Virus record (IMG/VR): IMGVR_UViG_2925908680_000001
Origin: a virus
Taxonomy: Duplodnaviria > Heunggongvirae > Uroviricota > Caudoviricetes
Length of the DNA stretch: 64,000 bases
Direction: 5' to 3' (one strand)
Shown: positions 1 through 64,000 of the stretch, in pieces
Position numbering within the stretch: the first letter of the stretch is position 1
How the letters are laid out: the number at the start of each line of letters is the position of its first letter
The notes under the pieces: generated by a model
Told to the model about the DNA's origin: nothing
The model's input: the letters and a program-made list of their open reading frames with translations, nothing else
Databases searched by the model: none
Translations under genes and position numbers: made by a program

Positions 1-96
1 GTTATGCATCCCCTGTTACCGAATTGCAGCCAGGGCGCGGTGCGCCGAAAAGCATACGGAGGTGGAAGCCCTCGCCGGAGACGTACCCGGCACAGT

Positions 97-173
97 GGTG
101 GTGTAGCTCAGTAGGATAGAGCAGCAGCCTTCTAAGCTGTCGGTCGGTGGTTCGAATCCACCCACCATCGCCA
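97..173 (+). tRNA. tRNA-Arg (anticodon TCT)
   Basis: Cloverleaf by eye: 7-bp acceptor (one GU), anticodon loop cttctaa, T-loop ttcgaat, encoded CCA; resembles E. coli argU. Confidence 0.85.
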
Positions 174-178
174 CTTTA

Positions 179-265
179 GGGGAGTTAGTCCGTAGGGGTA
201 GCGGGGTAGACTGTAAATCTACTGTCATTGCGACTCGGGTGGTTCGACTCCATCACTCCCCACCA
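179..265 (+). tRNA. tRNA-Tyr (anticodon GTA), class II with long variable arm
   Basis: Perfect 7-bp acceptor ggggagt/actcccc, perfect anticodon stem gtaga/tctac with loop ctgtaaa, long variable arm, T-loop ttcgact, CCA; D-arm less regular. Confidence 0.7.
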
Positions 266-269
266 AATT

Positions 270-345
270 GCCGGTTTAGCTCAGTTGGTAGAGCAGTCGC
301 TTTGTAAGCGAATGGTCAGCGGTTCGATCCCGTTAACCGGCACCA
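270..345 (+). tRNA. tRNA-Thr (anticodon TGT)
   Basis: Acceptor gccggtt/aaccggc, D-arm gctcagttggtagagc, anticodon loop tttgtaa, T-loop ttcgatc, CCA. Confidence 0.85.
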
Positions 346-353
346 ACACAACA

Positions 354-427
354 GGTAAGAGCATTTGTAGAGTTCGACTCTCTACCGTGGGCTTTTTCCC
401 GCGATGCGAGCCATAAATGCTCTTACC
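354..427. repeat. Inverted-repeat element 1 (13-bp arms ggtaagagcattt / aaatgctcttacc) enclosing a T-arm-like hairpin
   Basis: Arms at 354-366 and 415-427; inner hairpin gtagagttcgactctctac; followed by conserved motif gttgtgatgaagtgc. Confidence 0.6.
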
Positions 428-574
428 GTTGTGATGAAGTGCAGCTCTTTGAAGCAACCAGAAGATAAGCATCTGGCTTCACAACATAAACCGCAGGAAC
501 GACCAATAAACGGTAGTCCGTATGGAGAACACCCCGTTGAGGAAGAGGCCTGGCCGGAACCGTAACCGGCACTA

Positions 575-664
575 CAATGTTGAGAACACTGGCGTAACGG
601 GGTCATATCCCAATCTACGAATAAATGTTGCGTTGCAGCGTGACAACCAGTGTTCTCAACATTG
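575..664. repeat. Inverted-repeat element 2 (perfect 18-bp arms, 54-bp spacer)
   Basis: caatgttgagaacactgg at 575-592 and exact reverse complement at 647-664; followed by attgtggtgaatgcgc. Confidence 0.7.
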
Positions 665-799
665 TGGTGAATGCGCAGGCTGATGCGCGAAAGACATTGC
701 AGCTATTGCGGAAAAGAGCTGTTCGGCGGGGCAATTAAACGCCCGTGAGAGTCTGAAATAACCGCAAGCCGGAGATCAGCACCGGTCGCCACAATAACG

Positions 800-886
800 G
801 GAGAGTAGGGAGCATGGTGCTCAAGCGGTCTTGAAAACCGTCCCATTGCGCAAGCGATGATGGTTCGATTCCATTACTCTCCGCCA
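800..886 (+). tRNA. tRNA-Ser (anticodon TGA), class II, atypical A at position 8
   Basis: Acceptor ggagagt/actctcc, anticodon stem gcggt/accgt with loop cttgaaa, long variable arm, T-loop ttcgatt, CCA; D-arm irregular. Confidence 0.65.
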
Positions 887-893
887 GTGCAAC

Positions 894-1011
894 GTTAAGA
901 GTATTTGGCTAATTAAGCGAATGCCGGAAGCAGAACCGGATCACCAAATGCGTACAGGCGTCATCGCCGCCCAGCCAGCCAAGTGCTCTTACCATTGCGG
1001 TGAATGCGGCT
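894..1011. repeat. Inverted-repeat element 3 (imperfect arms) plus conserved right-end motif
   Basis: gttaagagtatttgg at 894-908 vs ccaagtgctcttacc at 979-993; followed by attgcggtgaatgcggc, the same motif family as elements 1 and 2. Confidence 0.5.
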
Positions 1012-1369
1012 AAGCGCACGCGGAACAGTTAAAACAATCCTCCTTAGTGGTTAAGTCAAACATCCCGGCGTTAATTGTTAACTGGTTAACGTCACCTGGA
1101 GGCACCAGGCACCGCAATCTAATAAAGTTTCAAGCAATGGAGTTTTTGTTGTCAGACTTCAGATATAGATGGTTGTGGAAGGAGAGCCTGTGCATAGTGC
1201 AGTTATTTCTTCCGCTATTTGTCTGCTTTGTCATGCTTCCTGAGCTGAAATACGCAATTTCAGACACTTTAAGCACTATCGTTACTTTTGTGTTTTATCT
1301 TTACTTTGATTACTTATTGAGCACTAAAATCAATGAATTATCCGAGGAAATGCAAGGTGGCTGTAAGTG

Positions 1370-1498
1370 ATGAATTTTTGGGCGTTTGCCGATAAGAACC
1401 CTGGTTGGACATTTTTATTTCTGCTGGTGGTTGCATATGGGGTCGAGCAAGCGGCAAAAGCCTTACGCGGTTCTGGCAAAAAGCGTAAGCGGAATTAA
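1370..1498 (+). CDS. Small hydrophobic peptide (42 aa), hypothetical
   Basis: Hand-translated ORF MNFWAFADKNPGWTFLFLLVVAYGVEQAAKALRGSGKKRKRN: one predicted TM segment and a basic tail; below the ORF-track size cutoff. Confidence 0.3.
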   Translation: MNFWAFADKNPGWTFLFLLVVAYGVEQAAKALRGSGKKRKRN

Positions 1499-1507
1499 CA
1501 GTAATCT

Positions 1508-1583
1508 GGCCCTTTAGCTCAGTGGTTAGAGCAGGCGACTCATAATCGCACGGTCACCGGTTCAAATCCGGTAGGGGCCACCA
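1508..1583 (+). tRNA. tRNA with CAT anticodon, most like tRNA-Ile2 (ileX type)
   Basis: Near-identical to E. coli ileX as recalled (ggcccnttagctcagtggttagagcaggcgactcataatcgc...), CCA encoded; Met cannot be excluded. Confidence 0.85.
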
Positions 1584-2037
1584 TATTTGGTTGTAACACG
1601 GCGTATGGCACATGCGTCGTTAGCGGTCTGGTGTAGCTGTTAGGTACCTTACTAACACTGCATGGGCACATCAGGTAGCCGGAATGTGCAAGTCACCGCT
1701 GGAGGGATAGCGGACTCAGGGACTCACCATCCTGGCGATTCGGTGTGACAGCCGGAATAGCACGGCGCACAACAGGAAAAGGCGTTTAATTAACGCGAGC
1801 GCCGTTTCCGTTGTGGTAATTGCGGCTATGCGCTCGTGACGAAGCCATTTTCATTCACTACGTTCTGATAAGTGACGTCGCCAGGAGTGGCTAACCTGGC
1901 AGGTGGAGGCACCACCGCCACAACTCCTTTCAATTCATCATATAGCCGCTCAGGCTGTACCCCTTAATTAATACGAAGTTACGACATCACTACCGGCACT
2001 TCCGGGGGATAGTCGCGCGTGTAAAAAAGGAGACGTT

Positions 2038-2613
2038 ATGTTAATGGCGAACGATAACGCATATGCAGAAGAAGATCTCATTTTGAGTGACTTCATAGGG
2101 AAGCGGGAACGCTGGACCAAAAAGCGAGAGGAACTTTACGCCTCATTAGTTCGCAAAGGCGTCAATATCGAAACCGCACAGAGCGGTGATATGACAGTGG
2201 TAAGCGTGGGATTGCACGGTGTAAGCGTGTCAGCAATCAATCATGAGCCATACGTTGCGTTATCCGAGTCAATGGTAAGGTTAGTTAAGTTCCTGAAATA
2301 CACAGAAGCGAATAATGTAATCATTGGCAAAAAGAATATCCCTTTTTCCTCGGCTTTTTACTGGATGATGAAAGGGCTTGATGCCCGGCGGACATCATGG
2401 CCCAAAGGGAGCTATATATCGATGTTCCGTGGCAGTATTGGCAGCAAAGAAAAGCTCTTCGAATTCTTGCCGGAAGAGGCATTCGATATTGTGGAAGGGT
2501 GCGATGTGATGGTGATGCCTCGCCTGGTAATGATGAATGGGGATTTACAGGCGCAGACAGACTGGTTTGCAACTGGTGTGGATATAATCGCGACTGACTG
2601 GGAGGCTTTCTGA
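2038..2613 (+). CDS. Hypothetical protein with DUF2829-like C-terminal domain
   Basis: ORF track; C-terminal pattern FSSAFYWMMKGLDARRTSWPKG ... DLQAQTDWFATGVDIIATDWEAF fits the DUF2829 family signature as recalled; RBS ggagacg before ATG. Confidence 0.55.
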   Translation: MLMANDNAYAEEDLILSDFIGKRERWTKKREELYASLVRKGVNIETAQSGDMTVVSVGLHGVSVSAINHEPYVALSESMVRLVKFLKYTEANNVIIGKKNIPFSSAFYWMMKGLDARRTSWPKGSYISMFRGSIGSKEKLFEFLPEEAFDIVEGCDVMVMPRLVMMNGDLQAQTDWFATGVDIIATDWEAF

Positions 2614-3005
2614 TGTACGGGACTACCAAATTAAGCACTCAACAGGCCACCAATATGGAGTGGTCTATCGCTAACTGTAAGATCGTGTCATGCAATGCCA
2701 CGCGTACTGATGTGGGCCATAAAAGTACTATAACAGGCTATCTAGTAATGACCACCAGGGGGATGAGGGTTAGATTTCGCTGGAAAGCAGAGCAAGTAAC
2801 GCCATTCAGAGAGCCATCAATGCCGCTGCAGGTTGAGCAGGATTATCTATGTTTACCAGAAATAGATGGAGGAATGCTGGTGGAGTCTGATGGTAGTAAG
2901 GCTGATTTTGAAGCCAATTTGAAGCTGGCACAGGCCGTAATCAATAGTTATCGCGGAAAGTGGATCGCAAAAGTGAAACATGTTGTTCGTTTGTCTCGCT
3001 GGTAG
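2613..3005 (+). CDS. Hypothetical protein
   Basis: ORF track; start overlaps upstream stop (ATGA coupling). Confidence 0.5.
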   Translation: MYGTTKLSTQQATNMEWSIANCKIVSCNATRTDVGHKSTITGYLVMTTRGMRVRFRWKAEQVTPFREPSMPLQVEQDYLCLPEIDGGMLVESDGSKADFEANLKLAQAVINSYRGKWIAKVKHVVRLSRW

Positions 3006-3023
3006 CGTTAGGTGTTTAATATT

Positions 3024-3040
3024 AATTTTCTAATATAATC
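3024..3040 (+). promoter_or_regulatory. Operator-like motif aattttctaatataatc (C1-operator-like family)
   Basis: Member of a recurring TTTCTAAYA motif; lies about 75 bp upstream of ORF 3114. Confidence 0.4.
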
Positions 3041-3113
3041 ATCTTTTTACCAGTCTATACAGTTTTAACATTCTCATTATCATCCCCTCGGTCATTTCCT
3101 GCCCGGGGGATTA

Positions 3114-3506
3114 ATGGAACAAATCAGCAGCGCAGAAATTGCGGATATCATGATCAGGGCTGACTGCTATCTGACAGTCACTGAAATTACCACTCTCGCC
3201 AAAGAAAAATACCCTCATCTCCATGTTTCACGAGTAAGTGTAACTAACATCATTCGTCATTTTGTTCGTTCAAGCAGGGCAATCTGTGAGCTGGATGATC
3301 GTGTGTATCCACGAAAATACTGGCTACATGGTCTGAACGGATATCAGTTCAAGGTGCGCGGGCGCACGCCTGAATACGGTAGCTTACTGGTTAAAAACTG
3401 TAGCAGGAAATCAGTCGAACAGGCGCGAAAAGAGCAACGAGAGCTGGTGGACATGGCGAATAAGCTGTGGAATGCCGCCGTTAAAAAGCGTGGTGTTGCT
3501 TTATGA
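3114..3506 (+). CDS. Hypothetical protein; positional analog of P1 late-promoter activator Lpa (unverified)
   Basis: ORF track; immediately upstream of pacA as lpa is in P1; operator-like motif upstream. Confidence 0.5.
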   Translation: MEQISSAEIADIMIRADCYLTVTEITTLAKEKYPHLHVSRVSVTNIIRHFVRSSRAICELDDRVYPRKYWLHGLNGYQFKVRGRTPEYGSLLVKNCSRKSVEQARKEQRELVDMANKLWNAAVKKRGVAL

Positions 3507-4867
3507 GTCTGGTTAATTGGGAGGAGCACCGCGCCCGCTTTATAGCGTTGCGTGAAGAAAAAGGGATCACTGTAAAGGAATACTGTGAGGAGCATGGCCT
3601 TAGCTTCAATACAGCCAGAAAGCATCTCAATATGAAAAAAAATGAGGTGCGGTCGCAGGTAAAGACAACAAAAAAAAGCACCAAATCACCTGAAAAAAAA
3701 CGGGCGGGAAGAGCAACAAAAAAGCTGGAAGAGGGTGCAGAAAAAACAAAATTTACAGAAATTGACAATTCTCAGGGCGCAGGTTCTTTCCGAAGTATGC
3801 CGAGAAAGAAAACTTCGGATCATGAAAATAATGCAAATAATAACAATGAGATAAAAGAATCTGTCAGGAGATCATTGCGCGAAAAAATGGCGAAAATGAT
3901 CCCCGAAGAAGATAAAAGCGCCCCAAAAATTGAGGGATCTTCTGCAATGATCCCTGACGGTGCTGTGCAGCGTGCCACATTGCCCACTACGAATGTGGCT
4001 CGCGATATGATGAAGAACGGCGCAGAAGAACACCTGCGGTTAGCAATTCAAATGGCGCAAGAGCGCGCACTTCAGTATCAAAGCATTGTTGATCAGGAGG
4101 CCGAACGTCTACAGGCGGAAATAGACGCCTTGGGCGATAAAGAGCCAGAAGGAATGCACCCTGGGCAGCGCCTTCTCGGTCTAATCAGTGACGCGGCCTA
4201 CTACATGAATGATTTTATCAGTAGGTTGGCAGCTATATATCAGTCCGAACAAAAGCTGCGACAGGGGGATGAAAAGCTTCGTCAGAGCGCTCGCCAGCAA
4301 GCATTCAAAGAGGCTGAGGCCAGAGAAAAACTCGAATTAGCACGCCTACAGGCCGAACAGCGTGGCAAAGAGATTGAATATCGCATTGGCGCTGACGCAC
4401 GCGCAGCCAGAGTTATCGCCGCCGCTATACGTATGCGTGAGCGCGAGGAACTGGATGATATCGGTGTTGCTGAATACATCGAGCGCCAGGGGGTCAGCGT
4501 CCCGGCTATCCTCGCGGCGCGCGCGGCGAAAGCTATCACTCTTCTCGAACCACCTGTTTCTGACGTCAATGATGTTGATGATGAACAGCTGGACAAAGAG
4601 GCAAGGGAGTTTGCAACGCTTCAGGCTAACCATCCGCAATGGCTGGCAGAGCGCCGGGCGGATGTGGCAACCATTGTTGAAGAATTGGGGTGCGGAGATT
4701 ACGATCGCAATGGCGAGCGTAAAGCTGGAGAATTCGAGGCCAACGACGAAGAGCTGGATATTGACCCTTCGGCAACGGCTGAAATTTACGGTGATTATGA
4801 TGTATCTGATGCAGGGTATGACGCCGGAGATGATGATATCGCGATAGAACCGCCGGAGGATGATTAA
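3503..4867 (+). CDS. pacA: Terminase small subunit, PacA-like
   Basis: ORF track; overlaps start of the large terminase; basic N-terminus and acidic C-terminal tail; synteny with P1 pacA-pacB. Confidence 0.55.
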   Translation: MSLVNWEEHRARFIALREEKGITVKEYCEEHGLSFNTARKHLNMKKNEVRSQVKTTKKSTKSPEKKRAGRATKKLEEGAEKTKFTEIDNSQGAGSFRSMPRKKTSDHENNANNNNEIKESVRRSLREKMAKMIPEEDKSAPKIEGSSAMIPDGAVQRATLPTTNVARDMMKNGAEEHLRLAIQMAQERALQYQSIVDQEAERLQAEIDALGDKEPEGMHPGQRLLGLISDAAYYMNDFISRLAAIYQSEQKLRQGDEKLRQSARQQAFKEAEAREKLELARLQAEQRGKEIEYRIGADARAARVIAAAIRMREREELDDIGVAEYIERQGVSVPAILAARAAKAITLLEPPVSDVNDVDDEQLDKEAREFATLQANHPQWLAERRADVATIVEELGCGDYDRNGERKAGEFEANDEELDIDPSATAEIYGDYDVSDAGYDAGDDDIAIEPPEDD

Positions 4868-6375
4868 TGGCTGGCGGGCGCAAGATTAAATGCGTCACCA
4901 GCGATCCACGCTGGCGCGATATGGTAATCAAATACCGCTACAACTTTACCCAGGCTGTTGTCGATATTTTTGGGATGTTCCCCTCCCACCAGCAGCAGCA
5001 GATCATTCAGTCAGTGCAGGAAACGGGGAGTAGGACGACCGTCACGTCCGGACACGGAACGGGGAAGTCGTCCCTTACCGCGATGTTGCTGTTGATTTTT
5101 ATGATCCTGTTCCCCGATGCCCGTGTCATCATTGTTGCTAACAAGATAGGCCAGGTAAAAACAGGCGTATTCAAATACGTTAAACAGTATTGGGCGAATG
5201 CAGTTAAGCGTCATGGGTGGTTGCAGACCTATTTTGTCCTCTCTGACACCATGTTTTATGAGCGCTCCCGTAAGGGGATTTGGGAAGTTCTCTGCAAAGG
5301 TTATCGACTCGGCAACGAAGAAGCGCTGGCGGGGGAACACGCGGCACATTTGCTTCTAATTCTGGATGAAGCATCTGGTATATCTGATAAGGCGATCGGC
5401 GTAATGACCGGTGCTCTTACTGAAGAAGATAACCGGATGTTGATGCTATCCCAGCCAACAAGGCCAAGTGGTTATTTCTACGATTCGCACCATTCTCAAG
5501 CAAAAACCCCAGACAACCCGAAAGGGATCTGGACAGCAATTGTTCTTAACTCGGAAGAATCACCGTTCGTCACACCACAATTCATCAAGCAGAAGCTTCT
5601 GGAATATGGTGGGCGCGATTCTATTGAGTATATGGTCAAGGTGCTTGGTCAGTTCCCACGAGAAATTAACGGCTATTTGCTTGGTCGTGATGAATGCGAT
5701 CGCGCTGCTCGCCGCAAGGTGTTGTTGGAGAAAAACTGGGGATGGGTGGCAACGGCTGACGTTGGTAATGGGCGAGATAAGTCGGTCCTCAACATCTGCA
5801 AGGTATCTGGTCACAGGGATAAGCGGCGCGTTGTTAACTTTAAGGTAATGGAGATGCCTGGCACTATGGACCCATTGGCCTTTGCTGACTTTATATATAA
5901 CGAATGTACGCCGGAAAAATACCCGAATATAACAATCGCGGTTGATGCCGATGGTTTTGGTTCTGATACGTGTGCGCAGTTGGTGCGTCGTGGTGCGAAC
6001 CCGGTACGTATTCGGTGGGGAAAACCCATGTTTGCGAACAAAGACAGGGAGCGATTTGTTAATCAGCGTGCCTACGCAAATATTATGGCGCGTGATGCCA
6101 TAAAGTCAGGGCGTATGCGGATAGACAGTGACCCAAAAACGGCAGAGCAAGCGTCAAAAATCCCCTTTTTACTGAATGAGGAAGGGAAAATGGCGATGAT
6201 GCGCAAAGAGCACATGCGGCAAAAGCTAAACATCAAATCGCCTGACCGATGGGATACCTACTGCTTCACTATGCTGGTGGACTATGTGCCTGCTAATGAA
6301 GATATTGGTGCCGAAATGGCAACTTTCCGAGATCAGGTTCTGGCGGATATCGAAATGCCAGATCTGGATATATAA
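4867..6375 (+). CDS. pacB: Terminase large subunit, PacB-like
   Basis: Walker A SGHGTGKSS and Walker B LLLILDEASG in the translation; 502 aa. Confidence 0.85.
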   Translation: MAGGRKIKCVTSDPRWRDMVIKYRYNFTQAVVDIFGMFPSHQQQQIIQSVQETGSRTTVTSGHGTGKSSLTAMLLLIFMILFPDARVIIVANKIGQVKTGVFKYVKQYWANAVKRHGWLQTYFVLSDTMFYERSRKGIWEVLCKGYRLGNEEALAGEHAAHLLLILDEASGISDKAIGVMTGALTEEDNRMLMLSQPTRPSGYFYDSHHSQAKTPDNPKGIWTAIVLNSEESPFVTPQFIKQKLLEYGGRDSIEYMVKVLGQFPREINGYLLGRDECDRAARRKVLLEKNWGWVATADVGNGRDKSVLNICKVSGHRDKRRVVNFKVMEMPGTMDPLAFADFIYNECTPEKYPNITIAVDADGFGSDTCAQLVRRGANPVRIRWGKPMFANKDRERFVNQRAYANIMARDAIKSGRMRIDSDPKTAEQASKIPFLLNEEGKMAMMRKEHMRQKLNIKSPDRWDTYCFTMLVDYVPANEDIGAEMATFRDQVLADIEMPDLDI

Positions 6376-6376
6376 A

Positions 6377-6393
6377 GCCCCGCTATGCGGGGC
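6377..6393. terminator. Hairpin between convergent pacB and ORF 6403-7440
   Basis: gccccgc-tat-gcggggc stem-loop; weak U-tract. Confidence 0.4.
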
Positions 6394-6402
6394 CGGTTGT
6401 GA

Positions 6403-7440
6403 TTACCAGAGCTTCGCGGCGTACTGCGTTTGGGGGAATGTGTATCCGTAACGTTCTTCGATTGCTTTGCCGTATTTTTTACGAGCTTCATTCAGTTTAA
6501 TGCCGGTCAGGTCGTCTCCAGAGGCCATCATTACGTCTAACAATTCCAGATCCATTTTATCTAGCCTTGCCATTGCTTCACGTGATGTACGTATCTTACG
6601 CTCAATGATATGGCGAATAGCCGGATCGGCATCCTCCAGCATCTTAGCGGATTTCTGCTTAAGGCTTTCATTGCGAATATCGATGTTCCTTAAGATGTAC
6701 GACTTCGCAACGTAGCTTGGCTGGTGTTTTTCTAGGTCACGAACACGATATAAGTTAAAATCGCCGAGAAGGCTGCAAGGTACCGATTCGACGCCAGAAT
6801 AAATTGTAATGCTCCGGCGTTCACCAACATTATTGACAACGGGGATCGTTGTCTTCGGTAGTCTTGCGAAAACCAATGCGCCATGTGCGCCAACTCTAAA
6901 GCGAGAAAGGGCATTGCTGCCTTCGATGTTTGTTGTCAGCACAACATCTGTATATGCCTCTTTACGCGCCCGGTAGATCTCGCCTTCAGGCTCAGCTTCA
7001 AAGAAGCGCTGTTCTTCTTCAAGAGCACCTACAATTTGAGAAAAAACCCTATTTTTCAGGCTTTTCTTTATGATTTTGTCGTATTTTTTGAGCAATTGTT
7101 CACGTGTAAATGTACGTGTTGTTGTAGCGCTTTGCACAACAACATGCGTGCTTTGATTGGTGTCCTCAATGATGAATGGGATCGGAGAATATACAGACTC
7201 AACAATGTTCGACGCTTTGCCGTCGGCATCGCGGCACATGTCAACGAAGGCTTTCCATTCAGCAAGACATTTTTCAGCTTCTTCTAATATGTTTTGGTCA
7301 TGCGTTAATGCAACATGGCGGAATTCCTCGCCAGCATAACTGGTATCATGGAAAACAGAGTTTGCGACCACCAGCTCTTTCCACCGTTCAGCGGTTTGCA
7401 GGAACCGTTTGTACTCTTTCTCGATCGACTTCTTACTCAT
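6403..7440 (-). CDS. Hypothetical 345-aa protein occupying the position of P1 c1/coi (candidate immunity repressor or accessory defence gene)
   Basis: ORF track; no motif recognised by eye; convergent with pacB, divergent from dre; operator-like motif 17-35 bp upstream of its start. Confidence 0.6.
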   Translation of the reverse strand: MSKKSIEKEYKRFLQTAERWKELVVANSVFHDTSYAGEEFRHVALTHDQNILEEAEKCLAEWKAFVDMCRDADGKASNIVESVYSPIPFIIEDTNQSTHVVVQSATTTRTFTREQLLKKYDKIIKKSLKNRVFSQIVGALEEEQRFFEAEPEGEIYRARKEAYTDVVLTTNIEGSNALSRFRVGAHGALVFARLPKTTIPVVNNVGERRSITIYSGVESVPCSLLGDFNLYRVRDLEKHQPSYVAKSYILRNIDIRNESLKQKSAKMLEDADPAIRHIIERKIRTSREAMARLDKMDLELLDVMMASGDDLTGIKLNEARKKYGKAIEERYGYTFPQTQYAAKLW

Positions 7441-7456
7441 TATTCCTACTCGATTT

Positions 7457-7475
7457 AGTTTTCTAACATAAAATT
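7457..7475 (+). promoter_or_regulatory. Operator-like motif agttttctaacataaaatt
   Basis: Recurring TTTCTAACA motif; immediately upstream of reverse-strand ORF 6403-7440. Confidence 0.45.
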
Positions 7476-7650
7476 ACTATGACAAATTTATGTCGAATAA
7501 CAGAGTGAGTAAAGGATCGAACTGTGATTTTTTGTCATCAATTTTAGAAAACCAACTGTATAAACCACACTTCGCAAATTAAAGACCATGAAGGCAACGT
7601 GTTACTGGTCAAAATCAATCTATGATGGATTAAAAAAAATCGCCATTTTG

Positions 7651-7682
7651 TAACTTTAAATAATTGGCATTATTTAAAGTTA
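7651..7682. other. rox site-specific recombination site (Dre target)
   Basis: taactttaaataat-tggc-attatttaaagtta: 14-bp perfect inverted arms around a 4-bp spacer; equals the reverse complement of rox as I recall it; 150 bp upstream of the recombinase gene. Confidence 0.9.
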
Positions 7683-7834
7683 GGCTATAATCATGTGTAG
7701 ATGAACAGTGTTGACATCACTGAAAATACGTGCCTCGAATCAAAGGTTTGTATTTTGAAAATTAACTTATAGCTACCCTGTCATTTTTATATTTTTCGCG
7801 TAGCGACATCTGTATATAGAGGTGAAATAGTTTC

Positions 7835-8863
7835 ATGAGTGAATTAATTATCTCTGGCAGTTCCGGTGGTTTTCTGCGCAACATTGGCAAAGAGTACCAG
7901 GAAGCCGCAGAAAACTTTATTCGGTTCATGAATGACCAGGGGGCTTATGCGCCGAATACACTGCGCGACCTCCGGTTAGTGTTTCATTCCTGGGCGCGCT
8001 GGTGTCACGCTCGCCAGCTTGCCTGGTTTCCGATCTCACCAGAAATGGCCCGCGAGTATTTTCTTCAGCTGCATGATGCCGATCTGGCTTCGACCACCAT
8101 TGATAAGCACTACGCCATGCTGAACATGCTGCTTTCGCATTGTGGCCTTCCGCCACTTTCGGATGATAAAAGTGTTTCTCTGGCTATGCGGCGCATCCGG
8201 CGCGAAGCGGCAACTGAAAAAGGCGAACGAACAGGCCAGGCTATTCCTTTGCGGTGGGATGATCTGAAACTGATCGACGTCCTGTTGTCCAGGTCAGAAC
8301 GGCTGGTGGACCTGCGCAACCGGGCTTTTCTCTTTGTTGCATACAATACGCTGATGCGTATGTCGGAAATCTCGCGTATTCGCATAAGAGATCTGGACCA
8401 AACAGGTGACACTGTCACGTTGCATATTTCACACACGAAGACAATAACGACCGCAGCCGGGCTTGATAAGGTGCTTTCCCGTCGCACTACTGCTGTGCTG
8501 AATGACTGGCTGGAGGCTTCCGGGCTTCGTGAACATCCTGACGCGGTGCTGTTCCCGCCGGTACACCGTAGCAATAAGGCCAGGATTACGGCAACGCCCC
8601 TTACTGCGCCTGCAATGGAGAAAATATTCAGCGACGCCTGGGTGTTGCTGAATAAAGGAGATGCTACGCCAAACAAAGGAAGATACCGGACGTGGACCGG
8701 GCATAGTGCACGCGTCGGGGCCGCTATCGATATGGCTGAAAAGCAGGTATCTATGGTGGAGATTATGCAGGAAGGAACCTGGAAGAAACCGGAAACACTT
8801 ATGCGGTATCTGCGCCGTGGCGGCGTGTCTGTGGGGGCTAATAGCCGCCTGATGGATTTGTGA
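7835..8863 (+). CDS. dre: Tyrosine site-specific recombinase, Cre family (Dre-like)
   Basis: 342 aa; Cre-like layout including C-terminal WTGHSARVGAA and MRYLRRG segments; adjacent rox site. Confidence 0.92.
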   Translation: MSELIISGSSGGFLRNIGKEYQEAAENFIRFMNDQGAYAPNTLRDLRLVFHSWARWCHARQLAWFPISPEMAREYFLQLHDADLASTTIDKHYAMLNMLLSHCGLPPLSDDKSVSLAMRRIRREAATEKGERTGQAIPLRWDDLKLIDVLLSRSERLVDLRNRAFLFVAYNTLMRMSEISRIRIRDLDQTGDTVTLHISHTKTITTAAGLDKVLSRRTTAVLNDWLEASGLREHPDAVLFPPVHRSNKARITATPLTAPAMEKIFSDAWVLLNKGDATPNKGRYRTWTGHSARVGAAIDMAEKQVSMVEIMQEGTWKKPETLMRYLRRGGVSVGANSRLMDL

Positions 8864-8867
8864 ATTA

Positions 8868-8883
8868 AATTTCTAACACATCT
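8868..8883 (+). promoter_or_regulatory. Operator-like motif aaatttctaacacatc
   Basis: Recurring motif downstream of dre stop, upstream of ORF 8937. Confidence 0.4.
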
Positions 8884-8936
8884 TTTTAGATTAACATCTT
8901 TGCTGTAAAGTACCCTCGCCTATTTAGGAGGGTGCT

Positions 8937-9281
8937 TTGCAGAGTCAAATCACGGAATCAAGACGCTTCAAGGTGGATGGTTACACCGTAACCTTCGCCG
9001 CTGGTGTTAAGAACAGTCATGCTGTCGTTGTGTTCGGCATCATGACCGGGCTTGAGGCCGTCCCTGTGTTTACCCTCGAAAAAAACTGGCGAAATCTGGA
9101 GGAAGCAGAAAGCTACGTCCGGAAAGTAACCATCATTGCCGCCGAAAAACTCCTGGCCCACTATCAGGAAAATTATCGCACTATGGTCGAGAAGATTAAT
9201 CTCGCTTTCACTCGCCCCACTACCGGCTTTATCGCACCAGATACTAATGCAGGTCGATATCCTGCAAGGGGGCGTCGGTGA
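8937..9281 (+). CDS. Hypothetical protein (non-ATG start implied by ORF track)
   Basis: ORF track; TTG start. Confidence 0.4.
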   Translation: MQSQITESRRFKVDGYTVTFAAGVKNSHAVVVFGIMTGLEAVPVFTLEKNWRNLEEAESYVRKVTIIAAEKLLAHYQENYRTMVEKINLAFTRPTTGFIAPDTNAGRYPARGRR

Positions 9282-9754
9282 AAACTTATTACCCATCTCT
9301 GAATTGTTACCCGTCTTCCTATCCAGAATTGTCCGGGAAGCTGTTAGCTCTATTAGCTAAAGCACCTACGGAATGGTTTAAGCCAGTCGTTATTAATCCG
9401 CACTTCCAGGATTACGGATCTGTTCGTACTCGTAACGAACTCAAAAACCTACTGGCGCATGGATTCATTCGACACCGTGCCGGGAAAGGCTATCAGTTAG
9501 CGATTGCGCCAGAAGAGGCCGTGCGGCTATTCGCATATCGTGACAGCCAGACAAAAGCTCGGGTAATAGCTCAAATACTTCATAACGGCAGCACCTATGC
9601 CCGCCAGTTTGGCGGCGACACGTCGCAGTTCTTGCGGGCGGTGCGATCGCTGGAGGAGCAAGGAGTTATTGAAAGTTCCTGTCTTCCTGTTCCTACCGTT
9701 CCACATATCAAACGTCGGGTTTACACCTTCACGCAGAGAGCTAAAAAACTATGA
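9278..9754 (+). CDS. Hypothetical protein
   Basis: ORF track; GTG start overlapping upstream stop. Confidence 0.45.
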   Translation: MKTYYPSLNCYPSSYPELSGKLLALLAKAPTEWFKPVVINPHFQDYGSVRTRNELKNLLAHGFIRHRAGKGYQLAIAPEEAVRLFAYRDSQTKARVIAQILHNGSTYARQFGGDTSQFLRAVRSLEEQGVIESSCLPVPTVPHIKRRVYTFTQRAKKL

Positions 9755-10245
9755 TTTACGTAAAAGTGAAACGCCTACATCCGGCAGCAAAACTTCCAGC
9801 TTATGCCACCTCCGGATCGGCGGCGATGGATTTTGAGGCTGTTGAAATAACACCATGCGTCGATAGCAATGGTGAAATTTCCTCAAGCTGGTGGGTGCAT
9901 ACCGGACTGGCTATGGAGATCCCGCCCGGCTGGTGTCTGAAACTCTATCCGCGCTCCGGGTTGGGTTGCAAAAAACATACCCGCCTGGCTAACTGCGTAG
10001 GAATTATCGACTCCGATTATCGCGGTGAAATCATGGCAAAACTGATTGCTGATCCCGGCGGGGAAGGCGTTTGCCTCAAGCCTGGAATGGCTGTTATGCA
10101 AGGCATTTTTGAGCGTGTTGAACAAGTCTCACTAGTCGAGGTTGAGGAACTCAACGAAACGGAACGTGGTGCTGGTGGCTTTGGTAGCACATCGGAAGGC
10201 CACTTTGAAATTAAGCGTTCACCGCTTCAGTACGAAAAGTTATAA
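9751..10245 (+). CDS. dut: dUTPase (deoxyuridine triphosphatase)
   Basis: Trimeric dUTPase motifs GIIDSDYRGEI and RGAGGFGSTS in the translation. Confidence 0.85.
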   Translation: MIYVKVKRLHPAAKLPAYATSGSAAMDFEAVEITPCVDSNGEISSSWWVHTGLAMEIPPGWCLKLYPRSGLGCKKHTRLANCVGIIDSDYRGEIMAKLIADPGGEGVCLKPGMAVMQGIFERVEQVSLVEVEELNETERGAGGFGSTSEGHFEIKRSPLQYEKL

Positions 10246-10259
10246 GCAGAGAAAAGACT

Positions 10260-10910
10260 ATGAATAACATGGCAACGAAAGAGCTTTTTAAGGTCCTTCC
10301 CAAATACAAAGCTCACAAAAACGTTAGTGCATCGAAAATCAAAAATGTTGTTATTTTCGGAGTAACTGATGACCCACTTTGGGGCTGCATCGAACTCGTT
10401 GAACCCAAAGGGGCAACAGTTTGTGTTGACGCAATTTTTTTACAAAAACACCGACCAAAAACTGGCGGGTATCTGATCGTTTATGAAAACGGTTATCTGT
10501 TCTATGCCCCGGAGAAACCATTTGAGCAATGCTATGGCCTGGTTAACGACGCCTCCGAAAATGGGGTATCGCTCAGCATTGAAGGTCACAATGGGGTGAC
10601 ATTCATTACAGCCAGGGACGTAACTATTGCTGTCGGTGGCATCATTACCACACAAGAAGAAATCGACCTTGAAGCAGCCGACTTTTCTGACGCGCTAATG
10701 TGGCTGAAAGAAGGAAAAAATGTAGCTCGACGCGAGTGGAAAGGCGAAAAGCAATTCTGCTGGTTAGTTCTCGCTGGGAGCGTCAATTTACATGACATTC
10801 AGGTTCCTTATGGTGACCATTTTGTGTTGAAAGATGCACAAAATATAAACAGCGTTTGGTTGCCGTCTGTTGATGATTTACTGGCTTGTGACTGGTTTGT
10901 AGTGGAGTGA
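10260..10910 (+). CDS. Hypothetical protein with C-terminal DUF2829-like domain
   Basis: C-terminal FSDALMWLKEGKNVARREWKG ... WLPSVDDLLACDWFVVE fits the DUF2829 signature as recalled; about 120-aa N-terminal extension. Confidence 0.55.
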   Translation: MNNMATKELFKVLPKYKAHKNVSASKIKNVVIFGVTDDPLWGCIELVEPKGATVCVDAIFLQKHRPKTGGYLIVYENGYLFYAPEKPFEQCYGLVNDASENGVSLSIEGHNGVTFITARDVTIAVGGIITTQEEIDLEAADFSDALMWLKEGKNVARREWKGEKQFCWLVLAGSVNLHDIQVPYGDHFVLKDAQNINSVWLPSVDDLLACDWFVVE

Positions 10911-10916
10911 TTTGAC

Positions 10917-11693
10917 ATGGAAAGCACCAAAACAATTCAATACCGCTTGCGTAATGGCCTGCTGGTGGCTGTTAACGCCGACATGTCACTGCCGTTTGAC
11001 ACGATTGAACGCACTATCATGACGTATCTCGGCTTTAATGAAGAGCTGAATGAAGAGCATGGCGTAGCTATATGGAGTGATGCAGACAGCGGCGTTCGTC
11101 GTTACATCACCGCCAGGGGCAAAGACTACTCTCTGGAAGAACTGTTTGCCCTTGCGCAGTCTTTCGAATGTGTAGCATTAGACCTGTTTAATGATCCTGC
11201 TATAGCGCAACGACTTATACGCGAGCTTGGGCTATCCGTTACACCAATTATCTTTAAAAATGGCAGCCTAACTGGCACATGGCGCGTAGAACGCATCTCA
11301 AACTACCTTCCATATAACCGACAGTTAAATGGAGTAATCTCCGGCGTTAATCAGCCCGTAGCGTGTGAAAATGTAAACCTGGTTGTCGCTGTTTTGGCAA
11401 CCGCATGTCGTGTTATCGGTTTGGCTAAACAGGCATTTATTCATTTCCCAAATGGTGCAGAAGGTAGCGCAGAGATTATCGCGTGTGATTTCGAATTTAC
11501 CTGGATGCTACGCGAATATCTGGACCAAACAGTATTCCGTGCCGAAGAACTGGATATGTATATCACGTCAACGATTCCAGACGATGTGCGAGCTGAAGCA
11601 ATCGCTACAGCCAGGGCGAAATGCCGTGCGGCGATTGCAGAACGGGCCAAAGAAGAACAGTCCAATGATACAGCGGCAGAAGAGGTGAAATAA
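10917..11693 (+). CDS. Hypothetical protein
   Basis: ORF track; followed by an intrinsic terminator. Confidence 0.55.
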   Translation: MESTKTIQYRLRNGLLVAVNADMSLPFDTIERTIMTYLGFNEELNEEHGVAIWSDADSGVRRYITARGKDYSLEELFALAQSFECVALDLFNDPAIAQRLIRELGLSVTPIIFKNGSLTGTWRVERISNYLPYNRQLNGVISGVNQPVACENVNLVVAVLATACRVIGLAKQAFIHFPNGAEGSAEIIACDFEFTWMLREYLDQTVFRAEELDMYITSTIPDDVRAEAIATARAKCRAAIAERAKEEQSNDTAAEEVK

Positions 11694-11697
11694 CAAA

Positions 11698-11727
11698 AAG
11701 CCCGCTTGGTATGGCGGGCTTCTTTTC
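11698..11727 (+). terminator. Rho-independent terminator
   Basis: gcccgc-ttggtatg-gcgggc stem-loop followed by ttcttttc. Confidence 0.7.
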
Positions 11728-11923
11728 AAATACTGGAAGCACTTTGTCTGCTACCAAGCATTCTCTGTTTAAGCACAACCATTTCCTGACGGCATAACAC
11801 AGCAATAGCGGTCCTGGCACCAATTTGCTTACCAATCAGGTATTGCTTTACCTCGCGGCGACTCACGCCATCAAGAAGCATCTTTAACGCTTCACGGGAC
11901 AATTTGTTGTATTTGCGTGCCAT
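11726..11923 (-). CDS. Small hypothetical protein, possible HTH
   Basis: ORF track frame with ATG at 11923 (MARKYNKLSREALK...). Confidence 0.35.
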   Translation of the reverse strand: MARKYNKLSREALKMLLDGVSRREVKQYLIGKQIGARTAIAVLCRQEMVVLKQRMLGSRQSASSI

Positions 11924-11927
11924 TAAT

Positions 11928-12203
11928 CTACTCCGCAGAACCATACAATCTACGTAGCGTGGTAGCAGTAGATGCAGATATCGCCCTTAAAACCTCCTCC
12001 TTACTTACATCACTGCGGGAGAGGATTTCAGAAGGCGATATTTCCTTTAACGACTTTTGCTTCTCTTTGCAGTTCTCGACCAGTTCCGCAGGAATAACAA
12101 ACCTGCTATCAATCGGCACAAGTTCATCAAGCGTTTGTTTGGGTACGTTAAACGTAGGATTCTTGAACACCGCAGATTCGGTTCTTAAGTTAATTTTCGA
12201 CAT
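11928..12203 (-). CDS. Hypothetical protein with Doc-like C-terminal tail
   Basis: C-terminus ...EEVLRAISASTATTLRRLYGSAE parallels the Doc C-terminus ...[19 protein letters not shown] encoded just upstream. Confidence 0.45.
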   Translation of the reverse strand: MSKINLRTESAVFKNPTFNVPKQTLDELVPIDSRFVIPAELVENCKEKQKSLKEISPSEILSRSDVSKEEVLRAISASTATTLRRLYGSAE

Positions 12204-12222
12204 TGTTTCGTAACTCCACTAC

Positions 12223-12603
12223 TCAAGTCTTGGAACCATATAGTTCACGTAGCTTTTCTGCGACTGAAGATACGGCGATTTCACCAGTCGCAGCCCCTAC
12301 AGTAAGGTCTGCCAGTTCAGGTGAATCAAATACCTGCACCCCGTTACGGCGTAGAAATAGCAGCGCACTGTTTAGCGCGGTACGCTTATTGGCATCATTG
12401 AATATATGCCCTCTCGCTGTAGCCACCAGGTAGGTGGCGGAGACTTCGAAAAGGTCGGTGATCTCTTCGTAGGCAACTCTGGCCTGAACTCTCCCGATAA
12501 TGGCCTCTGCCCTGCCCGGATCTGACATGCCAGGCAGGCCGCCGTAGCGGCTTATATTCGCATCATGAAGCGCAATAAGTTCTTCCGGTGATATATGCCT
12601 CAT
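12223..12603 (-). CDS. doc: Doc toxin (Fic/Doc family kinase)
   Basis: 126 aa; I recognise the P1 Doc sequence pattern; coupled to phd. Confidence 0.9.
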
Positions 12604-12824
12604 TATCGGTTAACCAGTTCCTTGTTGGTGGAGTCCAGGGTGTCAAACAGGGATGCAAATTCAGCATCCAGCGCCGCTTTTTTGTAGGCTTCGAAAGTAG
12701 ACTTGCTGACAATTACTGCTGGCTCACGGCCTCTGCGGGTGATTTCAACCTCTTCCCCGGCTTCAACATTGTTGAGCACTTCAGAAAGGTTGCCGCGCGC
12801 GGTACGGAAGTTAATGGATTGCAT
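12603..12824 (-). CDS. phd: Phd antitoxin
   Basis: 73 aa from [39 protein letters not shown]...; stop overlaps doc start. Confidence 0.9.
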
Positions 12825-12896
12825 AAACACCTCGTGTACTCGTTATGTGTACACAATTATAAACCTCACAGGCATAAAGCACCAGCCCTTTGCAGC

Positions 12897-13286
12897 TTAA
12901 ATAACCGGACAATCATCAAACTCCCCAATTCGGGCATCATTGATGACATGAGTGATCACACCAAAAACAGCATTACTGCCCGTGCATCCATCGTCATCTA
13001 CTGGTAACGCCTCTTTCTTCCCGGTGCTTAAATCCTCCAGGTGCTGGCGCGGATACTTCCTGTATCTCTTTATGCGATATTCACCCTCCATAGCGCAGAC
13101 AAGTAGCGAACCATCAACCGGAGTAAGTGAGGAATCGACCACCAGCAAAGCACCCTGCAATATTCCCTCACGGTGATGGCTATCAGCTGCCCGCATGAAG
13201 TAGGTTGCTGATGGATGCCTGATTAGTTGCTGATCAAGAGAAATTCGGCTTTCAACATAATCCGCCGCAGGAGAAGGGAAGCCCAT
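12897..13286 (-). CDS. humD: UmuD-like protein (HumD homolog, S24 peptidase family)
   Basis: 129 aa; UmuD-prime-like sequence; LexA box directly upstream; humD-phd-doc synteny as in P1. Confidence 0.75.
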   Translation of the reverse strand: MGFPSPAADYVESRISLDQQLIRHPSATYFMRAADSHHREGILQGALLVVDSSLTPVDGSLLVCAMEGEYRIKRYRKYPRQHLEDLSTGKKEALPVDDDGCTGSNAVFGVITHVINDARIGEFDDCPVI

Positions 13287-13305
13287 AGCGTTTTCACCTC
13301 AACAA

Positions 13306-13325
13306 TACTGTTCATTTATACAGTA
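13306..13325. promoter_or_regulatory. LexA (SOS) box
   Basis: tactgttcatttatacagta matches the CTG-N10-CAG consensus; 20-40 bp upstream of humD. Confidence 0.75.
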
Positions 13326-13460
13326 TACATTAAAGGGACACCTTTGGTGCAAACGCGTTACGTACATCAACCACCGCTGATGATTTTGTGCTCTTTGCTA
13401 CTATTCATCACCAACGGATCAGCGTAACCTCGTTGCCAATCAGTTAATAAGGAATTAGCT

Positions 13461-14042
13461 ATGCCTAATCGCATTCCTCTCGATCCTGTATTGCCCAAGA
13501 ATTTTGACTGCACTCCTAACGAGAAACGCTCTAAAGCTCAGCTGGACGCCTGGTGGGACCATCCCTATGGGGTTACAGAACATGACGGGAAAATTGTTGT
13601 TTATTGTCTGAATGGTGGCGCGTGGGACCGTCCATCCGTGCTTGGTTTGGCAAATAACTATGATGAAGCCTGTGAACTTGCCGAAAGACAGCAGGCTAGA
13701 TGGGTGAATACACGGTCTGAACCGACATTCATGTTTTCAAAAGAACCGCCATTTATACTGGCGAGGATGCCGCAGCGACCGGATCATCAACAAGAAATTG
13801 TTGCTGAATTTTCCTCAAGGGATGAGATGAATCTCTTCTCATTAAAGCAGGAAGAAAGGGATCGCGTCGAAGTGTCTCCAACTCTCGACCACAACCAGAT
13901 GAACCTGGCCCAACTCGCCTGGTACAGCAAAGAATTAGAGATGTCTATTGCCCGACTTGAAAACGAAAAAGCCGCTATCCAAGCCCAGCATGAAGTAGTT
14001 CTGAACCGGATTAGAGAAATGCAAAACGATAATAGAGGCTAA
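13461..14042 (+). CDS. Hypothetical protein with C-terminal coiled coil
   Basis: ORF track; RBS aggaat before ATG; divergent from humD. Confidence 0.5.
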   Translation: MPNRIPLDPVLPKNFDCTPNEKRSKAQLDAWWDHPYGVTEHDGKIVVYCLNGGAWDRPSVLGLANNYDEACELAERQQARWVNTRSEPTFMFSKEPPFILARMPQRPDHQQEIVAEFSSRDEMNLFSLKQEERDRVEVSPTLDHNQMNLAQLAWYSKELEMSIARLENEKAAIQAQHEVVLNRIREMQNDNRG

Positions 14043-14102
14043 ATCGAGGTAGAAAACACATTGTTTAAGGCCACTAATTGTGGCCTCAAAGGGGAGAGAT
14101 GC

Positions 14103-14654
14103 TTATTGGCTATGGCTAAAAATCAAATGAGACACTTCATGTGGTTGTAGCTCGTCAAGATCCGGGGCCACAAAACCTTTTCCGAAAAACTTCACAAGTA
14201 ATTCACCAGCCGAATCATTGTCACCTATTACACGAAAGTCATACGGCAGCATCGCAAGTTGACGGCGTAATCCTGCGGAGAAAGTCGAACCTAACAGCGC
14301 CCACGAATTGCCGCCCGCGTTGTGTACAGCTGCGCTCTTAAAAATAGACTCAGTTATCCATATTGGGCCATCTTTTAAAGGAAGATAGGTTCCCCAAAGT
14401 AACTGTCTGCCATGTGATCGCGTGAAATACCGGGCCATCTTCGGATTGCTATGCTGCTTAGGAGCACCTGGTCTATATGTCTGATACCCAGCCAACATCC
14501 CATCAAACCTGTATAGAGGGAATGTAACTACTCCTTCACTTTCATCGATCCACTGTCTATATGGGTGTATATCATGGCGGTAGTTACGAGTTAGCAAATG
14601 AGCTTCCAGCTTTCCAAATTTTGTCATATTCCGTTCTTCCTGCATACTGGGCAT
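14103..14654 (-). CDS. Hypothetical protein, possible Toprim-like fold
   Basis: Segments IWITESIFKSAAV and FRVIGDNDSAGEL resemble Toprim E and DxD motifs; weak. Confidence 0.4.
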   Translation of the reverse strand: MPSMQEERNMTKFGKLEAHLLTRNYRHDIHPYRQWIDESEGVVTFPLYRFDGMLAGYQTYRPGAPKQHSNPKMARYFTRSHGRQLLWGTYLPLKDGPIWITESIFKSAAVHNAGGNSWALLGSTFSAGLRRQLAMLPYDFRVIGDNDSAGELLVKFFGKGFVAPDLDELQPHEVSHLIFSHSQ

Positions 14655-14929
14655 GTGTTCTCTGTGAAATATGGGAAACTATTATCCAGCTCATCTACCC
14701 ACTGTTTATGGTCGAAGCAGAAAAATATCTCCCACGGCATTCCATATTCTTCCATCCATAGGCGGATCTGCATTTCTATTGGAATCGGCGGTATTGCAGA
14801 CACCATATCAACAGGATAACAGTTCAGACGACGTTCCAGTTTTTCTACTCTCTTCTGGAGATGAAATATCCGATCCAGATGCACACGCCGCTCCCGTGCC
14901 ATTTTAAAATAAAGCTCGCCGGTCATCAT
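14624..14929 (-). CDS. Small coiled-coil plus C-terminal Cys-motif protein (paralog A)
   Basis: C-terminus WEIFFCFDHKQWVDELDNSFPYFTENTCPVCRK; paralogous to the adjacent ORF. Confidence 0.5.
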   Translation of the reverse strand: MMTGELYFKMARERRVHLDRIFHLQKRVEKLERRLNCYPVDMVSAIPPIPIEMQIRLWMEEYGMPWEIFFCFDHKQWVDELDNSFPYFTENTCPVCRKNGI

Positions 14930-15213
14930 TAACTCCTACATTCAGGGCAAGAGTTCCCTTCCGCAAAATAGGGGAAACTGCTATCAAGCTCATCACACCA
15001 TCTGCGATGGTCGTAGCACCAAAACGCCTCCCACGGTGCACGGAAATACTTCATCCACCAGGACACTCGATCAGGTATATCTGCTGGTGGCAGCTCTTCT
15101 GGCAATAATTTGCCTGATAATTCCCTTTCCGCCCGCGCCAGCATTCCTTTTAGACTCGCATTCTCTTTTTCAAGAATATCTATGCGCGCCTGTAACTCAG
15201 CTTTCGTTGGCAT
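14929..15213 (-). CDS. Small coiled-coil plus C-terminal Cys-motif protein (paralog B)
   Basis: C-terminus WEAFWCYDHRRWCDELDSSFPYFAEGNSCPECRS; start chosen at MPTKAEL. Confidence 0.5.
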   Translation of the reverse strand: MPTKAELQARIDILEKENASLKGMLARAERELSGKLLPEELPPADIPDRVSWWMKYFRAPWEAFWCYDHRRWCDELDSSFPYFAEGNSCPECRS

Positions 15214-15877
15214 GGTCCGCCTCATGCTTTTCAGCCACCAGCGGCAATAAAGCCCTGGCCATCTTATGAACCAACAGAGCATCGATAATGCCAAGCGTAT
15301 GCCCCGGCTTAATGTTTAATGCCGCCTCAAGGTGACACCTTTCCAGGTCACTTTTCTCGGCTTGTTTATGATGATCTGGCGTAATAACGTCGCCCAAAAC
15401 ACGGCTAATTCTTTCTCGTAATTGCTGGGTGCCTGCACACTTGATCGCTGTATCGTGGAGACGGTTAACCAGTTCGCGATAAACATGCGGCTTAATGCGG
15501 ATACGTTCACCGGTGACGCCCTTTCCTGGCGCTGGCACCGAACTATCCGGAATATCCGGATAGTTGCCAGCCTCGTAAGCTACCCGCAGCCAGTGCATGA
15601 ATGTTTCAGTGGACACACAACCACAGTCCACATCGATTTTTCCGCGTTGCTGTTCCAGCCACTGCTCAAAATTCAATCTACACGTATTACTTTCATGTTG
15701 CTCTTTTTGTCTCAAGGCCAGCACCTGTTGGGCCAGTTCCAGAACGATACCGGGTGACGCTAACCTCTCAAATTCCAATAAATAGTTTGCGTCAGGATGA
15801 CAAGTAGCCTCGCCTGCAAAAAATACCAATTGCTGTAAGTATGCTGTCGTTAGAGTAGTCATTTCTTTTTGCGCCAT
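15197..15877 (-). CDS. Hypothetical early protein sharing a C-terminal module with ORF 24369-24989
   Basis: Shared segment YRELVNRLHDTAIKCAGTQQLRERIS vs YRELVDALRDVAIECHGTDQLRARLS. Confidence 0.5.
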   Translation of the reverse strand: MAQKEMTTLTTAYLQQLVFFAGEATCHPDANYLLEFERLASPGIVLELAQQVLALRQKEQHESNTCRLNFEQWLEQQRGKIDVDCGCVSTETFMHWLRVAYEAGNYPDIPDSSVPAPGKGVTGERIRIKPHVYRELVNRLHDTAIKCAGTQQLRERISRVLGDVITPDHHKQAEKSDLERCHLEAALNIKPGHTLGIIDALLVHKMARALLPLVAEKHEADHANES

Positions 15878-16233
15878 TTCTTTTCACATTCCTTAGTCCA
15901 TTTTTCAATGTTCATTTTGGCAATATCAGTCATTCCATCACCTAAGAAATACTTTTTCCGGTACGTCTTGCACTTAAACCACACTACAACAGCCACCAGC
16001 CAGAAAATAAAAGGCCATACGGCAATACCAACTCCAGCCGCGATAAAGCCCAATATCCATAAATGAAGCTCTCCAACTTCTGTTTCCGGCAATATTCTTA
16101 AAGAATTAAACAGCAGGCTGAACGAATGGTCGTATGCATTGGCAGTATAAGACATGCAATCCATATAATTAAAGTCATAGCCTGCGGCTGCCGCCCATAA
16201 TGGGCGGTCAAGAAAATGTTTTAGTGTCATCAT
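15859..16233 (-). CDS. Hypothetical membrane protein
   Basis: Hydrophobic stretch ILGFIAAGVGIAVWPFIFWLVAVVVWF; basic C-terminus. Confidence 0.45.
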   Translation of the reverse strand: MMTLKHFLDRPLWAAAAGYDFNYMDCMSYTANAYDHSFSLLFNSLRILPETEVGELHLWILGFIAAGVGIAVWPFIFWLVAVVVWFKCKTYRKKYFLGDGMTDIAKMNIEKWTKECEKKWRKKK

Positions 16234-16239
16234 ATTAAT

Positions 16240-16533
16240 TTAAGGTTCAGACCAGTTATCTTCAATAGCAATGCTTAATCTTTGTAGCCATTCTGCTAAT
16301 TTCAGCATTGCTTCTCTTTCGCTTAAACCACACGGAAAATCATCAAGCGATATTGTTGGCTTGAAGTTTCCCAAATTATCCATTTCAACGGTCAGATTTT
16401 GCTCCAGAACGGTATTTCTTACGCGGCTATTGTGCCGAAGCAAATATACTGAACGTGATTTATTGGTTTTGTGGTCGAACGTATATTCGGTAAGTATCAT
16501 CTGACTTCCGCCATGATTATTACCGCGCCACAT
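16240..16533 (-). CDS. Hypothetical protein
   Basis: ORF track. Confidence 0.4.
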   Translation of the reverse strand: MWRGNNHGGSQMILTEYTFDHKTNKSRSVYLLRHNSRVRNTVLEQNLTVEMDNLGNFKPTISLDDFPCGLSEREAMLKLAEWLQRLSIAIEDNWSEP

Positions 16534-16556
16534 AATTACTCCGTGTTAATTGAAAT

Positions 16557-16919
16557 TTAGCTATTAATCTTCACTTTTATCGCGAACACCTTTACCGGTT
16601 TATCACCGAAGTGTGGATGTGTGATTGTTTTTATTTCATATCCGTTATACGGGACGTCTATTCTGCGACTGGAATCGTCGCGCTTCGGATATCCCTTTGT
16701 GATAATCAGGCGGTCATATTCCCGGAACATGATTCGCTTATTCCAGTAGTCATTACACAAGCGATACTCTTCCGTTTTCTCTCCAGACTTCATCTGGTCG
16801 AAATATTCACCGTTAACTGCCAGTTGAAGGTTAGCCACGGTTAACCTCCTGCGGTGGTTCCGGTAGCGGCATCCAGTGAGTTGCCTGCTCAATACCATTA
16901 CCCGGTTTAATCGTTGCAT
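16557..16919 (-). CDS. Hypothetical protein (true start probably internal)
   Basis: ORF track; overlaps the upstream gene. Confidence 0.4.
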   Translation of the reverse strand: MQRLNRVMVLSRQLTGCRYRNHRRRLTVANLQLAVNGEYFDQMKSGEKTEEYRLCNDYWNKRIMFREYDRLIITKGYPKRDDSSRRIDVPYNGYEIKTITHPHFGDKPVKVFAIKVKINS

Positions 16920-18075
16920 CTCCGCGCCGAAAGGTGCTTCCGGTATAGCGTGCGGAGCATATTAGCGGTTCAACCAGAGAGCTATCGAAATTCACCGAAA
17001 TAAGCACGTTCTGGCCCTTTTCAGGCATTCGCTCACTACAGCTTATCCAACTATCCGAAATTACCGGAGAGTTTACGGCTAACGAGCGACCCAACTCAGC
17101 GCGGGCTTGCCAGGCTAACCAGGCAGCGTTTTTTGCGCCAACACCAGCTATGGGGAGGTTCTCGTCGTTATTCCAGGCATTGAAAGCTGCACGTTCATCA
17201 AGCCCAACAGGTACTACTGCCAACTGACTGGCATATTTGTTAATGGTAACGATAAGCTCTTGCTCAGCCTCATCCAGACAATCACCGATACCTCGCCTGT
17301 CACCGTCAAAATCATCGAAATCGGCACGAATCTTGGCAACCTTCAGGATTGCGGACAACACCTCACTAAGAATTACCGGATAGTTGGTTGACGTTTCCGC
17401 GATTTCCCGAAAATTATTGGTTGATGTTTCCGCGATTTCCCGAAAGTTTCCGGCATGAAGCATAGCCGCGCGGCAGGCGTTCCAGCCACCACGAAACCCA
17501 TTAGCCCATGCATCACTTTTCGGTAATTTCTCCATTAAATCATCAGCAATTTCCCCAGGTACTACCGGCACTGGCTTGGCGGTATAAAGCGGTGTTATAT
17601 CTGCCCGAAAATTACATGCTTTATGCAGCCGCACCCACCGTTCGACTTCTGCTTTGTCAAAATACATACCAGTGAACGTGTTATATTCACGGTCAATTTG
17701 CGTGAATGTTACCTTCCACGCCACCGGCTCTGCTTCCAGCGATGCCAGCGCAATTCGTGCCAGTTCTTCCGCTTCTTCTGCTGGCAGTACAACGTTGCTA
17801 CCCGGTCCGTATGTTTCGCGCCACTGCTTGATTGTCAGCAGTCGCTCTTTGGTTATAGTGGTCATGGGTTTTCCATCCGCCATCTCTTCATCGGTTTCCC
17901 ATAAAACTCGCGCCTGCCCCTCACAGACTTGAATGACTCCGCCACGACCGCAGGAGTTGCACTTAACGGCATCGTCATCCCACAAGGCGGTTTCATTTCC
18001 GCGAGCTGTTTTGACCGTGTGTGATTTATTCCCGCAGCGGCATTTGTTGAGCCAGTCAATAGTGAAAGTTTTCAT
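16831..18075 (-). CDS. Ea22-like early protein with DUF551-like C-terminus
   Basis: C-terminal ...ATHWMPLPEPP pattern; internal tandem duplication NFREIAETSTN x2. Confidence 0.5.
   Translation of the reverse strand: MKTFTIDWLNKCRCGNKSHTVKTARGNETALWDDDAVKCNSCGRGGVIQVCEGQARVLWETDEEMADGKPMTTITKERLLTIKQWRETYGPGSNVVLPAEEAEELARIALASLEAEPVAWKVTFTQIDREYNTFTGMYFDKAEVERWVRLHKACNFRADITPLYTAKPVPVVPGEIADDLMEKLPKSDAWANGFRGGWNACRAAMLHAGNFREIAETSTNNFREIAETSTNYPVILSEVLSAILKVAKIRADFDDFDGDRRGIGDCLDEAEQELIVTINKYASQLAVVPVGLDERAAFNAWNNDENLPIAGVGAKNAAWLAWQARAELGRSLAVNSPVISDSWISCSERMPEKGQNVLISVNFDSSLVEPLICSARYTGSTFRRGDATIKPGNGIEQATHWMPLPEPPQEVNRG
17385..17450. repeat. 33-bp in-frame tandem duplication inside ORF 16831-18075
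   Basis: ttggttgacgtttccgcgatttcccgaaaatta followed by ttggttgatgtttccgcgatttcccgaaagttt. Confidence 0.8.
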
Positions 18076-18341
18076 GATGCCTCTCCTTTACCCGCTGCTT
18101 TCGCCTGCTCTTTAGCAAGTCGCTCCGCTTCTCTGAAATCCCAATCCACTCGATGTGCTATATCAATTGCAGAGCGCACGGTTCGCTCAATTAGCGTATC
18201 CAGATTGTCAATTGTCATTGCCATATCTGGATTGCGAGATAAAATCTCCGCCCTCTGAATCTGCCAGTTGTTGCAGGTTTCAAGTAATGAGTTAGCCATA
18301 TCACTCTCCTTTGATGCGAATGCCAGCGGTGCGGGAATCAT
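18072..18341 (-). CDS. Hypothetical protein
   Basis: ORF track. Confidence 0.4.
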   Translation of the reverse strand: MIPAPLAFASKESDMANSLLETCNNWQIQRAEILSRNPDMAMTIDNLDTLIERTVRSAIDIAHRVDWDFREAERLAKEQAKAAGKGEAS

Positions 18342-19053
18342 TCCATCGCTTTACTTCTTCACGAATTACGTCAATGCATTCTTTCGAATCCATTAGGTAA
18401 TCTTCATCAAAAAGACGTTCCTGTTCGTTTTCTATCGCAACAATGATTGCTTCAACTAACTTTTGTGCCTGAGAATCACTTTCTAACTCTGCTATGCGCT
18501 TCTCTGCGGCTTCCAGCTTCTCGCGCATATCGTCAACGTACTCGACCAGAGATCCGCCAGCAGGAATTTCGCACTCCTCGACCAGTTGGAAGTAGATATC
18601 AGCTGCGGCCCGTGTGTTGCTATGCCTTGCGTCGCCCATCTCACCTTCACGAAGAGCATCGCGTTCGGCGGTAAGATTGGCTATTTTGCTGTCTTTGCCT
18701 TCCAGCTCAACGCGCAGCCTCCCAACCGTTAGCGCAATTTCCTCGTTCTCCTGGTCGCGGCGTTTGATGTATTGCTGTTTTCTTTCCAGCTCATCCAGCA
18801 GCGCCAAGACGGTAGCCGGATTGGCTGCGGCGATGAATTCAGCATTGGCCTGCTGTTCCATTTGGAAATCTTCATCGAAACCGCTTTCTGGATGCGCTCC
18901 TTCAATTCTGCAAATTGGAAGATATCCAACAACCTCACGATGAATTAGCGCATCATCACCATCAAATCGGCCATTTCCATATTCGAGCGACCACACACCA
19001 CACGTTGCTTTCTCTGCCTTTTCACGCAGTGCCTGATAGTCAATCTTGTTCAC
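18301..19053 (-). CDS. Ea22-like coiled-coil protein
   Basis: N-terminus MNKIDYQALREKAEKAT... shared with neighbouring paralogs. Confidence 0.5.
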   Translation of the reverse strand: MNKIDYQALREKAEKATCGVWSLEYGNGRFDGDDALIHREVVGYLPICRIEGAHPESGFDEDFQMEQQANAEFIAAANPATVLALLDELERKQQYIKRRDQENEEIALTVGRLRVELEGKDSKIANLTAERDALREGEMGDARHSNTRAAADIYFQLVEECEIPAGGSLVEYVDDMREKLEAAEKRIAELESDSQAQKLVEAIIVAIENEQERLFDEDYLMDSKECIDVIREEVKRWNDSRTAGIRIKGE

Positions 19054-19643
19054 TGGTTGCCTCCTTTGCGAAGCTGGGCGGCGAACTCGTTAAGTGATAT
19101 GTAGCAATCTCCAAATGTTAACGAACCGCTCGACCGCATATGCTCCATAGCCATCTCCACGCCCTGCGCCCGTACTTCAGCCAGGAAAGCGTCGGTAGCT
19201 GGCGTTTCGCTGTGGTGCAGGGCATCATTAATAATCATCGCAGCAACTCCGGCCTGCCCTGCATCCGTGACCGACACATGCTCAAGAGTTACGGCCATTG
19301 CGTGTTTCAGCCCAGCGTTCTCTGCCACCAGCGCAGCGAGATTAGTCTCAAGCTCTGAAATTCGGCACGTGGCATCAATATTTGTGTCCTCCAAGCACTT
19401 AATTTCACCAAGCAGCTCCAGTGCAACCTTTGGGTTGAACGCGGCAACATGACGAGCGTTGTTCTCTGCATTTTTCTGTCCATCAAAGCCGGTCCATTTG
19501 ATAACGTCTTCACATCGTTCATCACCGGGCGTGCGCACCGCATAAGTACCAGTATCCGTCGAAATAAATGCGACCCATTCGTCTGGTGTTGCCTTTTCTG
19601 CCGCCTCACGCAGTACCTGATAGTCAATTGTCATTCTCGCCAT
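19050..19643 (-). CDS. Ea22-like protein
   Basis: N-terminus MARMTIDYQVLREAAEKAT; C-terminal [16 protein letters not shown] module shared with ORF 23095-23706. Confidence 0.5.
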   Translation of the reverse strand: MARMTIDYQVLREAAEKATPDEWVAFISTDTGTYAVRTPGDERCEDVIKWTGFDGQKNAENNARHVAAFNPKVALELLGEIKCLEDTNIDATCRISELETNLAALVAENAGLKHAMAVTLEHVSVTDAGQAGVAAMIINDALHHSETPATDAFLAEVRAQGVEMAMEHMRSSGSLTFGDCYISLNEFAAQLRKGGNQ

Positions 19644-20275
19644 CCTTCACAGTTGTAATCACTACAGCCTTCAAAATCATATGGGCTGTACTGCCAGGTG
19701 ATTTTTCCGCAATGCGGACAATTCCAGCGCACCTTCCCGCTTCGTGACTTCTTTCTTCTGTTTTGCTTTTTCAACCAGTCAGGCATGATCAAACCTGCGC
19801 CCTGAACCATTGTTCTGCGGTTAAAATTATTGATATTGAACGTCCGCCGCTTTGCTGCATCGGCAATGGAAAATGGCAACCAAACTATTCCTGGTTCGTT
19901 TTTGTTGGCGACGCTAAAGATGGTTGCTTTACTGAAGTCATCGGTTGGCAATCCACCGTGTTGAAGCCAGTAAACATCGTTGCCATTCCAGCAACCTTTT
20001 TTGTAGGCCACATACGCAGTGCAATCTGACTCAATCAGGCTTTCTGTAGGGATGTACTGGCAATCAACGTGCCACACTGCCATTGCATCCACGCTATCAG
20101 CGCAAACAGGCTGATCGATATCTCGACCACAATTCCAGGCTTTTTGGGCTTCTTCCAGCGTGTAAACATGAGCGCGATCGATATCAGAGCTGTAACCATT
20201 GCCGTTATGGCAATGGAATGAGGCGTTATTACCCACAGTTTCACGCAAGCACATCATGTAAAAGCGGTTATTCAC
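19631..20275 (-). CDS. Cysteine-rich hypothetical protein
   Basis: ORF track; CxxC pairs including C-terminal NCPHCGK...GCSDYNCEGW. Confidence 0.45.
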   Translation of the reverse strand: MNNRFYMMCLRETVGNNASFHCHNGNGYSSDIDRAHVYTLEEAQKAWNCGRDIDQPVCADSVDAMAVWHVDCQYIPTESLIESDCTAYVAYKKGCWNGNDVYWLQHGGLPTDDFSKATIFSVANKNEPGIVWLPFSIADAAKRRTFNINNFNRRTMVQGAGLIMPDWLKKQNRRKKSRSGKVRWNCPHCGKITWQYSPYDFEGCSDYNCEGWRE

Positions 20276-20561
20276 TGGTTGCCTCCGCTTCCCACGTTTT
20301 CAGACTTTCACCACAGAACGGGCAAAATGAAACTCGAATCGGCGATTTAGAAAATTCACCAGACCGCAGCATGATCAGGTCCTGTGAATGAATTAATTCA
20401 TGGTTATAGATTTTGTATTTCAGCAGACCTTTCCGCGTCGTGTATTCAGCATCCTGCTCCAGGGATTGTGCCAACGCCGCGCACGGTTCTATTTTTTTGT
20501 CATTAATCAAACAAGTGGAGATTCTGCACTTTGCAGCTCCGTCACCATTACCTTGACTCAT
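20268..20561 (-). CDS. Small zinc-ribbon-like protein
   Basis: CxxC...CPFCG pattern. Confidence 0.4.
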   Translation of the reverse strand: MSQGNGDGAAKCRISTCLINDKKIEPCAALAQSLEQDAEYTTRKGLLKYKIYNHELIHSQDLIMLRSGEFSKSPIRVSFCPFCGESLKTWEAEATSE

Positions 20562-20574
20562 TGCATTGTTCCCA

Positions 20575-21570
20575 TCAGTTATTGAACGTGATCACTCCGC
20601 GCTCGATGGCGAAGTCGAAAAGCTGGTTGGCGGCTACGTAAAGGCGTATGCCATGTGCTTTTTCCCATGCCCGGACATCGTTTTCTGCGCTTCTGGCGCA
20701 TTCATCGCAAAGAGGAACGGCCCAGCGATCGTGTTCGTTTAACGAGCGGGCGCGGTACATGAACGGGTGGTTAACTTTGCCACCGCATCCGATGCACGGA
20801 CGAGAAACCACAAACCGGAGATAAGCCGGGCTTTTACCGAGGACCGCTTTTGGTCGGCGCATATACAGCAGGCCAGAATCCTCATCTACAGACAGGTTGA
20901 CGATCTGCTCTGCGGTTATGTCCACCAGCTCGCGCGTACTGCGCTCCCAGGTGATATCTGATTCTTTCAGCGTACCGGTAGGGATGTCAGTTTTTGGCTG
21001 ACAAAATGCAATGCGACCAGCTTCATCAGGCAGTTCGTCTTTAAGATTCCGGCGAATGGCCCAAAAGGTGAGTTCAACCATGCTCAGATCGCGATCTGGC
21101 GGAAGTTTTAACTCGCTGGCAGCCCAGTTCATAATCCAGTTGGCGCGATTCAGTGACAGTTGGTCTTCCAGCTTGCCGTATCCCTTCATCATGTATTCCG
21201 CATCATGCTTCCAGCACAGGCGAACGGCAGAACCGTTATAGAAGTGAGTGGTTAGCTGGTGGCTACAATCGCGCTTATCATGCGCCTGGCAATCGTGAAT
21301 GTTGGTGCTAACCCAGTGAACGATAGAATCCTCGCCACCTAACGCATTAAATACGCGCTCACTTTGAAAAAAGGGTGTCAGTGACTGGTTGGCAACCAGG
21401 GAATAATTCAGGTCCACGACGCCATCAGGGGTGTTTTCAGCCTGTTCGCGCGGCAATGGGGAGATAAGAAAACGGCGACCGGCGCCGATGTAATTGCTGG
21501 TGGGCTTATCTACAGGAAAGACAGCCACACCAGTTTCATTTACGACATATGGGGTGATTATTGCACTCAT
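20575..21570 (-). CDS. Hypothetical protein with C-terminal zinc-binding/HNH-like region
   Basis: C-terminal CIGCGG...H...CDEC pattern. Confidence 0.5.
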   Translation of the reverse strand: MSAIITPYVVNETGVAVFPVDKPTSNYIGAGRRFLISPLPREQAENTPDGVVDLNYSLVANQSLTPFFQSERVFNALGGEDSIVHWVSTNIHDCQAHDKRDCSHQLTTHFYNGSAVRLCWKHDAEYMMKGYGKLEDQLSLNRANWIMNWAASELKLPPDRDLSMVELTFWAIRRNLKDELPDEAGRIAFCQPKTDIPTGTLKESDITWERSTRELVDITAEQIVNLSVDEDSGLLYMRRPKAVLGKSPAYLRFVVSRPCIGCGGKVNHPFMYRARSLNEHDRWAVPLCDECARSAENDVRAWEKAHGIRLYVAANQLFDFAIERGVITFNN

Positions 21571-21610
21571 AATGCATACCGACTCTGTTTTGTTCCGAGC
21601 GGTAAAATAA

Positions 21611-21656
21611 TATGTTAGAAAATTAAAATCAACAATCTAACACGATTTTGAGCGCG
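21611..21656. promoter_or_regulatory. Pair of operator-like motifs (tatgttagaaaatt and aatctaacacg)
   Basis: Recurring TTTCTAACA motif in both orientations upstream of reverse-strand ORF 20575-21570. Confidence 0.4.
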
Positions 21657-21674
21657 TAAACGATGTAACCCGGC

Positions 21675-22358
21675 TTACGGTTGCCCTCCCTTCACCTGCA
21701 TTAGCGTCAGGTTTCCGCAAAATACAGCACCAGTATCGATATAATGCTGGTTCCAGAATGCTTTTGGGCTTTTAGCCGGGGTGTGTCCGAAGATAAAGCG
21801 ATCTGCACCTGTAATTTCTTCACCGATGCCATCTATCGAATCACTAACACGGTCGCGCGACCAGATGACATTGAAAAGCGGCACAGCCTTACCGAACTGA
21901 TACTCTCTATCCGGATAGTCAGCATGAGCAATGACAATAGTCTCCTGCCCGGTGTTCAGCTCAATGATATGAGGCAATTGCCTTACCAGCTCCACCAGCG
22001 CCCTGGCTAAAACTTCCTTATCACTATCCAGCATAAAGAACCACTGGCCGCCATTCATTAGCCAGTTATTCACGTTTCCAGCTGGGCTTAACGCATCGAT
22101 CATCAACCGCTCATGGTTACCCATGACAGCCCGGAACCAGGGCATCTGCAATAACTCCAGGCATTCGACATTTTCAGTACCGCGATCGATAAGGTCGCCG
22201 ACTGATATCAGTAAATCCTGCGCCGGGTCAAAATCCACACGATGGAGTTCATTCATAAGCAGGGTGTAGCAACCGTGCAAATCACCAACAACCCATATGT
22301 TTCTGTATCCTGAACCATCAATACGGCTATATAACGCCTGGTCGTTAACGGTGATCAT
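21675..22358 (-). CDS. Ser/Thr protein phosphatase (lambda PPase-like metallophosphoesterase)
   Basis: Motifs GDLHG, GDLIDRG and GNHE in the translation. Confidence 0.85.
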
Positions 22359-22582
22359 TCTGCAACATCCTCCAAATCAGCAACCGCGTCCATCACATCA
22401 GAACCTCGAATAACTTCAAAAGCGCGGCAGGCCATTTGAAATACCTGTTGTTCTTGCGGGTGCGGAGACTCCCAATATTTGAAGCCTGGGCGATGCGTGT
22501 ACCCCATCATGGAATAAAAATCGCCAGCAAGTTCAATCGCGGCATCAACAAGTTCGCGATTAGTCATTCGCTTTGCTGCCAT
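22355..22582 (-). CDS. Hypothetical protein
   Basis: ORF track; overlapping-stop coupling. Confidence 0.4.
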
Positions 22583-22853
22583 TTGCTTTCTCCTGTCGGA
22601 ACATCACGATCATCAGGTCACCTTTTGTCGCTATCCTGGCTGTTGTGCCAGGCTCAATGCGGCTAAGTTCAAATGCGTCATAGAACGCCTCTAACGCTTT
22701 CTGGCGTATCTCCTGTTTGCGGCGCTTTCCCCACTGCTTTAGAAAAACAGAGGCCGCCCACTTCCCCGCACTGAACATGATGTAAAACCAACCGAGCAGG
22801 GCCAAACCTGTGTTGAGGGCCGTATCGATCGTTATCGTGGTGTCGATATTCAC
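22560..22853 (-). CDS. Hypothetical small membrane protein
   Basis: N-terminal hydrophobic segment LALLGWFYIMFSAGKWAASVF. Confidence 0.4.
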   Translation of the reverse strand: MNIDTTITIDTALNTGLALLGWFYIMFSAGKWAASVFLKQWGKRRKQEIRQKALEAFYDAFELSRIEPGTTARIATKGDLMIVMFRQEKANGSKAND

Positions 22854-23098
22854 TGTGGTGGCTCCTGCTTTTCTGCCTTCAATACCATGCGCGAACCATC
22901 ATCCAGCTCCCAATTAATTTCACCGCCTTCTTCCATGACCAGATGCCAGACGAGTTGAGCGGCCTCGTTGGTTACATCACGACCGCGATCATTGCCAACA
23001 CGACGTTTTGTTCCATCCCCTAAGTCACGCATTTTTGCCAACACGATGGTTTTTGATAGCGGTGAAAAACCAAGCTGTAGTCGTGCTGAATTGCTCAC
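22850..23098 (-). CDS. Hypothetical protein
   Basis: ORF track. Confidence 0.4.
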   Translation of the reverse strand: MSNSARLQLGFSPLSKTIVLAKMRDLGDGTKRRVGNDRGRDVTNEAAQLVWHLVMEEGGEINWELDDGSRMVLKAEKQEPPQ

Positions 23099-23706
23099 TG
23101 TTTCCCTCCCTTGCGAAGCTCTGCGGCAAAGTCAGTGGCATGTTCACCGAGTAGCTTCCAGTTATCGCGTATATCAGATGCAAATGACTGTTCAGATTTT
23201 GAGTTACATTTCTGTGCAAACATCTCCAATCCCTGCGCCCGGACTTCAGCCAGGAAAGCGTCGGTGGTTGGAGTCCCTTCAACCTTCAGCCCTATAGGGG
23301 CCAGGTAATACTTCAGCCCCGCATTCTCCGCCGCCAGCGACGCGCAATTACCCTCCAGCTCTGCAATGCGCTGTTTTGCAGCATCAAGTTCAATCGATAA
23401 TTTTTCCAACTGCTCTTTATGCTTCTTGTATTCCTGATATGCGTGCCAGGACTGACCTTTGCGCACACTATCAGTAATATCAGTAATCTGTTCTGGTGTT
23501 AGCGTGGTTAGTGGCTGTGCTGGGAAAATCAGCACTTTCCCGGAATCCCAATCAAAACCAGCGTGAATTGACTGAACCTCAACTGAGGGTGTTGAACCAA
23601 TGCTGCCAGGCGAATGAACAACGATCGTTACATCCATATCGCGACGATGGCTGTGGTTGTTGGACAAAATACGATTCACCAACTCAGAAAATTTGGAAAA
23701 TTTCAT
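23095..23706 (-). CDS. Ea22-like protein
   Basis: Start chosen at MKFSKF; coiled coil; C-terminal module shared with ORF 19050-19643. Confidence 0.5.
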
Positions 23707-24065
23707 GCTGATTCCCTTTGCTCTTCCTGGATAATATTGTTGCAATCTTTCACGCACTCGTTGCAGATGAAAACGTTGTCCCCGGCAATTAACTTTTTAA
23801 CGGTGTGCTGGGATTTGTTGCAGAAGCTGCAATAAAGCGTTGGACTGGCTGATACGGATTGTGCGCCAGATGTCAGCCGCGCGATGTCGTTCTTGCGACG
23901 CAATATCACACGGCTGCACTCGACCAGCATCTCCGGGGATATCTTCTCCTCCGTAGCGAGCGTTTCTAATCGTTCGAGTATGTGGAAGGCTTTTTCCTGG
24001 GTAATCCTGGGTAATTCAGCGTTACGCTCTGCCAGTTGTGCGGGCGTTAAACCTTCAGACTTCAT
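23703..24065 (-). CDS. Small protein with C-terminal ClpX-type C4 zinc-binding domain
   Basis: [34 protein letters not shown] closely parallels the ClpX N-terminal zinc-binding domain [34 protein letters not shown]. Confidence 0.6.
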
Positions 24066-24372
24066 ACACTCTCCTTTCGAAATAAACGTACTGATTAATC
24101 ATGCCCAGGGGCATTTCGAGTTTTTCCGCGATCTCACGGCGGGGAACACCACACTGATGAAGCTGCCGTGCCAGTTCTATATCGCTCTGCCGGTATTTGG
24201 CTGACGGATGAAAGTCTCCTTTCAGAATCATGCTGATCCCCAGCTCCCGCGCTTTAGTCCTGACGGCATCACCGGTACGACCGATCAGCTTCCCAATACT
24301 CTCTACCGTCATAGTTCCGGCGCACTGGCGGAGTATCATGATTTCTGCCCTTCCCCATCCCCGCCAGCTCAC
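24055..24372 (-). CDS. Putative DNA-binding regulator (two HTH-like segments)
   Basis: ORF track; helix-turn-helix-like stretches. Confidence 0.45.
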
Positions 24373-24989
24373 GCCGACATCCTCTGAGACATAAACTCCA
24401 CAAAACGAACTGCATCTTCAGAAACAACGCCGCATGACTTCAGATAATTCATTGCGTCATCAGGTAGCGGATTAGTTGGTTCGGCATTTGCCAGGGATTG
24501 AGATAAACGCGTGATTAATTTGACCATTCTCCGCTGCCGGAGGTTGTATCCTTCAGCTAAAGACAGGTAACTGGAAAGGGTATTGCTTAAGCGGGCGCGA
24601 AGCTGATCCGTGCCGTGACATTCAATAGCAACATCACGTAACGCATCGACCAGTTCACGGTAAAGATGCGCTGCCATTCTGCAATCTGTGTCAGATGGTG
24701 CTTCATAAATTACCGTCAACCCCAGTTTTTCAGCCAGAGCGTGTTCTGCACGTGCTCCTGCGGACACATCCCATCCCTTAAGCAGATAGATCGCATCAGC
24801 AGAACGCACCATTGCCAGGCAAATATCCATGTATTCACTCTGACAAAGGCCACCAGGTAACACAGCTGGATTCAGAACGATATGCCCTTCAGCCATCAGC
24901 TCGCTCGCTTTCGCATTAAACGCCGCACGGTTGTAATCTGGATAACCAGTCATCGGCCCCGCGATGTAAATTTTCAAAACACGTTTCAC
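24369..24989 (-). CDS. DUF4406 (nucleoside 2-deoxyribosyltransferase-like) domain protein
   Basis: N-terminal KIYIAGPMTGYPDYN...VLNP pattern; start moved to the internal ATG with RBS gggga. Confidence 0.6.
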   Translation of the reverse strand: MKRVLKIYIAGPMTGYPDYNRAAFNAKASELMAEGHIVLNPAVLPGGLCQSEYMDICLAMVRSADAIYLLKGWDVSAGARAEHALAEKLGLTVIYEAPSDTDCRMAAHLYRELVDALRDVAIECHGTDQLRARLSNTLSSYLSLAEGYNLRQRRMVKLITRLSQSLANAEPTNPLPDDAMNYLKSCGVVSEDAVRFVEFMSQRMSA

Positions 24990-25147
24990 CATCAAAATTT
25001 CCCCAAAATCGTGACGCAAAACATAAGCACTGCGAAAAGCTCAATACCAAGCTCAAGTAGCGCCAACGCCCCGAAAAACAACACATAGAACAGGCCAATC
25101 TCATTCACAGATGGCTGGTGGATCGCACTTAAAGCTATAAGCATCAT
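24990..25147 (-). CDS. Small hydrophobic peptide (about 52 aa), first gene of the reverse-strand early operon
   Basis: Hand-translated MMLIALSAIHQPSVNEIGLFYVLFFGALALLELGIELFAVLMFCVTILGKF; strong RBS ggagga; stop overlaps downstream ATG. Confidence 0.35.
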
Positions 25148-25185
25148 GTCCTCCAAACAGTTATCAGGAATGATATTAATGTTTT

Positions 25186-25222
25186 GTGTTAGAAAATCAA
25201 TTTTGAATATCTAATCATTTTG
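25186..25222. promoter_or_regulatory. Operator-like motifs in the divergent promoter region between the early operon and ref
   Basis: tgtgttagaaaat (reverse orientation) and atatctaatcatt (forward). Confidence 0.4.
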
Positions 25223-25264
25223 ATCAATCATAGAAAAATCGCTGAAAAGTAAGAGGCAGCCATC

Positions 25265-25843
25265 ATGCAGAAACAGAGCTATTGGGAGAAACAGAGACAA
25301 AAAGCCATGCAAAAATTGGCTGACCCAGCCTGGCGAGAGGAACAAAGGGCAAAGCGCCTTCAACAAGCTCAACGCCAGCAGCAGCGAGCGAGAGAAAAAG
25401 CCGCATCGCCTGAATATCGGCAAAAGAAAATTGAAAAAGCAAAGCAATATGAACAGCGGAGAAAAGATAAAGCTGTATCCGCTCCGTCCAAAAAAACACG
25501 CACGTCACGCGGCCTGAAAGGCAGATCACTCACAGCCGATGAACGCCGGATACAGACCGCTATCGGTGCTCTCCCCTGCATTGCCTGCCATATTCACGGG
25601 CAACATAGCCCAGTGGTATCCCTGCACCATATCTTCGGGAGAACGGCAGAGAACGCACATAGATATGTCCTCCCTTTGTGTAAATGGCACCACCAGTACG
25701 CAGCGCCAGCCGAGGTCCGAGAACAATATCCCTGGCTGGTCCCTGTTCATGCTGACGGAAAAATAGGCGGAAAAGCAGATTTCATGCGGCACAATGCCGA
25801 TGAAATGACGTTGTATCAGATGGCGATTGAATTGATAAATTAG
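25265..25843 (+). CDS. ref: HNH-type endonuclease, Ref-like
   Basis: Basic low-complexity N-terminus then HNH-like core (CIACHIHG...HHIFGR...CKWHH). Confidence 0.6.
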   Translation: MQKQSYWEKQRQKAMQKLADPAWREEQRAKRLQQAQRQQQRAREKAASPEYRQKKIEKAKQYEQRRKDKAVSAPSKKTRTSRGLKGRSLTADERRIQTAIGALPCIACHIHGQHSPVVSLHHIFGRTAENAHRYVLPLCKWHHQYAAPAEVREQYPWLVPVHADGKIGGKADFMRHNADEMTLYQMAIELIN

Positions 25844-25857
25844 TTTTCTAACATTTT
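25842..25857 (+). promoter_or_regulatory. Operator-like motif agttttctaacatttt
   Basis: Recurring motif downstream of ref. Confidence 0.4.
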
Positions 25858-26174
25858 AAGTTGAATTGTAAATTTCTCCGATGTACATTCACTACCGATT
25901 GGCACACCGGTCAACTTTTTGAGACAAACTGTTTAGTTTTTCGTATTATTGCCGCCGCTATACCTATGGCGGTGCAATATAGGTGGCTGAAAAGCCCCCG
26001 TTGACTCACGGTGTTCCAGCCTTTATTGCGCCGCCACCAGACCGTGGAACAGTCGATGGCGGCTCCGAAAGCAAGGAGTCACCACACTATGAACAGCTAC
26101 TGTCTTTTCCCATCACTCGTTGTCCGCCACTCACGCGATAATCTGCATTCTTTACTCGCGCTGGGGGTGTCAAA

Positions 26175-26342
26175 ATGACCGTTCGCTACCTCAACTTTCA
26201 AATCCAGAACATCACTGGCGGTTGCTATGACTGGTTTGTCACTCTCGGAAAAGAAGTGATCACCGGGAAGCTGGATGAAGTGAAAGCTAAAGCAATGGCC
26301 TACGCCTGCAAGCAAGCCCGGAAGAAATCCGCCAAAGCATAA
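26175..26342 (+). CDS. Small hypothetical protein (55 aa)
   Basis: Hand-translated MTVRYLNFQIQNITGGCYDWFVTLGKEVITGKLDEVKAKAMAYACKQARKKSAKA; RBS ggggtg; coupled to a 29-codon upstream ORF (26089-26178). Confidence 0.3.
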   Translation: MTVRYLNFQIQNITGGCYDWFVTLGKEVITGKLDEVKAKAMAYACKQARKKSAKA

Positions 26343-26446
26343 AATACTGACTGTTGCGCCCTGGCATTATCGTGGGGTATATTTCTACGGCACCTTAGAA
26401 AAACGGGTGCCGGGATTGGAACCCCGGATAATGCAAAAGGCGACAC

Positions 26447-26470
26447 AGACGCCGAAAGCGTCTTTTTTTG
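26447..26470 (+). terminator. Rho-independent terminator
   Basis: gacgc-cgaaa-gcgtc followed by ttttttt. Confidence 0.65.
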
Positions 26471-26499
26471 TGTCATGCCATCGCACAGCCATACGTAGC

Positions 26500-26625
26500 G
26501 TTTAGCTCAGAGATCAATGGTAGTGCTGGCTGGGCTGCCGAAAGGCAGGCCGGTTCCCTTTTGCGCCGGTAGTTCCAACCCAGTCAGTGCTACCGCCATT
26601 GAGATTGGAACCTCACGCGGTAGCT
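26500..26625 (+). ncRNA. Putative c4-like antisense RNA / target region of immunity module 1
   Basis: Structured leader upstream of icd; ggttccaa segments complementary to ttggaacc near the icd RBS; by analogy to P1 immI. Confidence 0.3.
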
Positions 26626-26654
26626 CCTTAAATTAGCAAAAGGAGGCTGCCAAT

Positions 26655-26870
26655 ATGGCTACTATCCCTACCCCAACTCATTCTGAATTTATCTGGCGTT
26701 TCTATTCCTGCCAAAAACACCTGTATATCTGCGTCATGGCTGCTACCGAAGCAGAAGCTCGTTCATACCTTCCTGAAGAACCCTGCATTTTTGCCGCACG
26801 CTTCACTCTTGATGCGATGGAGATCCTAAATTACTGGAATCTGCCAATGAACTGCGTGGAGGTGCACTGA
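26655..26870 (+). CDS. icd: Icd-like host cell division inhibitor
   Basis: 71 aa; immediately precedes and is coupled to the antirepressor gene (TGATG overlap), as in P1 immI. Confidence 0.65.
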   Translation: MATIPTPTHSEFIWRFYSCQKHLYICVMAATEAEARSYLPEEPCIFAARFTLDAMEILNYWNLPMNCVEVH

Positions 26871-27811
26871 TGAATCTGTCCATCTCTCAAAAAGCGACAA
26901 TGACCAGTATTGAGATCGCGGAACTGGTAGGTAAGCGTCATGATAATGTGAAGCGTACCATTGAAGTATTAACTAAAGGTGGTGTCATTCAATTTCCTCA
27001 AATTGAGGAAATTGAAAATAAACAATCAGTTGGCCCTCGTCGATTTTCCAAGGCTTACATATTTGAAGGCGAACAAGGAAAACGAGACAGCATCATTGTC
27101 GTCGCGCAGCTCTCTCCGGAATTCACCGCCCGGCTGGTGGACCGCTGGCGCGAACTGGAGAATGCCCGGGTACAGTTAAAATCAAAAGCCGAAATTCTGG
27201 CTGAAATGGCGCAAATGCATCTTGAGCATGAACGCCGGATCAACGCCGTAAATGCCCAGGTAGCCGAGGTATCAGCACAAGTATCGATGGTCGCTGAAAC
27301 ACTCGAGCAAATCAAGAAAGGCAATATTCCGGAAGGCTACATTGGCTACCGCCAGCTGGCGGCGAAATGTGGCCTGACTGAAGCCAAATGTCGCAACCTG
27401 GTTAACGCTTTCCGGATTCCCACCGATACGCATGAGTTTTTAACTCCAGATGGTTTGCTTGCGCGACGCTCCATTGTGGCCCTGGTCCCCTTCCGGAAAG
27501 CCTTTAAGCAGGTGATGTCGGAGGCAGAACCACGCAATAAACGCTGGTATCATCCAAAGATGGGGATGTTTCAGGCAATCCACCATCCTGTGCCTGAAAG
27601 CCCAAAGGATAATCTGTCACTACATACCGTCAGAGAGAAGATCAGGACTGGATACGCAACAGTGTGTCGTCGTTCTTCCTGGCCTGAAGGTATATGGGTG
27701 TGGCCCGAAGGTGGATCACGAAAGCACTGGCGCACCATCCGTGACGGGAAAATCCATGCTATTGATTTAGCTCCAGAGGATGTTATTGCTATGGACTGGA
27801 TTGTTAGTTAA
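26870..27811 (+). CDS. ant: Antirepressor (Ant-like) with Rha-type N-terminal domain
   Basis: N-terminus MTSIEIAELVGKRHDNVKRTIE; 313 aa; paralog at 45623-46549. Confidence 0.7.
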   Translation: MNLSISQKATMTSIEIAELVGKRHDNVKRTIEVLTKGGVIQFPQIEEIENKQSVGPRRFSKAYIFEGEQGKRDSIIVVAQLSPEFTARLVDRWRELENARVQLKSKAEILAEMAQMHLEHERRINAVNAQVAEVSAQVSMVAETLEQIKKGNIPEGYIGYRQLAAKCGLTEAKCRNLVNAFRIPTDTHEFLTPDGLLARRSIVALVPFRKAFKQVMSEAEPRNKRWYHPKMGMFQAIHHPVPESPKDNLSLHTVREKIRTGYATVCRRSSWPEGIWVWPEGGSRKHWRTIRDGKIHAIDLAPEDVIAMDWIVS

Positions 27812-27828
27812 ATGCTGCATCCCCGGCG

Positions 27829-27849
27829 ACGCCGGGGATTTAACTGCCA
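27829..27849 (+). terminator. Hairpin terminator after ant
   Basis: atccccggc-gac-gccggggat. Confidence 0.5.
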
Positions 27850-27870
27850 AATAATCGGATTATCCGCACG

Positions 27871-28182
27871 ATGAAAAAAATAGATTTCACTTATTCTGCC
27901 GCCACACTTGAGCGGCGCTTCACCCTCATTAGAGAGTTGGAACTGTCAAAAGTCTGGTATCAAATCCTACTGGATGAAGAGTTTTCACTGATGGTTATAG
28001 CAGAAAAATTGGCTATGCCTAATGATCGGCACAAGGTCATAGCCAGCCTCGATCTGGTGACAAACAGATACTGGGAAACAGAGGAACTACATGAGGCGGG
28101 AGTAATTCGTGACCTGATGGAGAATTCCGTTCCCCGCCGCTATCGTGCAGGGAACGGCATCTCCGTGGTTAAAGGTGTTTAA
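27871..28182 (+). CDS. Hypothetical protein
   Basis: ORF track. Confidence 0.45.
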   Translation: MKKIDFTYSAATLERRFTLIRELELSKVWYQILLDEEFSLMVIAEKLAMPNDRHKVIASLDLVTNRYWETEELHEAGVIRDLMENSVPRRYRAGNGISVVKGV

Positions 28183-28571
28183 AGCTCACCTGCGCGCTGT
28201 TTTTCAAGCACAGATTTAACATTTGGCGCTTTCCCTTTAAAAGAATGGAAAGTGCCACATTTTTCTGTTTTAACCTCGCGCAGAGCTTCGCCATCGGCGT
28301 TCTGCCATTGATGGGATAATGTCATATCACCGCGAGAAGGAACATCCAGCGAGTACAGCGTGTAAGTTCCCCCCATCTCCGCATACTCCTGGAACACATA
28401 GCTCATTACGTCAGATTCAGTTTTTCGGTGTGCGTTATCAACCTTATTCCCATTCAGAAATATGGCATCTGGATAGATTTTTATATCAAACCTACCGCAC
28501 TTAACTTGTAAATTTCCGGCGCTCGCGATCAAAGGGAAAGACGCCAGTAAAGCAATAGCCAATCTTTTCAA
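28179..28571 (-). CDS. Secreted hypothetical protein (signal peptide)
   Basis: N-terminal MKRLAIALLASFPLIASA signal-like sequence. Confidence 0.55.
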   Translation of the reverse strand: MKRLAIALLASFPLIASAGNLQVKCGRFDIKIYPDAIFLNGNKVDNAHRKTESDVMSYVFQEYAEMGGTYTLYSLDVPSRGDMTLSHQWQNADGEALREVKTEKCGTFHSFKGKAPNVKSVLEKQRAGEL

Positions 28572-28591
28572 TTCTGCCTCCGCTGCGTAAC

Positions 28592-29215
28592 TTATTGCCC
28601 GTATTTTTTACACCATTGCTCTGCCATTTGTTTGGCTAAAGGCCCGGCTACTGCACTGTATTCTGCTGTTTTACTTTGCACACATGAAGCAGATGGTTTT
28701 TTATTTCGCTGCTCGGTTAGTTTGCGCTCATAAGCCATCATGCTATCGAACCCGGCAATATCACTTTGGCGAAGCATTCCCTTTTTAACCAAAAATTGCT
28801 GCCCCTCGGGCACCAGCGCAAGCATAAAAAGTGGTTGTAATAACTCACCTAATCCTTGCTGGCGATACACTTCGAATTGCTGCCATCCCTGACTTAATCT
28901 GGAAAGAGTATCTTTGGTTGAATAACCTGTTTTTGTTATAGCTTTGTCCGTCAGATATGCTGTATATGCAAAAACGCAAAAGTCAGTTTTACCAATAAAC
29001 TGAGTTCCAACAGGCCGTAATGGAATGCCCTCTCTCTTGCAAAAGTCCATAATTGCCGCTTGTGAATGATCCCCACCAGCGTTATTCATAACCTGCTGCC
29101 CTGCCCTGTATTGTGCAGGTAACGCAGTTGCATTGGCTGTATTAACAGATACGCATCCCAACATAGCCGCGAGCGCGGTCCCTAAAACCCTTAACTTCAC
29201 TACACCGTCCTTCAT
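28592..29215 (-). CDS. Secreted/periplasmic hypothetical protein
   Basis: N-terminal signal-like LRVLGTALAAMLGCVSVNTANA; several cysteines. Confidence 0.55.
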   Translation of the reverse strand: MKDGVVKLRVLGTALAAMLGCVSVNTANATALPAQYRAGQQVMNNAGGDHSQAAIMDFCKREGIPLRPVGTQFIGKTDFCVFAYTAYLTDKAITKTGYSTKDTLSRLSQGWQQFEVYRQQGLGELLQPLFMLALVPEGQQFLVKKGMLRQSDIAGFDSMMAYERKLTEQRNKKPSASCVQSKTAEYSAVAGPLAKQMAEQWCKKYGQ

Positions 29216-29326
29216 GTAAACAAAATGAAGTTTTATGTTACAAAAACAATCAACTACATCAACATGATTTAGGCCAAATTTCGGTCAAAAAATAAAATCC
29301 ACAAAAAGTGGTTGACACTATTTTGG

Positions 29327-29349
29327 AAATCACAAACTGCACATAATCC
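29327..29349 (+). promoter_or_regulatory. Late-promoter-like element aaatcacaaact + -10-like cataat
   Basis: Member of the recurring AAATCACAAAST motif upstream of structural genes. Confidence 0.4.
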
Positions 29350-29430
29350 ATCGCGCTAACGGCTCCCGTTGAAGGTTCTTTTGACGATTAACTTTCAGCC
29401 GAAGCGCGGTAGGGAGTCATAACGCCAAAG

Positions 29431-29456
29431 CAGGCCGCCATGTGCGGCCTTTTTTT
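29431..29456 (+). terminator. Intrinsic terminator inside the 5' leader of ORF 29484
   Basis: aggccgc-catgt-gcggcct followed by ttttttt, about 25 nt before the RBS ggaggaagg. Confidence 0.6.
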
Positions 29457-29483
29457 GTATCCGTCATCCGTGGAGGAAGGACA

Positions 29484-30137
29484 ATGGAAAAGATCGCAAT
29501 ATTCAGCCTGACCACCAGCAAGCCTCAAATGCTCACTGCAATACTGAAAGACGGTGCTCTCATTATTAACGAAGTAAAACCCCTTCCCGCGTCAGCATTG
29601 GAGCAAAAGCAAAAAATTCCTCCAGCCATAGCAGCCCTGCGGAAAAGCAAATTTAAGGTACTGGTAGACGAAATTACGCCAACGATCTCCGCTGGCACCG
29701 GAGCAAGCCAGGTGACTCTCAAGACCCGTCATGCCGATGGCAGAGCAGCAATCATCGTCGGGATGGAAAGATACAGAGAGTTAAAACTCCAGAAGCTATT
29801 ATCCCTGCCGCAAAATAACAAAGGTGCTTTCGAAATCCCCGACTCTATCGTTGATACCGAATACAACGGTAACGGAGAAGAAGTCTACAGGGTGAACTGG
29901 CAGGATATCAGGCCGGAGCATATTCTGATGATCCTGTGTTGCTACGCGACCGTATACCACAACGTTGCCAGTGCGGATTACGTAGAGCAGATGACCGGTA
30001 CAGTCGAGAAAGAGCAAAAAACAGGCATACTCGCTTCGTTCCTTTCCATTATTGGGCATGAAAAAGTTAAAGCAGGCACCTCCCAGCCAAAGTCACTGGC
30101 TGGGAAAGAAGTTGATGAAGATACCGTGATACTTTGA
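29484..30137 (+). CDS. Hypothetical protein
   Basis: ORF track frame; start moved to MEKIAIF with a strong RBS. Confidence 0.5.
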   Translation: MEKIAIFSLTTSKPQMLTAILKDGALIINEVKPLPASALEQKQKIPPAIAALRKSKFKVLVDEITPTISAGTGASQVTLKTRHADGRAAIIVGMERYRELKLQKLLSLPQNNKGAFEIPDSIVDTEYNGNGEEVYRVNWQDIRPEHILMILCCYATVYHNVASADYVEQMTGTVEKEQKTGILASFLSIIGHEKVKAGTSQPKSLAGKEVDEDTVIL

Positions 30138-30445
30138 TCACATTAGTAGCTTTGTTAACTCCCTCAACACCAGGTAGAAGAGTAACAAAAATATTGACGC
30201 GAGTATTTGAGTGGTCAATGAGGCGTTCATAAACAGATCAATTAGCTTTAATATTTCGAAGATAACATCCATGTCATTCACTCCGTTTAATTTTTAATCT
30301 AATGCCAGCAAATGAAGCTGGCCCCCGCATAAAGATTAATGAAAGTCACTTGTCACCAGTGAGGGGATTTATGGTGGCCTGTCTGTTTCTCGCATTTCAC
30401 ACCCTGCATACAGTTTCCCCCAGGTTATGACTGAGAGGCTTTGTT

Positions 30446-30775
30446 ATGGGCTATAGCAGACTCGACGATAGGTACATTGAAGACGATATTTTTCGTGCGC
30501 TGTTTCACCAGGAAATGATTAAGCGGGTATCGGAGTATCACTCTGATAATTTCCAGTACACGATAAAGATTGATGAAGTATATCGTTCAGACCTTGCAGC
30601 CTACCGGGCGTATGGCAATGCAGATTTGCGCTGGGTATTCCGGGTGCTGGTGGGCCATGAGTCAGAAATGGAAGAAATGCCCGCCGGGACCACGTTAACT
30701 CTTCCTGATGTGGCATGGCTGAGGAATAAGATCCGTGATTACGCGAGCGCGGAACCGGAGATAGAAAATGCCTGA
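30446..30775 (+). CDS. Hypothetical protein
   Basis: ORF track; coupled to the downstream gene. Confidence 0.45.
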   Translation: MGYSRLDDRYIEDDIFRALFHQEMIKRVSEYHSDNFQYTIKIDEVYRSDLAAYRAYGNADLRWVFRVLVGHESEMEEMPAGTTLTLPDVAWLRNKIRDYASAEPEIENA

Positions 30776-31964
30776 TTTCCTGAAAAACCAGGACGGGCGC
30801 TATATCACTGACGGCCTGTCCTCTAAGGACTTCACGCGTTTATTCGACCTTATCAGGAAAGAACAAACCCGTAAGCGCCGGCAAGCTCACCGGACGCTGA
30901 CGCCAGGTAGACTGAGGAACAAATCCGCCGAAGATATTCTCAAGTTAGGGAAGAAAAAAGGCGGCACGTTCTTCACGCGAGACGACCTGAAAGGTTTCGA
31001 AAAGCTACGGAGTAAAACGCGCGAAAAATATGACAGCAAGACGGCTGGCATCACATACGCCCAGCTGGTGGCATCCAGCCAGGCAATCGATATTAAGCGT
31101 GCAAATAACGCCGTGGATGACGGATCCGGTATCAAAAGAGCTACCCCCGTATCTCTTCGCCACAATGTGATTAATATCCGCGTAGAAGCATCGGATATAT
31201 CCGTCCACCAGCACCATATCGTCCGGATACGCTTTGAAGAATGGGATCAGATGGTTGATGACATCGCAGAAGACGATAAATCAGCTCTCAAAATCACTAA
31301 ATCACTGTGCGCCGGGCGAGTGTCTTTCGATTGTGACTGTGGTCGTCATCAATACTGGTATCGTTACATCGCCACTGCGGGTAACTTTGCCCTGGCACCG
31401 CCAAAAGAATACGCCTATCCAAAAGTTCGCAACCCGAAGCTGCAAGGCGTCGCCTGTAAACACGTGATCCACTCAATGACGCGGTTACAGTCCGCCAGTT
31501 GGCAAATGAGTATTGCTCGTGCGCTACAAAAGGCTGCAACGCAAATTGCATTTGGTGACGATCGCCGCCGTACAACTAAACACTTCTCAAAAGAAGACGA
31601 GAAGGAGTTTAATCGCAATCGTAGCAGTAAAACGAACGTTGAAGCCGCCAAACGCGAATGGAGGCTCTATCAGAAGCGCCAGGCAGCTTTAAGTACAAAA
31701 CTGGCAAAGGACAACGGCAAGATCGACAAGCTACGTGACCAATTGACCAGGGCCAGAAAGTTGTCAGACGCACAGAAAAAACGGGCGGCTGCAAAAGAAG
31801 CGGCCTTGCAACGTGAGAAACAGAAAAATAAGGAACTTCAGCAACGCCTTGCCGATCAGTTCGCACTGAAGAAGCAGGCGTTCATTGATGCACTGGTCAT
31901 GGCAGGAACGTCACCTGAGCAAGCTGAAAAAATGTTTATGGAGTACGTGAAGAAAGGTTCTTGA
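30768..31964 (+). CDS. SWIM zinc-finger-like protein with basic coiled-coil C-terminus
   Basis: CDCGRHQYWY...CKHVIH fits a CxCxnCxH SWIM pattern; C-terminal Lys/Arg-rich coiled coil. Confidence 0.5.
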   Translation: MPDFLKNQDGRYITDGLSSKDFTRLFDLIRKEQTRKRRQAHRTLTPGRLRNKSAEDILKLGKKKGGTFFTRDDLKGFEKLRSKTREKYDSKTAGITYAQLVASSQAIDIKRANNAVDDGSGIKRATPVSLRHNVINIRVEASDISVHQHHIVRIRFEEWDQMVDDIAEDDKSALKITKSLCAGRVSFDCDCGRHQYWYRYIATAGNFALAPPKEYAYPKVRNPKLQGVACKHVIHSMTRLQSASWQMSIARALQKAATQIAFGDDRRRTTKHFSKEDEKEFNRNRSSKTNVEAAKREWRLYQKRQAALSTKLAKDNGKIDKLRDQLTRARKLSDAQKKRAAAKEAALQREKQKNKELQQRLADQFALKKQAFIDALVMAGTSPEQAEKMFMEYVKKGS

Positions 31965-31998
31965 TTGACAACAAAGGCGGTCATACAGACCGCCAAAC

Positions 31999-32358
31999 TC
32001 ATACACCAACCAGGCTTTCAAGAGGAATGCCAAACTGGGAATGTAAACGACGAATCATAGGTAACGTTAAATTTCGTGTCCCATTTAGCACTTCGTAAAC
32101 ACGATTTGACTTACCAATCGCCGGTTCCAGATCCTTCACGGTCAGCCCTTGCTGTTCCATACGGAATTTAATGGCCTCAATAGGTGATGGTGGCTCAATT
32201 GGGTAATGTTTTTTCTCGTACTCCTCAATGAGAAGACACATAACCTCAAAGAAATCGCCTTCCGGTGTGTTCATTTCCGGTTCATTATCGAACATCGGTT
32301 CGACCGCACGCAGTGCGGCCTCATAATCTTGTTCTGTACGGATAGGTTTAATGTTCAT
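31999..32358 (-). CDS. higA: HigA antitoxin (XRE-family HTH)
   Basis: 119 aa HTH protein directly downstream of higB. Confidence 0.8.
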   Translation of the reverse strand: MNIKPIRTEQDYEAALRAVEPMFDNEPEMNTPEGDFFEVMCLLIEEYEKKHYPIEPPSPIEAIKFRMEQQGLTVKDLEPAIGKSNRVYEVLNGTRNLTLPMIRRLHSQFGIPLESLVGV

Positions 32359-32361
32359 GAT

Positions 32362-32664
32362 TTACTCCAGTTCTATTGTATCCGCTTCAATGGCATCGTA
32401 TTCCTTATGTGTTCCAATAAACTTAACGAACATCCATCCTCGCTGATAAGCAATTGCGACAATTAACCTGTAATCATTTCCCTTAATATTGAACACCACG
32501 CGCCTGTTTTTAAGGATGCTGGCTGTCCGGTACTGTTCTTTGATCTCAGCCGGATTTTTCCAGTCAGCCTTTGTTGCTTCATCAACCCATGCCTTTAATG
32601 GCTGTTCTGCATCGGGATTCTTCGCCCAGAAATCCCTTAGTGTTTTTACCGAAATTATTTTCAT
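32362..32664 (-). CDS. higB: HigB toxin (RelE/ParE superfamily mRNA interferase)
   Basis: 100 aa from MKIISVKTLRDFW...; THKEYD motif as in E. coli HigB; start placed at the internal ATG behind a -10-like tatact. Confidence 0.8.
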   Translation of the reverse strand: MKIISVKTLRDFWAKNPDAEQPLKAWVDEATKADWKNPAEIKEQYRTASILKNRRVVFNIKGNDYRLIVAIAYQRGWMFVKFIGTHKEYDAIEADTIELE

Positions 32665-32694
32665 CACAGATTCCTTCTCTCTGAAAGTATAGTA

Positions 32695-32740
32695 GTCCCA
32701 ATATGGGACAATGTAAAGCACTTTAGTCCCATGCTGGGAT
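32695..32740. promoter_or_regulatory. Palindromic operators in the higBA promoter
   Basis: gtcccaatatgggac (perfect palindrome) and gtcccatgctgggat, upstream of higB. Confidence 0.6.
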
Positions 32741-32748
32741 ATGAATTG

Positions 32749-32768
32749 AAATCACAATCTCCAGACAA
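32749..32768 (+). promoter_or_regulatory. Late-promoter-like element gaaatcacaatct
   Basis: Variant of AAATCACAAAST upstream of ORF 32809. Confidence 0.35.
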
Positions 32769-32808
32769 TGCACCCTCGATACCTGATAAATCGACCTTTG
32801 AGGATGCT

Positions 32809-33601
32809 TATGGGCCGTTTTGACGAATGGTTTTCTGACGATGCAAACCTGGCAAGTAAGGAGTCAGAACATGACAGCACGCAGAGAGAAACGCCAGCGC
32901 CGATTGAAGCGAATGCAGGAGGCGCGCCGGAACATGGCAATACCAGTTCGGATTCATTCAGCATTCTGGAAGAGCAACCCGCCGCCAAAGCTGATAGCCA
33001 TGATAATTTTGCTGATAGCAACGGTGGCCTTACTCCAGATGCTGGCGAATCAGATATAGCCATACTTCCACCTTCCCTGGCTGGCAGAGAACCAACTCCA
33101 CAGCTAAAAGCACGCTATAACGGGCATAAAGCCTTTAACGACCAAATCCGCACAGACTGGATGCTGATTATTGAATCCAGCCCAGACGCGTTTCAGGCTC
33201 TCTTATATCGACCAGATGTTGGCACATATGGGGTAGTCAGCGACGAAACAGGAGAAGAGTCATTCACTGAACTGGATAACAACCAACGCGAACTGACTTA
33301 CCAGGAACCTGAAATCGTTTATGTGCTGGATAACCCGGACGGGCGTGACTCTTTCCATGCGATTGACGCAGACGGTGAGCAGGATGGCTTAACCGATGAT
33401 GTTCTGATTCTGCGTATTGCAGCAAATAACGTCCCCGTCGGCTCAATTCTTGAATGGAATGAAGAGATGGTAAACGGCGTAGCCCGCCGCTGGTGGTACG
33501 TGCACCGTATTTTTAGCTACGGCACACAGCATGTTGGTTCGCTTTACTACTGCATACCAGCCAGGAATTTTGATACGACTCAAAACGGAGTGATCGAATG
33601 A
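32809..33601 (+). CDS. Acidic hypothetical protein (structural-module candidate)
   Basis: ORF track frame with start at MGRFDEW. Confidence 0.4.
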
Positions 33602-34365
33602 CTTCAAATAAAACCCTCCTGGCGCGAACAGGTGAATGGCAAACCTCACGCACAGGAAAATTCCAGACCACGGGCTTTGAAAACGTGGATAACGCGTTTG
33701 CGACGCTAATCAGCAACATTTTTTCTGATATCTTACTGGTGGCCCCCGCGCCGGAAGAAAAACGCTTTGCGTCATTCTTGAATCGTCCACCAGCAGAGCG
33801 TGTCTATGTGGCCCGTTTCGACAATGCGATCGAGTTTCTTAAAGCAGTTCGTCGCGCAAATGCCGGGCAAGGGAGAAAACCTGAAAACCAGAACATTAAC
33901 CGGGATGCTCTCCCCCTGGTCAATATCTCACGCACTATGGATATCAATTATATCAACGATGATCAGCAGATTGACCGCAAAAAAGTAGCCAGTTTTTGCG
34001 AACCGGATACCGGAATGCCTTTAGCAGAACTGGAATACACCCAGGCCATTCTGACGTATGACGTTACGTTAATGGCAACTGATAAAGCGACCATGAGTCT
34101 GATGTGTAATTCGCTGGGCGCACGGCTTCGCCTGATGACAGGTACACAATTTGAAGCAACCACTCACCTTGTTCGTGTTCCGGTCCCGCTGATTTGCTCG
34201 ATACAGGATGCCAAAGAAGTCGGCTTTACGGATGTTTCAGCACCAATTGGAGAAGAGCGTATTTATGCCACACAAGCGCCGATAAGTGTGATTGCAGACG
34301 TGATCACAGCATGGGAGTTGGACGCAAAACGTATTATTACCGAAACCTCGATATCTATGGGGTGA
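33598..34365 (+). CDS. Hypothetical protein (baseplate/tail module candidate)
   Basis: ORF track; ATGA start/stop overlap. Confidence 0.45.
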   Translation: MTSNKTLLARTGEWQTSRTGKFQTTGFENVDNAFATLISNIFSDILLVAPAPEEKRFASFLNRPPAERVYVARFDNAIEFLKAVRRANAGQGRKPENQNINRDALPLVNISRTMDINYINDDQQIDRKKVASFCEPDTGMPLAELEYTQAILTYDVTLMATDKATMSLMCNSLGARLRLMTGTQFEATTHLVRVPVPLICSIQDAKEVGFTDVSAPIGEERIYATQAPISVIADVITAWELDAKRIITETSISMG

Positions 34366-34368
34366 TAA

Positions 34369-35349
34369 GTGGCCCAGGAGTTACAACAATATTTTCTACA
34401 GTCAGTGCTCATTAACGATAACAAAGTGCCACGAGACTGGATTTTTACCGCAGTATATGTAGAAAAAACCAGCCTCAAAGCCCCTTTGCTAAAACTGGAA
34501 ATTCATGACGCTACCGGCACCGTAATTGATGACTGGAAAGCCAAATACGGTGCATCGCTGGTGGCTGAAATGGGCGAACCAAACGGTAATGCAGGCACTT
34601 TTAAAACAGATTTCTTTGTTACGTCTGCAATGCTGGCTGGTGATGTTGTTACCGTTATTGCTGTCAGTGAAGACGTGCGCAGGTTTAAGATCCCCTCCCC
34701 GCGCACAAATTTACATACCAACAAAACACCAGACGCTATATTCAAGGCATATTCCGGCAAGCTTAAAATTACCAGCAGCGTGCTAAAACGCGCAGTTACA
34801 TATCATCTGAATGCCGGTGACAAACCGTCAAAAATGCTTTCGGAGATAGCGCGAGACAAAGGTGCATTATGTTGGGTATGCCGGGGGGAATTTAACTTTT
34901 ACACCCTGGCTGATCTGATGAAGCAAACGCCATCATTTACCTACGAGGGGAATAACCCTAAAGCAGAATACACTTTGTCCAAAATGCGCCTACTCCAACA
35001 GGAACATGCGACAACAGCAAAGAATCAATATCGTTTTGTTGGGTATTCCATGACCGATGGCTACGTCGAATATGGCGATAGCTCACTCCCAGTGCGTTAT
35101 ATATCCGACTCTGATATGGAAACTCTTCGCAATATGCAGCTGTCTCTCGTCCCCAAAATGGATATAGAAGTCGCAGGCAATCCTGATATAAAACCGGGGA
35201 TGGTGATAGAGATTATCGTATACCGCTATGACCAGGAAAACCGCATTGATGAATCAATGCCCCGTAAGCTGATAGTAAAAAATGTTGCGCACTTTGAAGA
35301 CCGCGTAGGCTACACAACACGAATGATATTGGGAGTGCCGAACAAATGA
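34369..35349 (+). CDS. Hypothetical protein (baseplate hub candidate)
   Basis: ORF track; operon with the spike-like gene. Confidence 0.4.
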   Translation: MAQELQQYFLQSVLINDNKVPRDWIFTAVYVEKTSLKAPLLKLEIHDATGTVIDDWKAKYGASLVAEMGEPNGNAGTFKTDFFVTSAMLAGDVVTVIAVSEDVRRFKIPSPRTNLHTNKTPDAIFKAYSGKLKITSSVLKRAVTYHLNAGDKPSKMLSEIARDKGALCWVCRGEFNFYTLADLMKQTPSFTYEGNNPKAEYTLSKMRLLQQEHATTAKNQYRFVGYSMTDGYVEYGDSSLPVRYISDSDMETLRNMQLSLVPKMDIEVAGNPDIKPGMVIEIIVYRYDQENRIDESMPRKLIVKNVAHFEDRVGYTTRMILGVPNK

Positions 35350-35999
35350 AGCGTAGAGCGCAAATTGTTGGAACTGTGCACCCGGCAGGGCTTATGCGTG
35401 CTCAAGTCCGTGTTTTACCTGACTGGAATGGCGTTCCTGATGACGATCTACCCTGGGCGGAATACCTGTTACCCATCGGAAACGCTTTTGTACCCACAGT
35501 CAAAGGTGACCTGGTCTGGGTAGAGTTTCCTTATTTAGATGTTAACGGTCGAATAGACACCAGACGCCCAATGATAGTTGGTGCCGCTCAGGATGCACCG
35601 GGTGGAATTCCAAACGTTGCACCAGAAGCATCTGGCAAAGGCAACGGCTGGACGCCGCCGGAAGTAGATGGAGCACCTCCCCGCCCCCAAATCTCAGCAA
35701 CGAAAGACTTCGTTATTCACCGCAACAATATTCTTGAAGTACGAACTGCTGGTGGCGGCTATGAAATTGCCAATACGGCAGCAGGCTCAAGGATTGGCAT
35801 GAATGAGTCCGGGCAGATATATATCATTGGTCCGGCTGATGTAATCGTGAATGCAGGAGGGAGTGTTAACGTCAAATCAGCCAACAACATCAATGTTAAT
35901 GGGGAAAATATAGCTGTCACCGCTAACGGAGACATAGCTTTCAAGGCAGGAGGAACCTTTCAGGCCACTGCTGGCAACTTCGATTTCAAGAAAGGATAG
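35346..35999 (+). CDS. Baseplate central spike-like protein (OB-fold N-terminus, beta-helix C-terminus)
   Basis: N-terminal VKGDLVWVEFPYLDVNG and C-terminal short repeats VNAGGSVNVKSANNINVNGENIAVTANGDIAFKAGG. Confidence 0.5.
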   Translation: MKRRAQIVGTVHPAGLMRAQVRVLPDWNGVPDDDLPWAEYLLPIGNAFVPTVKGDLVWVEFPYLDVNGRIDTRRPMIVGAAQDAPGGIPNVAPEASGKGNGWTPPEVDGAPPRPQISATKDFVIHRNNILEVRTAGGGYEIANTAAGSRIGMNESGQIYIIGPADVIVNAGGSVNVKSANNINVNGENIAVTANGDIAFKAGGTFQATAGNFDFKKG

Positions 36000-36014
36000 A
36001 AAATGCACCCATTT

Positions 36015-36050
36015 GTGTTAGATAATTAACATGTATTTTCTAACACAAAT
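36015..36050. promoter_or_regulatory. Inverted pair of operator-like motifs upstream of rdgC
   Basis: ccatttgtgttaga ... tctaacacaaatgg: 14-bp perfect inverted repeat ending about 10 bp before the rdgC start. Confidence 0.5.
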
Positions 36051-36058
36051 GGTGAGAC

Positions 36059-36964
36059 ATGAGATCAGTCGCTTTCAAAAATATCTTCATCTATCGTCTT
36101 TCACGCGAAGTTAGCTGGGATACTGCAGCGGTAAACGCTGCTCTTGGCAAATTTGTGTTTACCCCATGCGGTTCTCAGGACATGGTTAAAGCTGGTTGGA
36201 CGCCTGTTCTTGGCAACAACCTCACACATGAATACCAGGGTTTTCTTCTGATACAGCATAAACGAGAGGAAAAAATCCTACCTTCTCAAGTGCTCAAAGA
36301 AGAGTTACAGAAAAAAATCCTGACACTTGAAGAAGAGCAAGACAGAAAGCTGAAGAAGACCGAAAAAGATTCGCTGAAGGATGAAGTGCTTCACTCTCTT
36401 CTTCCTCGTGCTTTCACGAGAAAATCACTCGCCAAAATCCTGATCGACCGCAGCAACCATCTGGTATTCGTTGAGGCAAGCAGCGCCAAAAAGGCAGAGG
36501 ACCAGCTGGCTTTATTGCGAAAATCGCTCGGCAGCCTGCCTGTCATTCCATTCACACCACGCGAACCGCTGGAAATTACAATGACCGAGTGGTTTAAAAA
36601 CGGCTTCCCTGCCGGATTTACAGCAGGTGAAGACGCCACATTAAAGGGTCTGCTCGATAATGGTGGTGCCGTTCGCTGCAACAAAGTTGATCTACAGTCC
36701 GACGAGATTATGTCTCACATTGAGGCGGGGAAAGTAGCTACGACCGTTGCAATTAACTGGATGGAACGCGCGTCGTTCAGAGTCAACGATGATATGAGTA
36801 TCAAAGCCCTGACATTCTGTGATGATCTCTATGACCAGAACGACGATATCGACCGGGAGGATGTAGCACAACGATTTGATGCTGATTTCGTGCTCTTTAC
36901 GGGCGAATTATCTGCACTGTTTAACGCGCTGGTGGAGGCCATTGGCGGTGAAGCAGAACGATAA
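36059..36964 (+). CDS. rdgC: Recombination-associated protein RdgC homolog
   Basis: Strong similarity to E. coli RdgC as recalled (FTPCGSQDM, KLKKTEKDSLKDEVLHSLLPRAF, SAKKAEDQLALLRKSLGSLPV). Confidence 0.85.
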   Translation: MRSVAFKNIFIYRLSREVSWDTAAVNAALGKFVFTPCGSQDMVKAGWTPVLGNNLTHEYQGFLLIQHKREEKILPSQVLKEELQKKILTLEEEQDRKLKKTEKDSLKDEVLHSLLPRAFTRKSLAKILIDRSNHLVFVEASSAKKAEDQLALLRKSLGSLPVIPFTPREPLEITMTEWFKNGFPAGFTAGEDATLKGLLDNGGAVRCNKVDLQSDEIMSHIEAGKVATTVAINWMERASFRVNDDMSIKALTFCDDLYDQNDDIDREDVAQRFDADFVLFTGELSALFNALVEAIGGEAER

Positions 36965-36980
36965 TAACCGACAGCTTGTT

Positions 36981-37628
36981 GTGAGTCTTTGTGATTTTAC
37001 GGGGGCAATGGTTGCCCCCTGGCTGGAATACGGTGTCGATGCCGCTATCGTCGATCCACAGCACTTATCGACCAGTGACGAGCGGATGCAATCAGGTGCC
37101 GTTCTGACGCGTATTAGTGCGATCATCGATAGCGATGAAGTATACGCTTTTCTCCGTAAGAATTTGCAGCGCATCGTGTTTCTGGCCGGGTTCCCACCGT
37201 GTACTGACCTGGCTGTTTCCGGCGCGCGCTGGTTTTCGGACAAGGCTAATAAAGATCCGGTTTTCCAGTTCAAAGCAATGCAGGTTGTCTGGCAGTGTTA
37301 TGACATTGCAAAGATGATCGGTTGTCCGTACATGATTGAAAATCCGGTCAGCAAAATATCGACATTCTGGCGTAAGCCAGATCACATCTTTCACCCTTAC
37401 TTCTTCACTGCATATTGTCAGGAAGATAACTACACCAAAAAAACATGCCTCTGGAGCGGCCAGGGCTTTGTCATGCCTGATGCCCTAATGGACGAATCAT
37501 TAGGCAAGCCAGATAACAGAATCCATGCCGCGCCACCAGGGCCTGACAGGGCTAATTTTCGAAGTGCTACTCCACATGGATTCGCAAAGGCAGTTTTCGA
37601 AGCGAATAAGGGGGTGCTCTATGAGTAA
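36981..37628 (+). CDS. Putative DNA (cytosine-5) methyltransferase-like protein, short form
   Basis: Motif I-like SLCDFTGAMV and motif IV-like GFPPCTD; GTG start assumed; stop overlaps dam start (ATGAGTAA). Confidence 0.45.
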   Translation: MSLCDFTGAMVAPWLEYGVDAAIVDPQHLSTSDERMQSGAVLTRISAIIDSDEVYAFLRKNLQRIVFLAGFPPCTDLAVSGARWFSDKANKDPVFQFKAMQVVWQCYDIAKMIGCPYMIENPVSKISTFWRKPDHIFHPYFFTAYCQEDNYTKKTCLWSGQGFVMPDALMDESLGKPDNRIHAAPPGPDRANFRSATPHGFAKAVFEANKGVLYE

Positions 37629-38526
37629 ATCTATAGCAAGCATAGCCATAGAAAAACAGGATACGATGGCTGAAATTAGCTATATGCGCACCATTCGGAC
37701 TCAGGATGAATATGAGCGTCCGATATTCAAATGGGTAGGTGGTAAATTCTCAGAATTGCCTACAGTGCTTGAGCATCTACCACACGGTAAGCGGTTAATA
37801 GAACCATTCGTTGGTGGCGGTTCCGTATTTACGAATGCAGGATTTCGCCACAACCTGCTTAATGATATTAACGGTGACCTGATTAACTTCTATCAGACAT
37901 TGCAGCGAGAAGGACATTCGCTTGTCACGCTGTCATATAGTTTTTTCCAAAATTACAACAACGCTGACGCTTACCTCGAAGTGCGTGAGGCATTTAACAG
38001 AGGAAAGTATGACCAGCTACATCATGCTGCCGCCTTTTTGTACCTTAATCGGCACTGTTTTAATGGCGTAACGCGGTACAACCAAAATGGCGAGTTCAAC
38101 GTGGGGTATGGCAAATACAAAGCGCCCTACTTCCCACATGCAGAGATGGAGGCATTTTTGGCTGATGACGTACTCAAAAACACGTCCTTTGTATCAGGTG
38201 ACTTTGCTGGCGTCATCGAGGCGGCTGGTGAAGGCGATGTGATTTTTTGCGATCCGCCGTATGAACCGCTGCCGGATACAGAAGGGTTTACCAGTTATTC
38301 AGGAAATAGCTTCCGTTTCGACGAACAGAAACGGCTGGTATCTCTATTGGTGGAAGCCCACCAGCGCGGCGCTAAGGTAGTGATAACAAATAGTGGTGCG
38401 CCAAACATCCGTGAACTATATGAAGGAAACGGGTTTAAAGTACATCATATGGCAGCCAGACGGTCGGTGTCCTGCAAGGCGTCAACACGTGTAGTTGCTA
38501 ACGATATAATTGCAATAATGAAGTAA
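37621..38526 (+). CDS. dam: DNA adenine methyltransferase (Dam family)
   Basis: FKWVGGK, EPFVGGGSVF and DPPY motifs. Confidence 0.85.
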   Translation: MSKSIASIAIEKQDTMAEISYMRTIRTQDEYERPIFKWVGGKFSELPTVLEHLPHGKRLIEPFVGGGSVFTNAGFRHNLLNDINGDLINFYQTLQREGHSLVTLSYSFFQNYNNADAYLEVREAFNRGKYDQLHHAAAFLYLNRHCFNGVTRYNQNGEFNVGYGKYKAPYFPHAEMEAFLADDVLKNTSFVSGDFAGVIEAAGEGDVIFCDPPYEPLPDTEGFTSYSGNSFRFDEQKRLVSLLVEAHQRGAKVVITNSGAPNIRELYEGNGFKVHHMAARRSVSCKASTRVVANDIIAIMK

Positions 38527-38529
38527 AAA

Positions 38530-38558
38530 ACGCCGCAGTAGCGGCGTTTACTTTTTTA
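38530..38558. terminator. Bidirectional intrinsic terminator shared by dam and glnS
   Basis: acgccgc-agta-gcggcgt flanked by an A-run and a T-run. Confidence 0.7.
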
Positions 38559-38574
38559 TGTGGCGAAATACCTA

Positions 38575-40236
38575 TTAACCTAACTTCGCCCAGGTATCAC
38601 GCAGCCCAACGGTGCGGTTAAATACCGGTTTTTCCGCCGTAGAATGGCGGCTGTCGAGGCAGAAATAACCTTCACGCTCAAACTGGAATGCTTTACCCGC
38701 TACCGCTTCTTTCAGCGACGGTTCAGCAAAACCCTGTTTGATCACCAGCGATTCCGGGTTAATCACCGACAGGAAATCATCCGCAGCACCTGGGTTCGGC
38801 ACGCTGAACAGACGATCGTACAGGCGGATTTCAACCGGCAGCGCATGTGCCGCGCTCACCCAGTGAATAACGCCTTTCACTTTACGACCATCTGCCGGAT
38901 CTTTGCTTAAGGTGTCGGCGTCATAAGTACAGAAGATGGTGGTGATATTGCCTTCGGCATCTTTCTCCACGCGTTCAGCCTTAATGACGTAAGCATTACG
39001 CAGACGCACTTCTTTACCCAGCACCAGACGTTTGTACTGCTTGTTAGCTTCTTCTCGGAAATCGGCGCGGTCGATCCAAATCTCACCGCTAAACGGCACC
39101 TGACGGTTACCCATTTCCGGTTTGTTTGGATGGTTCGGCATGGTGACCATTTCGCCTTCGCCCTGATAGTTTTCGATGACCAGTTTCACCGGATCGATAA
39201 CCGCCATTGCGCGCGGCGCATTTTCGTTGAGATCTTCACGGATGCAGGATTCCAGCGACGCCATCTCAATGGTGTTGTCCTGCTTGGTCACGCCGATGCG
39301 TTTGCAGAACTCACGAATAGAAGCCGCAGTGTAACCACGACGACGCAGACCGGAAATGGTCGGCATACGCGGGTCATCCCAGCCTTCAACGTGCTTGTCG
39401 GTCACCAGCAGGTTCAGCTTACGCTTGGACATCACAGTGTATTCCAGATTCAGGCGCGAGAATTCGTACTGGCGCGGGTGAACAGGAATGGTGATGTTGT
39501 CCAGCACCCAGTCGTAAAGGCGACGGTTGTCCTGGAACTCAAGCGTACACAGAGAGTGCGTAATACCTTCCAGCGCATCGCTGATGCAGTGGGTGAAGTC
39601 GTACATCGGGTAGATGCACCACTTGTTGCCAGTCTGGTGGTGTTCAGCAAACTTAATGCGATACAGCACCGGATCGCGCATCACGATAAACGGCGAAGCC
39701 ATGTCGATTTTCGCACGCAGGCAGGCTTTACCTTCTTCAAAACCACCGGCACGCATTTTTTCGAACAGCGCCAGGTTCTCTTCAACGCTGCGATCGCGGT
39801 ACGGGCTGTTTTTACCCGGCTGCGTCAGGGTGCCGCGGTATTCGCGGATCTGTTCCGGCGTCAGTTCGTCAACATACGCCAGGCCTTTGTTGATCAGTTC
39901 AACAGCATAGGCGTGGAGCTGATCAAAATAATCGGAGGAGTAACGGATGTTGCCAGACCAGTGAAAACCTAACCATTCAACGTCGTTTTTAATCGACTCG
40001 ACGTACTCGATATCTTCTTTTACCGGGTTAGTGTCGTCGAAACGCAGGTTGCACTGGCCTTTATAGTCCTGGGCGATCCCGAAGTTCAGGCAGATAGATT
40101 TCGCATGACCAATATGCAGATAGCCATTCGGTTCCGGCGGGAAACGGGTATGTACTGTGGTGTGCTTACCACTGGCCAGATCTTCATCGATGATCTGACG
40201 AATAAAGTTAGTCGGGCGGGCTTCTGCCTCACTCAT
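38575..40236 (-). CDS. glnS: Glutaminyl-tRNA synthetase (GlnRS), near-identical to host E. coli protein
   Basis: 553-aa translation matches E. coli GlnRS over essentially the full length from memory ([25 protein letters not shown]..., HIGH and VMSKR class I motifs); only the extreme C-terminus seems to differ. Confidence 0.95.
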
Positions 40237-40504
40237 TGTGGATTCCTCAAAGCGTAAACAACGTATAACAGCGTATGATCTTATAAGCCGAATAGGCTGA
40301 CAACCACTAGTTGATTAGAAATTGCTTTCTATCGTTATTTCAATAATGAGCTTTTTCATTAAGCCCACTTTTGCGCATAAGTAAATTAATGACAAATGGT
40401 ACACAATTGGAACCAAAAAGGATGTAAAGGTGCACCAAATTAGTGGTGTATTGGTGCACCTTTGGTTCAAGACTTTTTAAGTTCTAAAACCAACCTGAAA
40501 GACT

Positions 40505-40792
40505 TTATTTTGCTTCCTCAGACTCCGCTAACATGAGGATAGCATGGCGGATCATATTCAATTTGCTACGATTATGCTTTTTACTTAACGCATCAAGTAC
40601 CTGGTACTCGTATTCATTGAAACCAACACGAATAGATTTAAAATCACGTGGAGCGTCCTTATCGAGCACTTTGTTGTCTTCTGGTTGCTCACCCGGCACC
40701 AAATCAGCCTTACTTGCAAAATCCTCAATTCGGCGTTCAAGATCGGGGTCTTTTACTTCGGGGGCTTTTACCGATTTACGAGGCTTAATCAC
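40505..40792 (-). CDS. Ribbon-helix-helix partition/centromere-binding protein (ParG-like)
   Basis: 95 aa; C-terminal RHH-like FNEYEYQVLDALSKKHNRSKLNMIRHAILMLAE; coupled downstream of parA. Confidence 0.6.
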   Translation of the reverse strand: MIKPRKSVKAPEVKDPDLERRIEDFASKADLVPGEQPEDNKVLDKDAPRDFKSIRVGFNEYEYQVLDALSKKHNRSKLNMIRHAILMLAESEEAK

Positions 40793-41426
40793 TTAATAAC
40801 TCCTTAACCAACATCTGGATTTCACCTTTAGCTTTCCCGTTGTCCATCTCAACAACGCCCTTCCCTTCAGCCATGCAATCGCGGTAAACCTTACGATCAC
40901 GAATGATGGTTTTCAGCAACTTCAGTTGCGGATATTCAGCCAGGTACTCTTTGGCCTCATTGGTTTCATTCACAACCGGATTGGATGGGGCCATTGTTAA
41001 GACTGCGAACGCCTTAATGCTAGGATTAGGCATCAGGTCCAAAGCCTCTTCAAACACTTCAACAAAGTGTGCCAGCGTGTCTAAATCTGGTTGAGATGGT
41101 CTGAATGGGACCAACACAATATCTGCAGCGGTTATGCCTGTACGCATCTCTTTGCTATCGCGCCCGGCTGTATCAACAACTACAAATTCATAACGCTTAT
41201 CCAGATCGAGAAGTGTTTCTCGAATATTACCAAACTTCTGGACACAATGAATTACAGGAGAAACCTCTGCCGTGTTACGGTCAGCGGCCCAGCGGGCAGC
41301 TGTTCCTTGCTTGTCTGCATCTAGTAACACTACATCCTTATTTTCGCGGGCAAGCTCCGCACAGATGTTTACGCTTGTGGTTGATTTTCCACAGCCACCT
41401 TTTTGGCTGACTACCAATATAATCAT
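40785..41426 (-). CDS. parA: ParA-family partition ATPase (small type Ib)
   Basis: Deviant Walker A VVSQKGGCGKSTT; 213 aa. Confidence 0.8.
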   Translation of the reverse strand: MIILVVSQKGGCGKSTTSVNICAELARENKDVVLLDADKQGTAARWAADRNTAEVSPVIHCVQKFGNIRETLLDLDKRYEFVVVDTAGRDSKEMRTGITAADIVLVPFRPSQPDLDTLAHFVEVFEEALDLMPNPSIKAFAVLTMAPSNPVVNETNEAKEYLAEYPQLKLLKTIIRDRKVYRDCMAEGKGVVEMDNGKAKGEIQMLVKELLSD

Positions 41427-41711
41427 ATCCGTTCCTCGGTGTTATTTTGGTATCAAACTGGTTCCAAACAGAAGCCTTATTGATGCGGTTTTGGCTCTAT
41501 AGTGGAGTCATTATGCTTTGCAAAAGTATAACACTAATCATTCTAAATTTGCCCTCTGTTGCATCCTGTTTAACACGAAATCAGCACTAAATTGGAACCA
41601 GATACAAAGCAGCACCATAACAACACCGTTTTGGTACTAAAAGAGCACCAAACTAGAATCATAACGGTATAAAAAAGGCTGCAAATTGCAGCCTTTGAAG
41701 ATGTAGATTGG

Positions 41712-42083
41712 TTAATCAGGGAGTGAGTTTGCCAAATTCTGAGCAGAGCGGCTTTTCGGAACGCCTGGTTTTTTTACATCCTCTGAGACAGAGGTTTTTC
41801 CTTCAGTAGGTTCCCGAACTTCATGCGAAATTTCAAGAAACGAAACCAGCATTTTTCTGATCACTTCAGAGCTATTATCACCGGATAAAAGCGATGCCAA
41901 CATGGGAGGTAATCTGCTATCAACCTCGCCAAGAGCGATACCTGCAAGCATCGCAGTGCGCACCATATCATTGCGATCACTTAATGGATGGGCCTCAATT
42001 TTTGCCACAGCATATTGCTCACTGGCGTAAGCGTTAAGATCTGAACGAAGATAAAACATTATTTTTCGACGTTCTTTAGACAT
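41712..42083 (-). CDS. parR: ParR/StbB-like centromere-binding protein
   Basis: 123 aa directly downstream of parM; ParR-like N-terminal segment. Confidence 0.65.
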   Translation of the reverse strand: MSKERRKIMFYLRSDLNAYASEQYAVAKIEAHPLSDRNDMVRTAMLAGIALGEVDSRLPPMLASLLSGDNSSEVIRKMLVSFLEISHEVREPTEGKTSVSEDVKKPGVPKSRSAQNLANSLPD

Positions 42084-42093
42084 GGCAACCTCA

Positions 42094-43053
42094 TCAACCG
42101 ATAGATTTTAGACCATATACAAGAGCAAGTTGTGGATCATCAGCAACGAAAAACCTATCGTCACGAATGTTTACCTGCTCACGGATAGCATCAGCAACAA
42201 GCGGCGCGCCGCCACCAATTACCATAACATGTGTGTATCCTTTGAAATCACTGATCACATCCAGTACGCGTGTACGGAGTCGCTCTATGCTTGACGAAAT
42301 GGCTTTCTTAACATCATCAATAGCAGACGGATCGTTAATATTGTCGGTCAGATAATCCTCATCATCTCGATTAATGATTAATTGATCGACGTTATAATTA
42401 GAGGTTTCGGTATTAGCTTTTGCAAGTGCCTGTCTGACCTCTTTAGTTACCAGCGAAACGCCGAGATTAGAATCGCCAAATACGCGAGAAACGGCGGTCA
42501 TTTGCCCGGCAACCATCGACACATCCAGAGTAGTCCCGCCAAGATCAACAATAAGCACAGAATGCGCTGGCACAAGGCTGTCGCACAGACCGATCCCTGC
42601 GGGTATTGACTCCGGGCGCACAGTCACTTTTTTGATAGTAAAAACCTGACCTTTGTTAAGGGTGACTGGTCGCATCAGGCTGGCCTTTTTCCGCTCAATA
42701 TTTTTCATGTTGTATTGTGCGTCGTCGTCATAAAACTCTGCCAGTGGCAACGTGACTACTATTTCCACTTCTTGAGGCTCAATGCCACTTGTAAGCAGGG
42801 CATGATGAACAGCAAGCACATTAAGCGGGCTGTATTGCCATTCAACGTTATTCGTTGGCAGAACATCCGGCGAGATCAAGTCATATGAATATTTTTCGTC
42901 ATCAATGATGTAGTTAAACGTTTTTCCTGCGCCAAATGTGGCGGACCATCCACGTTTAAAACTGTTCGGGCAGATATGGGTTCGAGTTTCCCCGTCTTGT
43001 TCCCACAGCATTTTGATATTGGTAGAACCATCGTCGATAAAAATGCGCATCAT
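42094..43053 (-). CDS. parM: ParM/StbA actin-like segregation ATPase
   Basis: Start at MMRIFIDDGSTNIK; strong similarity to R1 ParM as recalled (SPNSFKR, NVLAVHHALLTSG, DLGGTTLD, THVMVIGGGA); 320 aa. Confidence 0.85.
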   Translation of the reverse strand: MMRIFIDDGSTNIKMLWEQDGETRTHICPNSFKRGWSATFGAGKTFNYIIDDEKYSYDLISPDVLPTNNVEWQYSPLNVLAVHHALLTSGIEPQEVEIVVTLPLAEFYDDDAQYNMKNIERKKASLMRPVTLNKGQVFTIKKVTVRPESIPAGIGLCDSLVPAHSVLIVDLGGTTLDVSMVAGQMTAVSRVFGDSNLGVSLVTKEVRQALAKANTETSNYNVDQLIINRDDEDYLTDNINDPSAIDDVKKAISSSIERLRTRVLDVISDFKGYTHVMVIGGGAPLVADAIREQVNIRDDRFFVADDPQLALVYGLKSIG

Positions 43054-43071
43054 ATTGCTCCACTTCTGAGA

Positions 43072-43205
43072 CACATTTGAGAAAGAATTGAATCTTATAT
43101 GAGAAAACAAAATAAAACCAGAAGTTGAGAGAGCAAAAAGCACCAGATTTGAGACAAACCAGAGACAAACTAGAGACACACTAGAGACAAGTATGAGAAA
43201 CAAGA
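43072..43205. repeat. parC-like centromere: about 8-10 direct repeats with 10-11 bp period
   Basis: tttgagaaag, tatgagaaaac, gttgagagagc, tttgagacaaa, ccagagacaaa, ctagagacaca, ctagagacaag, tatgagaaaca immediately upstream of parM. Confidence 0.6.
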
Positions 43206-43219
43206 AATCTTAAGAGTGA

Positions 43220-43240
43220 AAATCACAAAGTGGAGAAGAT
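43220..43240 (+). promoter_or_regulatory. Late-promoter-like element aaatcacaaagt
   Basis: Recurring motif 30 bp upstream of the PAAR gene. Confidence 0.4.
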
Positions 43241-43261
43241 TTAAGAAAAAGGAGGTGTTAG

Positions 43262-43546
43262 ATGAGTGCAATAGCGACCTGTGACACAGTTTGTTCCGGT
43301 CATGGAGGATTCCCTCCGCGACCTGTAGCAGAAACAGTTTCCTGGTTTACCGTAAATGGAAAGCCAGTTGTTGTAGATGGTGCCATGTTTCCCAGTCACA
43401 CTGACGGTAACAGTGCACATCCAGGGGCAGCTGTATCGACGCGAGTATGGTTTTCGATAGGTGGAAAGGGAGTTGTCTGTGTAGGCGATCCGCTTTCTTG
43501 TGGTTCTGTTATCGCCAACGGCGAGGATATTTTTCAGGTTGCATAA
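43262..43546 (+). CDS. PAAR-domain spike-tip protein
   Basis: 94 aa with PAAR-like pattern CSGHGGFPPRP ... GDPLSCGS. Confidence 0.7.
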   Translation: MSAIATCDTVCSGHGGFPPRPVAETVSWFTVNGKPVVVDGAMFPSHTDGNSAHPGAAVSTRVWFSIGGKGVVCVGDPLSCGSVIANGEDIFQVA

Positions 43547-44352
43547 TGCTTGATTCAATAGGTGAAGTTAAAGCCTTCAAAATTCTGTCAGATGCCGGTA
43601 TCTCTACACCAGAATCTATAACCATAAGCCGGGCAGCTTCTGTAAAAGCCTCATCGCTCGCCAGCGCCATACAGGGAATAGTTCACGCCGATAAAACCTA
43701 TCCTGATTCTGTTTCGGCCTGGACTACTCAATTGCTTGGCTTTTCTGAACAGCTCAATGAGGCCAGCAAAGCGTCTTCATCACTGGCTGATTCTCTTTCC
43801 CCATACACCAAGCCATCAGAGCTGTTACAGATGAAGATTGGCTGGGAATGCTACGCAAAAGGTAACGAGCTGACCCCCATACCTGCTTTCGCCCTTGTTG
43901 AGGGAATGGGGAATGTTTCCATTCCGCAATCTCTAACGGACGCATTGACGGCGCTAAAACTTGATGCTCTGAAAACCGCCATGAACGCCATTAACGCAAA
44001 AATTGAAGCTGCCGGAAGTGCTGGTGGTGGTGAAAGCAATGGTGGACAGGGTGGTGCTGGGGGCGCTCAGGCTCCAGTCATTACTCAGGATGAAATTGAT
44101 GCTTTACGGGAAGCAGTGACAGCCGCCGAAGTTTTACTCTCCGAAATTAACTCAGCAAGTGAGGGTGTCGTAGCCCTTACAGGTCGCATTAAAACGTCAA
44201 CCACTCAGGCAACCAAAGGTTTAGAGAACGCTGTCGCCATCACGTTAACTGGTTCTCTACTGGATGATGCAGTAATGAGTCCGGCAATCAGTTTAATCAT
44301 GCCACAAGGCGTTATCGATGCGCTCCAAAAGAACACCAAAAAGGAACCATAG
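43546..44352 (+). CDS. Hypothetical protein (Ala/Ser/Gly-rich)
   Basis: ORF track frame with ATG at 43546. Confidence 0.45.
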   Translation: MLDSIGEVKAFKILSDAGISTPESITISRAASVKASSLASAIQGIVHADKTYPDSVSAWTTQLLGFSEQLNEASKASSSLADSLSPYTKPSELLQMKIGWECYAKGNELTPIPAFALVEGMGNVSIPQSLTDALTALKLDALKTAMNAINAKIEAAGSAGGGESNGGQGGAGGAQAPVITQDEIDALREAVTAAEVLLSEINSASEGVVALTGRIKTSTTQATKGLENAVAITLTGSLLDDAVMSPAISLIMPQGVIDALQKNTKKEP

Positions 44353-44422
44353 AAACACCACTTAGGCACACAAAAGGATGTAAATTGGTACATGTTTAAC
44401 ACCAAAAATGAACCTGGAGAGG

Positions 44423-44881
44423 ATGGTTTTGAAAAAGATAATTTTGATTGTAAATGCGCTTTTAGCCATTTCTGGAATTTACCGAACAACGACGGCAGTT
44501 ATCGAACACATCAGGTATGTCCGATCGCTTGAAGACTCAAAATCACAACTGGAAAGCACGAACAACACGCTTTCTACCGCATTACAGTTAAGTGAGAACG
44601 CTCGCTCAGCCATGCTGACCGAAAACGAAAGAATTAAAGCACTGGAAAAGGAGTACCAGCGCAAAACAGCAGAACTGAATGCCAACCTAATCAAACAACG
44701 AGAGGAAAGCCAGAATGAAATCACTCGCCTTGAAAATACGTTGCGCCGTGCTGGGATTAACGATGTGCGTGTACCTGATGACGTTATCAGGATGCAGCGG
44801 GAACGGGCAAAAGCCATCAACCAGCGTGCCAGTGAAAATTACCGTAGAAGCCACCAGCAAGCCGCAGGCAAATCTGATTGA
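44423..44881 (+). CDS. Rz-like i-spanin
   Basis: N-terminal TM segment (KKIILIVNALLAISGIY) then coiled coil; RBS ggagagg; embedded lipoprotein ORF in +1 frame. Confidence 0.5.
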   Translation: MVLKKIILIVNALLAISGIYRTTTAVIEHIRYVRSLEDSKSQLESTNNTLSTALQLSENARSAMLTENERIKALEKEYQRKTAELNANLIKQREESQNEITRLENTLRRAGINDVRVPDDVIRMQRERAKAINQRASENYRRSHQQAAGKSD

Positions 44882-45041
44882 TTACTCCCCTTGTTTAGTG
44901 CCAGAGGACACGCCAGTGCTGTTAAACAAGTATCCGACATACGCTGAACAGTTATTCAGCACGATCGACGAATGCAACCAACGAAACGCACTGAATAACC
45001 AAAGAAACAGGGAGATTTGGGAAGGGGACAGGCGGCAGTGA
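44715..45041 (+). CDS. Rz1-like o-spanin lipoprotein (overlapped architecture)
   Basis: Signal peptide with lipobox LSGC; starts inside Rz in another frame and extends beyond it; RBS gaggaaag. Confidence 0.5.
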   Translation: MKSLALKIRCAVLGLTMCVYLMTLSGCSGNGQKPSTSVPVKITVEATSKPQANLIDYSPCLVPEDTPVLLNKYPTYAEQLFSTIDECNQRNALNNQRNREIWEGDRRQ

Positions 45042-45068
45042 GCTTCACAAAAGCTACATAATTATTTT

Positions 45069-45081
45069 GCGTTAGAAAAAT
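45069..45081 (-). promoter_or_regulatory. Operator-like motif (atttttctaacgc on the reverse strand)
   Basis: Recurring TTTCTAACA-like motif downstream of the spanins. Confidence 0.3.
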
Positions 45082-45289
45082 AATTTGAATTTTCGAACAT
45101 AAATAATAAAATAAATCATCAAAAATTTGATGTTGATCTTCCATGTTTTCAGGCTTATATTCACGCCGTCGTAGCAAATTCTGCGACCGGGTTTAGCAGC
45201 CTGAATGATTGTGCGGACAACCGCAGATTTCCGATATTGCGGTATTTTTGTGTCCGTAAACCGCGTTACGCCCGAATTATGGTGGGGCG

Positions 45290-45400
45290 TGATGGGGAGG
45301 CTTCGGCCTGCTGGTTTCACAATCGCCAGTCTGCTAACCCCGTCACGTCCTGCCACCCGTTTAGCAGCGGGTAGCAGGTTGTTAAACCTGATTGTGAGGC
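45290..45400 (+). ncRNA. Putative c4-like antisense RNA / target region of immunity module 2
   Basis: tcacaatc (45317-45324) complementary to gattgtga (45390-45397) at the icd RBS; ctgctaacc (45331-45339) complementary to gtttagcag (45359-45367). Confidence 0.35.
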
Positions 45401-45407
45401 CGTAACT

Positions 45408-45623
45408 ATGGTTAATGCCAATCCTTGCCCTCGCCCGGAATTTATCTGGCGCTTTTATTCCTGCACAAAACACACCTACATCAGCGTAATGGCAGCTACT
45501 GAGGCTGAAGCGCGTTCATTTCTTCCTACAGATCCGTGCATTTTTGCCGCTCGCTTTAAACCCGATGCTCTGGACGTTTTGACCTACTGGAACCGCCCAA
45601 TGAACTGCGTGGAGGTGCACTGA
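45408..45623 (+). CDS. icd: Icd-like host cell division inhibitor (second copy)
   Basis: 71 aa, about 75 percent identical by eye to ORF 26655-26870; coupled to ant. Confidence 0.65.
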   Translation: MVNANPCPRPEFIWRFYSCTKHTYISVMAATEAEARSFLPTDPCIFAARFKPDALDVLTYWNRPMNCVEVH

Positions 45624-46549
45624 TGAATCTGTCCATCTCTCAAAAAGTGACAATGACAAGTATTGAGATCGCGGAGCTGGTGGGAAGTCGTCATGACAAG
45701 GTGAAACAATCTATTGAACGACTGGCGGGACGAGGTGTAATAGCTTTTCCCCCAATGGGGGAGAAGCCCACCGCAGGCCGCCCGGCGAGCTATTACGTCT
45801 TTGAAGGCGAGCAAGGCAAGCGCGACAGCATTGTTGTCGTCGCACAGCTTTCTCCCGAATTTACCGCCCGACTGGTGGACCGCTGGCGCGAACTGGAGAG
45901 TGCCAAAGTACAGTTAAAATCAAAGGCCGAAATCCTGGCCGAAATGGCGCAAATGCATCTTGAGCATGAACGCCGGATCAACGCCGTAAATGCCCAGGTA
46001 GCCGAGGTATCAGCACAAGTGTCCAGGGTCACTGAAACACTTGAGCAGATCAAGAAAGGCAATATTCCGGAAGGCTACATTGGCTACCGCCAGCTGGCGG
46101 CGAAATGTGGCCTGACTGAAGCCAAATGTCGCAACCTGGTTAACGCTTTCCGGATTCCCACCGATACGCATGAGTTTTTAACTCCAGATGGTTTGCTTGC
46201 GCGACGCTCCATTGTGGCCCTGGCCCCCTTCCGGAAAGCCTTTAAGCAGGTGATGTCGGAGGCAGAACCACGCAATAAACGCTGGTATCATCCAAAGATG
46301 GGGATGTTTCAGGCAATCCACCATCCTGTGCCTGAAAGCCCAAAGGATAATCTGTCACTACATACCGTCAGAGAGAAGATCAGGACTGGATACGCAACAG
46401 TGTGTCGTCGTTCTTCCTGGCCTGAAGGTATATGGGTGTGGCCCGAAGGTGGATCACGAAAGCACTGGCGCACTATCCGAGATGGGAAAATCCATGCTAT
46501 TGATTTAGCTCCAGAGGATATTGTTGCTACGGACTGGATTGTTAGTTAA
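45623..46549 (+). CDS. ant: Antirepressor (Ant-like), second copy
   Basis: 308 aa; C-terminal two-thirds near-identical to ORF 26870-27811, N-terminal Rha-type region diverged. Confidence 0.7.
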   Translation: MNLSISQKVTMTSIEIAELVGSRHDKVKQSIERLAGRGVIAFPPMGEKPTAGRPASYYVFEGEQGKRDSIVVVAQLSPEFTARLVDRWRELESAKVQLKSKAEILAEMAQMHLEHERRINAVNAQVAEVSAQVSRVTETLEQIKKGNIPEGYIGYRQLAAKCGLTEAKCRNLVNAFRIPTDTHEFLTPDGLLARRSIVALAPFRKAFKQVMSEAEPRNKRWYHPKMGMFQAIHHPVPESPKDNLSLHTVREKIRTGYATVCRRSSWPEGIWVWPEGGSRKHWRTIRDGKIHAIDLAPEDIVATDWIVS

Positions 46550-46557
46550 TTACTGTT

Positions 46558-46580
46558 GCCCCGGCCAGGCCGGGGCTTTC
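46558..46580. terminator. GC-rich hairpin between convergent ant and ORF 46585-46989
   Basis: gccccggcc / ggccggggc followed by tttc. Confidence 0.5.
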
Positions 46581-46584
46581 GTGA

Positions 46585-46989
46585 CTAAAAATCTGTTCGC
46601 TGTCGCCATGCGTTTTTTAACTCAGGAATATCCGCCATTTCAATTAACTTGCGAAGTCCAGCACTGACTTTCCCATTGCCAACCATAGCAAGCCAATCTC
46701 TTACTGCTTTCGGCATGTAGAGCGTTGCAGTTACCGGCTCTTCAACCCTGGCAGGACATCCGCATACAGGCCATTTAATTGATTCCATAACTTCGGATGC
46801 CGGGGTGAGGGCGGGGACATTGAGTATATCTCTACCAGAAAACTGGATAACGATCCGTTCAGCGAGCGAGAGTATCTCACTTTCGGCAAGAATTGATGCC
46901 AACTGCGCCTCAACAAGAAAGCGACTTGTTGTGTTCAGAGAGTGGCTCTTAGCGCCATTTTTATACGAAACAAAGATTCGATACGCCAT
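46585..46989 (-). CDS. Hypothetical protein
   Basis: ORF track; operator-like motif directly upstream. Confidence 0.45.
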   Translation of the reverse strand: MAYRIFVSYKNGAKSHSLNTTSRFLVEAQLASILAESEILSLAERIVIQFSGRDILNVPALTPASEVMESIKWPVCGCPARVEEPVTATLYMPKAVRDWLAMVGNGKVSAGLRKLIEMADIPELKNAWRQRTDF

Positions 46990-47017
46990 AACTCTAATGA
47001 TTTGTGTTAGAAAACTA
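46990..47017 (-). promoter_or_regulatory. Operator-like motif (agttttctaacacaaatcatt on the reverse strand)
   Basis: Recurring motif immediately upstream of ORF 46585-46989. Confidence 0.45.
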
Positions 47018-47077
47018 AAATTAAATCACATAACAACATGCGTGTTAATATATTTTATTTTACTAAACCTATTGACT

Positions 47078-47098
47078 AAATCACAAAGTAGGTATTGT
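47078..47098 (+). promoter_or_regulatory. Late-promoter-like element aaatcacaaagt + tattgt
   Basis: Recurring motif 50-70 bp upstream of ORF 47148. Confidence 0.4.
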
Positions 47099-47147
47099 TA
47101 GCCCGTCAAAAGAACCTTCACGCCGCGCCCGAATTTAGGGCTTAACC

Positions 47148-48845
47148 GTGAATAAAAACATTCAGCCAGCTCGTGATCGCGAGCGCGAGATTATGAATCG
47201 GGCGGCAAGCGTCATGGCTATGACCGTCGATCCGACCACCGATGCAGCAGGCAACATGATTGCTGACCAGGCAGTAATGATGGAAAACCTGGATAAAGCA
47301 ATCCAGAAAGTGCCTATGTTTGAAGGCGTAAATCCAGAGGTTGCACGTCAGATCGCTGGTGGGTGGGCTATGTCTCTGCATGAGTACAAGCGCCAGCATG
47401 GTCACTACCCGGCAAGCGATATCCTGGCAAACGCACACATGGCACTTGAACGCCTGATGACTGAATGTGCCAGCGATACACACGTAGGCACTGGCAAGGC
47501 AATGTTTGAGTCTGTCGCGCAATCAATGCGTAGCTCTGACGGCGTAATGAAAGTTGCTCAATATGCTGCACTAATTCTGCCTGCCTCTCTGGGTGCTGCT
47601 ACCAGTGATGCCTGTACTTTTGTTCCTTGTGATCGTGATGAGTCAAATATTTATGAACTGGTCAACGTAGCAGGCACAAAATTCGGCACCTTCGAGCAAG
47701 GTGACGAACTGAATATGCAATCCGCTGGTGTTTATTCTCAAATGAAGCGCCTGTATACCCTTTCCACGAAAGGGGACGGCAGCACCAAAACTTTCCAGTT
47801 CGACATCCAAAATTTTGAGGGGCAGTCCTGCCCGCTGCGTGCTGGTTATAACAAGCTGCTTATCAACCGCAAACCGTCCAAGGTTGACGACGGCGATGGC
47901 AACCTTTATTTCAATGATAAAGACTGCAAAGGCAATGCATTCTCAGCTACCGCAAAAGTCGCTTATGACACTGGTGTCATCGACATTACCTTCACTCAAG
48001 CGCCAGCAGAAGGGACTGAAATTGCGGTTCAGGTCGAAATTAACATCGAGCGCAATCCAAGCCTGATTCCGGTAATCAACCAGGCTATGCGTAAGTATGA
48101 AGTTCGACCGTCTCAGTACGTAATTGCTTCCGAACACACCGTAATGTCCGCTTCCGATTTAAGCCGTGAACACGGCCTTGAATTGGCGGCACTTCAGTTC
48201 TCCGCAATGCGGAACTGGATCTCCCATGAAACCGACATCATGCGTCTGCGCACCCTGGTATTCCATACCGTTTATGGTCGTGAATTTGATGTGGCTCTGC
48301 CTGAAGCTCAAAACTATGAGTCCTGGGTCGGCCTCCTGCGCCACGCAGTAAACGCCCTGTCTCAGGAAATGGCAAACCGCACCCTGACCACAGGTATTCG
48401 CGGTGGCTTCGCAGGTGGTGACGCAGCTAACTTCCTGCGTTCTCTGCCTCCACAGCACTTCCAAATCGCGCCGGGCTACGTTCAGTCACCGTATGTGCAG
48501 TACATCGGCACCCTGTTTGGCACGATTCGTATTTACGAAGTGCCGCAGCCTGTGTGTGAGCAATTCAAGGCTCAGGGATATGACTTAGGTCTGGATGACA
48601 TTTATTTCTATGGTCGCGGTGAAGGCATCGGTAAAGCCGGGCTGATCGCTGGTGATGCGGTCCCAGCAATCCCGTATGTGCACGAAACCAATCCATCTCT
48701 CGTTAACCGCACCACTCTCTGGGGTAGTGCTATCAACGAAGTCCACCCGCGCAACGGTGAGAATTATTTCGCCCGCCTGCGTCTGACTCGTGCCAAAGAA
48801 GGTGCTATCGACATGCTGACAGGCAAGGTTAACGAAAAAAAGTGA
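47148..48845 (+). CDS. Major structural protein (major capsid candidate)
   Basis: 565 aa; first gene of the structural block; GTG start per ORF track, alternative ATG at 47193. Confidence 0.4.
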   Translation: MNKNIQPARDREREIMNRAASVMAMTVDPTTDAAGNMIADQAVMMENLDKAIQKVPMFEGVNPEVARQIAGGWAMSLHEYKRQHGHYPASDILANAHMALERLMTECASDTHVGTGKAMFESVAQSMRSSDGVMKVAQYAALILPASLGAATSDACTFVPCDRDESNIYELVNVAGTKFGTFEQGDELNMQSAGVYSQMKRLYTLSTKGDGSTKTFQFDIQNFEGQSCPLRAGYNKLLINRKPSKVDDGDGNLYFNDKDCKGNAFSATAKVAYDTGVIDITFTQAPAEGTEIAVQVEINIERNPSLIPVINQAMRKYEVRPSQYVIASEHTVMSASDLSREHGLELAALQFSAMRNWISHETDIMRLRTLVFHTVYGREFDVALPEAQNYESWVGLLRHAVNALSQEMANRTLTTGIRGGFAGGDAANFLRSLPPQHFQIAPGYVQSPYVQYIGTLFGTIRIYEVPQPVCEQFKAQGYDLGLDDIYFYGRGEGIGKAGLIAGDAVPAIPYVHETNPSLVNRTTLWGSAINEVHPRNGENYFARLRLTRAKEGAIDMLTGKVNEKK

Positions 48846-48991
48846 TGGTGGCGAACGTGTCGGTATCACCAACGTCACTTGACGTAGATGAAGGTGAAAC
48901 TATCGCCGCGAACACTTCAAAGGCACAGAAAAAAACAAAGCAGAAGTAAGGCAAAAACACGCCCCTGATTAAGGGGCGTTCAGGAGAAAAA

Positions 48992-49270
48992 ATGGCAAAC
49001 ATTCAAGTAACTATCACGCCATCTGACGCAACAGACAAATCTTTCACTGTTGAGTCAGATCACCCTGAAATTGTCCGGGTTGATGGCACTACATGTACCG
49101 CTCTTAAGGCCGAGCAGGCAGTGCTGACAATCAAAACAAATGACGGCAATAAAACCGCACAGTGCACAGTCACTGTTAGGGAGGCACCTAAAAGCGTAAG
49201 CGCCGTCAGTGTTGAACCAACTACGAAAGAAGTAACCGTAGGCGACAACTTCACGGTAAGCGAATCCTGA
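48992..49270 (+). CDS. Bacterial Ig-like domain protein (possible decoration protein)
   Basis: 92 aa with Big_2-like pattern (TVESDHPEIVRVDG...LTIKTNDGNKTAQCTVTV). Confidence 0.5.
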   Translation: MANIQVTITPSDATDKSFTVESDHPEIVRVDGTTCTALKAEQAVLTIKTNDGNKTAQCTVTVREAPKSVSAVSVEPTTKEVTVGDNFTVSES

Positions 49271-49337
49271 TCAGAGACTGCCCATTAACCGTGGGTAGCC
49301 TTGCCTCGTTCTCTCGCTTTAGAGGATAAGAACCAGC

Positions 49338-50996
49338 ATGAATAAGATTAGTTTTTCGGTAGGGCAGGCAGCTGGCGTTGCTGTAATGTCAGTAAATGCT
49401 GACGCTACCCTCACCAATACCAGCGGTGGCGCATCCGTCTTTGCTGGGCTTGTAATATCGCGTCGTGGCGCACCGGGTAAGGTACTGAAAGTTGACGATA
49501 CGACTTATCAAAGCGTATTAGGTTCACCGATTCACCCTCGCCAGGGCGCGGCATTTGAACCATATCGCCACGTGGAGCGTGCAGTAAAAGGCGGCTCTGG
49601 ATATGTCGTTCGAGTTTGCGCTAAAGACATGAAGGTGCCGGGTATTTCTGTTTCCGTTGTGGGCAGAGCAAAAGCGGCAAAGGCGAGTAAAGAACTTTCC
49701 GTTGAACCAACTGAAACCACAGTAAATCCAGGTGACACATTAAGCGTTGGTGTTGCTTCAACTGCAACGACTCAATCAGTGTCCTTCACACCCAAAGAGA
49801 CGCCCCAGATTAAAGGTGAAGAGAAGGCATTATTCTTCATCAAAGATGGTGATGCATCTCAAAATCGCACGTTATCACTAACTCGCGATGATGAAGAAAG
49901 CGAACTCTTTACGCTGACGCTGAAAGAAAAACAAACCGATGGGTCCATTGAGGTGCTGGAAAGCCACCAGGTGTCTTTCAATCCAGAAGGCACTAACGAC
50001 ATGGGCCAACCAGCATGGATTCCGACACTGCTTGAAAGCCAGTCCACTCGAATTGGTGCCGTACTGGCAGATAATGCAGAAGCATCCGCTGCTCAACTCA
50101 TTTTTGAGGATGTAGCTTTTGAAGGTGGTACTGATGGAGATCTGTCCGAAATTGACACTGAAGACTATCTGGAAGCATTAAAGGTTCTCGAAGCTTCAGA
50201 GGTTAATTACACCGCATTGCTGTCACTGGGTTGTTATGACGCATCCGCCTTAGCCGCAATCAAAAAGCTGGCTGAAGATGTTCGCGTAGACATGTTCTAT
50301 GACCTGAAGGGCAACCAGACACCTGAAAACGCTATTTCAGAAGCGAAAAGCCATAGTTTTGGCGGCTCACATCAACCAAGCCGTTACTACTTCCCGCTCT
50401 CCTGCCGAGATACTTTCACTGGAATGAATGTCGTCTATGGCATTAGCTGCGACGCATTCGTAGCGAAAGCAAAAGGAGTGGCGCTGGTACCGGATGTTGG
50501 TGGTTGGCATTACGCACCGGCAGGTATATCACGCGCGATTATTGATCGACAGAACATTGCCCGAATTCCAAATATCGGTGCAGTTGATCGTGAAGCGTTC
50601 GTTCTTGCGCGCATTAATCCAGTTTCAGTTGCTGCTGACGGGTCCGTTTACATTGACGACTCTTTAACAACTTACAGCAAAAACAACTATCTGCGATTCC
50701 AGCATGTGTCTTCCTTGATGAACGCCATCGCCAGAGATTTCTATGAAGTAGCTCAGGCGATTAAGCACGAACCGGATGGCATTACCAAAGAAACGCTAAT
50801 GAAAGCAATGACTGAATTGCTTGACCGTTACGTTGCAGCCGGTGCGCTGGTTACTCCACGTGACAAGTCCCAGGGCGAAGATCCATATGTTGTTCAGGTT
50901 GTCCAAAAGGACATCGATCTGTGGGAAGTGTCCTGGTCTGTTTGTCCGACCGGTACAGCTCGCCGAATCGTCGGTAAGCCAATTCTGATGCGCTGA
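49338..50996 (+). CDS. Tail sheath protein candidate
   Basis: 552 aa with Ig-like insertion; size and position upstream of a tube-sized ORF; followed by a hairpin. Confidence 0.45.
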   Translation: MNKISFSVGQAAGVAVMSVNADATLTNTSGGASVFAGLVISRRGAPGKVLKVDDTTYQSVLGSPIHPRQGAAFEPYRHVERAVKGGSGYVVRVCAKDMKVPGISVSVVGRAKAAKASKELSVEPTETTVNPGDTLSVGVASTATTQSVSFTPKETPQIKGEEKALFFIKDGDASQNRTLSLTRDDEESELFTLTLKEKQTDGSIEVLESHQVSFNPEGTNDMGQPAWIPTLLESQSTRIGAVLADNAEASAAQLIFEDVAFEGGTDGDLSEIDTEDYLEALKVLEASEVNYTALLSLGCYDASALAAIKKLAEDVRVDMFYDLKGNQTPENAISEAKSHSFGGSHQPSRYYFPLSCRDTFTGMNVVYGISCDAFVAKAKGVALVPDVGGWHYAPAGISRAIIDRQNIARIPNIGAVDREAFVLARINPVSVAADGSVYIDDSLTTYSKNNYLRFQHVSSLMNAIARDFYEVAQAIKHEPDGITKETLMKAMTELLDRYVAAGALVTPRDKSQGEDPYVVQVVQKDIDLWEVSWSVCPTGTARRIVGKPILMR

Positions 50997-51040
50997 TTTA
51001 TAACCCCCCGCTAAATGATGCGGGGGAGAGAGGTTTGAAT

Positions 51041-51775
51041 ATGAAAAATTATACTGCTGATCCTTTTATGCGTGCGATTTTCGGTTCTGGCTGCTTTGAA
51101 AGCGGTGATAAATCCACGCAGGACAATAATGATAACGCCATGCTGGAAAGCGCAGGACAGAAAGGAAAGGACACTCAACCAAAGCCCAAAGACGACATTG
51201 AAACCGCGATGATGGAAGCGGTTGAATCCCGTGCACAAGGTGATATGCGCAGCCTGGCAGCTTCCATGCTTGCTGGTTGGGTTGAAGATGGTGATCCGGA
51301 GGCTGACTCATTTGATGCATTAGCAATCACTATGGCTGGCCTGGCTGATATCGATGAAGACACCGATTTCACCGATGAGCAAATCGATGCTTATAACGAT
51401 GCTCTCGCAGCTCTTGCTGATGCAGCTGTTGCGCTTGGCGCTGATCAGGACGATGTAACCGAAATGATCGACGATGAAGATGACTCAGCTGCCGAACGTG
51501 TTTATGACGCTCTTTCCGAAAGCGACACCGACATGATGGAAACAGCTATTGCCATTTACACCGTTGCTGGTGGTGATAGCGCAATGCTGGAAGCGGTACG
51601 TAAAAAAGTGGTTCGTGATGGCAAGGTTACCATCATCCGTAAACGCCCGCGTCCTCGCCGCATGACGTCATTGCAAAAACAGGCGCTGAAAAAAGCACGC
51701 CGCAAAGCACATACATCCGTAGCGAATATCAACCGCAAAAAATCAATGCGCATTCGCAAAAAACGCGGTTTGTAA
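51041..51775 (+). CDS. Acidic protein with basic C-terminal tail
   Basis: ATG at 51041 behind RBS gagagg; Asp/Glu-rich body, Arg/Lys-rich C-terminus. Confidence 0.45.
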   Translation: MKNYTADPFMRAIFGSGCFESGDKSTQDNNDNAMLESAGQKGKDTQPKPKDDIETAMMEAVESRAQGDMRSLAASMLAGWVEDGDPEADSFDALAITMAGLADIDEDTDFTDEQIDAYNDALAALADAAVALGADQDDVTEMIDDEDDSAAERVYDALSESDTDMMETAIAIYTVAGGDSAMLEAVRKKVVRDGKVTIIRKRPRPRRMTSLQKQALKKARRKAHTSVANINRKKSMRIRKKRGL

Positions 51776-51824
51776 GTGACATAGGCCGCCTGCAAAGGTG
51801 GCCTCTACCTGGGAGAAATAGCGT

Positions 51825-52415
51825 TTGATTTGCGGCGCGATAATGCCTGACGGAATAAGTCCGTTAATGAAGGTTTATATCCTCTCTTCAGAGGATATGG
51901 TCGTCGGTTATATCGGTGAAGGATCTACCGCAGAACTGTCATCAATGTGGCAATCACCATTTGAAAACCAGTCAGTAGGAGGTTTGCTTGGCGGTATTAG
52001 CGCTGCGGCTGGCTCTCTTGCAGATACGCTTCAGACCGCAACCGGCGTAACAACAAAAACCCTCTTCAACTCAATGCTTGTTTGGGAAGGTCAGCAACCG
52101 CCTGAATTTAATCTGGTAATTGATTTCATGGCGACAACGAACGCGCAACTTGAAGTGAACGCAGCCATTACAGCATTGCTGAAGATGGAATCGCCGGAAC
52201 TGAACAATGTAGCGCCATTCGGTCGTCGCCCGGAGACAGTAACGTTAAACATAGGTAGGAACATAGCCCTTACCGACGTTGTTATCAAAAGCGTGAGTTA
52301 CCAACTGGACGCCCCGCGCACACCGGAAGGCTATTTCACTCATAACACGGTAACCCTGCAATGCAGCGGTAACACATCGATCAACCGTAGCAATATCTCA
52401 TCTGTTTTTGTGTAG
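51825..52415 (+). CDS. Hypothetical structural protein
   Basis: ORF track. Confidence 0.4.
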   Translation: MICGAIMPDGISPLMKVYILSSEDMVVGYIGEGSTAELSSMWQSPFENQSVGGLLGGISAAAGSLADTLQTATGVTTKTLFNSMLVWEGQQPPEFNLVIDFMATTNAQLEVNAAITALLKMESPELNNVAPFGRRPETVTLNIGRNIALTDVVIKSVSYQLDAPRTPEGYFTHNTVTLQCSGNTSINRSNISSVFV

Positions 52416-52423
52416 GAGTATTT

Positions 52424-52915
52424 ATGTCCGGTTTTGCAAATACAAAAGCCGATATGGCCTTTCTAAAATCCCGGTTTAATAAAAACCTGGCTGCAGGCGA
52501 AAAACTTATTGGTTCTGAATATTGGATGACCATTAAGGGTTACGAACATCTGTCTGTACTAGTTCGTACAGCTCAGTTACCAGAAATGACACGTGAAGAT
52601 GTGGAGGATTACGCCCCTGGTGGCATGAAATTCAACCAGCACGGACCATTACGCAACTCTGGTGAATTTCAGGTCACATGCGCGGAAACTATCGAAGGCG
52701 CAGTTCTCGCCGCTGTAAAACAGATGGTATACGGAAAAGAATATCTGGAAATTACCTTACAGGCGGCGGCTGAATCGAATAGCGGTAACCATAAAGGTCT
52801 GATCCGCACATATTCTCATTGCAAAGTGTATTCCGACGCCGTGGACTTCTCATCCGAAGACGTAACGGCGGTCGTTAAACCTTCCCTGCGCATTGTTTAC
52901 AACTGGGCGGAATAA
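52424..52915 (+). CDS. Tail tube protein candidate
   Basis: 163 aa; RBS aggagt; size typical for a contractile-tail tube protein. Confidence 0.4.
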   Translation: MSGFANTKADMAFLKSRFNKNLAAGEKLIGSEYWMTIKGYEHLSVLVRTAQLPEMTREDVEDYAPGGMKFNQHGPLRNSGEFQVTCAETIEGAVLAAVKQMVYGKEYLEITLQAAAESNSGNHKGLIRTYSHCKVYSDAVDFSSEDVTAVVKPSLRIVYNWAE

Positions 52916-52969
52916 TCCCTATCCCGCCCTTGTGGCGGGAACATCCTTGTTATTGAGTTGTAGGCAACA

Positions 52970-53521
52970 ATGACACCAATTGAATTATTAGAAAGCGTTA
53001 AAGAGCGATTTAATCCGCTGCTTGTGCGTGAAGAAGAAACGTTGAAAGCATTCCTGATCAAAGCTCTGACCACGTATCAGGACAGGGCAGGGGTAGTGAA
53101 AACGTTAAAACTTGAAAAAGCTGGTGGTACTGCAATCCCGTTGCCAGAAGATTATCTCTCTCTGGTTCATGTTACCGACAACAACGGCTTATTGGTCTAT
53201 TCGGATGAATTATCCGGATTTATTGAATTAGAGCTAACAGGTTCAGAACGCTGGCCTTTTCGAATGCTGTATCTGGTTAATCTACGCGACAGAGAGCTGG
53301 ATGAATGGCAAGTGCCTCCTGCAATCATTGGAATGCTGGAGGAATATCTGGAGGCGCTTATCAATGTAAGAAATGTCGCCCGGCAGCGTAGAGCGTCCAT
53401 CGACGGGAAATTTGACTACTCAGATCTGCCCGATGAAGCCACGCTATATGCCCGCGTGCAGGAGATTGAGGAAAAAATGTCCTCAAACCGGGCCATTATT
53501 CCGGGGGCTACCATTTTTTAA
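52970..53521 (+). CDS. Hypothetical structural protein
   Basis: ORF track. Confidence 0.4.
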   Translation: MTPIELLESVKERFNPLLVREEETLKAFLIKALTTYQDRAGVVKTLKLEKAGGTAIPLPEDYLSLVHVTDNNGLLVYSDELSGFIELELTGSERWPFRMLYLVNLRDRELDEWQVPPAIIGMLEEYLEALINVRNVARQRRASIDGKFDYSDLPDEATLYARVQEIEEKMSSNRAIIPGATIF

Positions 53522-53536
53522 CGCTGGAGGCGCAGA

Positions 53537-54244
53537 GTGAGTATTTTCAGCAGCGTTGGTAGAACGTTGACCACCGCATTGTCATTTAACACGAAATCAT
53601 TCACCAGCAACCTCATTAGCGACATTCTTGATAAAGCCATATCAGGCGGCGGGGTAAGCGGGAATTACAGTAGCGATATTGCCTACGGGAAAAATATTGT
53701 TGCTGCCGCTATGCGTATCCGTTACGCCCAGGGGTGGCAGTGGACCGTTGAAGTGGATGGCCTGAACGGCTTCGATATGTTCGTGAAGGATATCACCTAC
53801 AGCAGTGGAAACATTGAGACAGAAAGCAAGGTGATCGGCAGCGTAGAATTCAGCAAGCCAACCTATGTTAGCGCCGGACCGGTCACTATGACCGTGAGGG
53901 ATACCGAAGATGGCAAGATCATGGACTGGTTCAAAGAGCGTCGTTCTCGTGTAACAAATCCTGATGGAACAATAAACCTTCCTCCTGAATATCTGATGAA
54001 AATCCGTGTCTACCGGGTGACTCAGGACGGCGGAAAAGAACTGGAAGAAGAAATGCGCGTATTTCCTACGCAACTTGGGGAAATCACACGCTCACGTGAT
54101 CAGGTGTCAGAGTTCTTGTCATACCCAATCACTTTCCAGAAATACACATCCGCAGGCTCAGGTGTTTCTGCTTTGGTCAACGGTGCCGCTGGCATGGCTA
54201 CAAGTGCGTTAAAGGGGGCTGTGAGTGGAGTGATCAAATTCTGA
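53537..54244 (+). CDS. Hypothetical structural protein
   Basis: ORF track; GTG start behind RBS ggagg. Confidence 0.4.
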   Translation: MSIFSSVGRTLTTALSFNTKSFTSNLISDILDKAISGGGVSGNYSSDIAYGKNIVAAAMRIRYAQGWQWTVEVDGLNGFDMFVKDITYSSGNIETESKVIGSVEFSKPTYVSAGPVTMTVRDTEDGKIMDWFKERRSRVTNPDGTINLPPEYLMKIRVYRVTQDGGKELEEEMRVFPTQLGEITRSRDQVSEFLSYPITFQKYTSAGSGVSALVNGAAGMATSALKGAVSGVIKF

Positions 54245-54334
54245 ATAGCTTTAATTATGTGTGCTGGAGGGTTGCTCATTTCCCGTCAGCACCCACGCCC
54301 TCAACGATAGCGGGTAGGGAAGGTAGCGCAATTT

Positions 54335-54625
54335 TGAGGGCATTTTTTACATCATCAATTCATCTGTAATGAAGGCATTCTTTACACATTTCATATCAAT
54401 CAGTTAACACAGTGAATGATAATAAAAAAGCGCAATAAGAATGCACGATACGCACGATATTGGTTGAGGGCGATTTTTACATAGTCCTTACATATCAATA
54501 CGTTATATAAAAACACAACTTGCTAATAACAAGATACATGCAATTAAGATGTAAAAATTGCCCTCAATTGCCGATCGTTAAGGGCAAATTCTACACCTTG
54601 AGAGGGGTGTAAAAATTGCCCTTAA
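54335..54625. repeat. Iteron array downstream of repA (incA-like)
   Basis: About five 19-20 bp iterons of family tgagggcaatttttacatca in both orientations at 54335, 54466, 54551, 54579 and 54606. Confidence 0.75.
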
Positions 54626-55410
54626 GACTGCTGATAGGTAAATTTTATCCTGGTAACTTTGCCGCCTTCCGTCACCTCTGAGAAGACTATTTTCATTTTT
54701 GTATTTTTTTCAATCTCTGCTACAGCCTTCGTTAAAAAACTTCTCTTAAATTCGGCATACCGCTGATAGCTTTTTGGTAACCCATAACGCTCCCGCATCC
54801 ATTCGACGCCAAGTATGGCAAAGCCGCTTCCATCATCCTTCCTGTACTGGCATAAGGACTCATAAAGCCGCATAGAATAAGGATTTGTAAGGCGAGATAC
54901 TTCGGTAAAATTCAGCCTTGTGAATCTCTTATCAAGCAGAGTAAAAAACGGCATGAGATATGGATTAAGATGAATAATGTAAGTCCCGCGCCGTGGTGAA
55001 TAGGCATCCTTAATCATCCAAGGATAAGACTCATAACTGTCTTCTGATTCGGTCGATTCATCAGGGTTATATATCGTAACTTTCTTCTCGCTAAGCCCTG
55101 AAATGGCCTTACGAATATCCTTGCTGGCTTCAGCAGAGGGCAAATTATACATCTCTGCATATTCGTTGACCGTCAACTCACAGGCACCTGAACCAAGAAC
55201 GCCATCCTTAGAAGCATAGCGAAGTCTTCCCACCACAATAAACAACAGTCGCTTTTGGTCGCGAGTCAGGTGATAAGCAGCCTCCGTGATCTCATTGGCT
55301 TGTGCCAAACTACGACTAATAGGTGTCGCTGACTCAATCAGGCTGACGGCTTTTGCTGTTAATTCCGCTCTGTTCATAACCCTGTGTGATCCTTCAAATG
55401 GTGAGGGCAA
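54622..55410 (-). CDS. repA: Replication initiator RepA (iteron-binding Rep family)
   Basis: 262 aa flanked on both sides by iterons; Rep_3-like winged-helix segments. Confidence 0.8.
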   Translation of the reverse strand: MPSPFEGSHRVMNRAELTAKAVSLIESATPISRSLAQANEITEAAYHLTRDQKRLLFIVVGRLRYASKDGVLGSGACELTVNEYAEMYNLPSAEASKDIRKAISGLSEKKVTIYNPDESTESEDSYESYPWMIKDAYSPRRGTYIIHLNPYLMPFFTLLDKRFTRLNFTEVSRLTNPYSMRLYESLCQYRKDDGSGFAILGVEWMRERYGLPKSYQRYAEFKRSFLTKAVAEIEKNTKMKIVFSEVTEGGKVTRIKFTYQQS

Positions 55411-55660
55411 TTTTTACATCACTTTGAGGGCAATTACTACACCTTTTAAGGGCAAATCTTACACCTTTTGAGGGCAAATCTTACACCGATCGTATTTAAT
55501 TGAGGGCAAATCTTACACCAGCCTCCTCTACAGCCCGCGCCACTACTGGCTCCAGCGACGCCTAAAAAGGATCTAAAAAGAATTAAAAATGGAAAAAGGT
55601 TTATAAAAATACTCTGTGGATATGTGAGTAGCGTCACTTAAGGTGTAAAAATCACCCTCA
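55402..55660. repeat. Origin-proximal iteron array with AT-rich region, GATC sites and DnaA-box-like site
   Basis: Iterons at 55402, 55425, 55447, 55469 and 55501 (about 22-bp spacing) plus inverted copy at 55641; tgtggatat at 55615-55623; AT-rich 55560-55610. Confidence 0.75.
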
Positions 55661-55765
55661 ATAATCGCTTCTCGACCGGCAAAGATCTTCATTCAATCCC
55701 CATCGCAAATCACACACTCCCTATCCTCTGGAAAATGAACAGATACCTGCTTTTCGGAGGAATAA

Positions 55766-56587
55766 TTGAACATTCCAAAATTCCCATTGCCTTCCCGTCC
55801 TGAGACAGAAATTCAGTTCCACGCCCCTACCGTGAAGGATGCGCTGAAATATTCTGACCTGAACCCGGCAGAAGATGAGGCAACTACTACAGAGTACCTT
55901 AACTCTATGCAGGATGGTGAAATTAACGACAGTGCTAACTGGACAGTTCAGGATCGCAGAACTGCTCTTTGGTGGATATTTGTTAATTCGCGCCCCGATG
56001 CAGTAATGACCTACTCCTATGAGTGCAGTCACTGCGGTAATACGCATCATGCAGATATTAACCTGAGCGACCTGGCCCAAACAGTAGAAATACTCACTGT
56101 ACCTCCTTACGTGAAAACCAACGTACCAGTAAATGGAGTACCAACTGACTGGATACTTAAACCATTAACCGGGAAAGGCGCGGAACTCCTTGAACGAATG
56201 CGAGCGTCACTTCCTGATATGAAAAGCCCCGAATACAGTGCTGGCGTGGCACGGATGCGAATTGCTGAACTCGCTTTATGCACGGCGCTTGAAGACGATC
56301 CGGAGGACTTCACGCAGGCCGCTAACCGACGCTTTGACATCATTGAAAGCATGGCGCTTGAAACCGAATTTACTCCGCTTGTGGCTCGCATACAGCTTAT
56401 GCAAAAAGACCTACGCCACGGCCTGAAAATGTCTATTGAGAGAGGCTCAAGCCGACTGATCCTGCCTCCGCAACATTGCAAAAACGCTAAGGAGGGTGCA
56501 GATGTGACAACCACACTGTACGTCCCCTTTCTCAATAGAGAGTTTATCCCATCAATTAGATCTGAATGGATGGCTAACCATTATTAA
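55766..56587 (+). CDS. Hypothetical protein
   Basis: ORF track. Confidence 0.45.
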   Translation: MNIPKFPLPSRPETEIQFHAPTVKDALKYSDLNPAEDEATTTEYLNSMQDGEINDSANWTVQDRRTALWWIFVNSRPDAVMTYSYECSHCGNTHHADINLSDLAQTVEILTVPPYVKTNVPVNGVPTDWILKPLTGKGAELLERMRASLPDMKSPEYSAGVARMRIAELALCTALEDDPEDFTQAANRRFDIIESMALETEFTPLVARIQLMQKDLRHGLKMSIERGSSRLILPPQHCKNAKEGADVTTTLYVPFLNREFIPSIRSEWMANHY

Positions 56588-56601
56588 CAACCTGACTCTA
56601 T

Positions 56602-59600
56602 ATGGATATCAGCCCGTTAGCGACGTTGAACAATTACCGCAATGGCGAGCACTCCATATGTCAAAAGCCCTGGAAGAAAAATACAAAGCTCAAGCCGGGA
56701 AACGTTGATCGCGCTGGTAAAAGAGAGGTTATTTTGAAAGAGAATAAAGACCGTATCGCAATAATTGACGCTATTCAGGAAGCGAGCACAAACGAACTTA
56801 AAGCTCTTGCTGAGGTAAAAGACGCCATTCTTTCTGGGGCAAGCACCATAACTCAACAGGACGAAAGGCAAGGCAGAGTTAGCAACAGACTATCACGCAG
56901 GCATAAAGAGTACGAGCAAAGTACATCTGATAGCGTTAGAGATGTCCAAACTAACCCATATAAAAAACGTCTCCCTGCTAAAAAGGAAAGGGCACCGATA
57001 AACCAAACCGTGGACCGCGCTATCGTTGCAACGAACACACCAGAAAGTGTTCGCTCCGTGCAATCACGTCAGACCATCCGAAAATCGGAAGGTTTTATAC
57101 CGGTAGCTGCTAATTCAGCCCCTCTTGAACCACAACCCCCCCAAAGTCTAAAAGGCCCGCTGCGGGATAGTAATGGACGTTTTGTATCCCAGAAAAGTAA
57201 TGAGGATGTAGCCAGAAAAAAAGAATTGCAGAACGCACGTAAAGCCGACGCAAAATTACAAGCTGGCTTTCTCAGAAAGCTAGGTTCCATTATGGGGGTA
57301 GATGGCAATCAGTCTTCCAGTGAAGAGTCTTTAACAAATGCAGCTGGTGTCGGTGCTGGTGGGCCGTTATGGATGGCGGCTCGTGGCATGTACGACATAA
57401 CTAAAGAGATCACAGGTAAAGCAGAATCTCTTAAAGAATTGGTAGAAAAGGGGAAAAAAGAAACATCAACCTCGAAAGCGATATCACCAGTAATTACTTA
57501 TCCGGCGGCGGTGAATTCTCAAAAAGCAACATCTGCAAAAGCGTTCAATAACGCTGTTGAGACAAAATCCGCACAAGCAGTAGAAGAGCAAACCAAAATC
57601 CTTCAGACCAATGACAACAAAATAATTGATGGTCTGGAAAATGTTTCTGACGAGATAGTTAAGCTTCGGAAATCAGTGTCTTCTGGAAATAAGTTCGGCT
57701 TAAGTGATCTCTGGAAAAATCGAGCAAGCAGAAGAAATAAAATCAATATTGGTGATCAGACGGGAAAAAATAAACGGAACAAATCGAAAAGGAAAGGACG
57801 CAATCTTGGGAAAAAAGCACTCTCCGCTGGCGAAAAAGTTGCTGCCGGTAGCGCTGCGGCTGGCACTGGTGTCGGAGCAGCAAAAGTAGTTAAAAATAAG
57901 ATCAGCAAACCCAAAGATGTAAGCACTATCAGCGATACATCAAAGGGGATTGCAAAGGAAACAAAAAATACTGCTAAGGCCGTGAAGTCAGCTGGTGTTG
58001 TGGCTGAAGATGCCACCATTAAAACCGGCGAAGCCATTGCAAAGAAAAAAACTGAATCTGTAGCCCTCAAAAGTGCTGCAAAAATAGGTGTTAAATCAGC
58101 AGCATCCACAGCGGCAAGAGCGGTCCCTATCATCGGTTCGCTGGCAATGGCTGGATATGACGCCATAGATGGTTACACAGATACAGAGGCGCAAAAGGCA
58201 GCCTTTGGTTTAAGTGACGATGATGCTGTATCCGAACAGCAAAAAACGGCTTACGCAACAGCTAATGTGCTCGATATGGGGGGCTTGGTGTCGGGCGCAA
58301 CGAACTTGATAGGGAAAGGAATTTCTGCGCTAGGATTTGAAAGAGCAGGTGAAAAACTTCAGAATTTTGATACCGGAGATATTGCTCGTGGTGTTAACGG
58401 CGCGGTAGATATCACCAAATCTGTTTTTGGTAGCCTTAAGGATACATTTTTATCCACTGACGAAAACACGAAACAAGTAAAAAAAGCTGTTGAAGACGGC
58501 ACCAAAAAAACTGTCGATGCGATTCATTCTCTAGGTGAACAATTACAAGGTGGGCGTAATGGCGAGGATGGAGTTGGTGAGCACGGGTATACTTCTCCAA
58601 CTGAATTTAGTGCACCTGCCAACAACACCATTGCAGCGGATCTGAATATTGGCGGCAGCAACGCTAAAAACCGCAATTACCGAAATAATAATCTCGGTAA
58701 TCTTGTTTTTGCCAACCAGGAAGGGGCGACGCTGGAATCGCCAAATGCAAAGGGTGAACAACGTTTTGCGCGATTTAACACACCTGAAGAAGGGATCAGG
58801 GCACTGGCAAACCAGGTTTCCAGCTATTACAACGGCACCAGTGCTGCAGCGGGATATCAGAAGTTACAGACGGTATCCAGCATCATTTCAAAATGGGCAC
58901 CGCCAAATGAGAACAATACTAACCAATATATTGATAACGTCAGTAAATATCTTGGTGTATCGCCTAATGAAAAAATAGATGTCAGCAACCCAGAGGTTAT
59001 GACGCAATTAGTTCGTGCAATTGCGACGAAAGAAGGCGGAAATCCGGCAGTTAATAATGAGTTCATTAAGAATGCACTTGGAGCATTTAACACTAACACT
59101 GGTCGATGGGAGGGACAATTCTCTGACGAAACATTGGCGCGGATTAATAAAATTCAGAAAGAAAATGGTGGTCAGCTAATTGCCCGCGATTCGCAATATA
59201 GTGTTGGTCGCAAGGTAAAATATGCTAATGGAAAATCTCCAGCTCAACCAGTTTTGAATGCCGTTCCGACAGCAACACAACAGCCAATTGAGGTTGCACA
59301 ACATGCCCAGGCAGTCAAAAAGCCACAAAAAACAGGCAATCAATCGCAACCGATTAATCCAGAGATTGTTGATGTTAATACTGGCTCGCCATCAAGTCTG
59401 CTTGAGAGATTAATCGCTATAAATGACAGCGGGGTAGGTAATTTATTTGGAGGTGCGGCTACCAGCCTTGCTGGTACAAGCCTTGGCCTGATTAAGGATT
59501 TTGCGTCGGCGACTTCGTTTGGTTCTATATCTTCGCTTTCCGAAAAAGCGAAAGGAATGGATCAGGCTCTTACTGAAAAGATATCCGGCTTAACCGGTAA

Positions 59601-60537
59601 ATCTTTTGGATTTAAAAAAGCTTCTCAAGTGGCTGATATCGCAACAGCCATACAACAAAAACGCACTGTTAATCACGATACAGAAATCATTGATCTACTT
59701 CCGGGAGATCAAGTATCCCCTTCTACTCCGAAAACTCCACAGCAGGAGCAGGCTCTAGCAATCAGCCAGGCTATGGAGGGCTTTTCGTCTGCAGCGCCAG
59801 CACCGAAAACTCCACAGCAGGAGCAGGCTCTAGCAATCAACCAGGCTATGGCGGGAGCTGCGCCAGTAGTTACCTCTGGAAAACGAACTATCACGGCACC
59901 AAGTGATGTGCAGATTTATGACAACGGCTACAAGGTGGTTACAGGTGAGGATAAGAGCTTCTTTGGTTCGCTATTTGATTCCACGGTGTCAGGGCTTAAA
60001 CAGACAGGAACCGCAGTAATTCCTGCCGTTGGCGATAACCTTTCACGACTTGTTGGGGGGATTGATAGTACAGGGATATTGAACGATCTTGTAATGCAGT
60101 CTACTGGACAGAATAGTGCGATTGCGCGAGCTATTAGCCCATTAACAAGAAATGTTGGAGACTGGCTGAATGGGGGGATTCAACAAACCGCTAATAGCAT
60201 TAGGGGAATAGCAACTGGTGCCAATAACGCCATATTTGGCTCTGCTTCAGCTGTGCAAGAACCTTTTCTTGCTATGCCACCACAGCTTCCTACTGTAACA
60301 GATCTCGCACGAAGCGGAATAAGACAACCATTAACTACTGACACTATAAATAACGATCCTGCTATGTTGAAGGCGCTGGATAACATCTGCTCTATCCTGA
60401 ACGATCTTCTGAATGTGAACAAGAACAATACAAAAGGCGATCCGGATAAGGTTGTCAAAACATCGCAGCCGCAACCGCGACCACGTGCTAGCACAACTAT
60501 TAATGACCCGTCGCTGGATGCTCTGCTTGAGGATTAA
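56602..60537 (+). CDS. Tape-measure / injection protein candidate (Sit-like, 1311 aa)
   Basis: Very large protein preceding baseplate-like genes; low-complexity Ala/Lys-rich regions; internal tandem repeat; true start uncertain. Confidence 0.55.
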   Translation: MDISPLATLNNYRNGEHSICQKPWKKNTKLKPGNVDRAGKREVILKENKDRIAIIDAIQEASTNELKALAEVKDAILSGASTITQQDERQGRVSNRLSRRHKEYEQSTSDSVRDVQTNPYKKRLPAKKERAPINQTVDRAIVATNTPESVRSVQSRQTIRKSEGFIPVAANSAPLEPQPPQSLKGPLRDSNGRFVSQKSNEDVARKKELQNARKADAKLQAGFLRKLGSIMGVDGNQSSSEESLTNAAGVGAGGPLWMAARGMYDITKEITGKAESLKELVEKGKKETSTSKAISPVITYPAAVNSQKATSAKAFNNAVETKSAQAVEEQTKILQTNDNKIIDGLENVSDEIVKLRKSVSSGNKFGLSDLWKNRASRRNKINIGDQTGKNKRNKSKRKGRNLGKKALSAGEKVAAGSAAAGTGVGAAKVVKNKISKPKDVSTISDTSKGIAKETKNTAKAVKSAGVVAEDATIKTGEAIAKKKTESVALKSAAKIGVKSAASTAARAVPIIGSLAMAGYDAIDGYTDTEAQKAAFGLSDDDAVSEQQKTAYATANVLDMGGLVSGATNLIGKGISALGFERAGEKLQNFDTGDIARGVNGAVDITKSVFGSLKDTFLSTDENTKQVKKAVEDGTKKTVDAIHSLGEQLQGGRNGEDGVGEHGYTSPTEFSAPANNTIAADLNIGGSNAKNRNYRNNNLGNLVFANQEGATLESPNAKGEQRFARFNTPEEGIRALANQVSSYYNGTSAAAGYQKLQTVSSIISKWAPPNENNTNQYIDNVSKYLGVSPNEKIDVSNPEVMTQLVRAIATKEGGNPAVNNEFIKNALGAFNTNTGRWEGQFSDETLARINKIQKENGGQLIARDSQYSVGRKVKYANGKSPAQPVLNAVPTATQQPIEVAQHAQAVKKPQKTGNQSQPINPEIVDVNTGSPSSLLERLIAINDSGVGNLFGGAATSLAGTSLGLIKDFASATSFGSISSLSEKAKGMDQALTEKISGLTGKSFGFKKASQVADIATAIQQKRTVNHDTEIIDLLPGDQVSPSTPKTPQQEQALAISQAMEGFSSAAPAPKTPQQEQALAINQAMAGAAPVVTSGKRTITAPSDVQIYDNGYKVVTGEDKSFFGSLFDSTVSGLKQTGTAVIPAVGDNLSRLVGGIDSTGILNDLVMQSTGQNSAIARAISPLTRNVGDWLNGGIQQTANSIRGIATGANNAIFGSASAVQEPFLAMPPQLPTVTDLARSGIRQPLTTDTINNDPAMLKALDNICSILNDLLNVNKNNTKGDPDKVVKTSQPQPRPRASTTINDPSLDALLED
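59728..59877. repeat. 75-bp in-frame tandem duplication inside the tape-measure gene
   Basis: ccgaaaactccacagcaggagcaggctctagcaatca(g/a)ccaggctatgg... repeated; encodes PKTPQQEQALAI(S/N)QAM twice. Confidence 0.8.
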
Positions 60538-60542
60538 TACAG

Positions 60543-60917
60543 ATGCTTTATGAAATAGACGCAAGACTTCAAACGAATGAGAGCGGTGTCATTATTGCAG
60601 AAGGAAGTACCGCAGCATGGATGGCCCGACTTGACGAGTGGTTACGAACCCCTGAAGGGAGTGTTTATGGTTTACCCTCTTGGGGGAATCCAATGGAAGA
60701 ATTTAAGCATGAACCATTCGGCTCTGAAACTTCGCACATAGTTGAAGTGGCTATTGAAGGGAGAATGATGAAAAAACTACGGCAAGACTTGCCAGGTTTG
60801 GATGTGCAGGGGATTCGTTGCACATCAATTTCTGAAGATTCTTTATTAATTAGTTTTTATGCGAAAGGTGGGAGCATGGATATTGTTATGCAGAAATCAA
60901 GTGGGGTGGGCGCGTGA
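60543..60917 (+). CDS. Hypothetical baseplate-module protein
   Basis: ORF track; coupled to the next gene. Confidence 0.45.
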   Translation: MLYEIDARLQTNESGVIIAEGSTAAWMARLDEWLRTPEGSVYGLPSWGNPMEEFKHEPFGSETSHIVEVAIEGRMMKKLRQDLPGLDVQGIRCTSISEDSLLISFYAKGGSMDIVMQKSSGVGA

Positions 60918-62344
60918 CGATTACAGAATTACTGGACAAATTTAACGCTAAGTTAAATGAAAACACATGGTGGTCACGATTTGTAAATAGTCAGTTTGTG
61001 CAGATGCACGCTATATTCGGATCACAGCTTATTTATATTGCCCGTACATTTGCAAGCCGCGGCCTCACTGAGGGACTTATTTCAACGGCTACGCGCCGCT
61101 CAAGTATTTTAGCGGTTGCTGAAGATCGTAGCTACGTAGGGCGATTTGTTAGTGCTTCATACGGAACAACGTCTATAACCAATAAAACTGATCGGGATAT
61201 TACATTACCAGCCGGGGCTGAATTGCTTGCCAATGACCAAACACCTTTGGCAATTATTAACAGTGTTGTAATTCCTGCTGGAGGAACTGTTTCTGGCGTA
61301 GAAACTAAACAGCATGAAGCTGTTAGCGTTACATTTGATATTGAGAAGGAAACTTTATTTCTGACATTGTTGCTTTCCAGAGAGTTAACAAAAGAAGTCT
61401 CTAGCCTGGATGTTTATGTTATTACAGATGGCGTAGAAGAAAAATGGACATATAACCCATTATTTAGAATGTCCAGAGACAAGAGTAAGCACTATTCATT
61501 GGCATATAAACCTACAGAACAACTTGGAGTCAAGTTTGGTGATGGTTCTATGGGTATGATGCCTCCAGCAGGCTGTCAGGTTCGAATCGATGTTATGGCT
61601 AGCCTTGGCGACTATACTTTGGCTGAAGGACAAAAGTTAGAACCGGCTGGAAATATCGCTCAATATGTGGAGTCACTTGAGTTTAAAACTGATTCGATCA
61701 TTACCGGTGGTAGTGGTATGGAAACTACAGAAGAAACTCGAAATCGTGCTCAGTATTATGTTGCATACGATGAACAAGTGGTATGGGGCGGTGATTATCG
61801 CCAATTCATTCAGAATGTTGTTCATGGAACTTCATGGTTGAACGTTTGGGGCGAAGCGTTACAAGAGAAAATAACTGGGTTTGACGTTCGAAACATCAAC
61901 AAAATTTTCTTTTGCGGACATAAGCCGGGTGTAAGCCAGGCTCAGCTAAAATCAGAAATACTGAAAGCTCTAGAGAATGTTCCAAATGAGTTGAACAAGC
62001 GGTTCGAGTATGTAGATACAAATGAACAGCCATTTACTATAAATTTTATAGGTATTGCACGTAAAAATGTTCTGATAGACGATGCTCAAAATGCTATTAA
62101 AGCAGCGTTGGAAGATAATTTTGGCCGTGATTCGTCATCATTCAGTTTATTACTACAGAGTGATGATGATTCCCAGCAATGTTATGCACAGGTAAAAGTT
62201 AAAGATATTTGGCGAGTAATAGAGTCTCTGGATATGTTTCTGTCTTACGACATAACAATACAAAATATGAAAGATGCTGTTTACTTTAATGACTTCATTT
62301 ATCTTGACGTGAAATCTTCAACGTTCAGCATTTCTTACCCGTAA
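60914..62344 (+). CDS. Baseplate protein candidate
   Basis: ORF track; 476 aa; GTG start overlapping upstream stop. Confidence 0.45.
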   Translation: MTITELLDKFNAKLNENTWWSRFVNSQFVQMHAIFGSQLIYIARTFASRGLTEGLISTATRRSSILAVAEDRSYVGRFVSASYGTTSITNKTDRDITLPAGAELLANDQTPLAIINSVVIPAGGTVSGVETKQHEAVSVTFDIEKETLFLTLLLSRELTKEVSSLDVYVITDGVEEKWTYNPLFRMSRDKSKHYSLAYKPTEQLGVKFGDGSMGMMPPAGCQVRIDVMASLGDYTLAEGQKLEPAGNIAQYVESLEFKTDSIITGGSGMETTEETRNRAQYYVAYDEQVVWGGDYRQFIQNVVHGTSWLNVWGEALQEKITGFDVRNINKIFFCGHKPGVSQAQLKSEILKALENVPNELNKRFEYVDTNEQPFTINFIGIARKNVLIDDAQNAIKAALEDNFGRDSSSFSLLLQSDDDSQQCYAQVKVKDIWRVIESLDMFLSYDITIQNMKDAVYFNDFIYLDVKSSTFSISYP

Positions 62345-62354
62345 TGAGGTTAGC

Positions 62355-63200
62355 ATGAAAGATAATTGGCTTAAGGAACGATTAACTAAAGTAAAACAGG
62401 ATTCCCATCTCTGGAGTGCCTTTATAGACGCTTTGCAAGATGTCTGGAATGAGGCAGTAGAACCAATATTAACAAGAATAAGTAACAGAAAATCCTTCTT
62501 CACTATGGACAGTGAGGATATGGATGCCCGCATTGCTGAATACGGGCGTTTTTTCGTTATCACTGAAAAAGATAAGACCCGTAGGCCAATGCTGCTGGCG
62601 CAACGATTAGATGAAGTGCACTTTAAAGGCACTATCTTGCCTATTGAGCAGACATTCTGGCGTGAATTCGGTTGTATTCCTGTTAGTTGGGAACCGCTAT
62701 ATGCACCTGTAAATATAGAAAAACACCCCTATGGTTCATATTTTGCGACAGAAATAGAAATACCTACGGCACAGGCTCAATTCGGTGAGTTCTTCCTGAC
62801 ATCAAGGGGGCTGGTCGTTGTTGATCAGAACAAGCTATATCGCTCATATGGAGAGCAGGATAAAGAAGCCGCTGTGCAGAAATTGTTATCTGACTTCGAA
62901 ACAGTAATAGCCCCTTTGTTGCCATTGCATATTGTTTTTGATGGCGTCTCGTTTCGGCTTAGTGCTGTATTCCCTGAAGTGGCAGAAATACTAAATTGCC
63001 TGTCTACGGATGTTTCGGTAATTGAAGGTGTTTATGTTACTGAGAGTATGGCTGATATGCTATCCCGTAGTGATACCTCCTGCCAGGTAAACAATATTTC
63101 TCTTAACGCCATACCGAACAGAACGGCAGAAAAGCAATTACATCTTGATGTAACCCCACTCGATGCGTGGCCTTTGGATTACCACCTTCAACCTGTTTAA
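62355..63200 (+). CDS. Hypothetical baseplate/tail protein
   Basis: ORF track; followed by hairpin cttccccc-aaatg-cgggggaag. Confidence 0.45.
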   Translation: MKDNWLKERLTKVKQDSHLWSAFIDALQDVWNEAVEPILTRISNRKSFFTMDSEDMDARIAEYGRFFVITEKDKTRRPMLLAQRLDEVHFKGTILPIEQTFWREFGCIPVSWEPLYAPVNIEKHPYGSYFATEIEIPTAQAQFGEFFLTSRGLVVVDQNKLYRSYGEQDKEAAVQKLLSDFETVIAPLLPLHIVFDGVSFRLSAVFPEVAEILNCLSTDVSVIEGVYVTESMADMLSRSDTSCQVNNISLNAIPNRTAEKQLHLDVTPLDAWPLDYHLQPV

Positions 63201-63235
63201 TAATTCTTCCCCCAAATGCGGGGGAAGAACAACGG

Positions 63236-63256
63236 AAATCACAAACTGAGCATACT
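63236..63256 (+). promoter_or_regulatory. Late-promoter-like element aaatcacaaact + tactct
   Basis: Recurring motif upstream of ORF 63295. Confidence 0.4.
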
Positions 63257-63294
63257 CTCCTTTGGTTCATTGCTTATGAAGGGGCTATGTTCGT

Positions 63295-63741
63295 ATGGCT
63301 GAAAATTTAAAGGCAAGAGATGGTAACCGCCTGTATAAGGCGCAATTGCTTTCCTACTATTATTCACGCCGCGCTGAGTCGGCGATCGGCAAAGGTGCGC
63401 GTTTTGTTATCTCTAAGGCGTATTGGTGCAAATCTAGTCTGGTAACTGCTAATGGTGCAGGAGGCTGGAATATAGCGGACATTCCACTCGATTTTAAATT
63501 GAGTAACGCTCAACAGTTTGCTGTGTCCGATCTGATATTGTCCAGTGTGGATGGGATTATCACTATCAATGCAGCCTTCCCTCAAGAAAGAATGCCGGAT
63601 AACACGCCTTACGACTTTAACACGCTTGTGCTTGTTGATGCTGAGGAACAGGCTTTTGCTGTGCTTTGCACCCAGCAAGACACCCTCTATAAAGGTAAAC
63701 GTTACAGTATTCTCATGACAATCGAGCAAGTTGAGGGATGA
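63295..63741 (+). CDS. Hypothetical tail protein
   Basis: ORF track. Confidence 0.45.
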   Translation: MAENLKARDGNRLYKAQLLSYYYSRRAESAIGKGARFVISKAYWCKSSLVTANGAGGWNIADIPLDFKLSNAQQFAVSDLILSSVDGIITINAAFPQERMPDNTPYDFNTLVLVDAEEQAFAVLCTQQDTLYKGKRYSILMTIEQVEG

Positions 63742-63743
63742 TT

Positions 63744-64000
63744 ATGGGTGCTGATAAAACGAACAACATAATGACACTATCCTCTGGTGTCTCACAGCCG
63801 TTGCTTGCTGATGTTCAATATTTCGAACTCTATAGTAGTTCGGCTCTTAACAGAAAACTTAAAAATATTGTTTTGCCGGGCTTTTACTGTGGATTTGAAC
63901 CAGTTCCCGGCACAGGGTTGAGCGTCCGTATAACTTCTGAAAACTCAGAAGGTAAAGGGGCTGCTTCAGTAGATGTAAATAATGTTCAGATATCCGTTCA
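63744..64000 (+). CDS. Structural protein, 5' part only (runs off the window)
   Basis: ATG at 63744 just after the upstream stop; open to the window edge. Confidence 0.4.
   Translation, partial: MGADKTNNIMTLSSGVSQPLLADVQYFELYSSSALNRKLKNIVLPGFYCGFEPVPGTGLSVRITSENSEGKGAASVDVNNVQISV

Follow-up and report, generated by a model that had tools for sequence, protein, structure and literature searches.

Core genes and two swappable cargo slots probably make up the interval between the immI operon and the late tail genes of a D6-like phage-plasmid

In phage P1, the late genes 26-25-7-24-6-5 are contiguous and uninterrupted, with genes 26 and 25 overlapping or abutting and 3 bp between genes 25 and 7. 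The "putative morphogenetic function" gene pmgF and the maturation control gene mat sit elsewhere on the P1 map. P1-family prophages can also carry a sim superimmunity locus (simA, simB, and simC), made up of small leftward genes whose products have signal peptides. In D6-like prophages, both higAB and simB substitution are already in the literature: pSL26_91 carries hypothetical proteins in place of simB, and phd-doc together with higAB has been read as two killing systems (PMC6799933). Two described systems resemble higBA. In HigB-HigA of E. coli K-12 (YgjN-YgjM; 5IFG, 5YCL, 6KML), the toxin gene comes first and encodes a PF09907 protein, and the 138-aa HigA binds the toxin through its N-terminal part and has its Xre HTH at the C-terminus. 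In PD-lambda-2 (Vassallo et al. 2022, PMC9519451), a HigB-like first gene is followed by a second gene that starts with a HigA-like HTH and adds a C-terminal ImmA/IrrE-type peptidase domain, and by a third, P4-antitoxin-like gene.

The DNA analyzed here (the window, a stretch of 64,000 nucleotides) is a D6-like, P1-family phage-plasmid. It is 96.6% identical to phage D6 (NC_050154) and is matched by 299 plasmids, and its backbone is shared with D6 and D6-like plasmid-prophages (pYU39_89, pSL26_91) at 96-99% nucleotide identity. Homologues of phd-doc are located at about 12233-12861. A first-pass annotation had described positions 27871-32741 as one accessory island next to immI, containing two secreted proteins, three unknown forward ORFs, and a higBA pair. 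The immI neighbor was correctly placed, with the C4 RNA at 26513-26600 followed by icd and ant directly upstream of the interval. The forward genes, however, number four and are homologous to P1 pmgF, mat, 26, and 25, so the interval does not form a single island. The gene order common to the window and D6 is ant, pmgF, slot, mat, orf77, 26, 25, slot, 7-24-6-5. The stretch from the immI operon to the late tail and baseplate genes is thus probably a mosaic, in which core genes are combined with two swappable cargo slots and higBA most likely serves in addiction. The conserved genes are:

27871..28182, plus strand: pmgF-like gene, 103 aa (phrog_7349, E = 3e-54; D6 annotation)
29484..30137, plus strand: mat-like core gene, 217 aa (phrog_1837)
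30138..30281, minus strand: small hydrophobic ORF, 44-47 aa (96% identity to D6 orf77; phrog_38362)
30446..30775, plus strand: gene 26 homologue, core, 109 aa (phrog_1269, "baseplate wedge subunit", T4 gp53-like)
30768..31964, plus strand: gene 25 homologue, core late gene, 398 aa (phrog_1722; 57% identity to P1 gp25)
31332..31463, plus strand: codons of the SWIM-like motif C189-x-C191 ... C230-K-H232 of gene 25, with a 38-residue spacer
32810..33601, plus strand: gene 7 homologue, 263 aa (98% identity to D6 orf69, 46% to P1 gp7)

The pmgF product is 39% identical to P1 PmgF and 83% identical to D6 orf81, and the mat product shares 33% identity with P1 Mat over 208 aa (E = 5e-36) and 99.5% with D6 orf78. 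Genes 26 and 25 follow each other in the same order as in P1; the gene 26 product is 41% identical to P1 gp26, which has been modelled in the P1 baseplate (bioRxiv 10.1101/2025.07.21.665459). Gene 7, whose start ATG at 32810 is preceded by a GAGGA ribosome-binding site, opens the 7-24-6-5 tail/baseplate block and forms the right border of the second slot. No promoter was found for gene 7. The sole P1-type late-promoter motif of the window (CAAGTGACTTTCATTAATCT, 30333-30352) lies on the minus strand just upstream of the orf77 homologue; apart from it, P1-type late promoters were not found in the window, and C1-operator motifs of the P1 type were likewise undetectable there, which sets the element apart from P1.

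Alignment with P1 and D6, which the first-pass annotation had proposed as a way to define the borders of its island, instead delimits two separate slots:

28142..29157, no strand assigned: filling of cargo slot 1, between pmgF and mat; no D6 counterpart, D6-homologous DNA on either side
31965..32748, no strand assigned: filling of cargo slot 2, the higBA cassette, between genes 25 and 7 (P1 map; blastn)

In blastn against D6, homology stops at 28141 and restarts at 29158, and it restarts again at 32749 towards gene 7. The first cassette takes in the final ~13 codons of pmgF. Among 119 D6-like plasmids counted in PLSDB, all carry genes 26-25, whereas the cassette of predicted exported proteins in slot 1 is present in 52 (~44%) and the full higBA cassette in 21 (~18%). 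The two cassettes were found in 38 and 19, respectively, of 5,426 complete E. coli genomes, on plasmids of ~90 kb (at least 80% of the query covered). Alternative slot contents occur in D6, CP066033, CP148392, CP058619, and CP026808; CP148392 has three further genes in slot 1, dcd among them, CP058619 combines the exported pair with a different toxin–antitoxin system, and CP026808 retains a higBA remnant. The accessory label thus holds for the two cassettes and fails for pmgF, mat, 26, and 25.

These data bear directly on whether the whole interval was gained as a unit for superinfection exclusion or abortive infection. Both the exported-protein pair and higBA are indeed accessory, G+C falls to 0.41-0.44 across both cassettes, and D6 has a sim-related gene within the interval. 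However, ~2.8 kb of conserved P1-family DNA with mat, 26, and 25 separates the cassettes, each has its own borders, and they vary independently, D6 lacking both and CP058619 only one. Joint acquisition is accordingly highly improbable, and synteny with P1 and D6 rules out a single accessory island.

The 398-aa product of gene 25, one of the supposedly unknown ORFs, is the orthologue of P1 gp25, named "tail stability" in P1 and encoded by a late morphogenetic gene. Its family comprises at least 300 protein clusters in P1-like elements, and the 26-25 gene pair is kept even in an Acinetobacter myophage. The CxC...CxH motif noticed earlier is present and invariant (C189-x-C191-x38-C230-x-H232; 50 homologues, 44-87% identity), its codons are the best-conserved DNA within the gene, and it probably binds zinc. 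The basic tail is also confirmed, since the C-terminal ~120 residues form a predicted basic coiled coil with a net charge of +15 (residues 278-398; AF2 model, pLDDT 84.8). The Pfam SWIM model, in contrast, did not match the protein even at E <= 10, Foldseek and profile searches returned nothing significant, and the 38-residue spacer, with a helix and a long loop, differs from the SWIM domain (Pfam PF04434, e.g., ZSWIM8). Membership of gp25 in the SWIM family is therefore unproven. The invariant motif and the coiled coil raise the possibility, which we advance tentatively, that gp25 is a zinc-dependent assembly factor or a nucleic-acid- or protein-binding regulator in morphogenesis, rather than a structural tail protein; the "tail stability" phenotype would then be indirect. 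In line with this, P1 gp25 was represented by only two peptides in virion mass spectrometry and HHpred showed no structural role for it (PMC9024508), it is absent from the proteins modelled in the P1 tail–baseplate cryo-EM study (bioRxiv 10.1101/2025.07.21.665459), and in distant phages the 26-25 pair has terminase/portal-side genes on one side and the capsid gene on the other. Yet the protein is detected, if weakly, in P1 virions (PMC9024508), its gene always lies in the late structural operon beside the baseplate wedge gene, and no fold or family match points to any specific activity.

Slot 1 and its upstream region contain a leftward operon of two genes, named sec207 and sec130:

29158..29483, no strand assigned: conserved divergent control region between sec207 and mat, near-universal in D6-like plasmids whatever their cargo (query positions 976-1258)
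28592..29215, minus strand: sec207, predicted exported orphan, first gene of the operon (PHROG family, full length)
28179..28571, minus strand: sec130, 130 aa, second gene of the operon (phrog_13864, full length)

Both genes had been flagged as reverse-strand signal-peptide ORFs, and both encode classic predicted Sec signal peptides. sec207 specifies 207 aa from the ATG at 29215, or more likely 202 aa from the GTG at 29200; its signal peptide consists of MKLR, a hydrophobic core, and an A-x-A cleavage motif kept across alleles, and its mature part contains four invariant cysteines and an all-alpha domain. The TTG start of sec130 follows a GGAGG ribosome-binding site at a distance of 5 nt; the protein has a predicted signal peptide (MKRLAIALLASFPLIASA; MKR, 12 hydrophobic residues, and ASA) that would be cleaved before G, and two invariant cysteines in the mature part. 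The alleles of sec207 are highly divergent, with saturated dS and a dN/dS of about 0.1, and show no sign of the positive selection that an arms race would leave; dN/dS of sec130 is 0.07-0.11. Both are under purifying selection and are therefore real genes. They are also rare: sec130 forms only 11 clusters among 5.8 billion proteins, sec207 has no match in 50,697 phage records, and the pair is confined to plasmid-prophages of Escherichia, Shigella, and Salmonella. Neither protein belongs to a Pfam, NCBIfam, or PADLOC family or has a known fold, and sec130 has no match in the PDB. Like higBA, the pair is absent from P1.

The leftward operon would yield two Sec-exported, disulfide-capable proteins. 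In the same slot of D6, orf80 and the SimB-like orf79 (52% identity to P1 SimB) replace the pair, with orf79 at the exact site of sec207. The control region, which includes a terminator-like hairpin with a T-run at 29432-29450 (plus strand), takes in the first ~19 codons of sec207; these codons and the DNA upstream are retained in D6 before orf79, whose N-terminus is 65% identical to that of sec207. Because a SimB-like gene fills the same slot in D6, an exclusion role is a reasonable guess. By analogy with P1 Sim, whose genes are likewise small, leftward, and equipped with signal peptides, and judging by position alone, sec207 and sec130 might act in the lysogen periplasm against incoming related phages, a suggestion in which we place limited confidence. 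Neither protein has detectable similarity to SimA, SimB, or SimC or resembles a defence family, and the 64-kb window contains no sim homologues. The novel all-alpha fold, the strong purifying selection within alleles, and the narrow distribution could instead suit factors that act in the periplasm in lysogenic conversion or on the host (in envelope modification, stress tolerance, or colonisation), or aids to phage lysis or entry. Such functions are also rather doubtful, given the SimB-like gene behind the same upstream region in D6. A spanin role in particular is unlikely, as the cysteine of the apparent lipobox varies and an N-terminal membrane-anchored partner is missing; moreover, about half of the D6-like phages are without the pair, which is therefore dispensable for lysis or entry.

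Slot 2 interrupts the late operon at the junction of genes 25 and 7 and is occupied by higBA:

32689..32739, minus strand: higBA promoter-operator (sequence, repeat finder, promoter scan)
32362..32664, minus strand: higB toxin, 100 aa (Pfam PF09907, HigB_toxin, E = 3e-34)
31999..32358, minus strand: higA antitoxin, 119 aa, N-terminal toxin-binding part and C-terminal Xre-type HTH
31976..31994, minus strand: intrinsic terminator, GGCGGTC-loop-GACCGCC with a T-rich tail

The earlier identification of this pair and of palindromic operators upstream of higB stands. The stop codon of higB lies 3 nt ahead of the higA start. As in E. coli K-12, the toxin gene comes first, and the C-terminal THKEYD motif of HigB is identical; overall identity to the K-12 proteins is low (5IFG/5YCL; HigB E = 1e-7, HigA E = 2e-8), and the pair differs further in the shorter HigA (HTH_3 at residues 63-115), its location on a plasmid-prophage, and operators of its own sequence, TCCCA-N3-TGGGA. 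A sigma-70-like promoter, TTTACA-17-TACTAT, has its -35 element at 32717..32712 and its -10 element at 32694..32689. Operator 1 (GTCCCAATATGGGAC, GTCCCA-ATA-TGGGAC, 32695-32709) fills the promoter spacer, and operator 2 (TCCCATGCTGGGA, TCCCA-TGC-TGGGA, 32727-32739) lies upstream of the -35 element, at a spacing of 31 bp. The terminator hairpin is not followed by a T-run on the plus strand. By its sequence, then, the cassette is self-contained, promoter, both palindromic operators, and terminator all lying within it. D6 carries an orf72 98% identical to the higA of the window but orphaned, a RelE/ParE-HigA pair (orf70/71) in place of HigB, and an extra orf73.

HigB belongs to a family of RelE-fold ribosome-dependent mRNA interferases and would cleave mRNA as a ribosome-dependent endonuclease, with HigA binding and neutralising it; the HTH of HigA should repress the operon at the two palindromes. 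Alternatively, the cassette could be chiefly an anti-phage abortive-infection system, either a reduced PD-lambda-2 relative or a HigB-type Abi, which would be triggered when infection halts antitoxin synthesis and would protect the lysogen population and resident prophage from competitors. Among the PADLOC profiles, HigB aligns along its entire length with PD-Lambda-2_A (E = 1e-41) and HigA with positions 1-119 of the 402 of PD-Lambda-2_B (E = 7e-43); PD-lambda-2 confers such defence against lambda-vir (PMC9519451). Stx/H-19B lambdoid prophages also have homologues of HigB, with 42% identity, in their immunity regions, and phd-doc already serves the addiction of the element. Nevertheless, a chiefly defensive function is unlikely. 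PD-lambda-2B has a peptidase domain that is missing here, as is the entire component C, although PD-lambda-2 defence requires C and its toxic part is B, not the HigB-like A (PMC9519451); many relatives have the cassette in decay or other genes in its place, as in CP026808 and D6; and hardly any complete defence system turned up in DefenseFinder surveys of D6-like elements (bioRxiv 10.1101/2025.09.12.675607).

The mosaic arrangement is not new, being present in many public plasmids and partly described already. Within it, higBA would act as a second post-segregational killing module alongside phd-doc, the most likely and most economical role because the element is a low-copy plasmid on which phd-doc is already present. 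Abortive infection, at most equally likely, is a possible further role, and the strong scores of HigB and of the HigA domain against PD-lambda-2 components leave some probability to defence in place of addiction.

A nucleotide search with a 7-kb query around the DNA between immI and the baseplate genes matched 299 plasmids, mostly non-mobilizable records of ~90 kb from Escherichia, Salmonella and Shigella, and Escherichia phage D6 was 96.6% identical to the query. A whole-window comparison with D6 showed collinear homology across most of the 64 kb. Together, the identity with D6, the plasmid matches and the collinearity assign the window, by sequence, to the P1 family of plasmid-prophages as a D6-like member. 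The element contains a cluster of five tRNA genes at 97-1583 (Arg-TCT, Tyr-GTA, Thr-TGT, Ser-TGA and Met-CAT), and three are annotated in the corresponding region of D6. Its early region has little or no D6 homology at 13337-20270, another variable segment of the backbone, which encodes Ead/Ea22-like and DUF551 proteins and several orphan ORFs. A second immI-like unit at 45155-46579, consisting of a c4-a1b1 target element (45155-45207), a C4 antisense RNA (45275-45360) and icd/ant-like DNA, parallels the two annotated icd-ant copies of D6.

The first-pass annotation had read 27871-32741 as a single accessory island next to immI, holding two secreted proteins, a SWIM-finger protein and higBA and possibly acting in exclusion or abortive infection. 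The choice of immI as the left landmark was right, as its C4 RNA, icd-like ORF and Rha/Ant anti-repressor adjoin the region; directly upstream of this C4 RNA, at 26390-26468, lies a match to the Hfq-binding sRNA isrK (Rfam, 62.5 bits; gathering score 50). The listed sequence features were also all recovered, and the observation is largely confirmed, but the "three unknown forward ORFs" are neither three nor unknown: there are four, and all are P1-family genes.

Features of the region and its left flank. Forward genes were identified by tblastn against D6 and P1, from the D6 annotation and with PHROGs; borders of cargo slots were set by local blastn against D6.
26513-26600: C4 antisense RNA, directly left of the region (Rfam, 76.7 bits)
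26655-26870: icd-like ORF, left of the region
26870-27811: Rha/Ant anti-repressor, left of the region
27871-28182, plus strand: pmgF, 39% identity to P1
28142 and 29157: borders of slot 1, between pmgF and mat
28179-28571, minus strand: sec130, predicted exported protein; TTG start 5 nt after GGAGG; signal peptide MKRLAIALLASFPLIASA, cleaved before G
28592-29215, minus strand: sec207, predicted exported protein; likelier start GTG at 29200 behind AAGGA; signal peptide MKLRVLGTALAAMLGCVSVNTANA, cleaved before T
29484-30137, plus strand: mat, 33% identity to P1
30446-30775, plus strand: gene 26, baseplate wedge, 41% identity to P1
30768-31964, plus strand: gene 25, 57% identity to P1 over 337 aa (E = 7e-141), phrog_1722
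~31965 and 32748: borders of slot 2, between genes 25 and 7
31994..31976, minus strand: G+C-rich hairpin with T-rich tail after higA
31999-32358, minus strand: higA, HTH_3 at residues 63-115
32362-32664, minus strand: higB, Pfam HigB_toxin (PF09907), E = 3e-34, bit score 117 with the cut-off at 27

In P1, the late operon 26-25-7-24-6-5 is uninterrupted, with a 25-7 gap of 3 bp, and gene 25 overlaps gene 26 in the window as it does in P1 and D6. With the genes 26-25 query, 119 PLSDB plasmids reached ≥80% coverage, and each of them carries the 26-25 pair. The first-pass annotation had proposed a comparative alignment with P1/D6 to define island borders; local blastn against D6 placed cargo borders at 28142/29157 and at ~31965/32748, so that the supposed single island resolves into conserved P1-family genes interrupted by independently exchanged slots. 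The region is backbone with independent exchange sites, and the reading as an exclusion or abortive-infection island is only partly supported, as there is not one island. Two further observations concern mat and its flank. In the closest plasmid relative, NZ_CP066033 (locus L002, 4852-6080), mat is interrupted by IS2, so phage maturation may be impaired with this copy. In the window, an ORF for a hydrophobic protein of 44-47 aa, the counterpart of D6 orf77 (within 30138-30352), runs on the other strand and lies immediately next to the mat stop codon; it could encode a late-expressed membrane peptide, and ~50 bp upstream of it, on the minus strand, lies the sole P1-type late-promoter motif of the window, CAAGTGACTT-TCAT-TAATCT.

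The contents of the slots vary among relatives. Slot 1 of D6 contains orf80, encoding a small membrane protein, and orf79, whose body is 52% identical to P1 SimB and whose annotated N-terminus corresponds to the first ~19 codons of sec207. This common start indicates that the exported pair and the SimB-like cassette of D6 are alternatives behind the same upstream DNA. The cassette encoding the exported pair is present in 52 of the 119 D6-like plasmids. Among 5,426 complete E. coli genomes, 38 contain it at ≥80% query coverage, and the carriers are ~90-kb plasmids. The full higBA cassette of slot 2 is less frequent (21/119), and the same coverage threshold retrieved it from 19 of the 5,426 genomes, with no chromosomal copies. 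Slot 2 of D6 holds an orphan higA (orf72, 98% identical) beside a different RelE/ParE-HigA pair and the extra orf73. A seemingly empty 25|7 site in the S. dysenteriae plasmid NZ_CP026808 (L013, 7075-7344) proved to hold a decayed higBA cassette, which retains one palindrome, the promoter and no more of higB than its 5' end. Beside the exported pair, slot 1 of NZ_CP148392 (L006, 1631-3623) carries three forward genes (101 aa, 357 aa and an annotated dCTP deaminase of 205 aa), no member of which matched a PADLOC model. NZ_CP058619 (L010, 3610-4181) has a RelE/ParE-HigA pair in a third slot, mat|26; this plasmid contains two extra toxin-antitoxin pairs inside the same 9 kb. PADLOC found no defence system in D6 orf73, orf79/80, the 828-bp ORF of CP148392 or the dcd cluster; the sole PADLOC matches in the relatives' cargo were D6 HigA-like orf72, to PD-Lambda-2_B, and orf71, with weak HTH matches.

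The two reverse-strand proteins of slot 1 bear out their description as signal-peptide proteins. Both ORFs begin with textbook Sec signal peptides of n-h-c type with A-x-A sites and encode conserved cysteines, and both products are predicted to be exported to the periplasm. Alleles of sec207 keep the A-x-A cleavage motif and four cysteines in the mature protein, and the Cys of an apparent lipobox varies among them. A lipoprotein assignment for sec207 was rejected, because the Cys of "MLGC" is Gly in several alleles with the A-x-A site retained, and a spanin role because the lipobox Cys is not conserved and half of the relatives are without the pair. The families are small, with 10 clusters for sec207 and 11 for sec130 among 5.8 billion proteins, and only 22 relatives were returned when 1.84 billion cluster representatives were searched with a profile; the ten more distant of these contain no Pfam domain above the curated cut-off. 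Neither protein matched Pfam, NCBIfam, PADLOC or PDB sequences, and tblastn of sec207 against 50,697 phage records returned nothing. Searches by blastp and tblastn detected no similarity of either protein to SimA, SimB or SimC; at this locus, D6 encodes the SimB homologue. No sim homologue was found in the 64-kb window. Alleles of the exported pair are deeply diverged: their proteins are 57-67% identical, on backbones in which gp25, the gene 25 product, is 93-100% identical. For the same plasmid pairs, dN is 0.24-0.34 for sec207, 0.014-0.045 for gp25 and 0.02-0.065 for sec130. Separate segments of sec207 track different relatives, which indicates mosaic alleles. Nei-Gojobori analysis of the exported-protein genes did not support positive selection, with dS saturated and dN/dS ~0.1 where measurable. 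The sec207 alleles are old, recombining and under purifying selection, and not demonstrably engaged in an arms race. An action of the two proteins in exclusion, suggested only by their predicted export and by the locus shared with a SimB-like gene, is possible but doubtful. We consider it slightly less probable still that they form a new, Sim-analogous periplasmic pair, directed at superinfection or at phages generally, to which the SimB-like cassette of D6 would be allelic. For the D6-like plasmid pSL26_91 (CP032492), which is among the plasmids matched by the 7-kb query, it is already in print that hypothetical proteins take the place of simB (PMC6799933).

The third element of the proposed island, gp25, belongs to the P1 gp25 "tail stability" family, as judged from full-length homology and its position directly after gene 26. 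Homologues form at least 300 protein clusters, from many Enterobacterales, and Acinetobacter phage ABMM1 (L011, 4299-5709) keeps a gene-26-like/gene-25-like pair. The synteny with P1, the presence in 119/119 plasmids, the number of clusters and the ABMM1 pair identify the "SWIM-finger protein" as the product of a core morphogenetic gene. The ABMM1 pair has terminase/portal-side genes on one side and the capsid gene on the other, and the homologue of Xanthomonas phage Rb1 (L012, 4800-5879), annotated as "transcriptional regulator MvaT", also directly precedes the capsid gene, a placement that fits oddly with a purely tail role. The motif itself is present: C189-D-C191 and C230-K-H232 of the 398-aa protein are invariant in 50 homologues (44-87% identity) and satisfy the C-x-C-x(n)-C-x-H signature with a spacer of 38 residues, which is longer than usual in SWIM domains. 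In plasmids of Klebsiella and Raoultella, a DNA identity of ~84% to the gene persists only over the motif codons. The basic coiled-coil tail has its counterpart in the C-terminal third, which is predicted to form long helices with a net charge of +15. Membership in the SWIM family was, however, not borne out: neither the whole protein nor the motif region matched Pfam SWIM (PF04434) at E ≤ 10, a profile of the motif region returned only noise and no SWIM protein from the PDB, and Foldseek found nothing in the PDB at E ≤ 0.001. The motif is best described as SWIM-like and probably zinc-binding, with family membership unproven. Virion proteomics of P1 detected gp25 weakly, by 2 peptides only, and HHpred could assign no role (PMC9024508); the proteins modelled from cryo-EM of the P1 tail-baseplate also do not include gp25 (bioRxiv 10.1101/2025.07.21.665459). 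Neither proteomics nor cryo-EM has assigned P1 gp25 a role, and its invariant Cys2-Cys-His motif offers P1 workers a direct mutational handle.

The higB-higA pair in slot 2 was correctly recognised, as the PF09907 and HTH_3 matches and two palindromes upstream of higB confirm, and is already annotated by the NCBI pipeline in public plasmids. Residues 1-92 of HigB align to E. coli K-12 HigB (5IFG/5YCL) with the THKEYD motif kept, and residues 6-112 of HigA to the HigA of the same structures (E = 2e-8). The pair shows the marks of HigBA systems, namely a RelE-fold toxin of PF09907, reverse gene order and a HigA-homologous Xre-type HTH: on the minus strand, higB (32664..32362) precedes higA (32358..31999) by a 3-nt gap, and the higA ribosome-binding site, GGAG, sits inside the end of higB. 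The palindromes (32695-32709 and 32727-32739) share a TCCCA-N3-TGGGA core and lie 31 bp apart; the former exactly occupies the 17 bp that separate TTTACA from TACTAT in a promoter-like pair on the minus strand. They are putative autoregulatory operators overlapping the higBA promoter. HigB homologues (42% identical over the full length) occur, mostly unannotated, in immunity regions of Stx-converting lambdoid phages, for example at 4142-4438 of H-19B (AF034975).

Whether this pair serves addiction or abortive-infection defence turns in part on its relation to PD-lambda-2. Among the PADLOC PD-Lambda-2 profiles, one matched the whole of HigB (E = 1e-41), and PD-Lambda-2_B matched the 119-aa HigA at positions 1-119 of 402 only (E = 7e-43). 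PD-lambda-2 is defined by a HigA-peptidase fusion, which is the toxic part, and a third gene needed for defence (PMC9519451). In contrast, the window HigA is without the C-terminal peptidase domain, and no third, P4-antitoxin-like component is present, as higA is followed by the terminator and then gene 25; extra ORFs after higA in relatives matched no PADLOC model. Since both the fusion and the third gene are absent, membership in PD-lambda-2 was rejected. The element also encodes phd-doc homologues at ~12233-12861 (95.7% identical to D6 86470-87098) and so has at least two toxin-antitoxin modules, and phd-doc and higA-higB of D6-like prophages have been described as two post-segregational killing systems (PMC6799933). 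The presence of phd-doc, this published reading and the failure of PD-lambda-2 membership favour addiction as the main role of higBA, with abortive-infection defence as a live alternative.

Genes that make up one late operon in P1 are split here by the leftward, terminated higBA operon, inserted between 25 and 7. On the plus strand, no T-run follows the hairpin downstream of gene 25, so late transcription may continue, antisense to higBA, as far as gene 7. Whatever the cargo, the 60 bp ahead of gene 7 are kept, and a promoter scan of this stretch found none recognisable. A strict scan of the window for P1-type late promoters picked up a single site (30333-30352, minus strand); a relaxed scan picked up 10, no signal given the 3-18 obtained from shuffled sequence, and the P1 C1 operator ATTGCTCTAATAAATTT had 0 sites at ≤3 mismatches. 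With these searches at chance level, regulation of the split operon is not readable from P1 motifs.

Dozens of public plasmids carry all of these features with 97-100% identity, and the literature discusses them in part. The main value of the analysis is as a correction, showing that a tool-less reading can mistake conserved, poorly annotated morphogenetic genes for accessory cargo. It also provides a precise map of the slots of the D6-type backbone (pmgF|mat, mat|26 and 25|7), at which toxin-antitoxin pairs and exported proteins are exchanged. The two exported orphans, confined to D6-like plasmid-prophages, are reasonable candidates for phage exclusion assays. Should they act as an exclusion pair, their deeply diverged, recombining alleles would reflect differences in specificity between competing P1/D6-type phages.

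Follow-up and report, generated by a model that had tools for sequence, protein, structure and literature searches.

A host-type glutaminyl-tRNA synthetase gene as a cargo cassette of D6-like phage-plasmids

INTRODUCTION

Why would the genome of a tailed phage carry a complete gene for a host-type aminoacyl-tRNA synthetase? This question is raised by a 64,000-nucleotide stretch of DNA from a member of the Caudoviricetes (IMG/VR record IMGVR_UViG_2925908680_000001), which we call the window, where a gene for glutaminyl-tRNA synthetase (GlnRS) lies on the reverse strand between dam and a set of partition genes. The original prediction, which was made from the letters of the window, described this gene as cargo that had recently been captured from a host. 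It is uncommon for a transmissible phage-plasmid to carry an essential housekeeping synthetase. The account that we favor, with a probability of about 75%, is that glnS is a family-typical moron resulting from one old capture, which has been inherited and exchanged among D6-like backbones and kept under purifying selection.

RESULTS AND DISCUSSION

A complete GlnRS gene

The glnS coding sequence appears in the ORF list at positions 38575..40236 of the reverse strand, begins with ATG and encodes 553 amino acids, just as originally reported. Three Pfam domains span residues 28-528 of the product. The class I catalytic domain (tRNA-synt_1c) covers residues 28-337 with an E-value of 4.7e-130, and the class I signature motifs are present as HIGH at residue 41 and VMSKR at residues 267-271 (MSK at 269). 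Both anticodon-binding beta-barrel domains of the Glu/Gln type follow, with tRNA-synt_1c_C at residues 340-439 and tRNA-synt_1c_C2 at residues 456-528. Over its entire length the plasmid protein matches E. coli GlnRS chains of solved structure (1o0b, 1gts) at 1293 bits, whereas its best match to a GluRS scores 281 bits. By sequence comparison, the protein is thus an orthologue of GlnRS and not of GluRS.

The gene had been called essentially identical to its E. coli counterpart. This holds for the protein, which is ~99% identical to E. coli GlnRS and carries four substitutions relative to the K-12 enzyme (V97I, I112V, S377N and D510E), but it does not hold for the DNA, where the coding sequence is 96.4% identical to K-12 glnS. 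There are 58 differences from K-12 in the first 1650 nucleotides, 53 of which fall at third codon positions. With this degree of protein identity, the gene is also not a diverged phage-specific homolog, an alternative that had been entertained from the start. A difference at the C-terminus had been pointed out and is seen in the K-12 comparison, wherein the window protein ends in ..TWAKLG* and is one residue shorter than the K-12 protein, which ends in ..TWAKVGE*. The plasmid glnS is a real gene and looks functional. The window carries five tRNA genes (Arg-tct, Tyr-gta, Thr-tgt, Ser-tga and Met-cat), and tRNA-Gln is absent among them, as had been noted.

A locus typical of the D6 family

A comparison with the D6 family had been proposed along with the original prediction. 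Positions 38200-40800 of the window, which include both flanks of the gene, are 98.3% identical to Escherichia phage D6 (NC_050154 / MF356679). Over 2.6-3.0 kb the two sequences are 98.3-98.6% identical and share the gene order of tail/baseplate genes, an rdgC-like gene, two methylases, glnS, orf61, a parA-like gene and parM. The same gene is found at the same position in D6 as orf62 (H7U15_gp065, glutamine--tRNA ligase), where it is annotated as 'glutaminyl-tRNA synthetase, similar to E. coli GlnS', with the ParA-like gene/orf61 on one side and a dmt-like methylase on the other. D6 shares its junctions, promoter, terminator and LG* C-terminus with the window, and its coding sequence is 97.7% identical at the nucleotide level; the two proteins differ at four amino acids (K106Q, S377N, Q466L and D510E). 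On the basis of locus similarity and gene order, the window is a D6-like (P1-related) phage-plasmid. The D6-type relatives that we fetched were typed as MOB-suite rep_cluster_1704, and a complete D6-type plasmid can be aligned with 53.7 kb of the window.

The description of the gene as host-type cargo between dam and the partition genes is thus borne out for an Escherichia-type glnS on a phage-plasmid of the D6 family, and its flanks are those of a mobile element, with an rdgC/hrdC-like gene, two DNA methyltransferases, and the ParA-like and ParM partition genes. However, the statement that such cargo is unusual on a phage-plasmid applies to phages in general and not to this family, given that the gene is annotated in D6 and discussed in PMC6799933. 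Indeed, glnS on D6-like phage-plasmids is a known and published hallmark of the D6 family. PMC6799933, which cites Gilcrease & Casjens 2018, describes it as cargo (a 'moron') of every D6-like genome known at the time, and the window falls in the same group as pYU39_89, a D6-like plasmid prophage with glnS from Salmonella Typhimurium ST213 (PMC6799933). The tRNA complements differ in part, as Asn, Thr, Ser and Met are given in PMC6799933 in place of the five listed above for the window.

The locus is widespread among plasmids. At least 80% of the gene plus flanks is covered in 98 PLSDB records, whose hosts are E. coli, Salmonella and Shigella, at least 80% of glnS plus flanks is likewise covered by 70 records among complete E. 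coli genomes, and nine IMG/VR contigs carry a complete glnS with identical junctions. Identical junctions occur in ~100 independent plasmids of ~90 kb from E. coli, Salmonella, Shigella and E. fergusonii. In the best-matching ~90-kb plasmids, which are non-mobilizable, the 2.6-kb locus is 98-99.6% identical to the window. These records indicate that the glnS feature is not peculiar to one assembly. Plasmid pSa1423-160k, at 90.5% identity, was considered as a divergent copy and rejected, since its 164 gap openings relative to the window mark an error-rich assembly. Five other IMG/VR matches (L012 and L016-L019) have 48-85% amino acid identity; L012 is a 74.5% nucleotide match in which the gene is the last on a 26-kb contig, and is probably host flank.

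A D6-type dam flank is present in 101 of 5,426 complete E. coli genomes (~2%), and D6-type elements also circulate in Salmonella. All 101 places are on plasmids and none is chromosomal, which led us to reject integration via glnS homology. The number of plasmid-borne glnS places in the same genomes is 81, and therefore about four-fifths of D6-type elements carry glnS.

A captured block with a predicted promoter of its own

The breakpoints relative to E. coli glnS, whose mapping had also been proposed, lie at positions 40324 and 38579. The block that is homologous to the Escherichia chromosomal glnS locus (38579..40324, reverse strand) was delimited by blastn against K-12 and by a multi-species junction alignment. 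In the blastn comparison, window positions 40324..38579 match positions 2507..4251 of the K-12 locus (L001) with 95.9% identity. The captured block extends from about -88 relative to the ATG, with a 5' edge that is fuzzy by ~15 nucleotides, to 4 nucleotides short of the stop codon. Because chromosomal glnS homology stops at the stop codon, the altered C-terminus marks the 3' junction, in line with the early suggestion that it might be the scar of recombination.

Since the block starts ~88 nucleotides 5' of the ATG, the glnS promoter is included. A promoter scan and homology to the chromosomal promoter predict a sigma-70 promoter of the form TTGTCA-17 nt-GATCAT at 40275..40303 of the reverse strand, with a Dam GATC site inside the -10 hexamer (40277..40280). 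Both hexamers and the GATC are identical in K-12, E. albertii, E. whittamii, D6 and the E. fergusonii plasmid, and across this same set the 17-nucleotide spacer differs at a few positions. The sequence 5' of the -35 hexamer has diverged from the chromosomal locus. Most of the glnS leader is conserved in K-12, E. albertii and E. whittamii, and the captured leader includes a Shine-Dalgarno sequence, read from the sequence as GAGGA, that is located 7 nucleotides 5' of the ATG (40244..40248, reverse strand) in surroundings identical to the chromosomal leader. Thus, the window resembles the chromosomal glnS of E. coli (b0680) and of other Escherichia in its promoter hexamers, leader and protein (~99% amino acid identity), but is found without the chromosomal nagE and chiP neighborhood and without the downstream palindrome, and its nucleotide sequence diverges by 3-4% from every E. 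coli allele.

On the chromosome, mutation of dam or of the Dam sites of the glnS promoter is reported to relieve its repression (Plumbridge & Soll 1987, as cited in PMC11741368), and the citing paper itself found a change of +1.08 log2 by RNA-seq, in support of Dam repression.

The boundaries of the captured block

Downstream of glnS, a terminator scan of both strands revealed a bidirectional intrinsic terminator hairpin (AAACGCCGC-loop-GCGGCGTTT) at 38528..38549, which is bordered by an A-run and, at its opposite edge, by a T-run. The hairpin is common to the convergent glnS and dam genes and folds with -19.5 kcal/mol (z = -3.8). This architecture suggests that it can end the transcripts of both genes. 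When downstream regions are aligned, the chromosomal glnS has a REP-like palindrome where the window has the hairpin, and by this comparison the terminator is phage-supplied and has an origin other than chromosomal glnS. As with the promoter, the terminator is a prediction from consensus features. The adjoining dam gene (37621..38526, forward strand) codes for a D12-class Dam DNA adenine methyltransferase (Pfam MethyltransfD12; D6 gp064, 906 bp) and is a backbone gene outside the captured block.

Upstream of glnS are the co-oriented backbone genes for a parA-like ATPase with a ParA/MinD-type Pfam match (40785..41426, reverse strand) and for the small orf61 (40505..40792, reverse strand), which together occupy 40505..41426 and are annotated as a pair in D6 (gp067/gp066). 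A 182-bp spacer (40325..40506, reverse strand), which was delimited by blastn and by comparison with empty sites, separates the orf61 stop codon from the captured promoter. When compared with the fetched loci by blastn, the spacer is restricted to D6-like elements that carry glnS. No match that would reveal its origin was found in 44 enterobacterial chromosomal glnS loci or elsewhere in the window, nor did the glnS-less relatives compared contain one. Within the spacer, a repeat finder located a perfect 13-bp inverted repeat (AAAGGTGCACCAA / TTGGTGCACCTTT; pair I1) with a 12-nucleotide loop and a following T-run at 40426..40463 of the reverse strand, which folds with -24.8 kcal/mol (z = -4.1). 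This repeat is a candidate terminator for the parA-like/orf61 operon that might insulate the glnS promoter, or else a candidate binding site for a partition protein.

Relatives with an empty site

Not all D6-type plasmids carry the cassette. A query made of the two flanks joined without glnS matched 19 PLSDB plasmids as a single contiguous place. In pPSS-08-1_2 of E. coli and in a Shigella dysenteriae plasmid, both of which have the same replicon type as the glnS carriers, orf61 is followed by an unrelated intergenic region of ~137 bp and then by dam. No glnS was found across the whole 88 kb of pPSS-08-1_2. This plasmid aligns to the window over 53.7 kb with 92.5% identity, and the alignment ends at 38534 and resumes at 40507. 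The absent segment (38535..40506) nearly coincides with the interval that had first been singled out (38527-40504). The partition module next to it (40507-43105) is only 80.8% identical to pPSS-08-1_2, compared with 95-98% for neighboring blocks, which suggests that modules have been exchanged at the partition/glnS spot.

Such glnS-less relatives were not reported in PMC6799933. Because about one-fifth of D6-type plasmids are without glnS, the gene is dispensable for the life cycle of the element. The combination of a predicted promoter and terminator of its own with presence/absence polymorphism among close relatives is characteristic of a moron.

A probable old capture, from the E. coli clade or close to it

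The original prediction also held that glnS was a recent host capture, and this part is not sustained. Among 5,425 E. coli genomes, chromosomal glnS alleles are 95.8-97.2% identical to the homologous block of the window, and none exceeds ~97.2%. Values of dS between the window and E. coli chromosomal alleles range from 0.11-0.16, which is above the 0.09-0.10 seen between E. coli phylogroups within the species and below the 0.27 seen between E. coli and E. albertii. The coding sequence of the window is 94.9% identical to that of E. albertii, 94.8% to that of E. whittamii, and ~88% to those of Citrobacter and Salmonella. These dS values and identities place the donor within the E. coli clade or in a closely related sister lineage, in a comparison that covered chromosomal alleles of E. 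coli, E. albertii, E. whittamii, Citrobacter and Salmonella.

A D6-like plasmid from E. fergusonii is informative in this regard, since its backbone is just 65-90% identical to the window and yet the 5' junction sequence is the same. Its 3' junction is likewise at the stop codon, where the protein ends in ..VEG*, and its glnS is 92-100% identical to the window in 100-nucleotide windows. The junctions common to the window, D6 and this plasmid argue that there was a single capture, and the sequence comparisons indicate that the cassette is older than the variation now found between plasmid copies. Therefore, with chromosomal identity at or below ~97.2%, dS above the within-species range, and junctions kept on a backbone of 65-90% identity, a recent capture is unsupported.

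Recent acquisition from the present host, or a chimeric assembly in which chromosomal glnS has been fused to a plasmid contig, would account for the close match of the protein to E. coli GlnRS and for the abrupt loss of homology at both ends. However, the same junctions recur in D6, in IMG/VR contigs and, across four host taxa, in ~100 independent complete plasmids, chromosomal alleles never approach the window more closely than stated above, and the plasmid and chromosomal alleles of strains KOr024 and 702/18 differ from each other at 51 and 55 of 1650 sites, respectively. Chimerism is excluded because D6, PLSDB, E. coli genome and IMG/VR records share the locus, and we assign next to no probability to this explanation as a whole.

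Purifying selection and mosaic alleles

The dN/dS ratio is 0.019 for the window relative to K-12. Plasmid alleles compared with one another give 0.03-0.04, and chromosomal glnS alleles give 0.012-0.018. Ratios of 0.02-0.04 indicate that plasmid glnS is under strong purifying selection, although they could come in part from gene conversion by chromosomal alleles instead of from selection on the plasmid copy. No stop codon interrupts the first 550 codons in any of the 15 complete plasmid or viral copies translated. One record with a 'frameshifted' glnS (NZ_CP031917.1) was rejected as a case of decay, in that neighboring genes are frameshifted as well, which points to assembly error.

A variant synthetase with resistance to an inhibitor or toxin, or with changed tRNA specificity, is another conceivable reason for carriage. 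Plasmid-borne synthetases that confer resistance exist, as exemplified by mupirocin-resistant IleRS, and a non-chromosomal C-terminus is present at all plasmid 3' ends that were read (LG* for the window and D6, VEG* for E. fergusonii). However, no amino acid substitution is fixed in all plasmid copies over the first 550 residues, which argues against an enzyme with altered properties. For example, one plasmid copy (L007) differs from the E. coli consensus by D510E alone and another (L015) is without D510E. Moreover, all plasmid changes are conservative, I112V and T163A are also seen in chromosomal alleles, and the two C-terminal variants are unlike each other. We consider a variant enzyme very improbable.

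In a neighbor-joining tree, the plasmid and E. coli alleles form a clade (187 of 200 bootstraps), whereas plasmid alleles by themselves are not monophyletic (38 of 200). The site matrix accounts for this result, because the alleles are mosaic. D6 agrees with K-12 at 21 of 22 informative sites in nucleotides 1110-1572, where the window does not; L007 resembles strain CT282 at 26 of 31 informative sites in nucleotides 234-1182; and a third copy (L006) resembles E. albertii at 11 of 12 informative sites in nucleotides 1311-1437. Each tract is supported by a max-chi-square permutation p-value of at most 0.002. By this analysis, the plasmid glnS alleles are mosaics with E. coli and E. albertii chromosomal tracts.

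Conversion by the resident allele was sought in two true plasmid/host pairs (KOr024 and 702/18; a 'strain 405' pair was left out because its members come from two different assemblies). Both copies are intact in each pair. The max-chi-square test gave no significant sign of recent conversion in KOr024 or 702/18 (p = 0.30 and 0.12, respectively), and the possibility was rejected, as the plasmid copy is no closer to its own host than to unrelated strains.

Mosaicism and the lack of monophyly are what might be expected if glnS were a neutral passenger, or a patch of homology for chromosomal recombination that permits allele shuttling or co-integration, with gene conversion keeping it intact. The evidence cited above weighs against this proposal, in that no stable co-integrates were seen (none of the 101 D6-type dam flanks is chromosomal), no recent conversion was detected in the two true pairs, and the sole 'frameshifted' copy examined appears to be an assembly error. 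In addition, copies on Salmonella plasmids stay E. coli-like, even though the fetched Salmonella chromosomal allele is ~88% identical to the window; plasmid copies are 97.8-99.3% identical to the window, and the glnS coding sequence is annotated in the listed Salmonella plasmids. We therefore regard a passive role of this kind as rather improbable.

Possible roles of plasmid-borne GlnRS

The cassette can be compared with cysS of pBT1 from S. Typhimurium D23580, in which a whole synthetase gene is likewise carried by a large plasmid beside a chromosomal paralogue (PMC6785131, PMC6333337) and which sets a precedent for a role in physiology or plasmid retention. CysRS(pBT1) is a distinct enzyme whose catalytic efficiency is 3-fold lower, and experiments have found it to be required. 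In contrast, GlnRS of the D6 type differs very little from the host enzyme and resides on a phage-plasmid.

By analogy, glnS might be a retention device, where a plasmid synthetase replaces a silenced or down-regulated chromosomal copy such that plasmid loss is penalized. In D23580, plasmid cysS is required while chromosomal cysS is dispensable and poorly expressed (PMC6785131), the same idea has already been proposed for D6-like glnS (PMC6799933), and glnS adjoins partition modules. However, chromosomal glnS is present with at least 80% query coverage in 5,425 of 5,426 complete genomes and is annotated as intact in both carriers examined (KOr024 and 702/18). Furthermore, D6-like elements already have two toxin-antitoxin systems (PMC6799933), and ~20% of D6-type plasmids do without the gene. 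We consider such a takeover unlikely.

Our preferred explanation, an old moron maintained by selection, could have arisen as follows. One illegitimate recombination event would have copied ~1.75 kb from the chromosome of an E. coli-clade Escherichia, including the glnS promoter, leader, ribosome-binding site and whole coding sequence, with the piece cut at the stop codon. This piece would have come to lie between the parA-like/orf61 partition operon and dam, which is convergent with it, in an intergenic region whose bidirectional terminator, supplied by the phage, would end the glnS transcript. The cassette would then have been inherited and swapped among diverged D6-like backbones, with an occasional exchange of tracts with the chromosomal glnS alleles of their hosts. 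In the plasmid-prophage state, transcription would probably proceed from its own Dam-sensitive sigma-70 promoter to yield active GlnRS. Host tRNA-Gln would be the substrate for charging because the element has no tRNA-Gln of its own. The cell might thereby gain a second source of GlnRS, amplified further when the element replicates, and the benefit could lie in dosage, in extra or backup charging, in lysogen fitness, or in plasmid retention as for pBT1 cysS. An unusual phage demand for glutamine was rejected as the reason, since the glutamine content of the window's long ORFs is an ordinary 4.0% of residues. Should glnS prove important to the fitness of lysogens or to keeping the plasmid, it would join the few plasmid-borne synthetases, such as pBT1 cysS, that influence the host.

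A more speculative and doubtful proposal is that the Dam-repressed host promoter serves as a timer and that the cassette acts as a mobile reservoir of glnS tracts between Escherichia species. Shortly after infection, or once lytic replication runs away, DNA that is unmethylated or hemimethylated might give rise to a burst of GlnRS, while glnS might be throttled in the methylated resident plasmid. The GATC kept in the -10 hexamer and the position of the cassette directly beside the element's own dam gene provide the context for this suggestion. If a timer or reservoir role were true, the cassette would be more than a passive dosage gene.

Four details of the locus appear to be absent from the searchable literature: that the cassette includes the Dam-sensitive promoter of the host gene and has been cut off at the stop codon, that about one-fifth of D6-type plasmids are without glnS, that the cassette is older than the diversity of the present plasmid copies, and that tracts have been exchanged with chromosomal alleles. 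These details refine a known feature and do not constitute a new kind of system.

Host-type glnS genes are also found on other large plasmids. Those of Enterobacter ludwigii (NZ_CP116349.1) and Klebsiella pneumoniae (NZ_OP378648.1) are ~86-87% identical to the window at the nucleotide level, and the E. ludwigii gene adjoins two integrases, dinQ and an SNF2 gene. Neither plasmid is D6-like, and each gene appears to have been acquired independently from the genus of its own host.

Partition region and its possible linkage to glnS

The captured glnS gene (38575-40236, reverse strand) lies next to a double partition region at 40507-43105, which comprises the parA-like/orf61 genes and parM with its partner. 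This region is 80.8% identical to its counterpart in pPSS-08-1_2 (NZ_AP027678.1), an Escherichia coli D6-type plasmid without glnS, whereas the flanking blocks are 95-98% identical. Such a local drop in identity suggests that partition modules are exchanged as whole units, with glnS tied to one module type. The swapped modules are perhaps incompatibility alleles.

Spacer and 5′ junction of the glnS block

A perfect 13-bp inverted repeat followed by a run of T nucleotides is located at 40426-40463, within the 182-bp spacer (40325-40506) that separates the orf61 stop codon from the captured glnS promoter. The predicted fold has a free energy of -24.8 kcal/mol (z = -4.1). The palindrome GGTGCACC occurs twice in this repeat and nowhere else in the 64-kb window. 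Because the repeat is positioned just downstream of the end of the parA-like/orf61 operon, it could be the terminator of this operon or, alternatively, a binding site for a partition protein. In contrast, relatives that lack glnS carry other repeats, of the TGGTACC/TGGCATC type, at this site.

Immediately upstream of the -35 hexamer, at 40304-40324, the plasmid lineage reads GAAAGCAATTTCTAATCAACTAGTGG whereas chromosomal loci read GATTATCAATTTTAAAAAACTAACAG, with about two thirds of the positions matching. The remainder of the glnS leader in the plasmid lineage is nearly identical to that of chromosomal loci. Either the junction is located slightly further upstream and the sequence has diverged locally, or the A-rich stretch upstream of the -35 hexamer was changed after capture.

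glnS in other plasmids

Two public D6-like records appear damaged at glnS. The glnS region of pSa1423-160k (NZ_MK356558.1) requires 164 gap openings when aligned with the window, and several genes neighboring glnS in NZ_CP031917.1 are marked 'frameshifted'. We considered and rejected the interpretation that these two glnS copies are pseudogenes, as indel-rich assemblies are the simplest explanation.

Outside the D6 family, the 134-kb Enterobacter ludwigii plasmid NZ_CP116349.1 carries its own Enterobacter-type glnS (positions 4001-5668 of the analyzed locus), which shares 86.8% nucleotide identity with the window gene and is accompanied by two site-specific integrase genes, dinQ and a large SNF2 gene. 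A glnS copy is likewise present on a 316-kb plasmid from Klebsiella pneumoniae. Thus, glnS has arrived on plasmids more than once.

Variable gene content among D6-like elements

The methylases of the window and of phage D6 are encoded by two distinct ORFs, which in the window span about 36876-37628 and 37621-38526, whereas some D6-like plasmids carry a fused gene. In p702_18_3 from E. coli 702/18, the methylase adjoining glnS is a single 2,289-bp Dam-family gene (positions 2649-4937 of the analyzed locus). The dam gene is marked partial in several RefSeq records.

The tRNA set likewise differs among family members, since the window cluster (97-1583) specifies Arg(tct), Tyr(gta), Thr(tgt), Ser(tga) and Met(cat), whereas pYU39_89, a D6-like plasmid prophage of Salmonella Typhimurium ST213, is reported to carry Asn, Thr, Ser and Met tRNAs (PMC6799933). 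In pPSS-08-1_2, a gene for a TnpB-family RNA-guided endonuclease (9889-11058) adjoins the lytic replication gene.

Follow-up and report, generated by a model that had tools for sequence, protein, structure and literature searches.

A probable double partition locus with 11-bp-phased repeat arrays in a D6-like phage-plasmid of the P1 family

The source of the window (the whole stretch of DNA analysed here, 64 kb) is a D6-like phage-plasmid of the P1 family, about 92% identical to D6 over the partition region. Four partition genes lie in this region, all on the minus strand, and comparisons with profiles, with structural relatives and with D6 show that they are real. D6 carries the same four genes as orf58-61 (StbA/ParM, StbB/ParR, a ParA-like protein and orf61; NC_050154 / MF356679), again between glnS and upfC and with order and orientation unchanged; GlnS is 99% identical. 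Because D6 annotates all four genes, as partition or stability genes, the observation in the initial annotation that two partition systems are present is confirmed, yet it was previously known; for the D6-like plasmid pYU39_89 the partition system has been given as 'cop, parA, stbB and parM' (PMC6799933). A search of all 91 kb of D6 found no par genes beyond orf58-61. Combinations of a type I system that uses a ribbon-helix-helix (RHH) protein with a type II system are common, with 971 PLSDB accessions (PMC13245405), and the locus is an ordinary kind of system to which we add some new anatomical detail.

[quoted passage not shown] Its Pfam and NCBIfam matches include AAA_31, CbiA, MipZ, VirC1 and ParA_partition (7e-48, with a score of 162.8 that does not reach the curated cut-off of 180), its best solved relative is ParF of TP228 (4dzz, 1.5e-18), and it is 100% identical to D6 orf60. 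The partner gene (40505-40792, minus strand) overlaps parA by 8 nt and encodes a candidate centromere-binding protein of the type Ib ParB/ParG-like kind, 95 aa in length, whose N-terminal tail is basic and for which a strand-helix-helix is predicted at about residues 52-94; it too is 100% identical to its D6 counterpart. An RHH fold is supported for this protein by its family, in which NikA-like, RHH_1 and DUF6290 match 26, 18 and 13 of 72 members, respectively, and whose homologues comprise 124 small proteins of 54-100 aa. The evidence is placed at the family level because a Pfam search with the window's own 95-aa protein gave no match, the profile aligns only weakly with CopG (1b01/2cpg; residues 47-87, E about 0.4), and the AF2 monomer, with helices at 60-72 and 77-94, is a poor model (pLDDT 57). 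Upstream of parA, a candidate extended -10 element, TGTTATACT (41525-41533, minus strand), is the sole match in the window, and TGnTATACT is unchanged in four relatives inside an otherwise poorly conserved spacer, which suggests that it is the promoter of the parA-RHH operon.

The type II system lies head-to-tail with this pair. ParM/StbA (42094-43050/43053, minus strand), an actin-like segregation ATPase, matches StbA_N (5e-69) and the ParM C-terminal domain (9e-56) and aligns with ParM of R1 (1mwk) at 5e-110 over residues 2-319; translation probably begins at the second ATG (43050) rather than at the mechanically listed TTG at 43203. ParR/StbB (123 aa; 41712-42083, minus strand), the type II centromere-binding adaptor, matches PF10784 (2.9e-13) and ParR of pB171 (2jd3, 3.9e-7). 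The type II parC (43068-43205) consists of 11-bp GAGAC iterons of the GAGACAAACTA type in two blocks, one at 43068-43111 (4 units) and the other at 43129/43151-43205 (5 strong units, 7 in phase), and its periodicity is seen both with TRF (period 11, 3.6 copies, 89% matches) and in autocorrelation peaks at lags 11, 22 and 33. An intrinsic terminator of the parM-parR operon (41668-41696, minus strand), formed by AAAGGCUGCA-AUU-UGCAGCCUUU and a following U run, separates the two par operons; its hairpin has a dG of -14.5 kcal/mol (z -5.2), folds better than all of 200 shuffles and is unchanged in four relatives. A generic promoter scan of the region gave nothing above chance (8 sites against 7.4 expected) and located neither a parMR promoter nor any promoter between the two parC blocks.

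These matches and the 11-bp iterons bear out the earlier description of a small ParA with an RHH partner (the partner through the matches of its family) and of an R1-like ParM-ParR with an upstream parC-like array, that is, of a type Ib and a type II system in tandem. The two systems are also unlike the large ParA/ParB of P1, as had been proposed, since tblastn of P1 ParA, ParB and RepA against the window returned nothing at E ≤ 0.01.

Around the type Ib operon, a weight-matrix scan of both strands of the 64 kb detected four arrays of repeats of approximately WWWTGGTRYC in 11-bp phase. Nothing but the downstream arrays of two relatives went into the matrix; the RHH proteins of these relatives share 77-86% identity with that of the window. 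The best four phased sums in the 64 kb fall at 41444-41509 (39.7), 41606-41671 (36.0), 44343-44408 (25.6) and 40393-40458 (21.9), the best locus outside the array-bearing intergenic regions reaches 0.2, and the maxima of 200 block shuffles have a mean of 0.5 (sd 3.6, largest 10.7). The signal depends on a period of 11 alone, as periods 7-10 and 12-15 reach at most 11. Because the repeat is quasi-palindromic, with a GGTACC core, the orientation of the units and their exact register are ambiguous.

Two of the arrays are upstream of parA, one is downstream of the RHH gene, and one is 2.6 kb away beyond ParMRC, upfC and upfB. The downstream array (about 8 units at 11 bp; 40387-40474; phased sum 21.9, rank 4) lies between the stop codon of the RHH gene and glnS, contains a perfect 13-nt inverted repeat (AAAGGTGCACCAA / TTGGTGCACCTTT, at 40426-40438 and 40451-40463) and is 100% identical in D6. 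The upstream arrays hold the top two ranks: the proximal one (41433-41520; phased sums 37-40) follows the putative promoter, precedes the parA start codon and keeps its GG cores in four relatives despite 50-78% regional identity, and the distal one (about 10 units; 41572-41693; phased sums 36-43) overlaps the parMR terminator hairpin at its end. The fourth array (8 units at 11 bp; 44321-44408; phased sums 25.6 with n=6 and 35.3 with n=8, rank 3) takes in the last 10 codons of upfB, the 55 bp between this gene and the next ORF, and the start codon of the latter.

D6, E. coli CP122510 and S. dysenteriae CP026816 each have all four arrays, with the fourth in the same position, and in S. dysenteriae its sequence has diverged with the phased motif kept. 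The parA-upstream region is 78% identical between the window and D6, where the RHH proteins are the same, and the phased scores are nonetheless retained. With the same matrix, phased arrays were found neither in the other 75 kb of D6 nor in the 14.8-kb P1 locus (including the upfB/Rz junction), and two loci with other type Ib systems, the pB171-type among them, gave no signal. Stand-alone ParA-RHH operons are accompanied by 3 arrays on a RepB plasmid (Kacie_13) and by 5 on an IncI1 plasmid (Serratia). The half-site clusters pointed out at 40430-40475, 41430-41470 and 41585-41650 in the initial annotation are real and highly non-random: with 44321-44408 they fall within the top four loci of the phased scan, and the density of TGGTNC/GNACCA has its maximum for the window at 40391-40490 and 41591-41690. 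The most plausible reading is that they serve the RHH protein as centromere or operator sites, and the four arrays as a whole are likely to be its binding sites.

Relative to D6 the locus is mosaic. The segment 41437-43336, which contains the parA upstream arrays, parR, parM, parC and the 5' end of upfC, is 50-86% identical to D6 in sliding comparisons, whereas the flanks are 99-100% identical. ParM is 93% identical as a protein and only 72-86% as DNA; for ParR the identity falls to 56%, and the outer block of parC iterons does not align. This indicates that ParR and the outer iterons were exchanged by recombination relative to D6, and the exchange most likely gives a type II specificity or incompatibility allele different from that of D6. 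Of 101 E. coli D6-like plasmids, 18 carry the allele of the window with an identity of ≥94.7%; NZ_CP172188.1 comes closest, with 99.3%.

We consider it likely that the locus is a 'double par' plasmid-maintenance region, in which two mechanistically different segregation machines are arranged in tandem on the minus strand. In the type Ib system, ATP-bound dimers of the small Walker-type ParA would associate with the nucleoid. The 95-aa protein would contact the arrays, whose degenerate repeats are spaced at 11 bp or one helical turn, through a C-terminal RHH dimer, and would activate the ATPase of ParA with its basic N-terminal tail; plasmids would thereby be distributed along the nucleoid in the manner of TP228 ParFG and pB171 par2. 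Since the two arrays upstream of parA flank the conserved extended -10, they may double as an autoregulatory operator. For the type II system we envisage an R1-like mechanism, with ParR coating the parC iterons (11-bp GAGAC repeats) and actin-like filaments of ParM driving sister plasmids apart. Both systems are presumed to be active, and the fourth array may serve the type Ib system.

The fourth array could instead be non-functional: it might be the decayed remnant of an older arrangement, or it might reflect coding sequence and a composition rich in A/T. Since its two ends lie in upfB and in the next ORF, the genes themselves could account for part of its conservation among close relatives, and of the four relatives compared, three hardly differ at the site; moreover, its units are on average weaker than those upstream of parA, with only 3 of them at ≥7 bits. 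Yet its phased sum (25.6-35.3) greatly exceeds the shuffle maximum, the S. dysenteriae copy with its many substitutions scores even higher (35.3), P1 has a homologous upfB with no array at that junction, and extra distal arrays, as in the Serratia and Kacie_13 plasmids, are a trait of the family. We therefore regard a non-functional fourth array as unlikely.

We give still less credence to the reading in which the RHH protein acts chiefly in transcriptional regulation (CopG/omega-like), the arrays are operators for parA, glnS and the gene downstream of upfB, ParMRC carries out partition, and ParA is accessory or vestigial. The name 'cop' in pYU39_89 implies that its authors took the RHH gene for a regulator of copy number or transcription, not for a centromere-binding protein (PMC6799933); the arrays adjoin gene starts, namely those of parA, of glnS (about 150-240 bp upstream of it) and of the ORF at 44408, whose start codon an array covers; and ParA is under the NCBIfam equivalog cut-off. 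Type Ib RHH centromere-binding proteins are known to double as repressors (PMC5016525). Against a mainly regulatory role, regulation and partition are compatible in such systems, parA is full-length, with an intact deviant Walker A motif and the RHH gene overlapping it, ParA has stayed 100% conserved with D6 while the adjoining DNA diverged, and the ParA-RHH pair is the sole par-like locus beside the RepB replicon of the Kacie_13 plasmid.

The sequence motif said to flank the locus is real, but the 12-mer AAAGGATGTAAA lies at 40417-40428 and 44373-44384 rather than at 40421 and 44372. These are its only exact copies in 64 kb, and the full exact match between the two sites is the 13-mer AAAAGGATGTAAA, which by itself is within the range of chance: Markov simulations of a 4.2-kb region yield one or more repeated 12-mers in 44% of cases, and in 20% as many as the two overlapping 12-mer pairs observed. 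AAAGGATGTAAA is a single repeat unit together with the A-rich start of the next, in the downstream and the fourth array. Of the two explanations offered for it, a second centromere or the footprint of a captured cassette, the first comes close, as the copy at 44373 lies in the fourth array, and the second is not supported. That the two copies, both on the plus strand and bracketing the par genes, mark the ends, duplicated or recombined, of a maintenance cassette inserted in a P1-like backbone is very improbable, since their flanks are alike only in the repeat motif (69-71% over 26-34 nt) with no duplicated junction, the right-hand copy is one base off in D6 and AATTTGAATCC in S. dysenteriae with the phased array persisting, and dispersed arrays of this repeat surround stand-alone ParA-RHH operons on ordinary plasmids. 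An insertion relative to P1 is nevertheless real, with glnS and both par systems as extra DNA at the dmt/upfC junction; as upfC and upfB, which are P1-core genes, directly adjoin the uhr/hrdC/dmt block in P1, the insertion ends before upfC, and the right-hand copy, past upfC and upfB, is not its boundary.

The features of the locus have counterparts in several known systems. In delta/omega of pSM19035, an RHH protein acts on several dispersed parS arrays near different genes, and the partition sites are operators (PMC5016525); that system is from a Firmicute, with 7-bp heptads and separately transcribed genes, and the likeness to the window is one of architecture only, with homology not expected. 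ParF-ParG-parH of TP228 likewise has a small centromere-binding protein, in which a flexible N-terminal tail precedes an RHH at the C terminus, although a PDB search detected no sequence similarity of the window's RHH protein to ParG. The TP228 centromere is made of short boxes with AT-rich spacers, and further repeats near the promoter act in regulation (PMC5016525); the repeats of the window differ in sequence and layout, with arrays also downstream and at a distance. The type II system resembles ParMRC of R1 in its strongly similar ParM and in the 11-bp iterons upstream of parM, which form two blocks as in R1 (PMC5016525), and it differs in iteron sequence and in its ParR, which fits the StbB/pB171 family model and not any solved R1 protein.

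A further parallel is the double par locus of pB171, which we compared through the pB171-type locus on pCE10A. In both, a type II system (par1, ParMRC) lies beside a type Ib system (par2, ParA/ParB), the ParR proteins share a fold family (2jd3), and type Ib repeat sites occur upstream and downstream of the operon, in the parC1/parC2 layout (PMC4270457). Identities are 43% for ParA, 42.5% for ParM and 31% for ParR, and the ParB proteins are not alignable (E 0.13). The pB171 operons are divergent with a common parC1, whereas those of the window are in tandem with a terminator between them; the repeats differ in sequence, and the fourth, distal array is a feature of the window.

Two different partition systems lie in tandem in this D6-like phage-plasmid, as the initial annotation had proposed, and the gene identities confirm both of them. 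In a megablast search with positions 40250-44420 as the query, the locus matches phage D6 with 91.7% identity across 88% of the query and is found in 122 PLSDB plasmid records, whose hosts are Escherichia, Salmonella, Shigella and one Enterobacter and of which 120 are predicted by MOB-suite to be non-mobilizable. Among 5,426 complete E. coli genomes, 101 carry it, and phage-plasmids of the D6 type occur commonly in E. coli, Salmonella and Shigella. The D6 record annotates the same stretch as orf58 (StbA/ParM), orf59 (StbB/ParR), orf60 (ParA-like) and orf61 (hypothetical), flanked by a glutaminyl-tRNA synthetase gene and the P1-like upfC/upfB, and for Salmonella D6-like plasmids the partition system has been given as "cop, parA, stbB and parM" (PMC6799933). 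The finding of a double par locus is therefore genuine at the gene level, yet it is already on record, and systems of this kind are known. Because the remainder of the D6 genome carries no other partition genes, the inheritance of D6-like elements depends on this locus, which lies about 10 kb from the D6 repA-like gene.

The type II system is encoded on the minus strand. ParM (42094 to 43050 or 43053) matches PF06406 (5e-69), PF21523 (9e-56) and the R1 ParM structure (1mwk, 5e-110). A mechanical ORF call (42094-43203, minus strand) lengthens the protein by 50 codons from a TTG within the parC iterons, but judged by the alignment with R1 ParM, by the D6 annotation and by a GGAG box, the true initiation codon is the ATG at 43053 or 43050. 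The ParR adaptor (41712-42083, minus strand) is encoded directly after parM, at a spacing of 10 nt, and matches PF10784 (Plasmid_stab_B, 2.9e-13, above the 25-bit cut-off) and pB171 ParR (2jd3, 3.9e-7). In the region preceding parM, an 11-bp array at 43151-43190 was detected with Tandem Repeats Finder (score 66). Laid out at an 11-nt phase, parC has five GAGAC-type units at 43151-43205, two weaker in-phase units at 43129 and 43140, and a second block of four units at 43068-43111 that is 6 nt out of phase, and its autocorrelation has maxima at lags 11, 22 and 33. Neither the iteron blocks nor the stretch between them held a promoter-like site in a consensus scan. The generic scan for sigma-70 promoters and terminators, with 8 promoter-like sites against 7.4 expected, told little and missed the parMR terminator. 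This terminator is likely the hairpin and U run at 41668-41696 on the minus strand (hairpin 41674-41696, -14.5 kcal/mol, z -5.2), which is invariant in four relatives; lying between the operons, it makes the two systems separate transcription units in tandem.

The type Ib system begins with a small Walker-type ParA (40785-41426, minus strand; 213 aa) that matches AAA_31, CbiA, MipZ and VirC1. Its best-scoring family is NCBIfam ParA_partition (NF041546), whose full 203-position profile is covered at 7e-48, although the score of 162.8 bits falls below the curated equivalog cut-off of 180. The translation carries a deviant Walker A motif, KGGxxK[ST], as MIILVVSQKGGCGKSTT; the closest solved relative is TP228 ParF (4dzz, 1.5e-18, aligned over residues 3-211); and the protein is of type Ib size, lacking the HTH/regulatory domain that type Ia proteins carry at the N-terminus. 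The next gene downstream, which shares 8 nt with parA, encodes a 95-aa partner (40505-40792, minus strand) that itself has no Pfam or NCBIfam match. A standard homology search yielded close relatives of this protein only, and a diverse family was reached by an exhaustive HMMER search, with 124 small homologues. Among 72 aligned homologues, ribbon-helix-helix (RHH) families are represented by NikA-like (26), RHH_1 (18) and DUF6290 (13) members, and the profile of the family aligns weakly with CopG over residues 47-87 (E about 0.4). Domains of the RHH type adopt their fold as dimers. The AlphaFold2 monomer is poor (pLDDT 57), with helices at 60-72 and 77-94 and a possible strand segment before them. 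We consider an RHH fold probable for this protein. AcrF10, a structural match from a PDB profile search built on close relatives only, was discarded as spurious.

The initial annotation also drew attention to a motif shared by two sites at the ends of the locus. The exact 12-mer AAAGGATGTAAA occurs only at 40417-40428 and 44373-44384 in the whole 64 kb, and the longest exact match common to both sites is the 13-mer AAAAGGATGTAAA. However, when the 4.2-kb region was simulated with a first-order Markov model, at least one repeated 12-mer appeared in 44% of simulations, and the two overlapping 12-mer pairs observed here were reached in 20%. Repeats this long are so frequent by chance that the shared motif, taken alone, is no evidence of anything.

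What gives these sites a meaning is an 11-bp phase. The operon flanks in E. coli CP122510 and S. dysenteriae CP026816, whose RHH proteins are 77-86% identical to that of the window, contain degenerate units of approximately AAATTGGTRYC every 11 bp. From these two relatives alone, leaving the window units out, we took 19 units to derive a weight matrix. Its scores at sets of 4, 6 or 8 positions 11 bp apart were then added up for every window position on both strands. Four loci rank highest in the window: 41433-41520 and 41606-41693, which both precede parA (six-unit sums 39.7 and 36.0), 44321-44408 (25.6) and 40387-40474, downstream of the RHH gene (21.9). The next-best six-unit sum is 8.7, still upstream of parA, followed by 0.2, and in 200 block shuffles the window maximum had a mean of 0.5 (sd 3.6) and reached at most 10.7. 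The signal appears at period 11 only. Simple counts of TTGGT and TGGWWCC gave weak clustering, and it is the 11-bp phase that is decisive. Three of these four arrays coincide with the three half-site clusters described in the initial annotation, and each AAAGGATGTAAA copy consists of one 11-bp unit and the A-rich beginning of the next, one within the array at 40387-40474 and the other within the distal fourth array at 44321-44408. A single RHH-type unit in the parC core (43139-43149, 8.5 bits) was considered as a sign of cross-talk and rejected, being within chance expectation.

All four arrays are present in D6, CP122510 and S. dysenteriae, and the distal array of S. dysenteriae retains a score of 35.3 through many substitutions. 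The same scan found no phased array in the other 75 kb of D6 (maximum -0.1), in the 14.8-kb P1 locus including the homologous upfB/Rz junction (-4.0), or in the IncK2/Z ParA locus (-8.7). Standalone ParA-RHH pairs on ordinary plasmids are surrounded by multiple arrays, three in Enterobacteriaceae Kacie_13, where the pair adjoins a RepB replicon, and five on an IncI1/MOBF plasmid of Serratia ureilytica, and some of these sit past a neighboring gene. This implies that dispersed arrays are a trait of the RHH-protein family. The region upstream of parA has a mean identity of only 76% in an alignment of four relatives, in which the GG cores and the ribosome-binding site are kept and TGnTATACT is invariant. 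The invariance of this element in a poorly conserved region suggests an extended -10 promoter flanked by the two arrays; its candidate, TGTTATACT (41525-41533, minus strand), is the sole copy in 64 kb. Taken together, the arrays probably serve the type Ib system as centromere or operator. The window holds no match to a P1 C1-operator consensus at up to 3 mismatches.

The alternative that the motif copies are footprints of a captured cassette fares poorly. P1 has its uhr-hrdC-dmt block right beside upfC-upfB and in divergent orientation, and in D6-like genomes the junction corresponding to P1 dmt/upfC holds glnS and the two par operons. The right motif copy lies in the backbone beyond upfB, and the flanks of the two sites are similar only at the repeat level (69-71%), which leaves the capture reading unsupported. 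The observation behind the initial annotation was largely right, and its main interpretation was right.

Several features near the arrays deserve description in their own right. The fourth array overprints coding sequence, covering the last 10 codons of upfB (...LQKNTKKEP and stop) and the ATG of an ORF at 44408-44881 (plus strand); P1 UpfB has a different ending and no array. This ORF, hydrophobic near its N-terminus and coiled-coil-like in the rest, occupies the place of the P1 Rz-like gene after upfB, and its similarity to that gene is not significant (E 0.25). In the terminator hairpin, the arms AATTTGCAGCC and AAATTGCAGCC (41677-41693) score 8-9 bits as repeat units and are invariant in four relatives, so that the terminator may double as a binding site. 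Directly downstream of the RHH gene is a full-length glutaminyl-tRNA synthetase gene (glnS, 38575-40236, minus strand; 99% identical to D6), which has been discussed for D6-like plasmids (PMC6799933). The downstream array lies about 150-240 bp upstream of the glnS start codon, and the RHH protein could therefore influence glnS expression. On the Serratia ureilytica plasmid (locus L004, 4510-5354), three more arrays lie around a 630-nt gene (4568-5197) on the downstream side of the par operon, resembling the window arrays that bracket other genes. A convergent tyrosine recombinase/site-specific integrase gene lies just downstream of type Ib parA-parB in three otherwise unrelated plasmids (Kacie_13, L003 4459-5250; Serratia IncI1, L004 5326-6141; pCE10A, L008 5052-5861), which may represent a recurrent par/multimer-resolution module; in D6-like elements glnS stands in its place. 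We consider it improbable that the four arrays form one looped or bridged RHH-protein complex enclosing ParMRC, by which type Ib would cross-regulate the parMR terminator and its read-through, glnS and the 44408 gene. In that case a single small protein would tie the two partition systems of a phage-plasmid to the expression of its cargo and late genes. Such a complex would be comparable to omega of pSM19035 and to the cross-talk of pB171 ParB, but the lineage and geometry differ here from both.

Compared with D6 at the DNA level, the window is 99-100% identical at 40237-41436 and from about 43337 on, and the segment between, 41437-43336, is a mosaic of 47-86% identity, with one sharp recombination boundary a short way before the parA start codon and another within the 5' portion of upfC, a PAAR gene. 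The RHH protein and ParA are each 100% identical to their D6 counterparts, ParM is 93% identical (DNA 72-86%), ParR is 56% identical, and the outer parC block does not align to D6. The allele of the window is present at 94.7% identity or more in 18 of the 101 E. coli D6-like plasmids (best NZ_CP172188.1, 99.3%). Conservation of the ParM protein despite the divergence of its DNA indicates that the mosaic segment is an old allele under purifying selection and not the product of recent drift. The low identity of ParR together with the non-aligning outer parC is evidence that adaptor and centromere were exchanged as a unit, a pattern that would be expected of a specificity or incompatibility determinant. 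The type II adaptor/centromere alleles appear exchangeable while the type Ib proteins are fixed, which could explain how related prophage-plasmids might coexist.

To the annotated genes our analysis adds the probable type Ib centromere/operator arrays, a distal fourth array bracketing the type II cassette, and the evidence for an exchanged ParR/parC allele. The probable type Ib binding arrays are now located, one of them outside the obvious operon, and together with the exchangeable alleles they can be targeted directly in experiments on stability, incompatibility and curing.

Among known systems, the type Ia partition of P1 and F, with a large ParA (about 400 aa) and an HTH ParB, is unlike the one described here, as the initial annotation had stated for P1. 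P1 ParA, ParB and RepA gave no tblastn match in the window (E ≤ 0.01), and the annotation of D6 contains no type Ia ParA/ParB either. Of the named systems, the pB171 double par locus comes closest; it likewise combines type II and type Ib, and its type Ib operon has sites both upstream and downstream (PMC4270457). With the pB171-type locus of pCE10A as a stand-in for pB171, ParA is 43% and ParM 42.5% identical to the window proteins. The RHH protein cannot be aligned with the pB171-type ParB (blastp E 0.13), the repeats differ, since the phased scan finds no array in that locus (maximum -7.8), and the operons are divergent in pCE10A but in tandem in the window, both on the minus strand with a terminator between them. 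The ParB result, the repeats and the operon orientation exclude membership of the pB171 par2 lineage. The two-block parC of the window resembles that of R1, which is also split (PMC5016525). Combinations of type-I RHH and type II systems are frequent, with 971 PLSDB accessions (PMC13245405); pairs of type Ib and type II systems are already well documented, and the current understanding of partition is unchanged.

Follow-up and report, generated by a model that had tools for sequence, protein, structure and literature searches.

Positions 45133-46549 of the window (the whole 64,000-nucleotide stretch of phage DNA analysed here) very probably form a complete immI operon of the P1/P7 type, with a promoter, an a1/b1 leader, the c4 RNA, the a2/b2 targets, icd and ant, and by homology to P1 and P7 the operon would be a working one. 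We call this region module 2. The original prediction, a P1 c4-type antisense architecture placed on the icd ribosome-binding site, is borne out by (i) matches to the Rfam models RF01695 and RF03163, (ii) the identity of the RNA to P7 c4 and (iii) pairing elements that align with those of P1, and it is further backed by (iv) an Icd-like ORF, (v) an overlapping ant gene and (vi) the comparison of cognate with non-cognate complementarity over 83 loci. The identity of the RNA, its fold, the accessibility of its a' and b' elements, the complementarity and co-variation of the targets, the overlap with the ribosome-binding site and the gene content were all obtained directly. The features of module 2, and of the second module described below, lie on the plus strand.

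Genome context and mosaic structure

Megablast identifies the window as a D6-like, P1-related plasmid prophage, and the flanks of module 2 match Escherichia phage D6 at 98-99% identity. Module 2 (45027-46600) stands where D6 has a 487-bp orf53 segment, with an upfB-like block on one side and the major capsid gene on the other. At least five complete PLSDB plasmids carry both module 2 and a second module, module 1 (26390-27811), about 20 kb apart, the same arrangement as in the window. Elsewhere in the window, a cluster of four tRNA genes (97-342 and 1508-1580; Rfam tRNA, 42-70 bits) is what one would expect of the tRNA region in a P1/D6-like phage. The plus-strand ORF at 43262-43546 goes by the name upfC-like in D6, and its homologue in the plasmid p702_18_3 carries the annotation "PAAR domain-containing protein"; for a phage-plasmid of the P1 type, a PAAR-like spike protein may merit attention.

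The P7-type stretch of module 2 (45148-45483; 94% identity to P7 and 90% to P1) takes in the leader, c4 and the 5' part of icd. The joint lies inside icd, and beyond it the 3' part of icd and ant are of the D6 type. Homology to P1 and P7 begins at 45148 and reaches no further upstream: the P1/P7 C1 operator Op51 (Oc4) and the promoter P51a are not conserved upstream of module 2, and the P1-type C1 operator consensus has no match anywhere in the window when up to 3 mismatches are allowed. Control of module 2 by the master repressor may thus differ from that in P1. As its anti-repressor is not of the Ant1/Ant2 type, the operon is to be read as a mosaic and not as a copy of P7 immI.

The c4 RNA of module 2

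The 77-nt c4 antisense RNA (45281-45357) is 100% identical to the misc_RNA c4 annotated in P7 (AF503408, which together with NC_005856 for P1 supplied the reference GenBank annotations). The Rfam C4 model RF01695 matches 45275-45360 with 70.5 bits against a gathering score of 45; the Rfam scores were obtained once and then reproduced with a local run. In an alignment of P1, P7 and the window, each of the six elements (a1, b1, b', a', a2 and b2) has its P7 form in the window, and the window's differences from P1 are exactly the positions that separate P1 from P7. The heteroimmunity of P1 and P7 has been attributed to those differences (PMC6906374). As read from the six elements, the specificity of module 2 is exactly that of phage P7.

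Folding of both leaders had been proposed as a check, and the c4 RNAs of both modules give stable folds (z -5.7 for module 2 and z -5.1 for module 1). For the 77-nt RNA of module 2, the minimum free energy (MFE) structure has -44.9 kcal/mol, with a 17-bp closing stem around two hairpins; b' sits in the hairpin-2 loop, a' lies in a single-stranded joint, and both are unpaired in this fold. Across nine sequence variants, compensatory (double-sided) changes are found at 12 of the 24 predicted stem pairs of c4.

A 66-aa ORF with an ATG start (45205-45405, plus strand) runs across b1, c4, a2 and b2. It is very likely no gene, since natural variation is limited to the pairing elements, with matching changes at the targets. 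The same ORF corresponds to the historical "c4 protein" CDS that some records still annotate (X15639, and RCS47 as "transcriptional regulator C4").

Recognition elements and their targets

The two recognition elements of c4 each have one target upstream and one downstream. The b' element TCACAATC (45317-45324) is the complement of b1 and b2, and a' (CTGCTAA, 45331-45337) that of a1 and a2. Downstream of c4, a2 (TTAGCAG, 45361-45367) is the exact complement of a' and aligns with the annotated P1 a2, while b2 GATTGTGA (45390-45397) is the exact 8-nt complement of b' and aligns with the annotated P1 b2 GTTAGTGA. The b2 target overlaps the icd Shine-Dalgarno sequence GAGG (45396-45399), and the icd ATG follows at 45408. 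All four strings that the original prediction named in module 2 lie where it had placed them, and its pairing of b' with b2 on the icd Shine-Dalgarno is perfect over the 8 nt. Its second pair, proposed as 9 nt between CTGCTAACC (45331-45339) and GTTTAGCAG (45359-45367), holds for 7 contiguous nt (CTGCTAA/TTAGCAG) and then runs into a C:U mismatch; 7 nt is the length of the annotated P1 a2 site.

The upstream copies of the targets, a1 and b1, were absent from that account. The a1 copy (TTAGCAG, 45193-45199) is again an exact complement of a' and aligns with the annotated P1 a1 TTGACAG, and the b1 copy (GATTGTG, 45207-45213) is an exact complement of b' and aligns with the annotated P1 b1 GTTAGTGC. 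Among 20,000 shuffled versions of the flanks with dinucleotide content preserved, 2 contained both downstream sites, 23 contained both upstream sites and none contained all four. When the whole leader is folded, the MFE structure contains a predicted 16-bp long-range helix in which 45188-45207 (the a1 region) pairs with 45370-45390 (the spacer between a2 and b2). G-U wobble is predicted to let this spacer, GUUGUUAA, base-pair with a1 of P1 as well as with a1 of P7.

A sigma-70-like promoter (TTGATC-17-TATATT, 45133-45161) is predicted by promoter scan at the position of the P1 promoter P1c4 (formerly P51b), where it aligns with the P1 -35 TTGACC and -10 TATAGT. The Rfam c4-a1b1 leader element RF03163, two hairpins presenting a1, matches 45155-45207 with 54.4 bits against a gathering score of 46.7. 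The isrK model also aligns with this leader (45168-45249), at 45.5 bits and so below its threshold of 50; under this sub-threshold match lies a weak, IsrK-terminator-like hairpin (ACCGCA/TGCGGT followed by a U-run, 45220-45249), for which a simple terminator scan made no call. Judged by score and terminator together, the leader of module 1 belongs to IsrK (RF01394) and that of module 2 does not.

Co-variation across relatives

For a comparison among relatives, we assembled 80 Icd-encoding loci from IMG/VR together with P1, P7 and the two modules of the window, 83 loci entering the count. In each, c4 was located by a stem-search script, and the hairpin-2 loop (b') and the joint (a') were extracted. 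The set spans 11 a'/b' combinations, drawn from six b' loops and five a' sequences, and recombinant types are present among the IMG/VR loci (e.g. a P1 b' with a P7 a'). In 82 of the 83 loci, all four targets are perfect complements of the locus's own c4, with lengths of 7, 7-8, 7 and 8 nt. When the flanks are instead compared with a non-cognate b' or a', the longest complement is at most 6 nt, the lone exception being an 8-nt chance match elsewhere in the 200-nt upstream flank. At the level of sequence, this comparison of cognate with non-cognate complementarity confirms that the pairing is under selection.

The plasmid p702_18_3 (NZ_CP074704.1, 2082-2157) has module 2 at the same site, with TCATGTAC as b', GTACATGA as b2 and GTACATG as b1. 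From c4 through a2 and b2 to the start of icd its sequence is that of the window save for b' and b2; upstream of c4, b1 is swapped and the sequence also differs by a 1-nt indel and a small number of further substitutions. Two more plasmids carry the p702_18_3 type and a fourth carries TCGTAAGT/ACTTACG/ACTTACGA. Two Salmonella plasmids, whose records have fragmented ORFs, gave no c4 under the strict stem criterion. Little other than selection for RNA-RNA pairing would readily explain why b', b1 and b2 are replaced in concert, at three sites, when the sequence is otherwise very similar, and immI specificity looks like a swappable cassette.

The icd and ant genes of module 2

The icd gene (45408-45623) encodes 71 aa of an Icd-like cell-division inhibitor with 67% identity to P1 Icd. 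The assignment comes from the NCBIfam model NF033153 (46 bits), Pfam giving no match for Icd. Its 5' part is P7-like and its 3' part resembles D6 and module 1. The ant gene (45623-46549) encodes a D6-type anti-repressor of 308 aa (PHROG 63, anti-repressor Ant, 3e-61). The icd stop and the ant start overlap in TGATG (45621-45625), and ant has a Shine-Dalgarno sequence of its own (GGAGG, 45611-45615). At its N-terminus, Ant has a weak, sub-threshold match to the Pfam Rha domain; BLASTP of module 2 Ant against P1 Ant1 gave no significant similarity (E = 0.19). As this ant is not P1 Ant1/2, the repressor targeted by Ant is presumed to be a D6-type C1.

The ant DNA of module 2 is 94.8% identical to that of module 1 over 45793-46579. 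Between the two ants (26870-27811 and 45623-46549) many 50-nt windows are 100% identical, while the N-terminal approximately 60 codons and the leaders are divergent. Such near-identity over about 790 bp beside divergent N-termini and leaders suggests that the two modules have recently exchanged sequence by recombination or gene conversion. The N-terminal domain of Ant (45620-45914) is Rha-like in the window and annotated as "ORF6N domain-containing protein" in p702_18_3; this swap between plasmids that are otherwise about 98% identical is another mosaic joint within the operon.

Module 1, the native immI region

Module 1 can be identified as D6's own immI: the region is 90.6% identical to that of D6, with annotated Icd and anti-repressor. 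It begins with an upstream IsrK-type RNA (26390-26468; Rfam isrK 62.5 bits against a threshold of 50) that includes a1 (TTGGAAC, 26416-26422; complement of a') and b1 (GCAAAAGG, 26433-26440; complement of b'), and that ends in an intrinsic terminator identified by terminator scan (26447-26463, followed by a T-run). A c4 RNA of the D6 type follows (26513-26600; Rfam C4 76.7 bits) and folds at -46.4 kcal/mol into the same shape as the c4 of module 2. Its b' CCTTTTGC (26557-26564) complements b1 and b2, and its a' (GTTCCAA, 26572-26578) complements a1 and a2. Downstream lie a2 (TTGGAAC, 26605-26611; complement of a'), b2 (GCAAAAGG, 26636-26643), which overlaps the Shine-Dalgarno sequence AGGAGG (26641-26646), icd (26655-26870; NF033153, 49.4 bits) and ant (26870-27811), an ORF annotated as anti-repressor in D6.

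Only one comparable pair had been claimed for this module. The a'/a2 pair is real as GTTCCAA/TTGGAAC, but the string GGTTCCAA quoted for it is absent from the plus strand of c4; and the module has two pairs and not one, the b'/b2 pair CCTTTTGC/GCAAAAGG having been overlooked along with the upstream copies. Between modules 1 and 2, cross-complementarity amounts to one 7-nt run in each direction, with no run of 8 nt or more, and neither run involves an a', a b' or a target site. Because cross-complementarity is minimal and lies outside the recognition and target elements, the modules should have orthogonal, non-cross-reacting specificities.

Proposed mechanism and alternatives

In P1 and P7, the 5' end of c4 is made by RNase P and the operon is transcribed constitutively; c4 bound to a2/b2 blocks icd, and ant expression drops through translational coupling and Rho-dependent polarity. 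The system is annotated in the GenBank records of P1 (NC_005856) and P7 (AF503408), and its mechanism is said to have been worked out by Citron and Schuster in 1990 and 1992, by Biere et al. in 1992 and by Hartmann et al. in 1995. Repression of Ant synthesis by c4 of P1 and P7 occurs in trans (PMC8546580).

If module 2 works in the same way, a constitutive promoter would drive a transcript of the whole 45133-46549 unit, and the 77-nt c4 (45281-45357) would be cut from the leader, as its identity to P7 c4 and the work on P1 and P7 suggest. The b' loop and the a' joint of c4 would base-pair with b2 and a2, respectively, whether on their own transcript or on a sister one, and icd would remain untranslated because pairing at b2 occludes its Shine-Dalgarno sequence. 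Since ant overlaps icd and would rely on icd translation, the anti-repressor would not be made and lysogeny would be maintained. The upstream a1/b1 copies most likely act as an internal competitor, or decoy, for c4, by analogy with the homologous IsrK RNA. We infer the processing, the action in trans, the translational coupling and the role of a1/b1 from these related systems.

Alternatively, the complementarities could act in cis only, as alternative leader folds that hide the icd ribosome-binding site without any diffusible c4, while an IsrK-like a1/b1 RNA activates in trans in the style of Gifsy-1. In the IsrK study, a short upstream RNA activates a read-through mRNA that is otherwise translationally inactive (PMC4825925); an isrK match with a terminator is present in module 1, the leader of module 2 is isrK-like (45.5 bits), and in the predicted full-leader fold the a1 region forms the long-range helix with 45370-45390. 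We nevertheless consider this very unlikely: the RNA is identical to P7 c4, which the P7 annotation and the literature describe as a processed 77-nt repressor that acts in trans and determines P1/P7 heteroimmunity, a property that needs trans action, and no strong terminator lies downstream of a1/b1 in module 2. Pairing in cis, c4 acting in trans and a decoy role of a1/b1 can coexist. It is scarcely credible that module 2 is a mere relic of recombination, a stretch of P7 taken up by a D6-like plasmid and now without regulatory activity: although it is a mosaic that replaces D6 orf53 amid structural genes and lacks the P1 C1 operator, its promoter hexamers, six pairing elements, Shine-Dalgarno sequence, icd and full-length ant ORF are all intact, it occupies the same site in many complete plasmids, and the concerted replacement of b', b1 and b2 points to ongoing selection for pairing. 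Against the P1/P7-type immI reading itself we counted the missing P1 C1 operator and P51a, an ant gene other than P1 Ant1/2, and the a'/a2 duplex, which is just 7 bp long.

Relation to known systems

Module 2 shares with the immI of P7 (and P1) the 77-nt RNA, identical to that of P7, the sequence and spacing of a1, b1, a2 and b2, the position of a predicted P51b-type promoter, the placement of b2 on the icd Shine-Dalgarno and the succession of an Icd-like ORF and an overlapping anti-repressor. It differs in that it lies in a D6-like genome without the C1 operator, P51a or the sim genes, and in that its 3' icd and whole ant are of the D6 type (PHROG 63, Rha-like) and not Ant1/Ant2. Moreover, the immI of P7 and P1 adjoins kilA-repL, whereas module 2 has the upfB-like block and the major capsid gene as its neighbours. 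With the D6 immI (module 1), module 2 has in common the six-element layout, an Icd-like ORF and nearly identical C-terminal two-thirds of Ant; the recognition sequences, however, are unrelated, and the a1/b1 region of module 1 scores as IsrK and has an intrinsic terminator at its end.

The Hfq-binding RNA IsrK (RF01394) belongs to a parallel system outside these phages, the IsrK/STnc1160/orf45-anrP locus of Salmonella Gifsy-1, which has an upstream target-copy RNA, a processed RNA of about 80 nt, a small ORF and a coupled anti-repressor (PMC4825925). In Gifsy-1, the short upstream RNA binds the read-through transcript and turns on the small ORF and the coupled anti-repressor (PMC4825925), which fits a decoy (anti-antisense) role for a1/b1. 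The short upstream RNA is presented there chiefly as an activator; module 2, for its part, has no strong terminator after a1/b1. The Rfam isrK and c4-a1b1 families appear to describe the same kind of element, an upstream decoy copy of the c4 targets, and IsrK and c4 appear to be parts of one system, as in module 1. STnc1160 is placed where c4 would be, and in module 1 isrK, C4, icd and ant follow one another in tandem. The IsrK paper (PMC4825925) neither cites P1 c4 or icd nor connects its locus with c4, and a 2025 review treats IsrK and c4 as separate entries. In the immunity system of P4, as PMC4825925 summarises it, the CI RNA is processed from the leader of its own operon and has complementary copies upstream and downstream (seqA and seqC). 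The P4 system works through premature transcription termination, not occlusion of a ribosome-binding site, and CI is a separate RNA family with no Rfam match in the window.

Significance

The feature is already known: the original prediction was correct but not new, because c4 of P1 and P7 is a classic antisense system, Rfam models exist for it and a second c4/icd region was reported in 2019. The Rfam C4 and a1/b1 models stem from Weinberg et al. 2010 (PMC2864571), and the 2019 report noted that the D6-like plasmid pYU39_89 has a second stretch with homology to c4 and icd (PMC6799933). The finding itself thus carries little weight, as a curated Rfam model detects c4 at once. Its value for annotation is that this D6-like phage-plasmid should be labelled with two immI modules, one of them P7-specific, from which cross-immunity with P7-type phages is predicted at the level of immI. 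The co-variation of a', b' and their targets also makes a clean natural data set that could serve the design of orthogonal antisense regulators, and the same data may connect the IsrK literature with that on P1 c4. What interest is left lies in two orthogonal locks on near-identical anti-repressors, in the turnover of the b' cassette at the second site and in the separate treatment that IsrK and c4 have had in the literature.

Taken together, the observations permit a broader reading, which we put forward tentatively as possible but somewhat short of probable. D6-like plasmid prophages would carry two orthogonal c4-icd-ant locks, a native one of the IsrK type and an acquired one of the P1/P7 family whose b' is swapped between strains (CACAATC, CATGTAC and CGTAAGT), both acting on near-identical anti-repressors; IsrK/STnc1160 (Gifsy-1) and a1b1/c4 (P1) would be a single system, with a1/b1 as an anti-antisense decoy. 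If so, such a prophage would be immI-immune to two lineages at once (here the D6 type and the P7 type), each lock could be opened independently, and the diversity of a' and b' (at least seven b' and five a' sequences, freely recombined) would reflect an arms race over immunity specificity.
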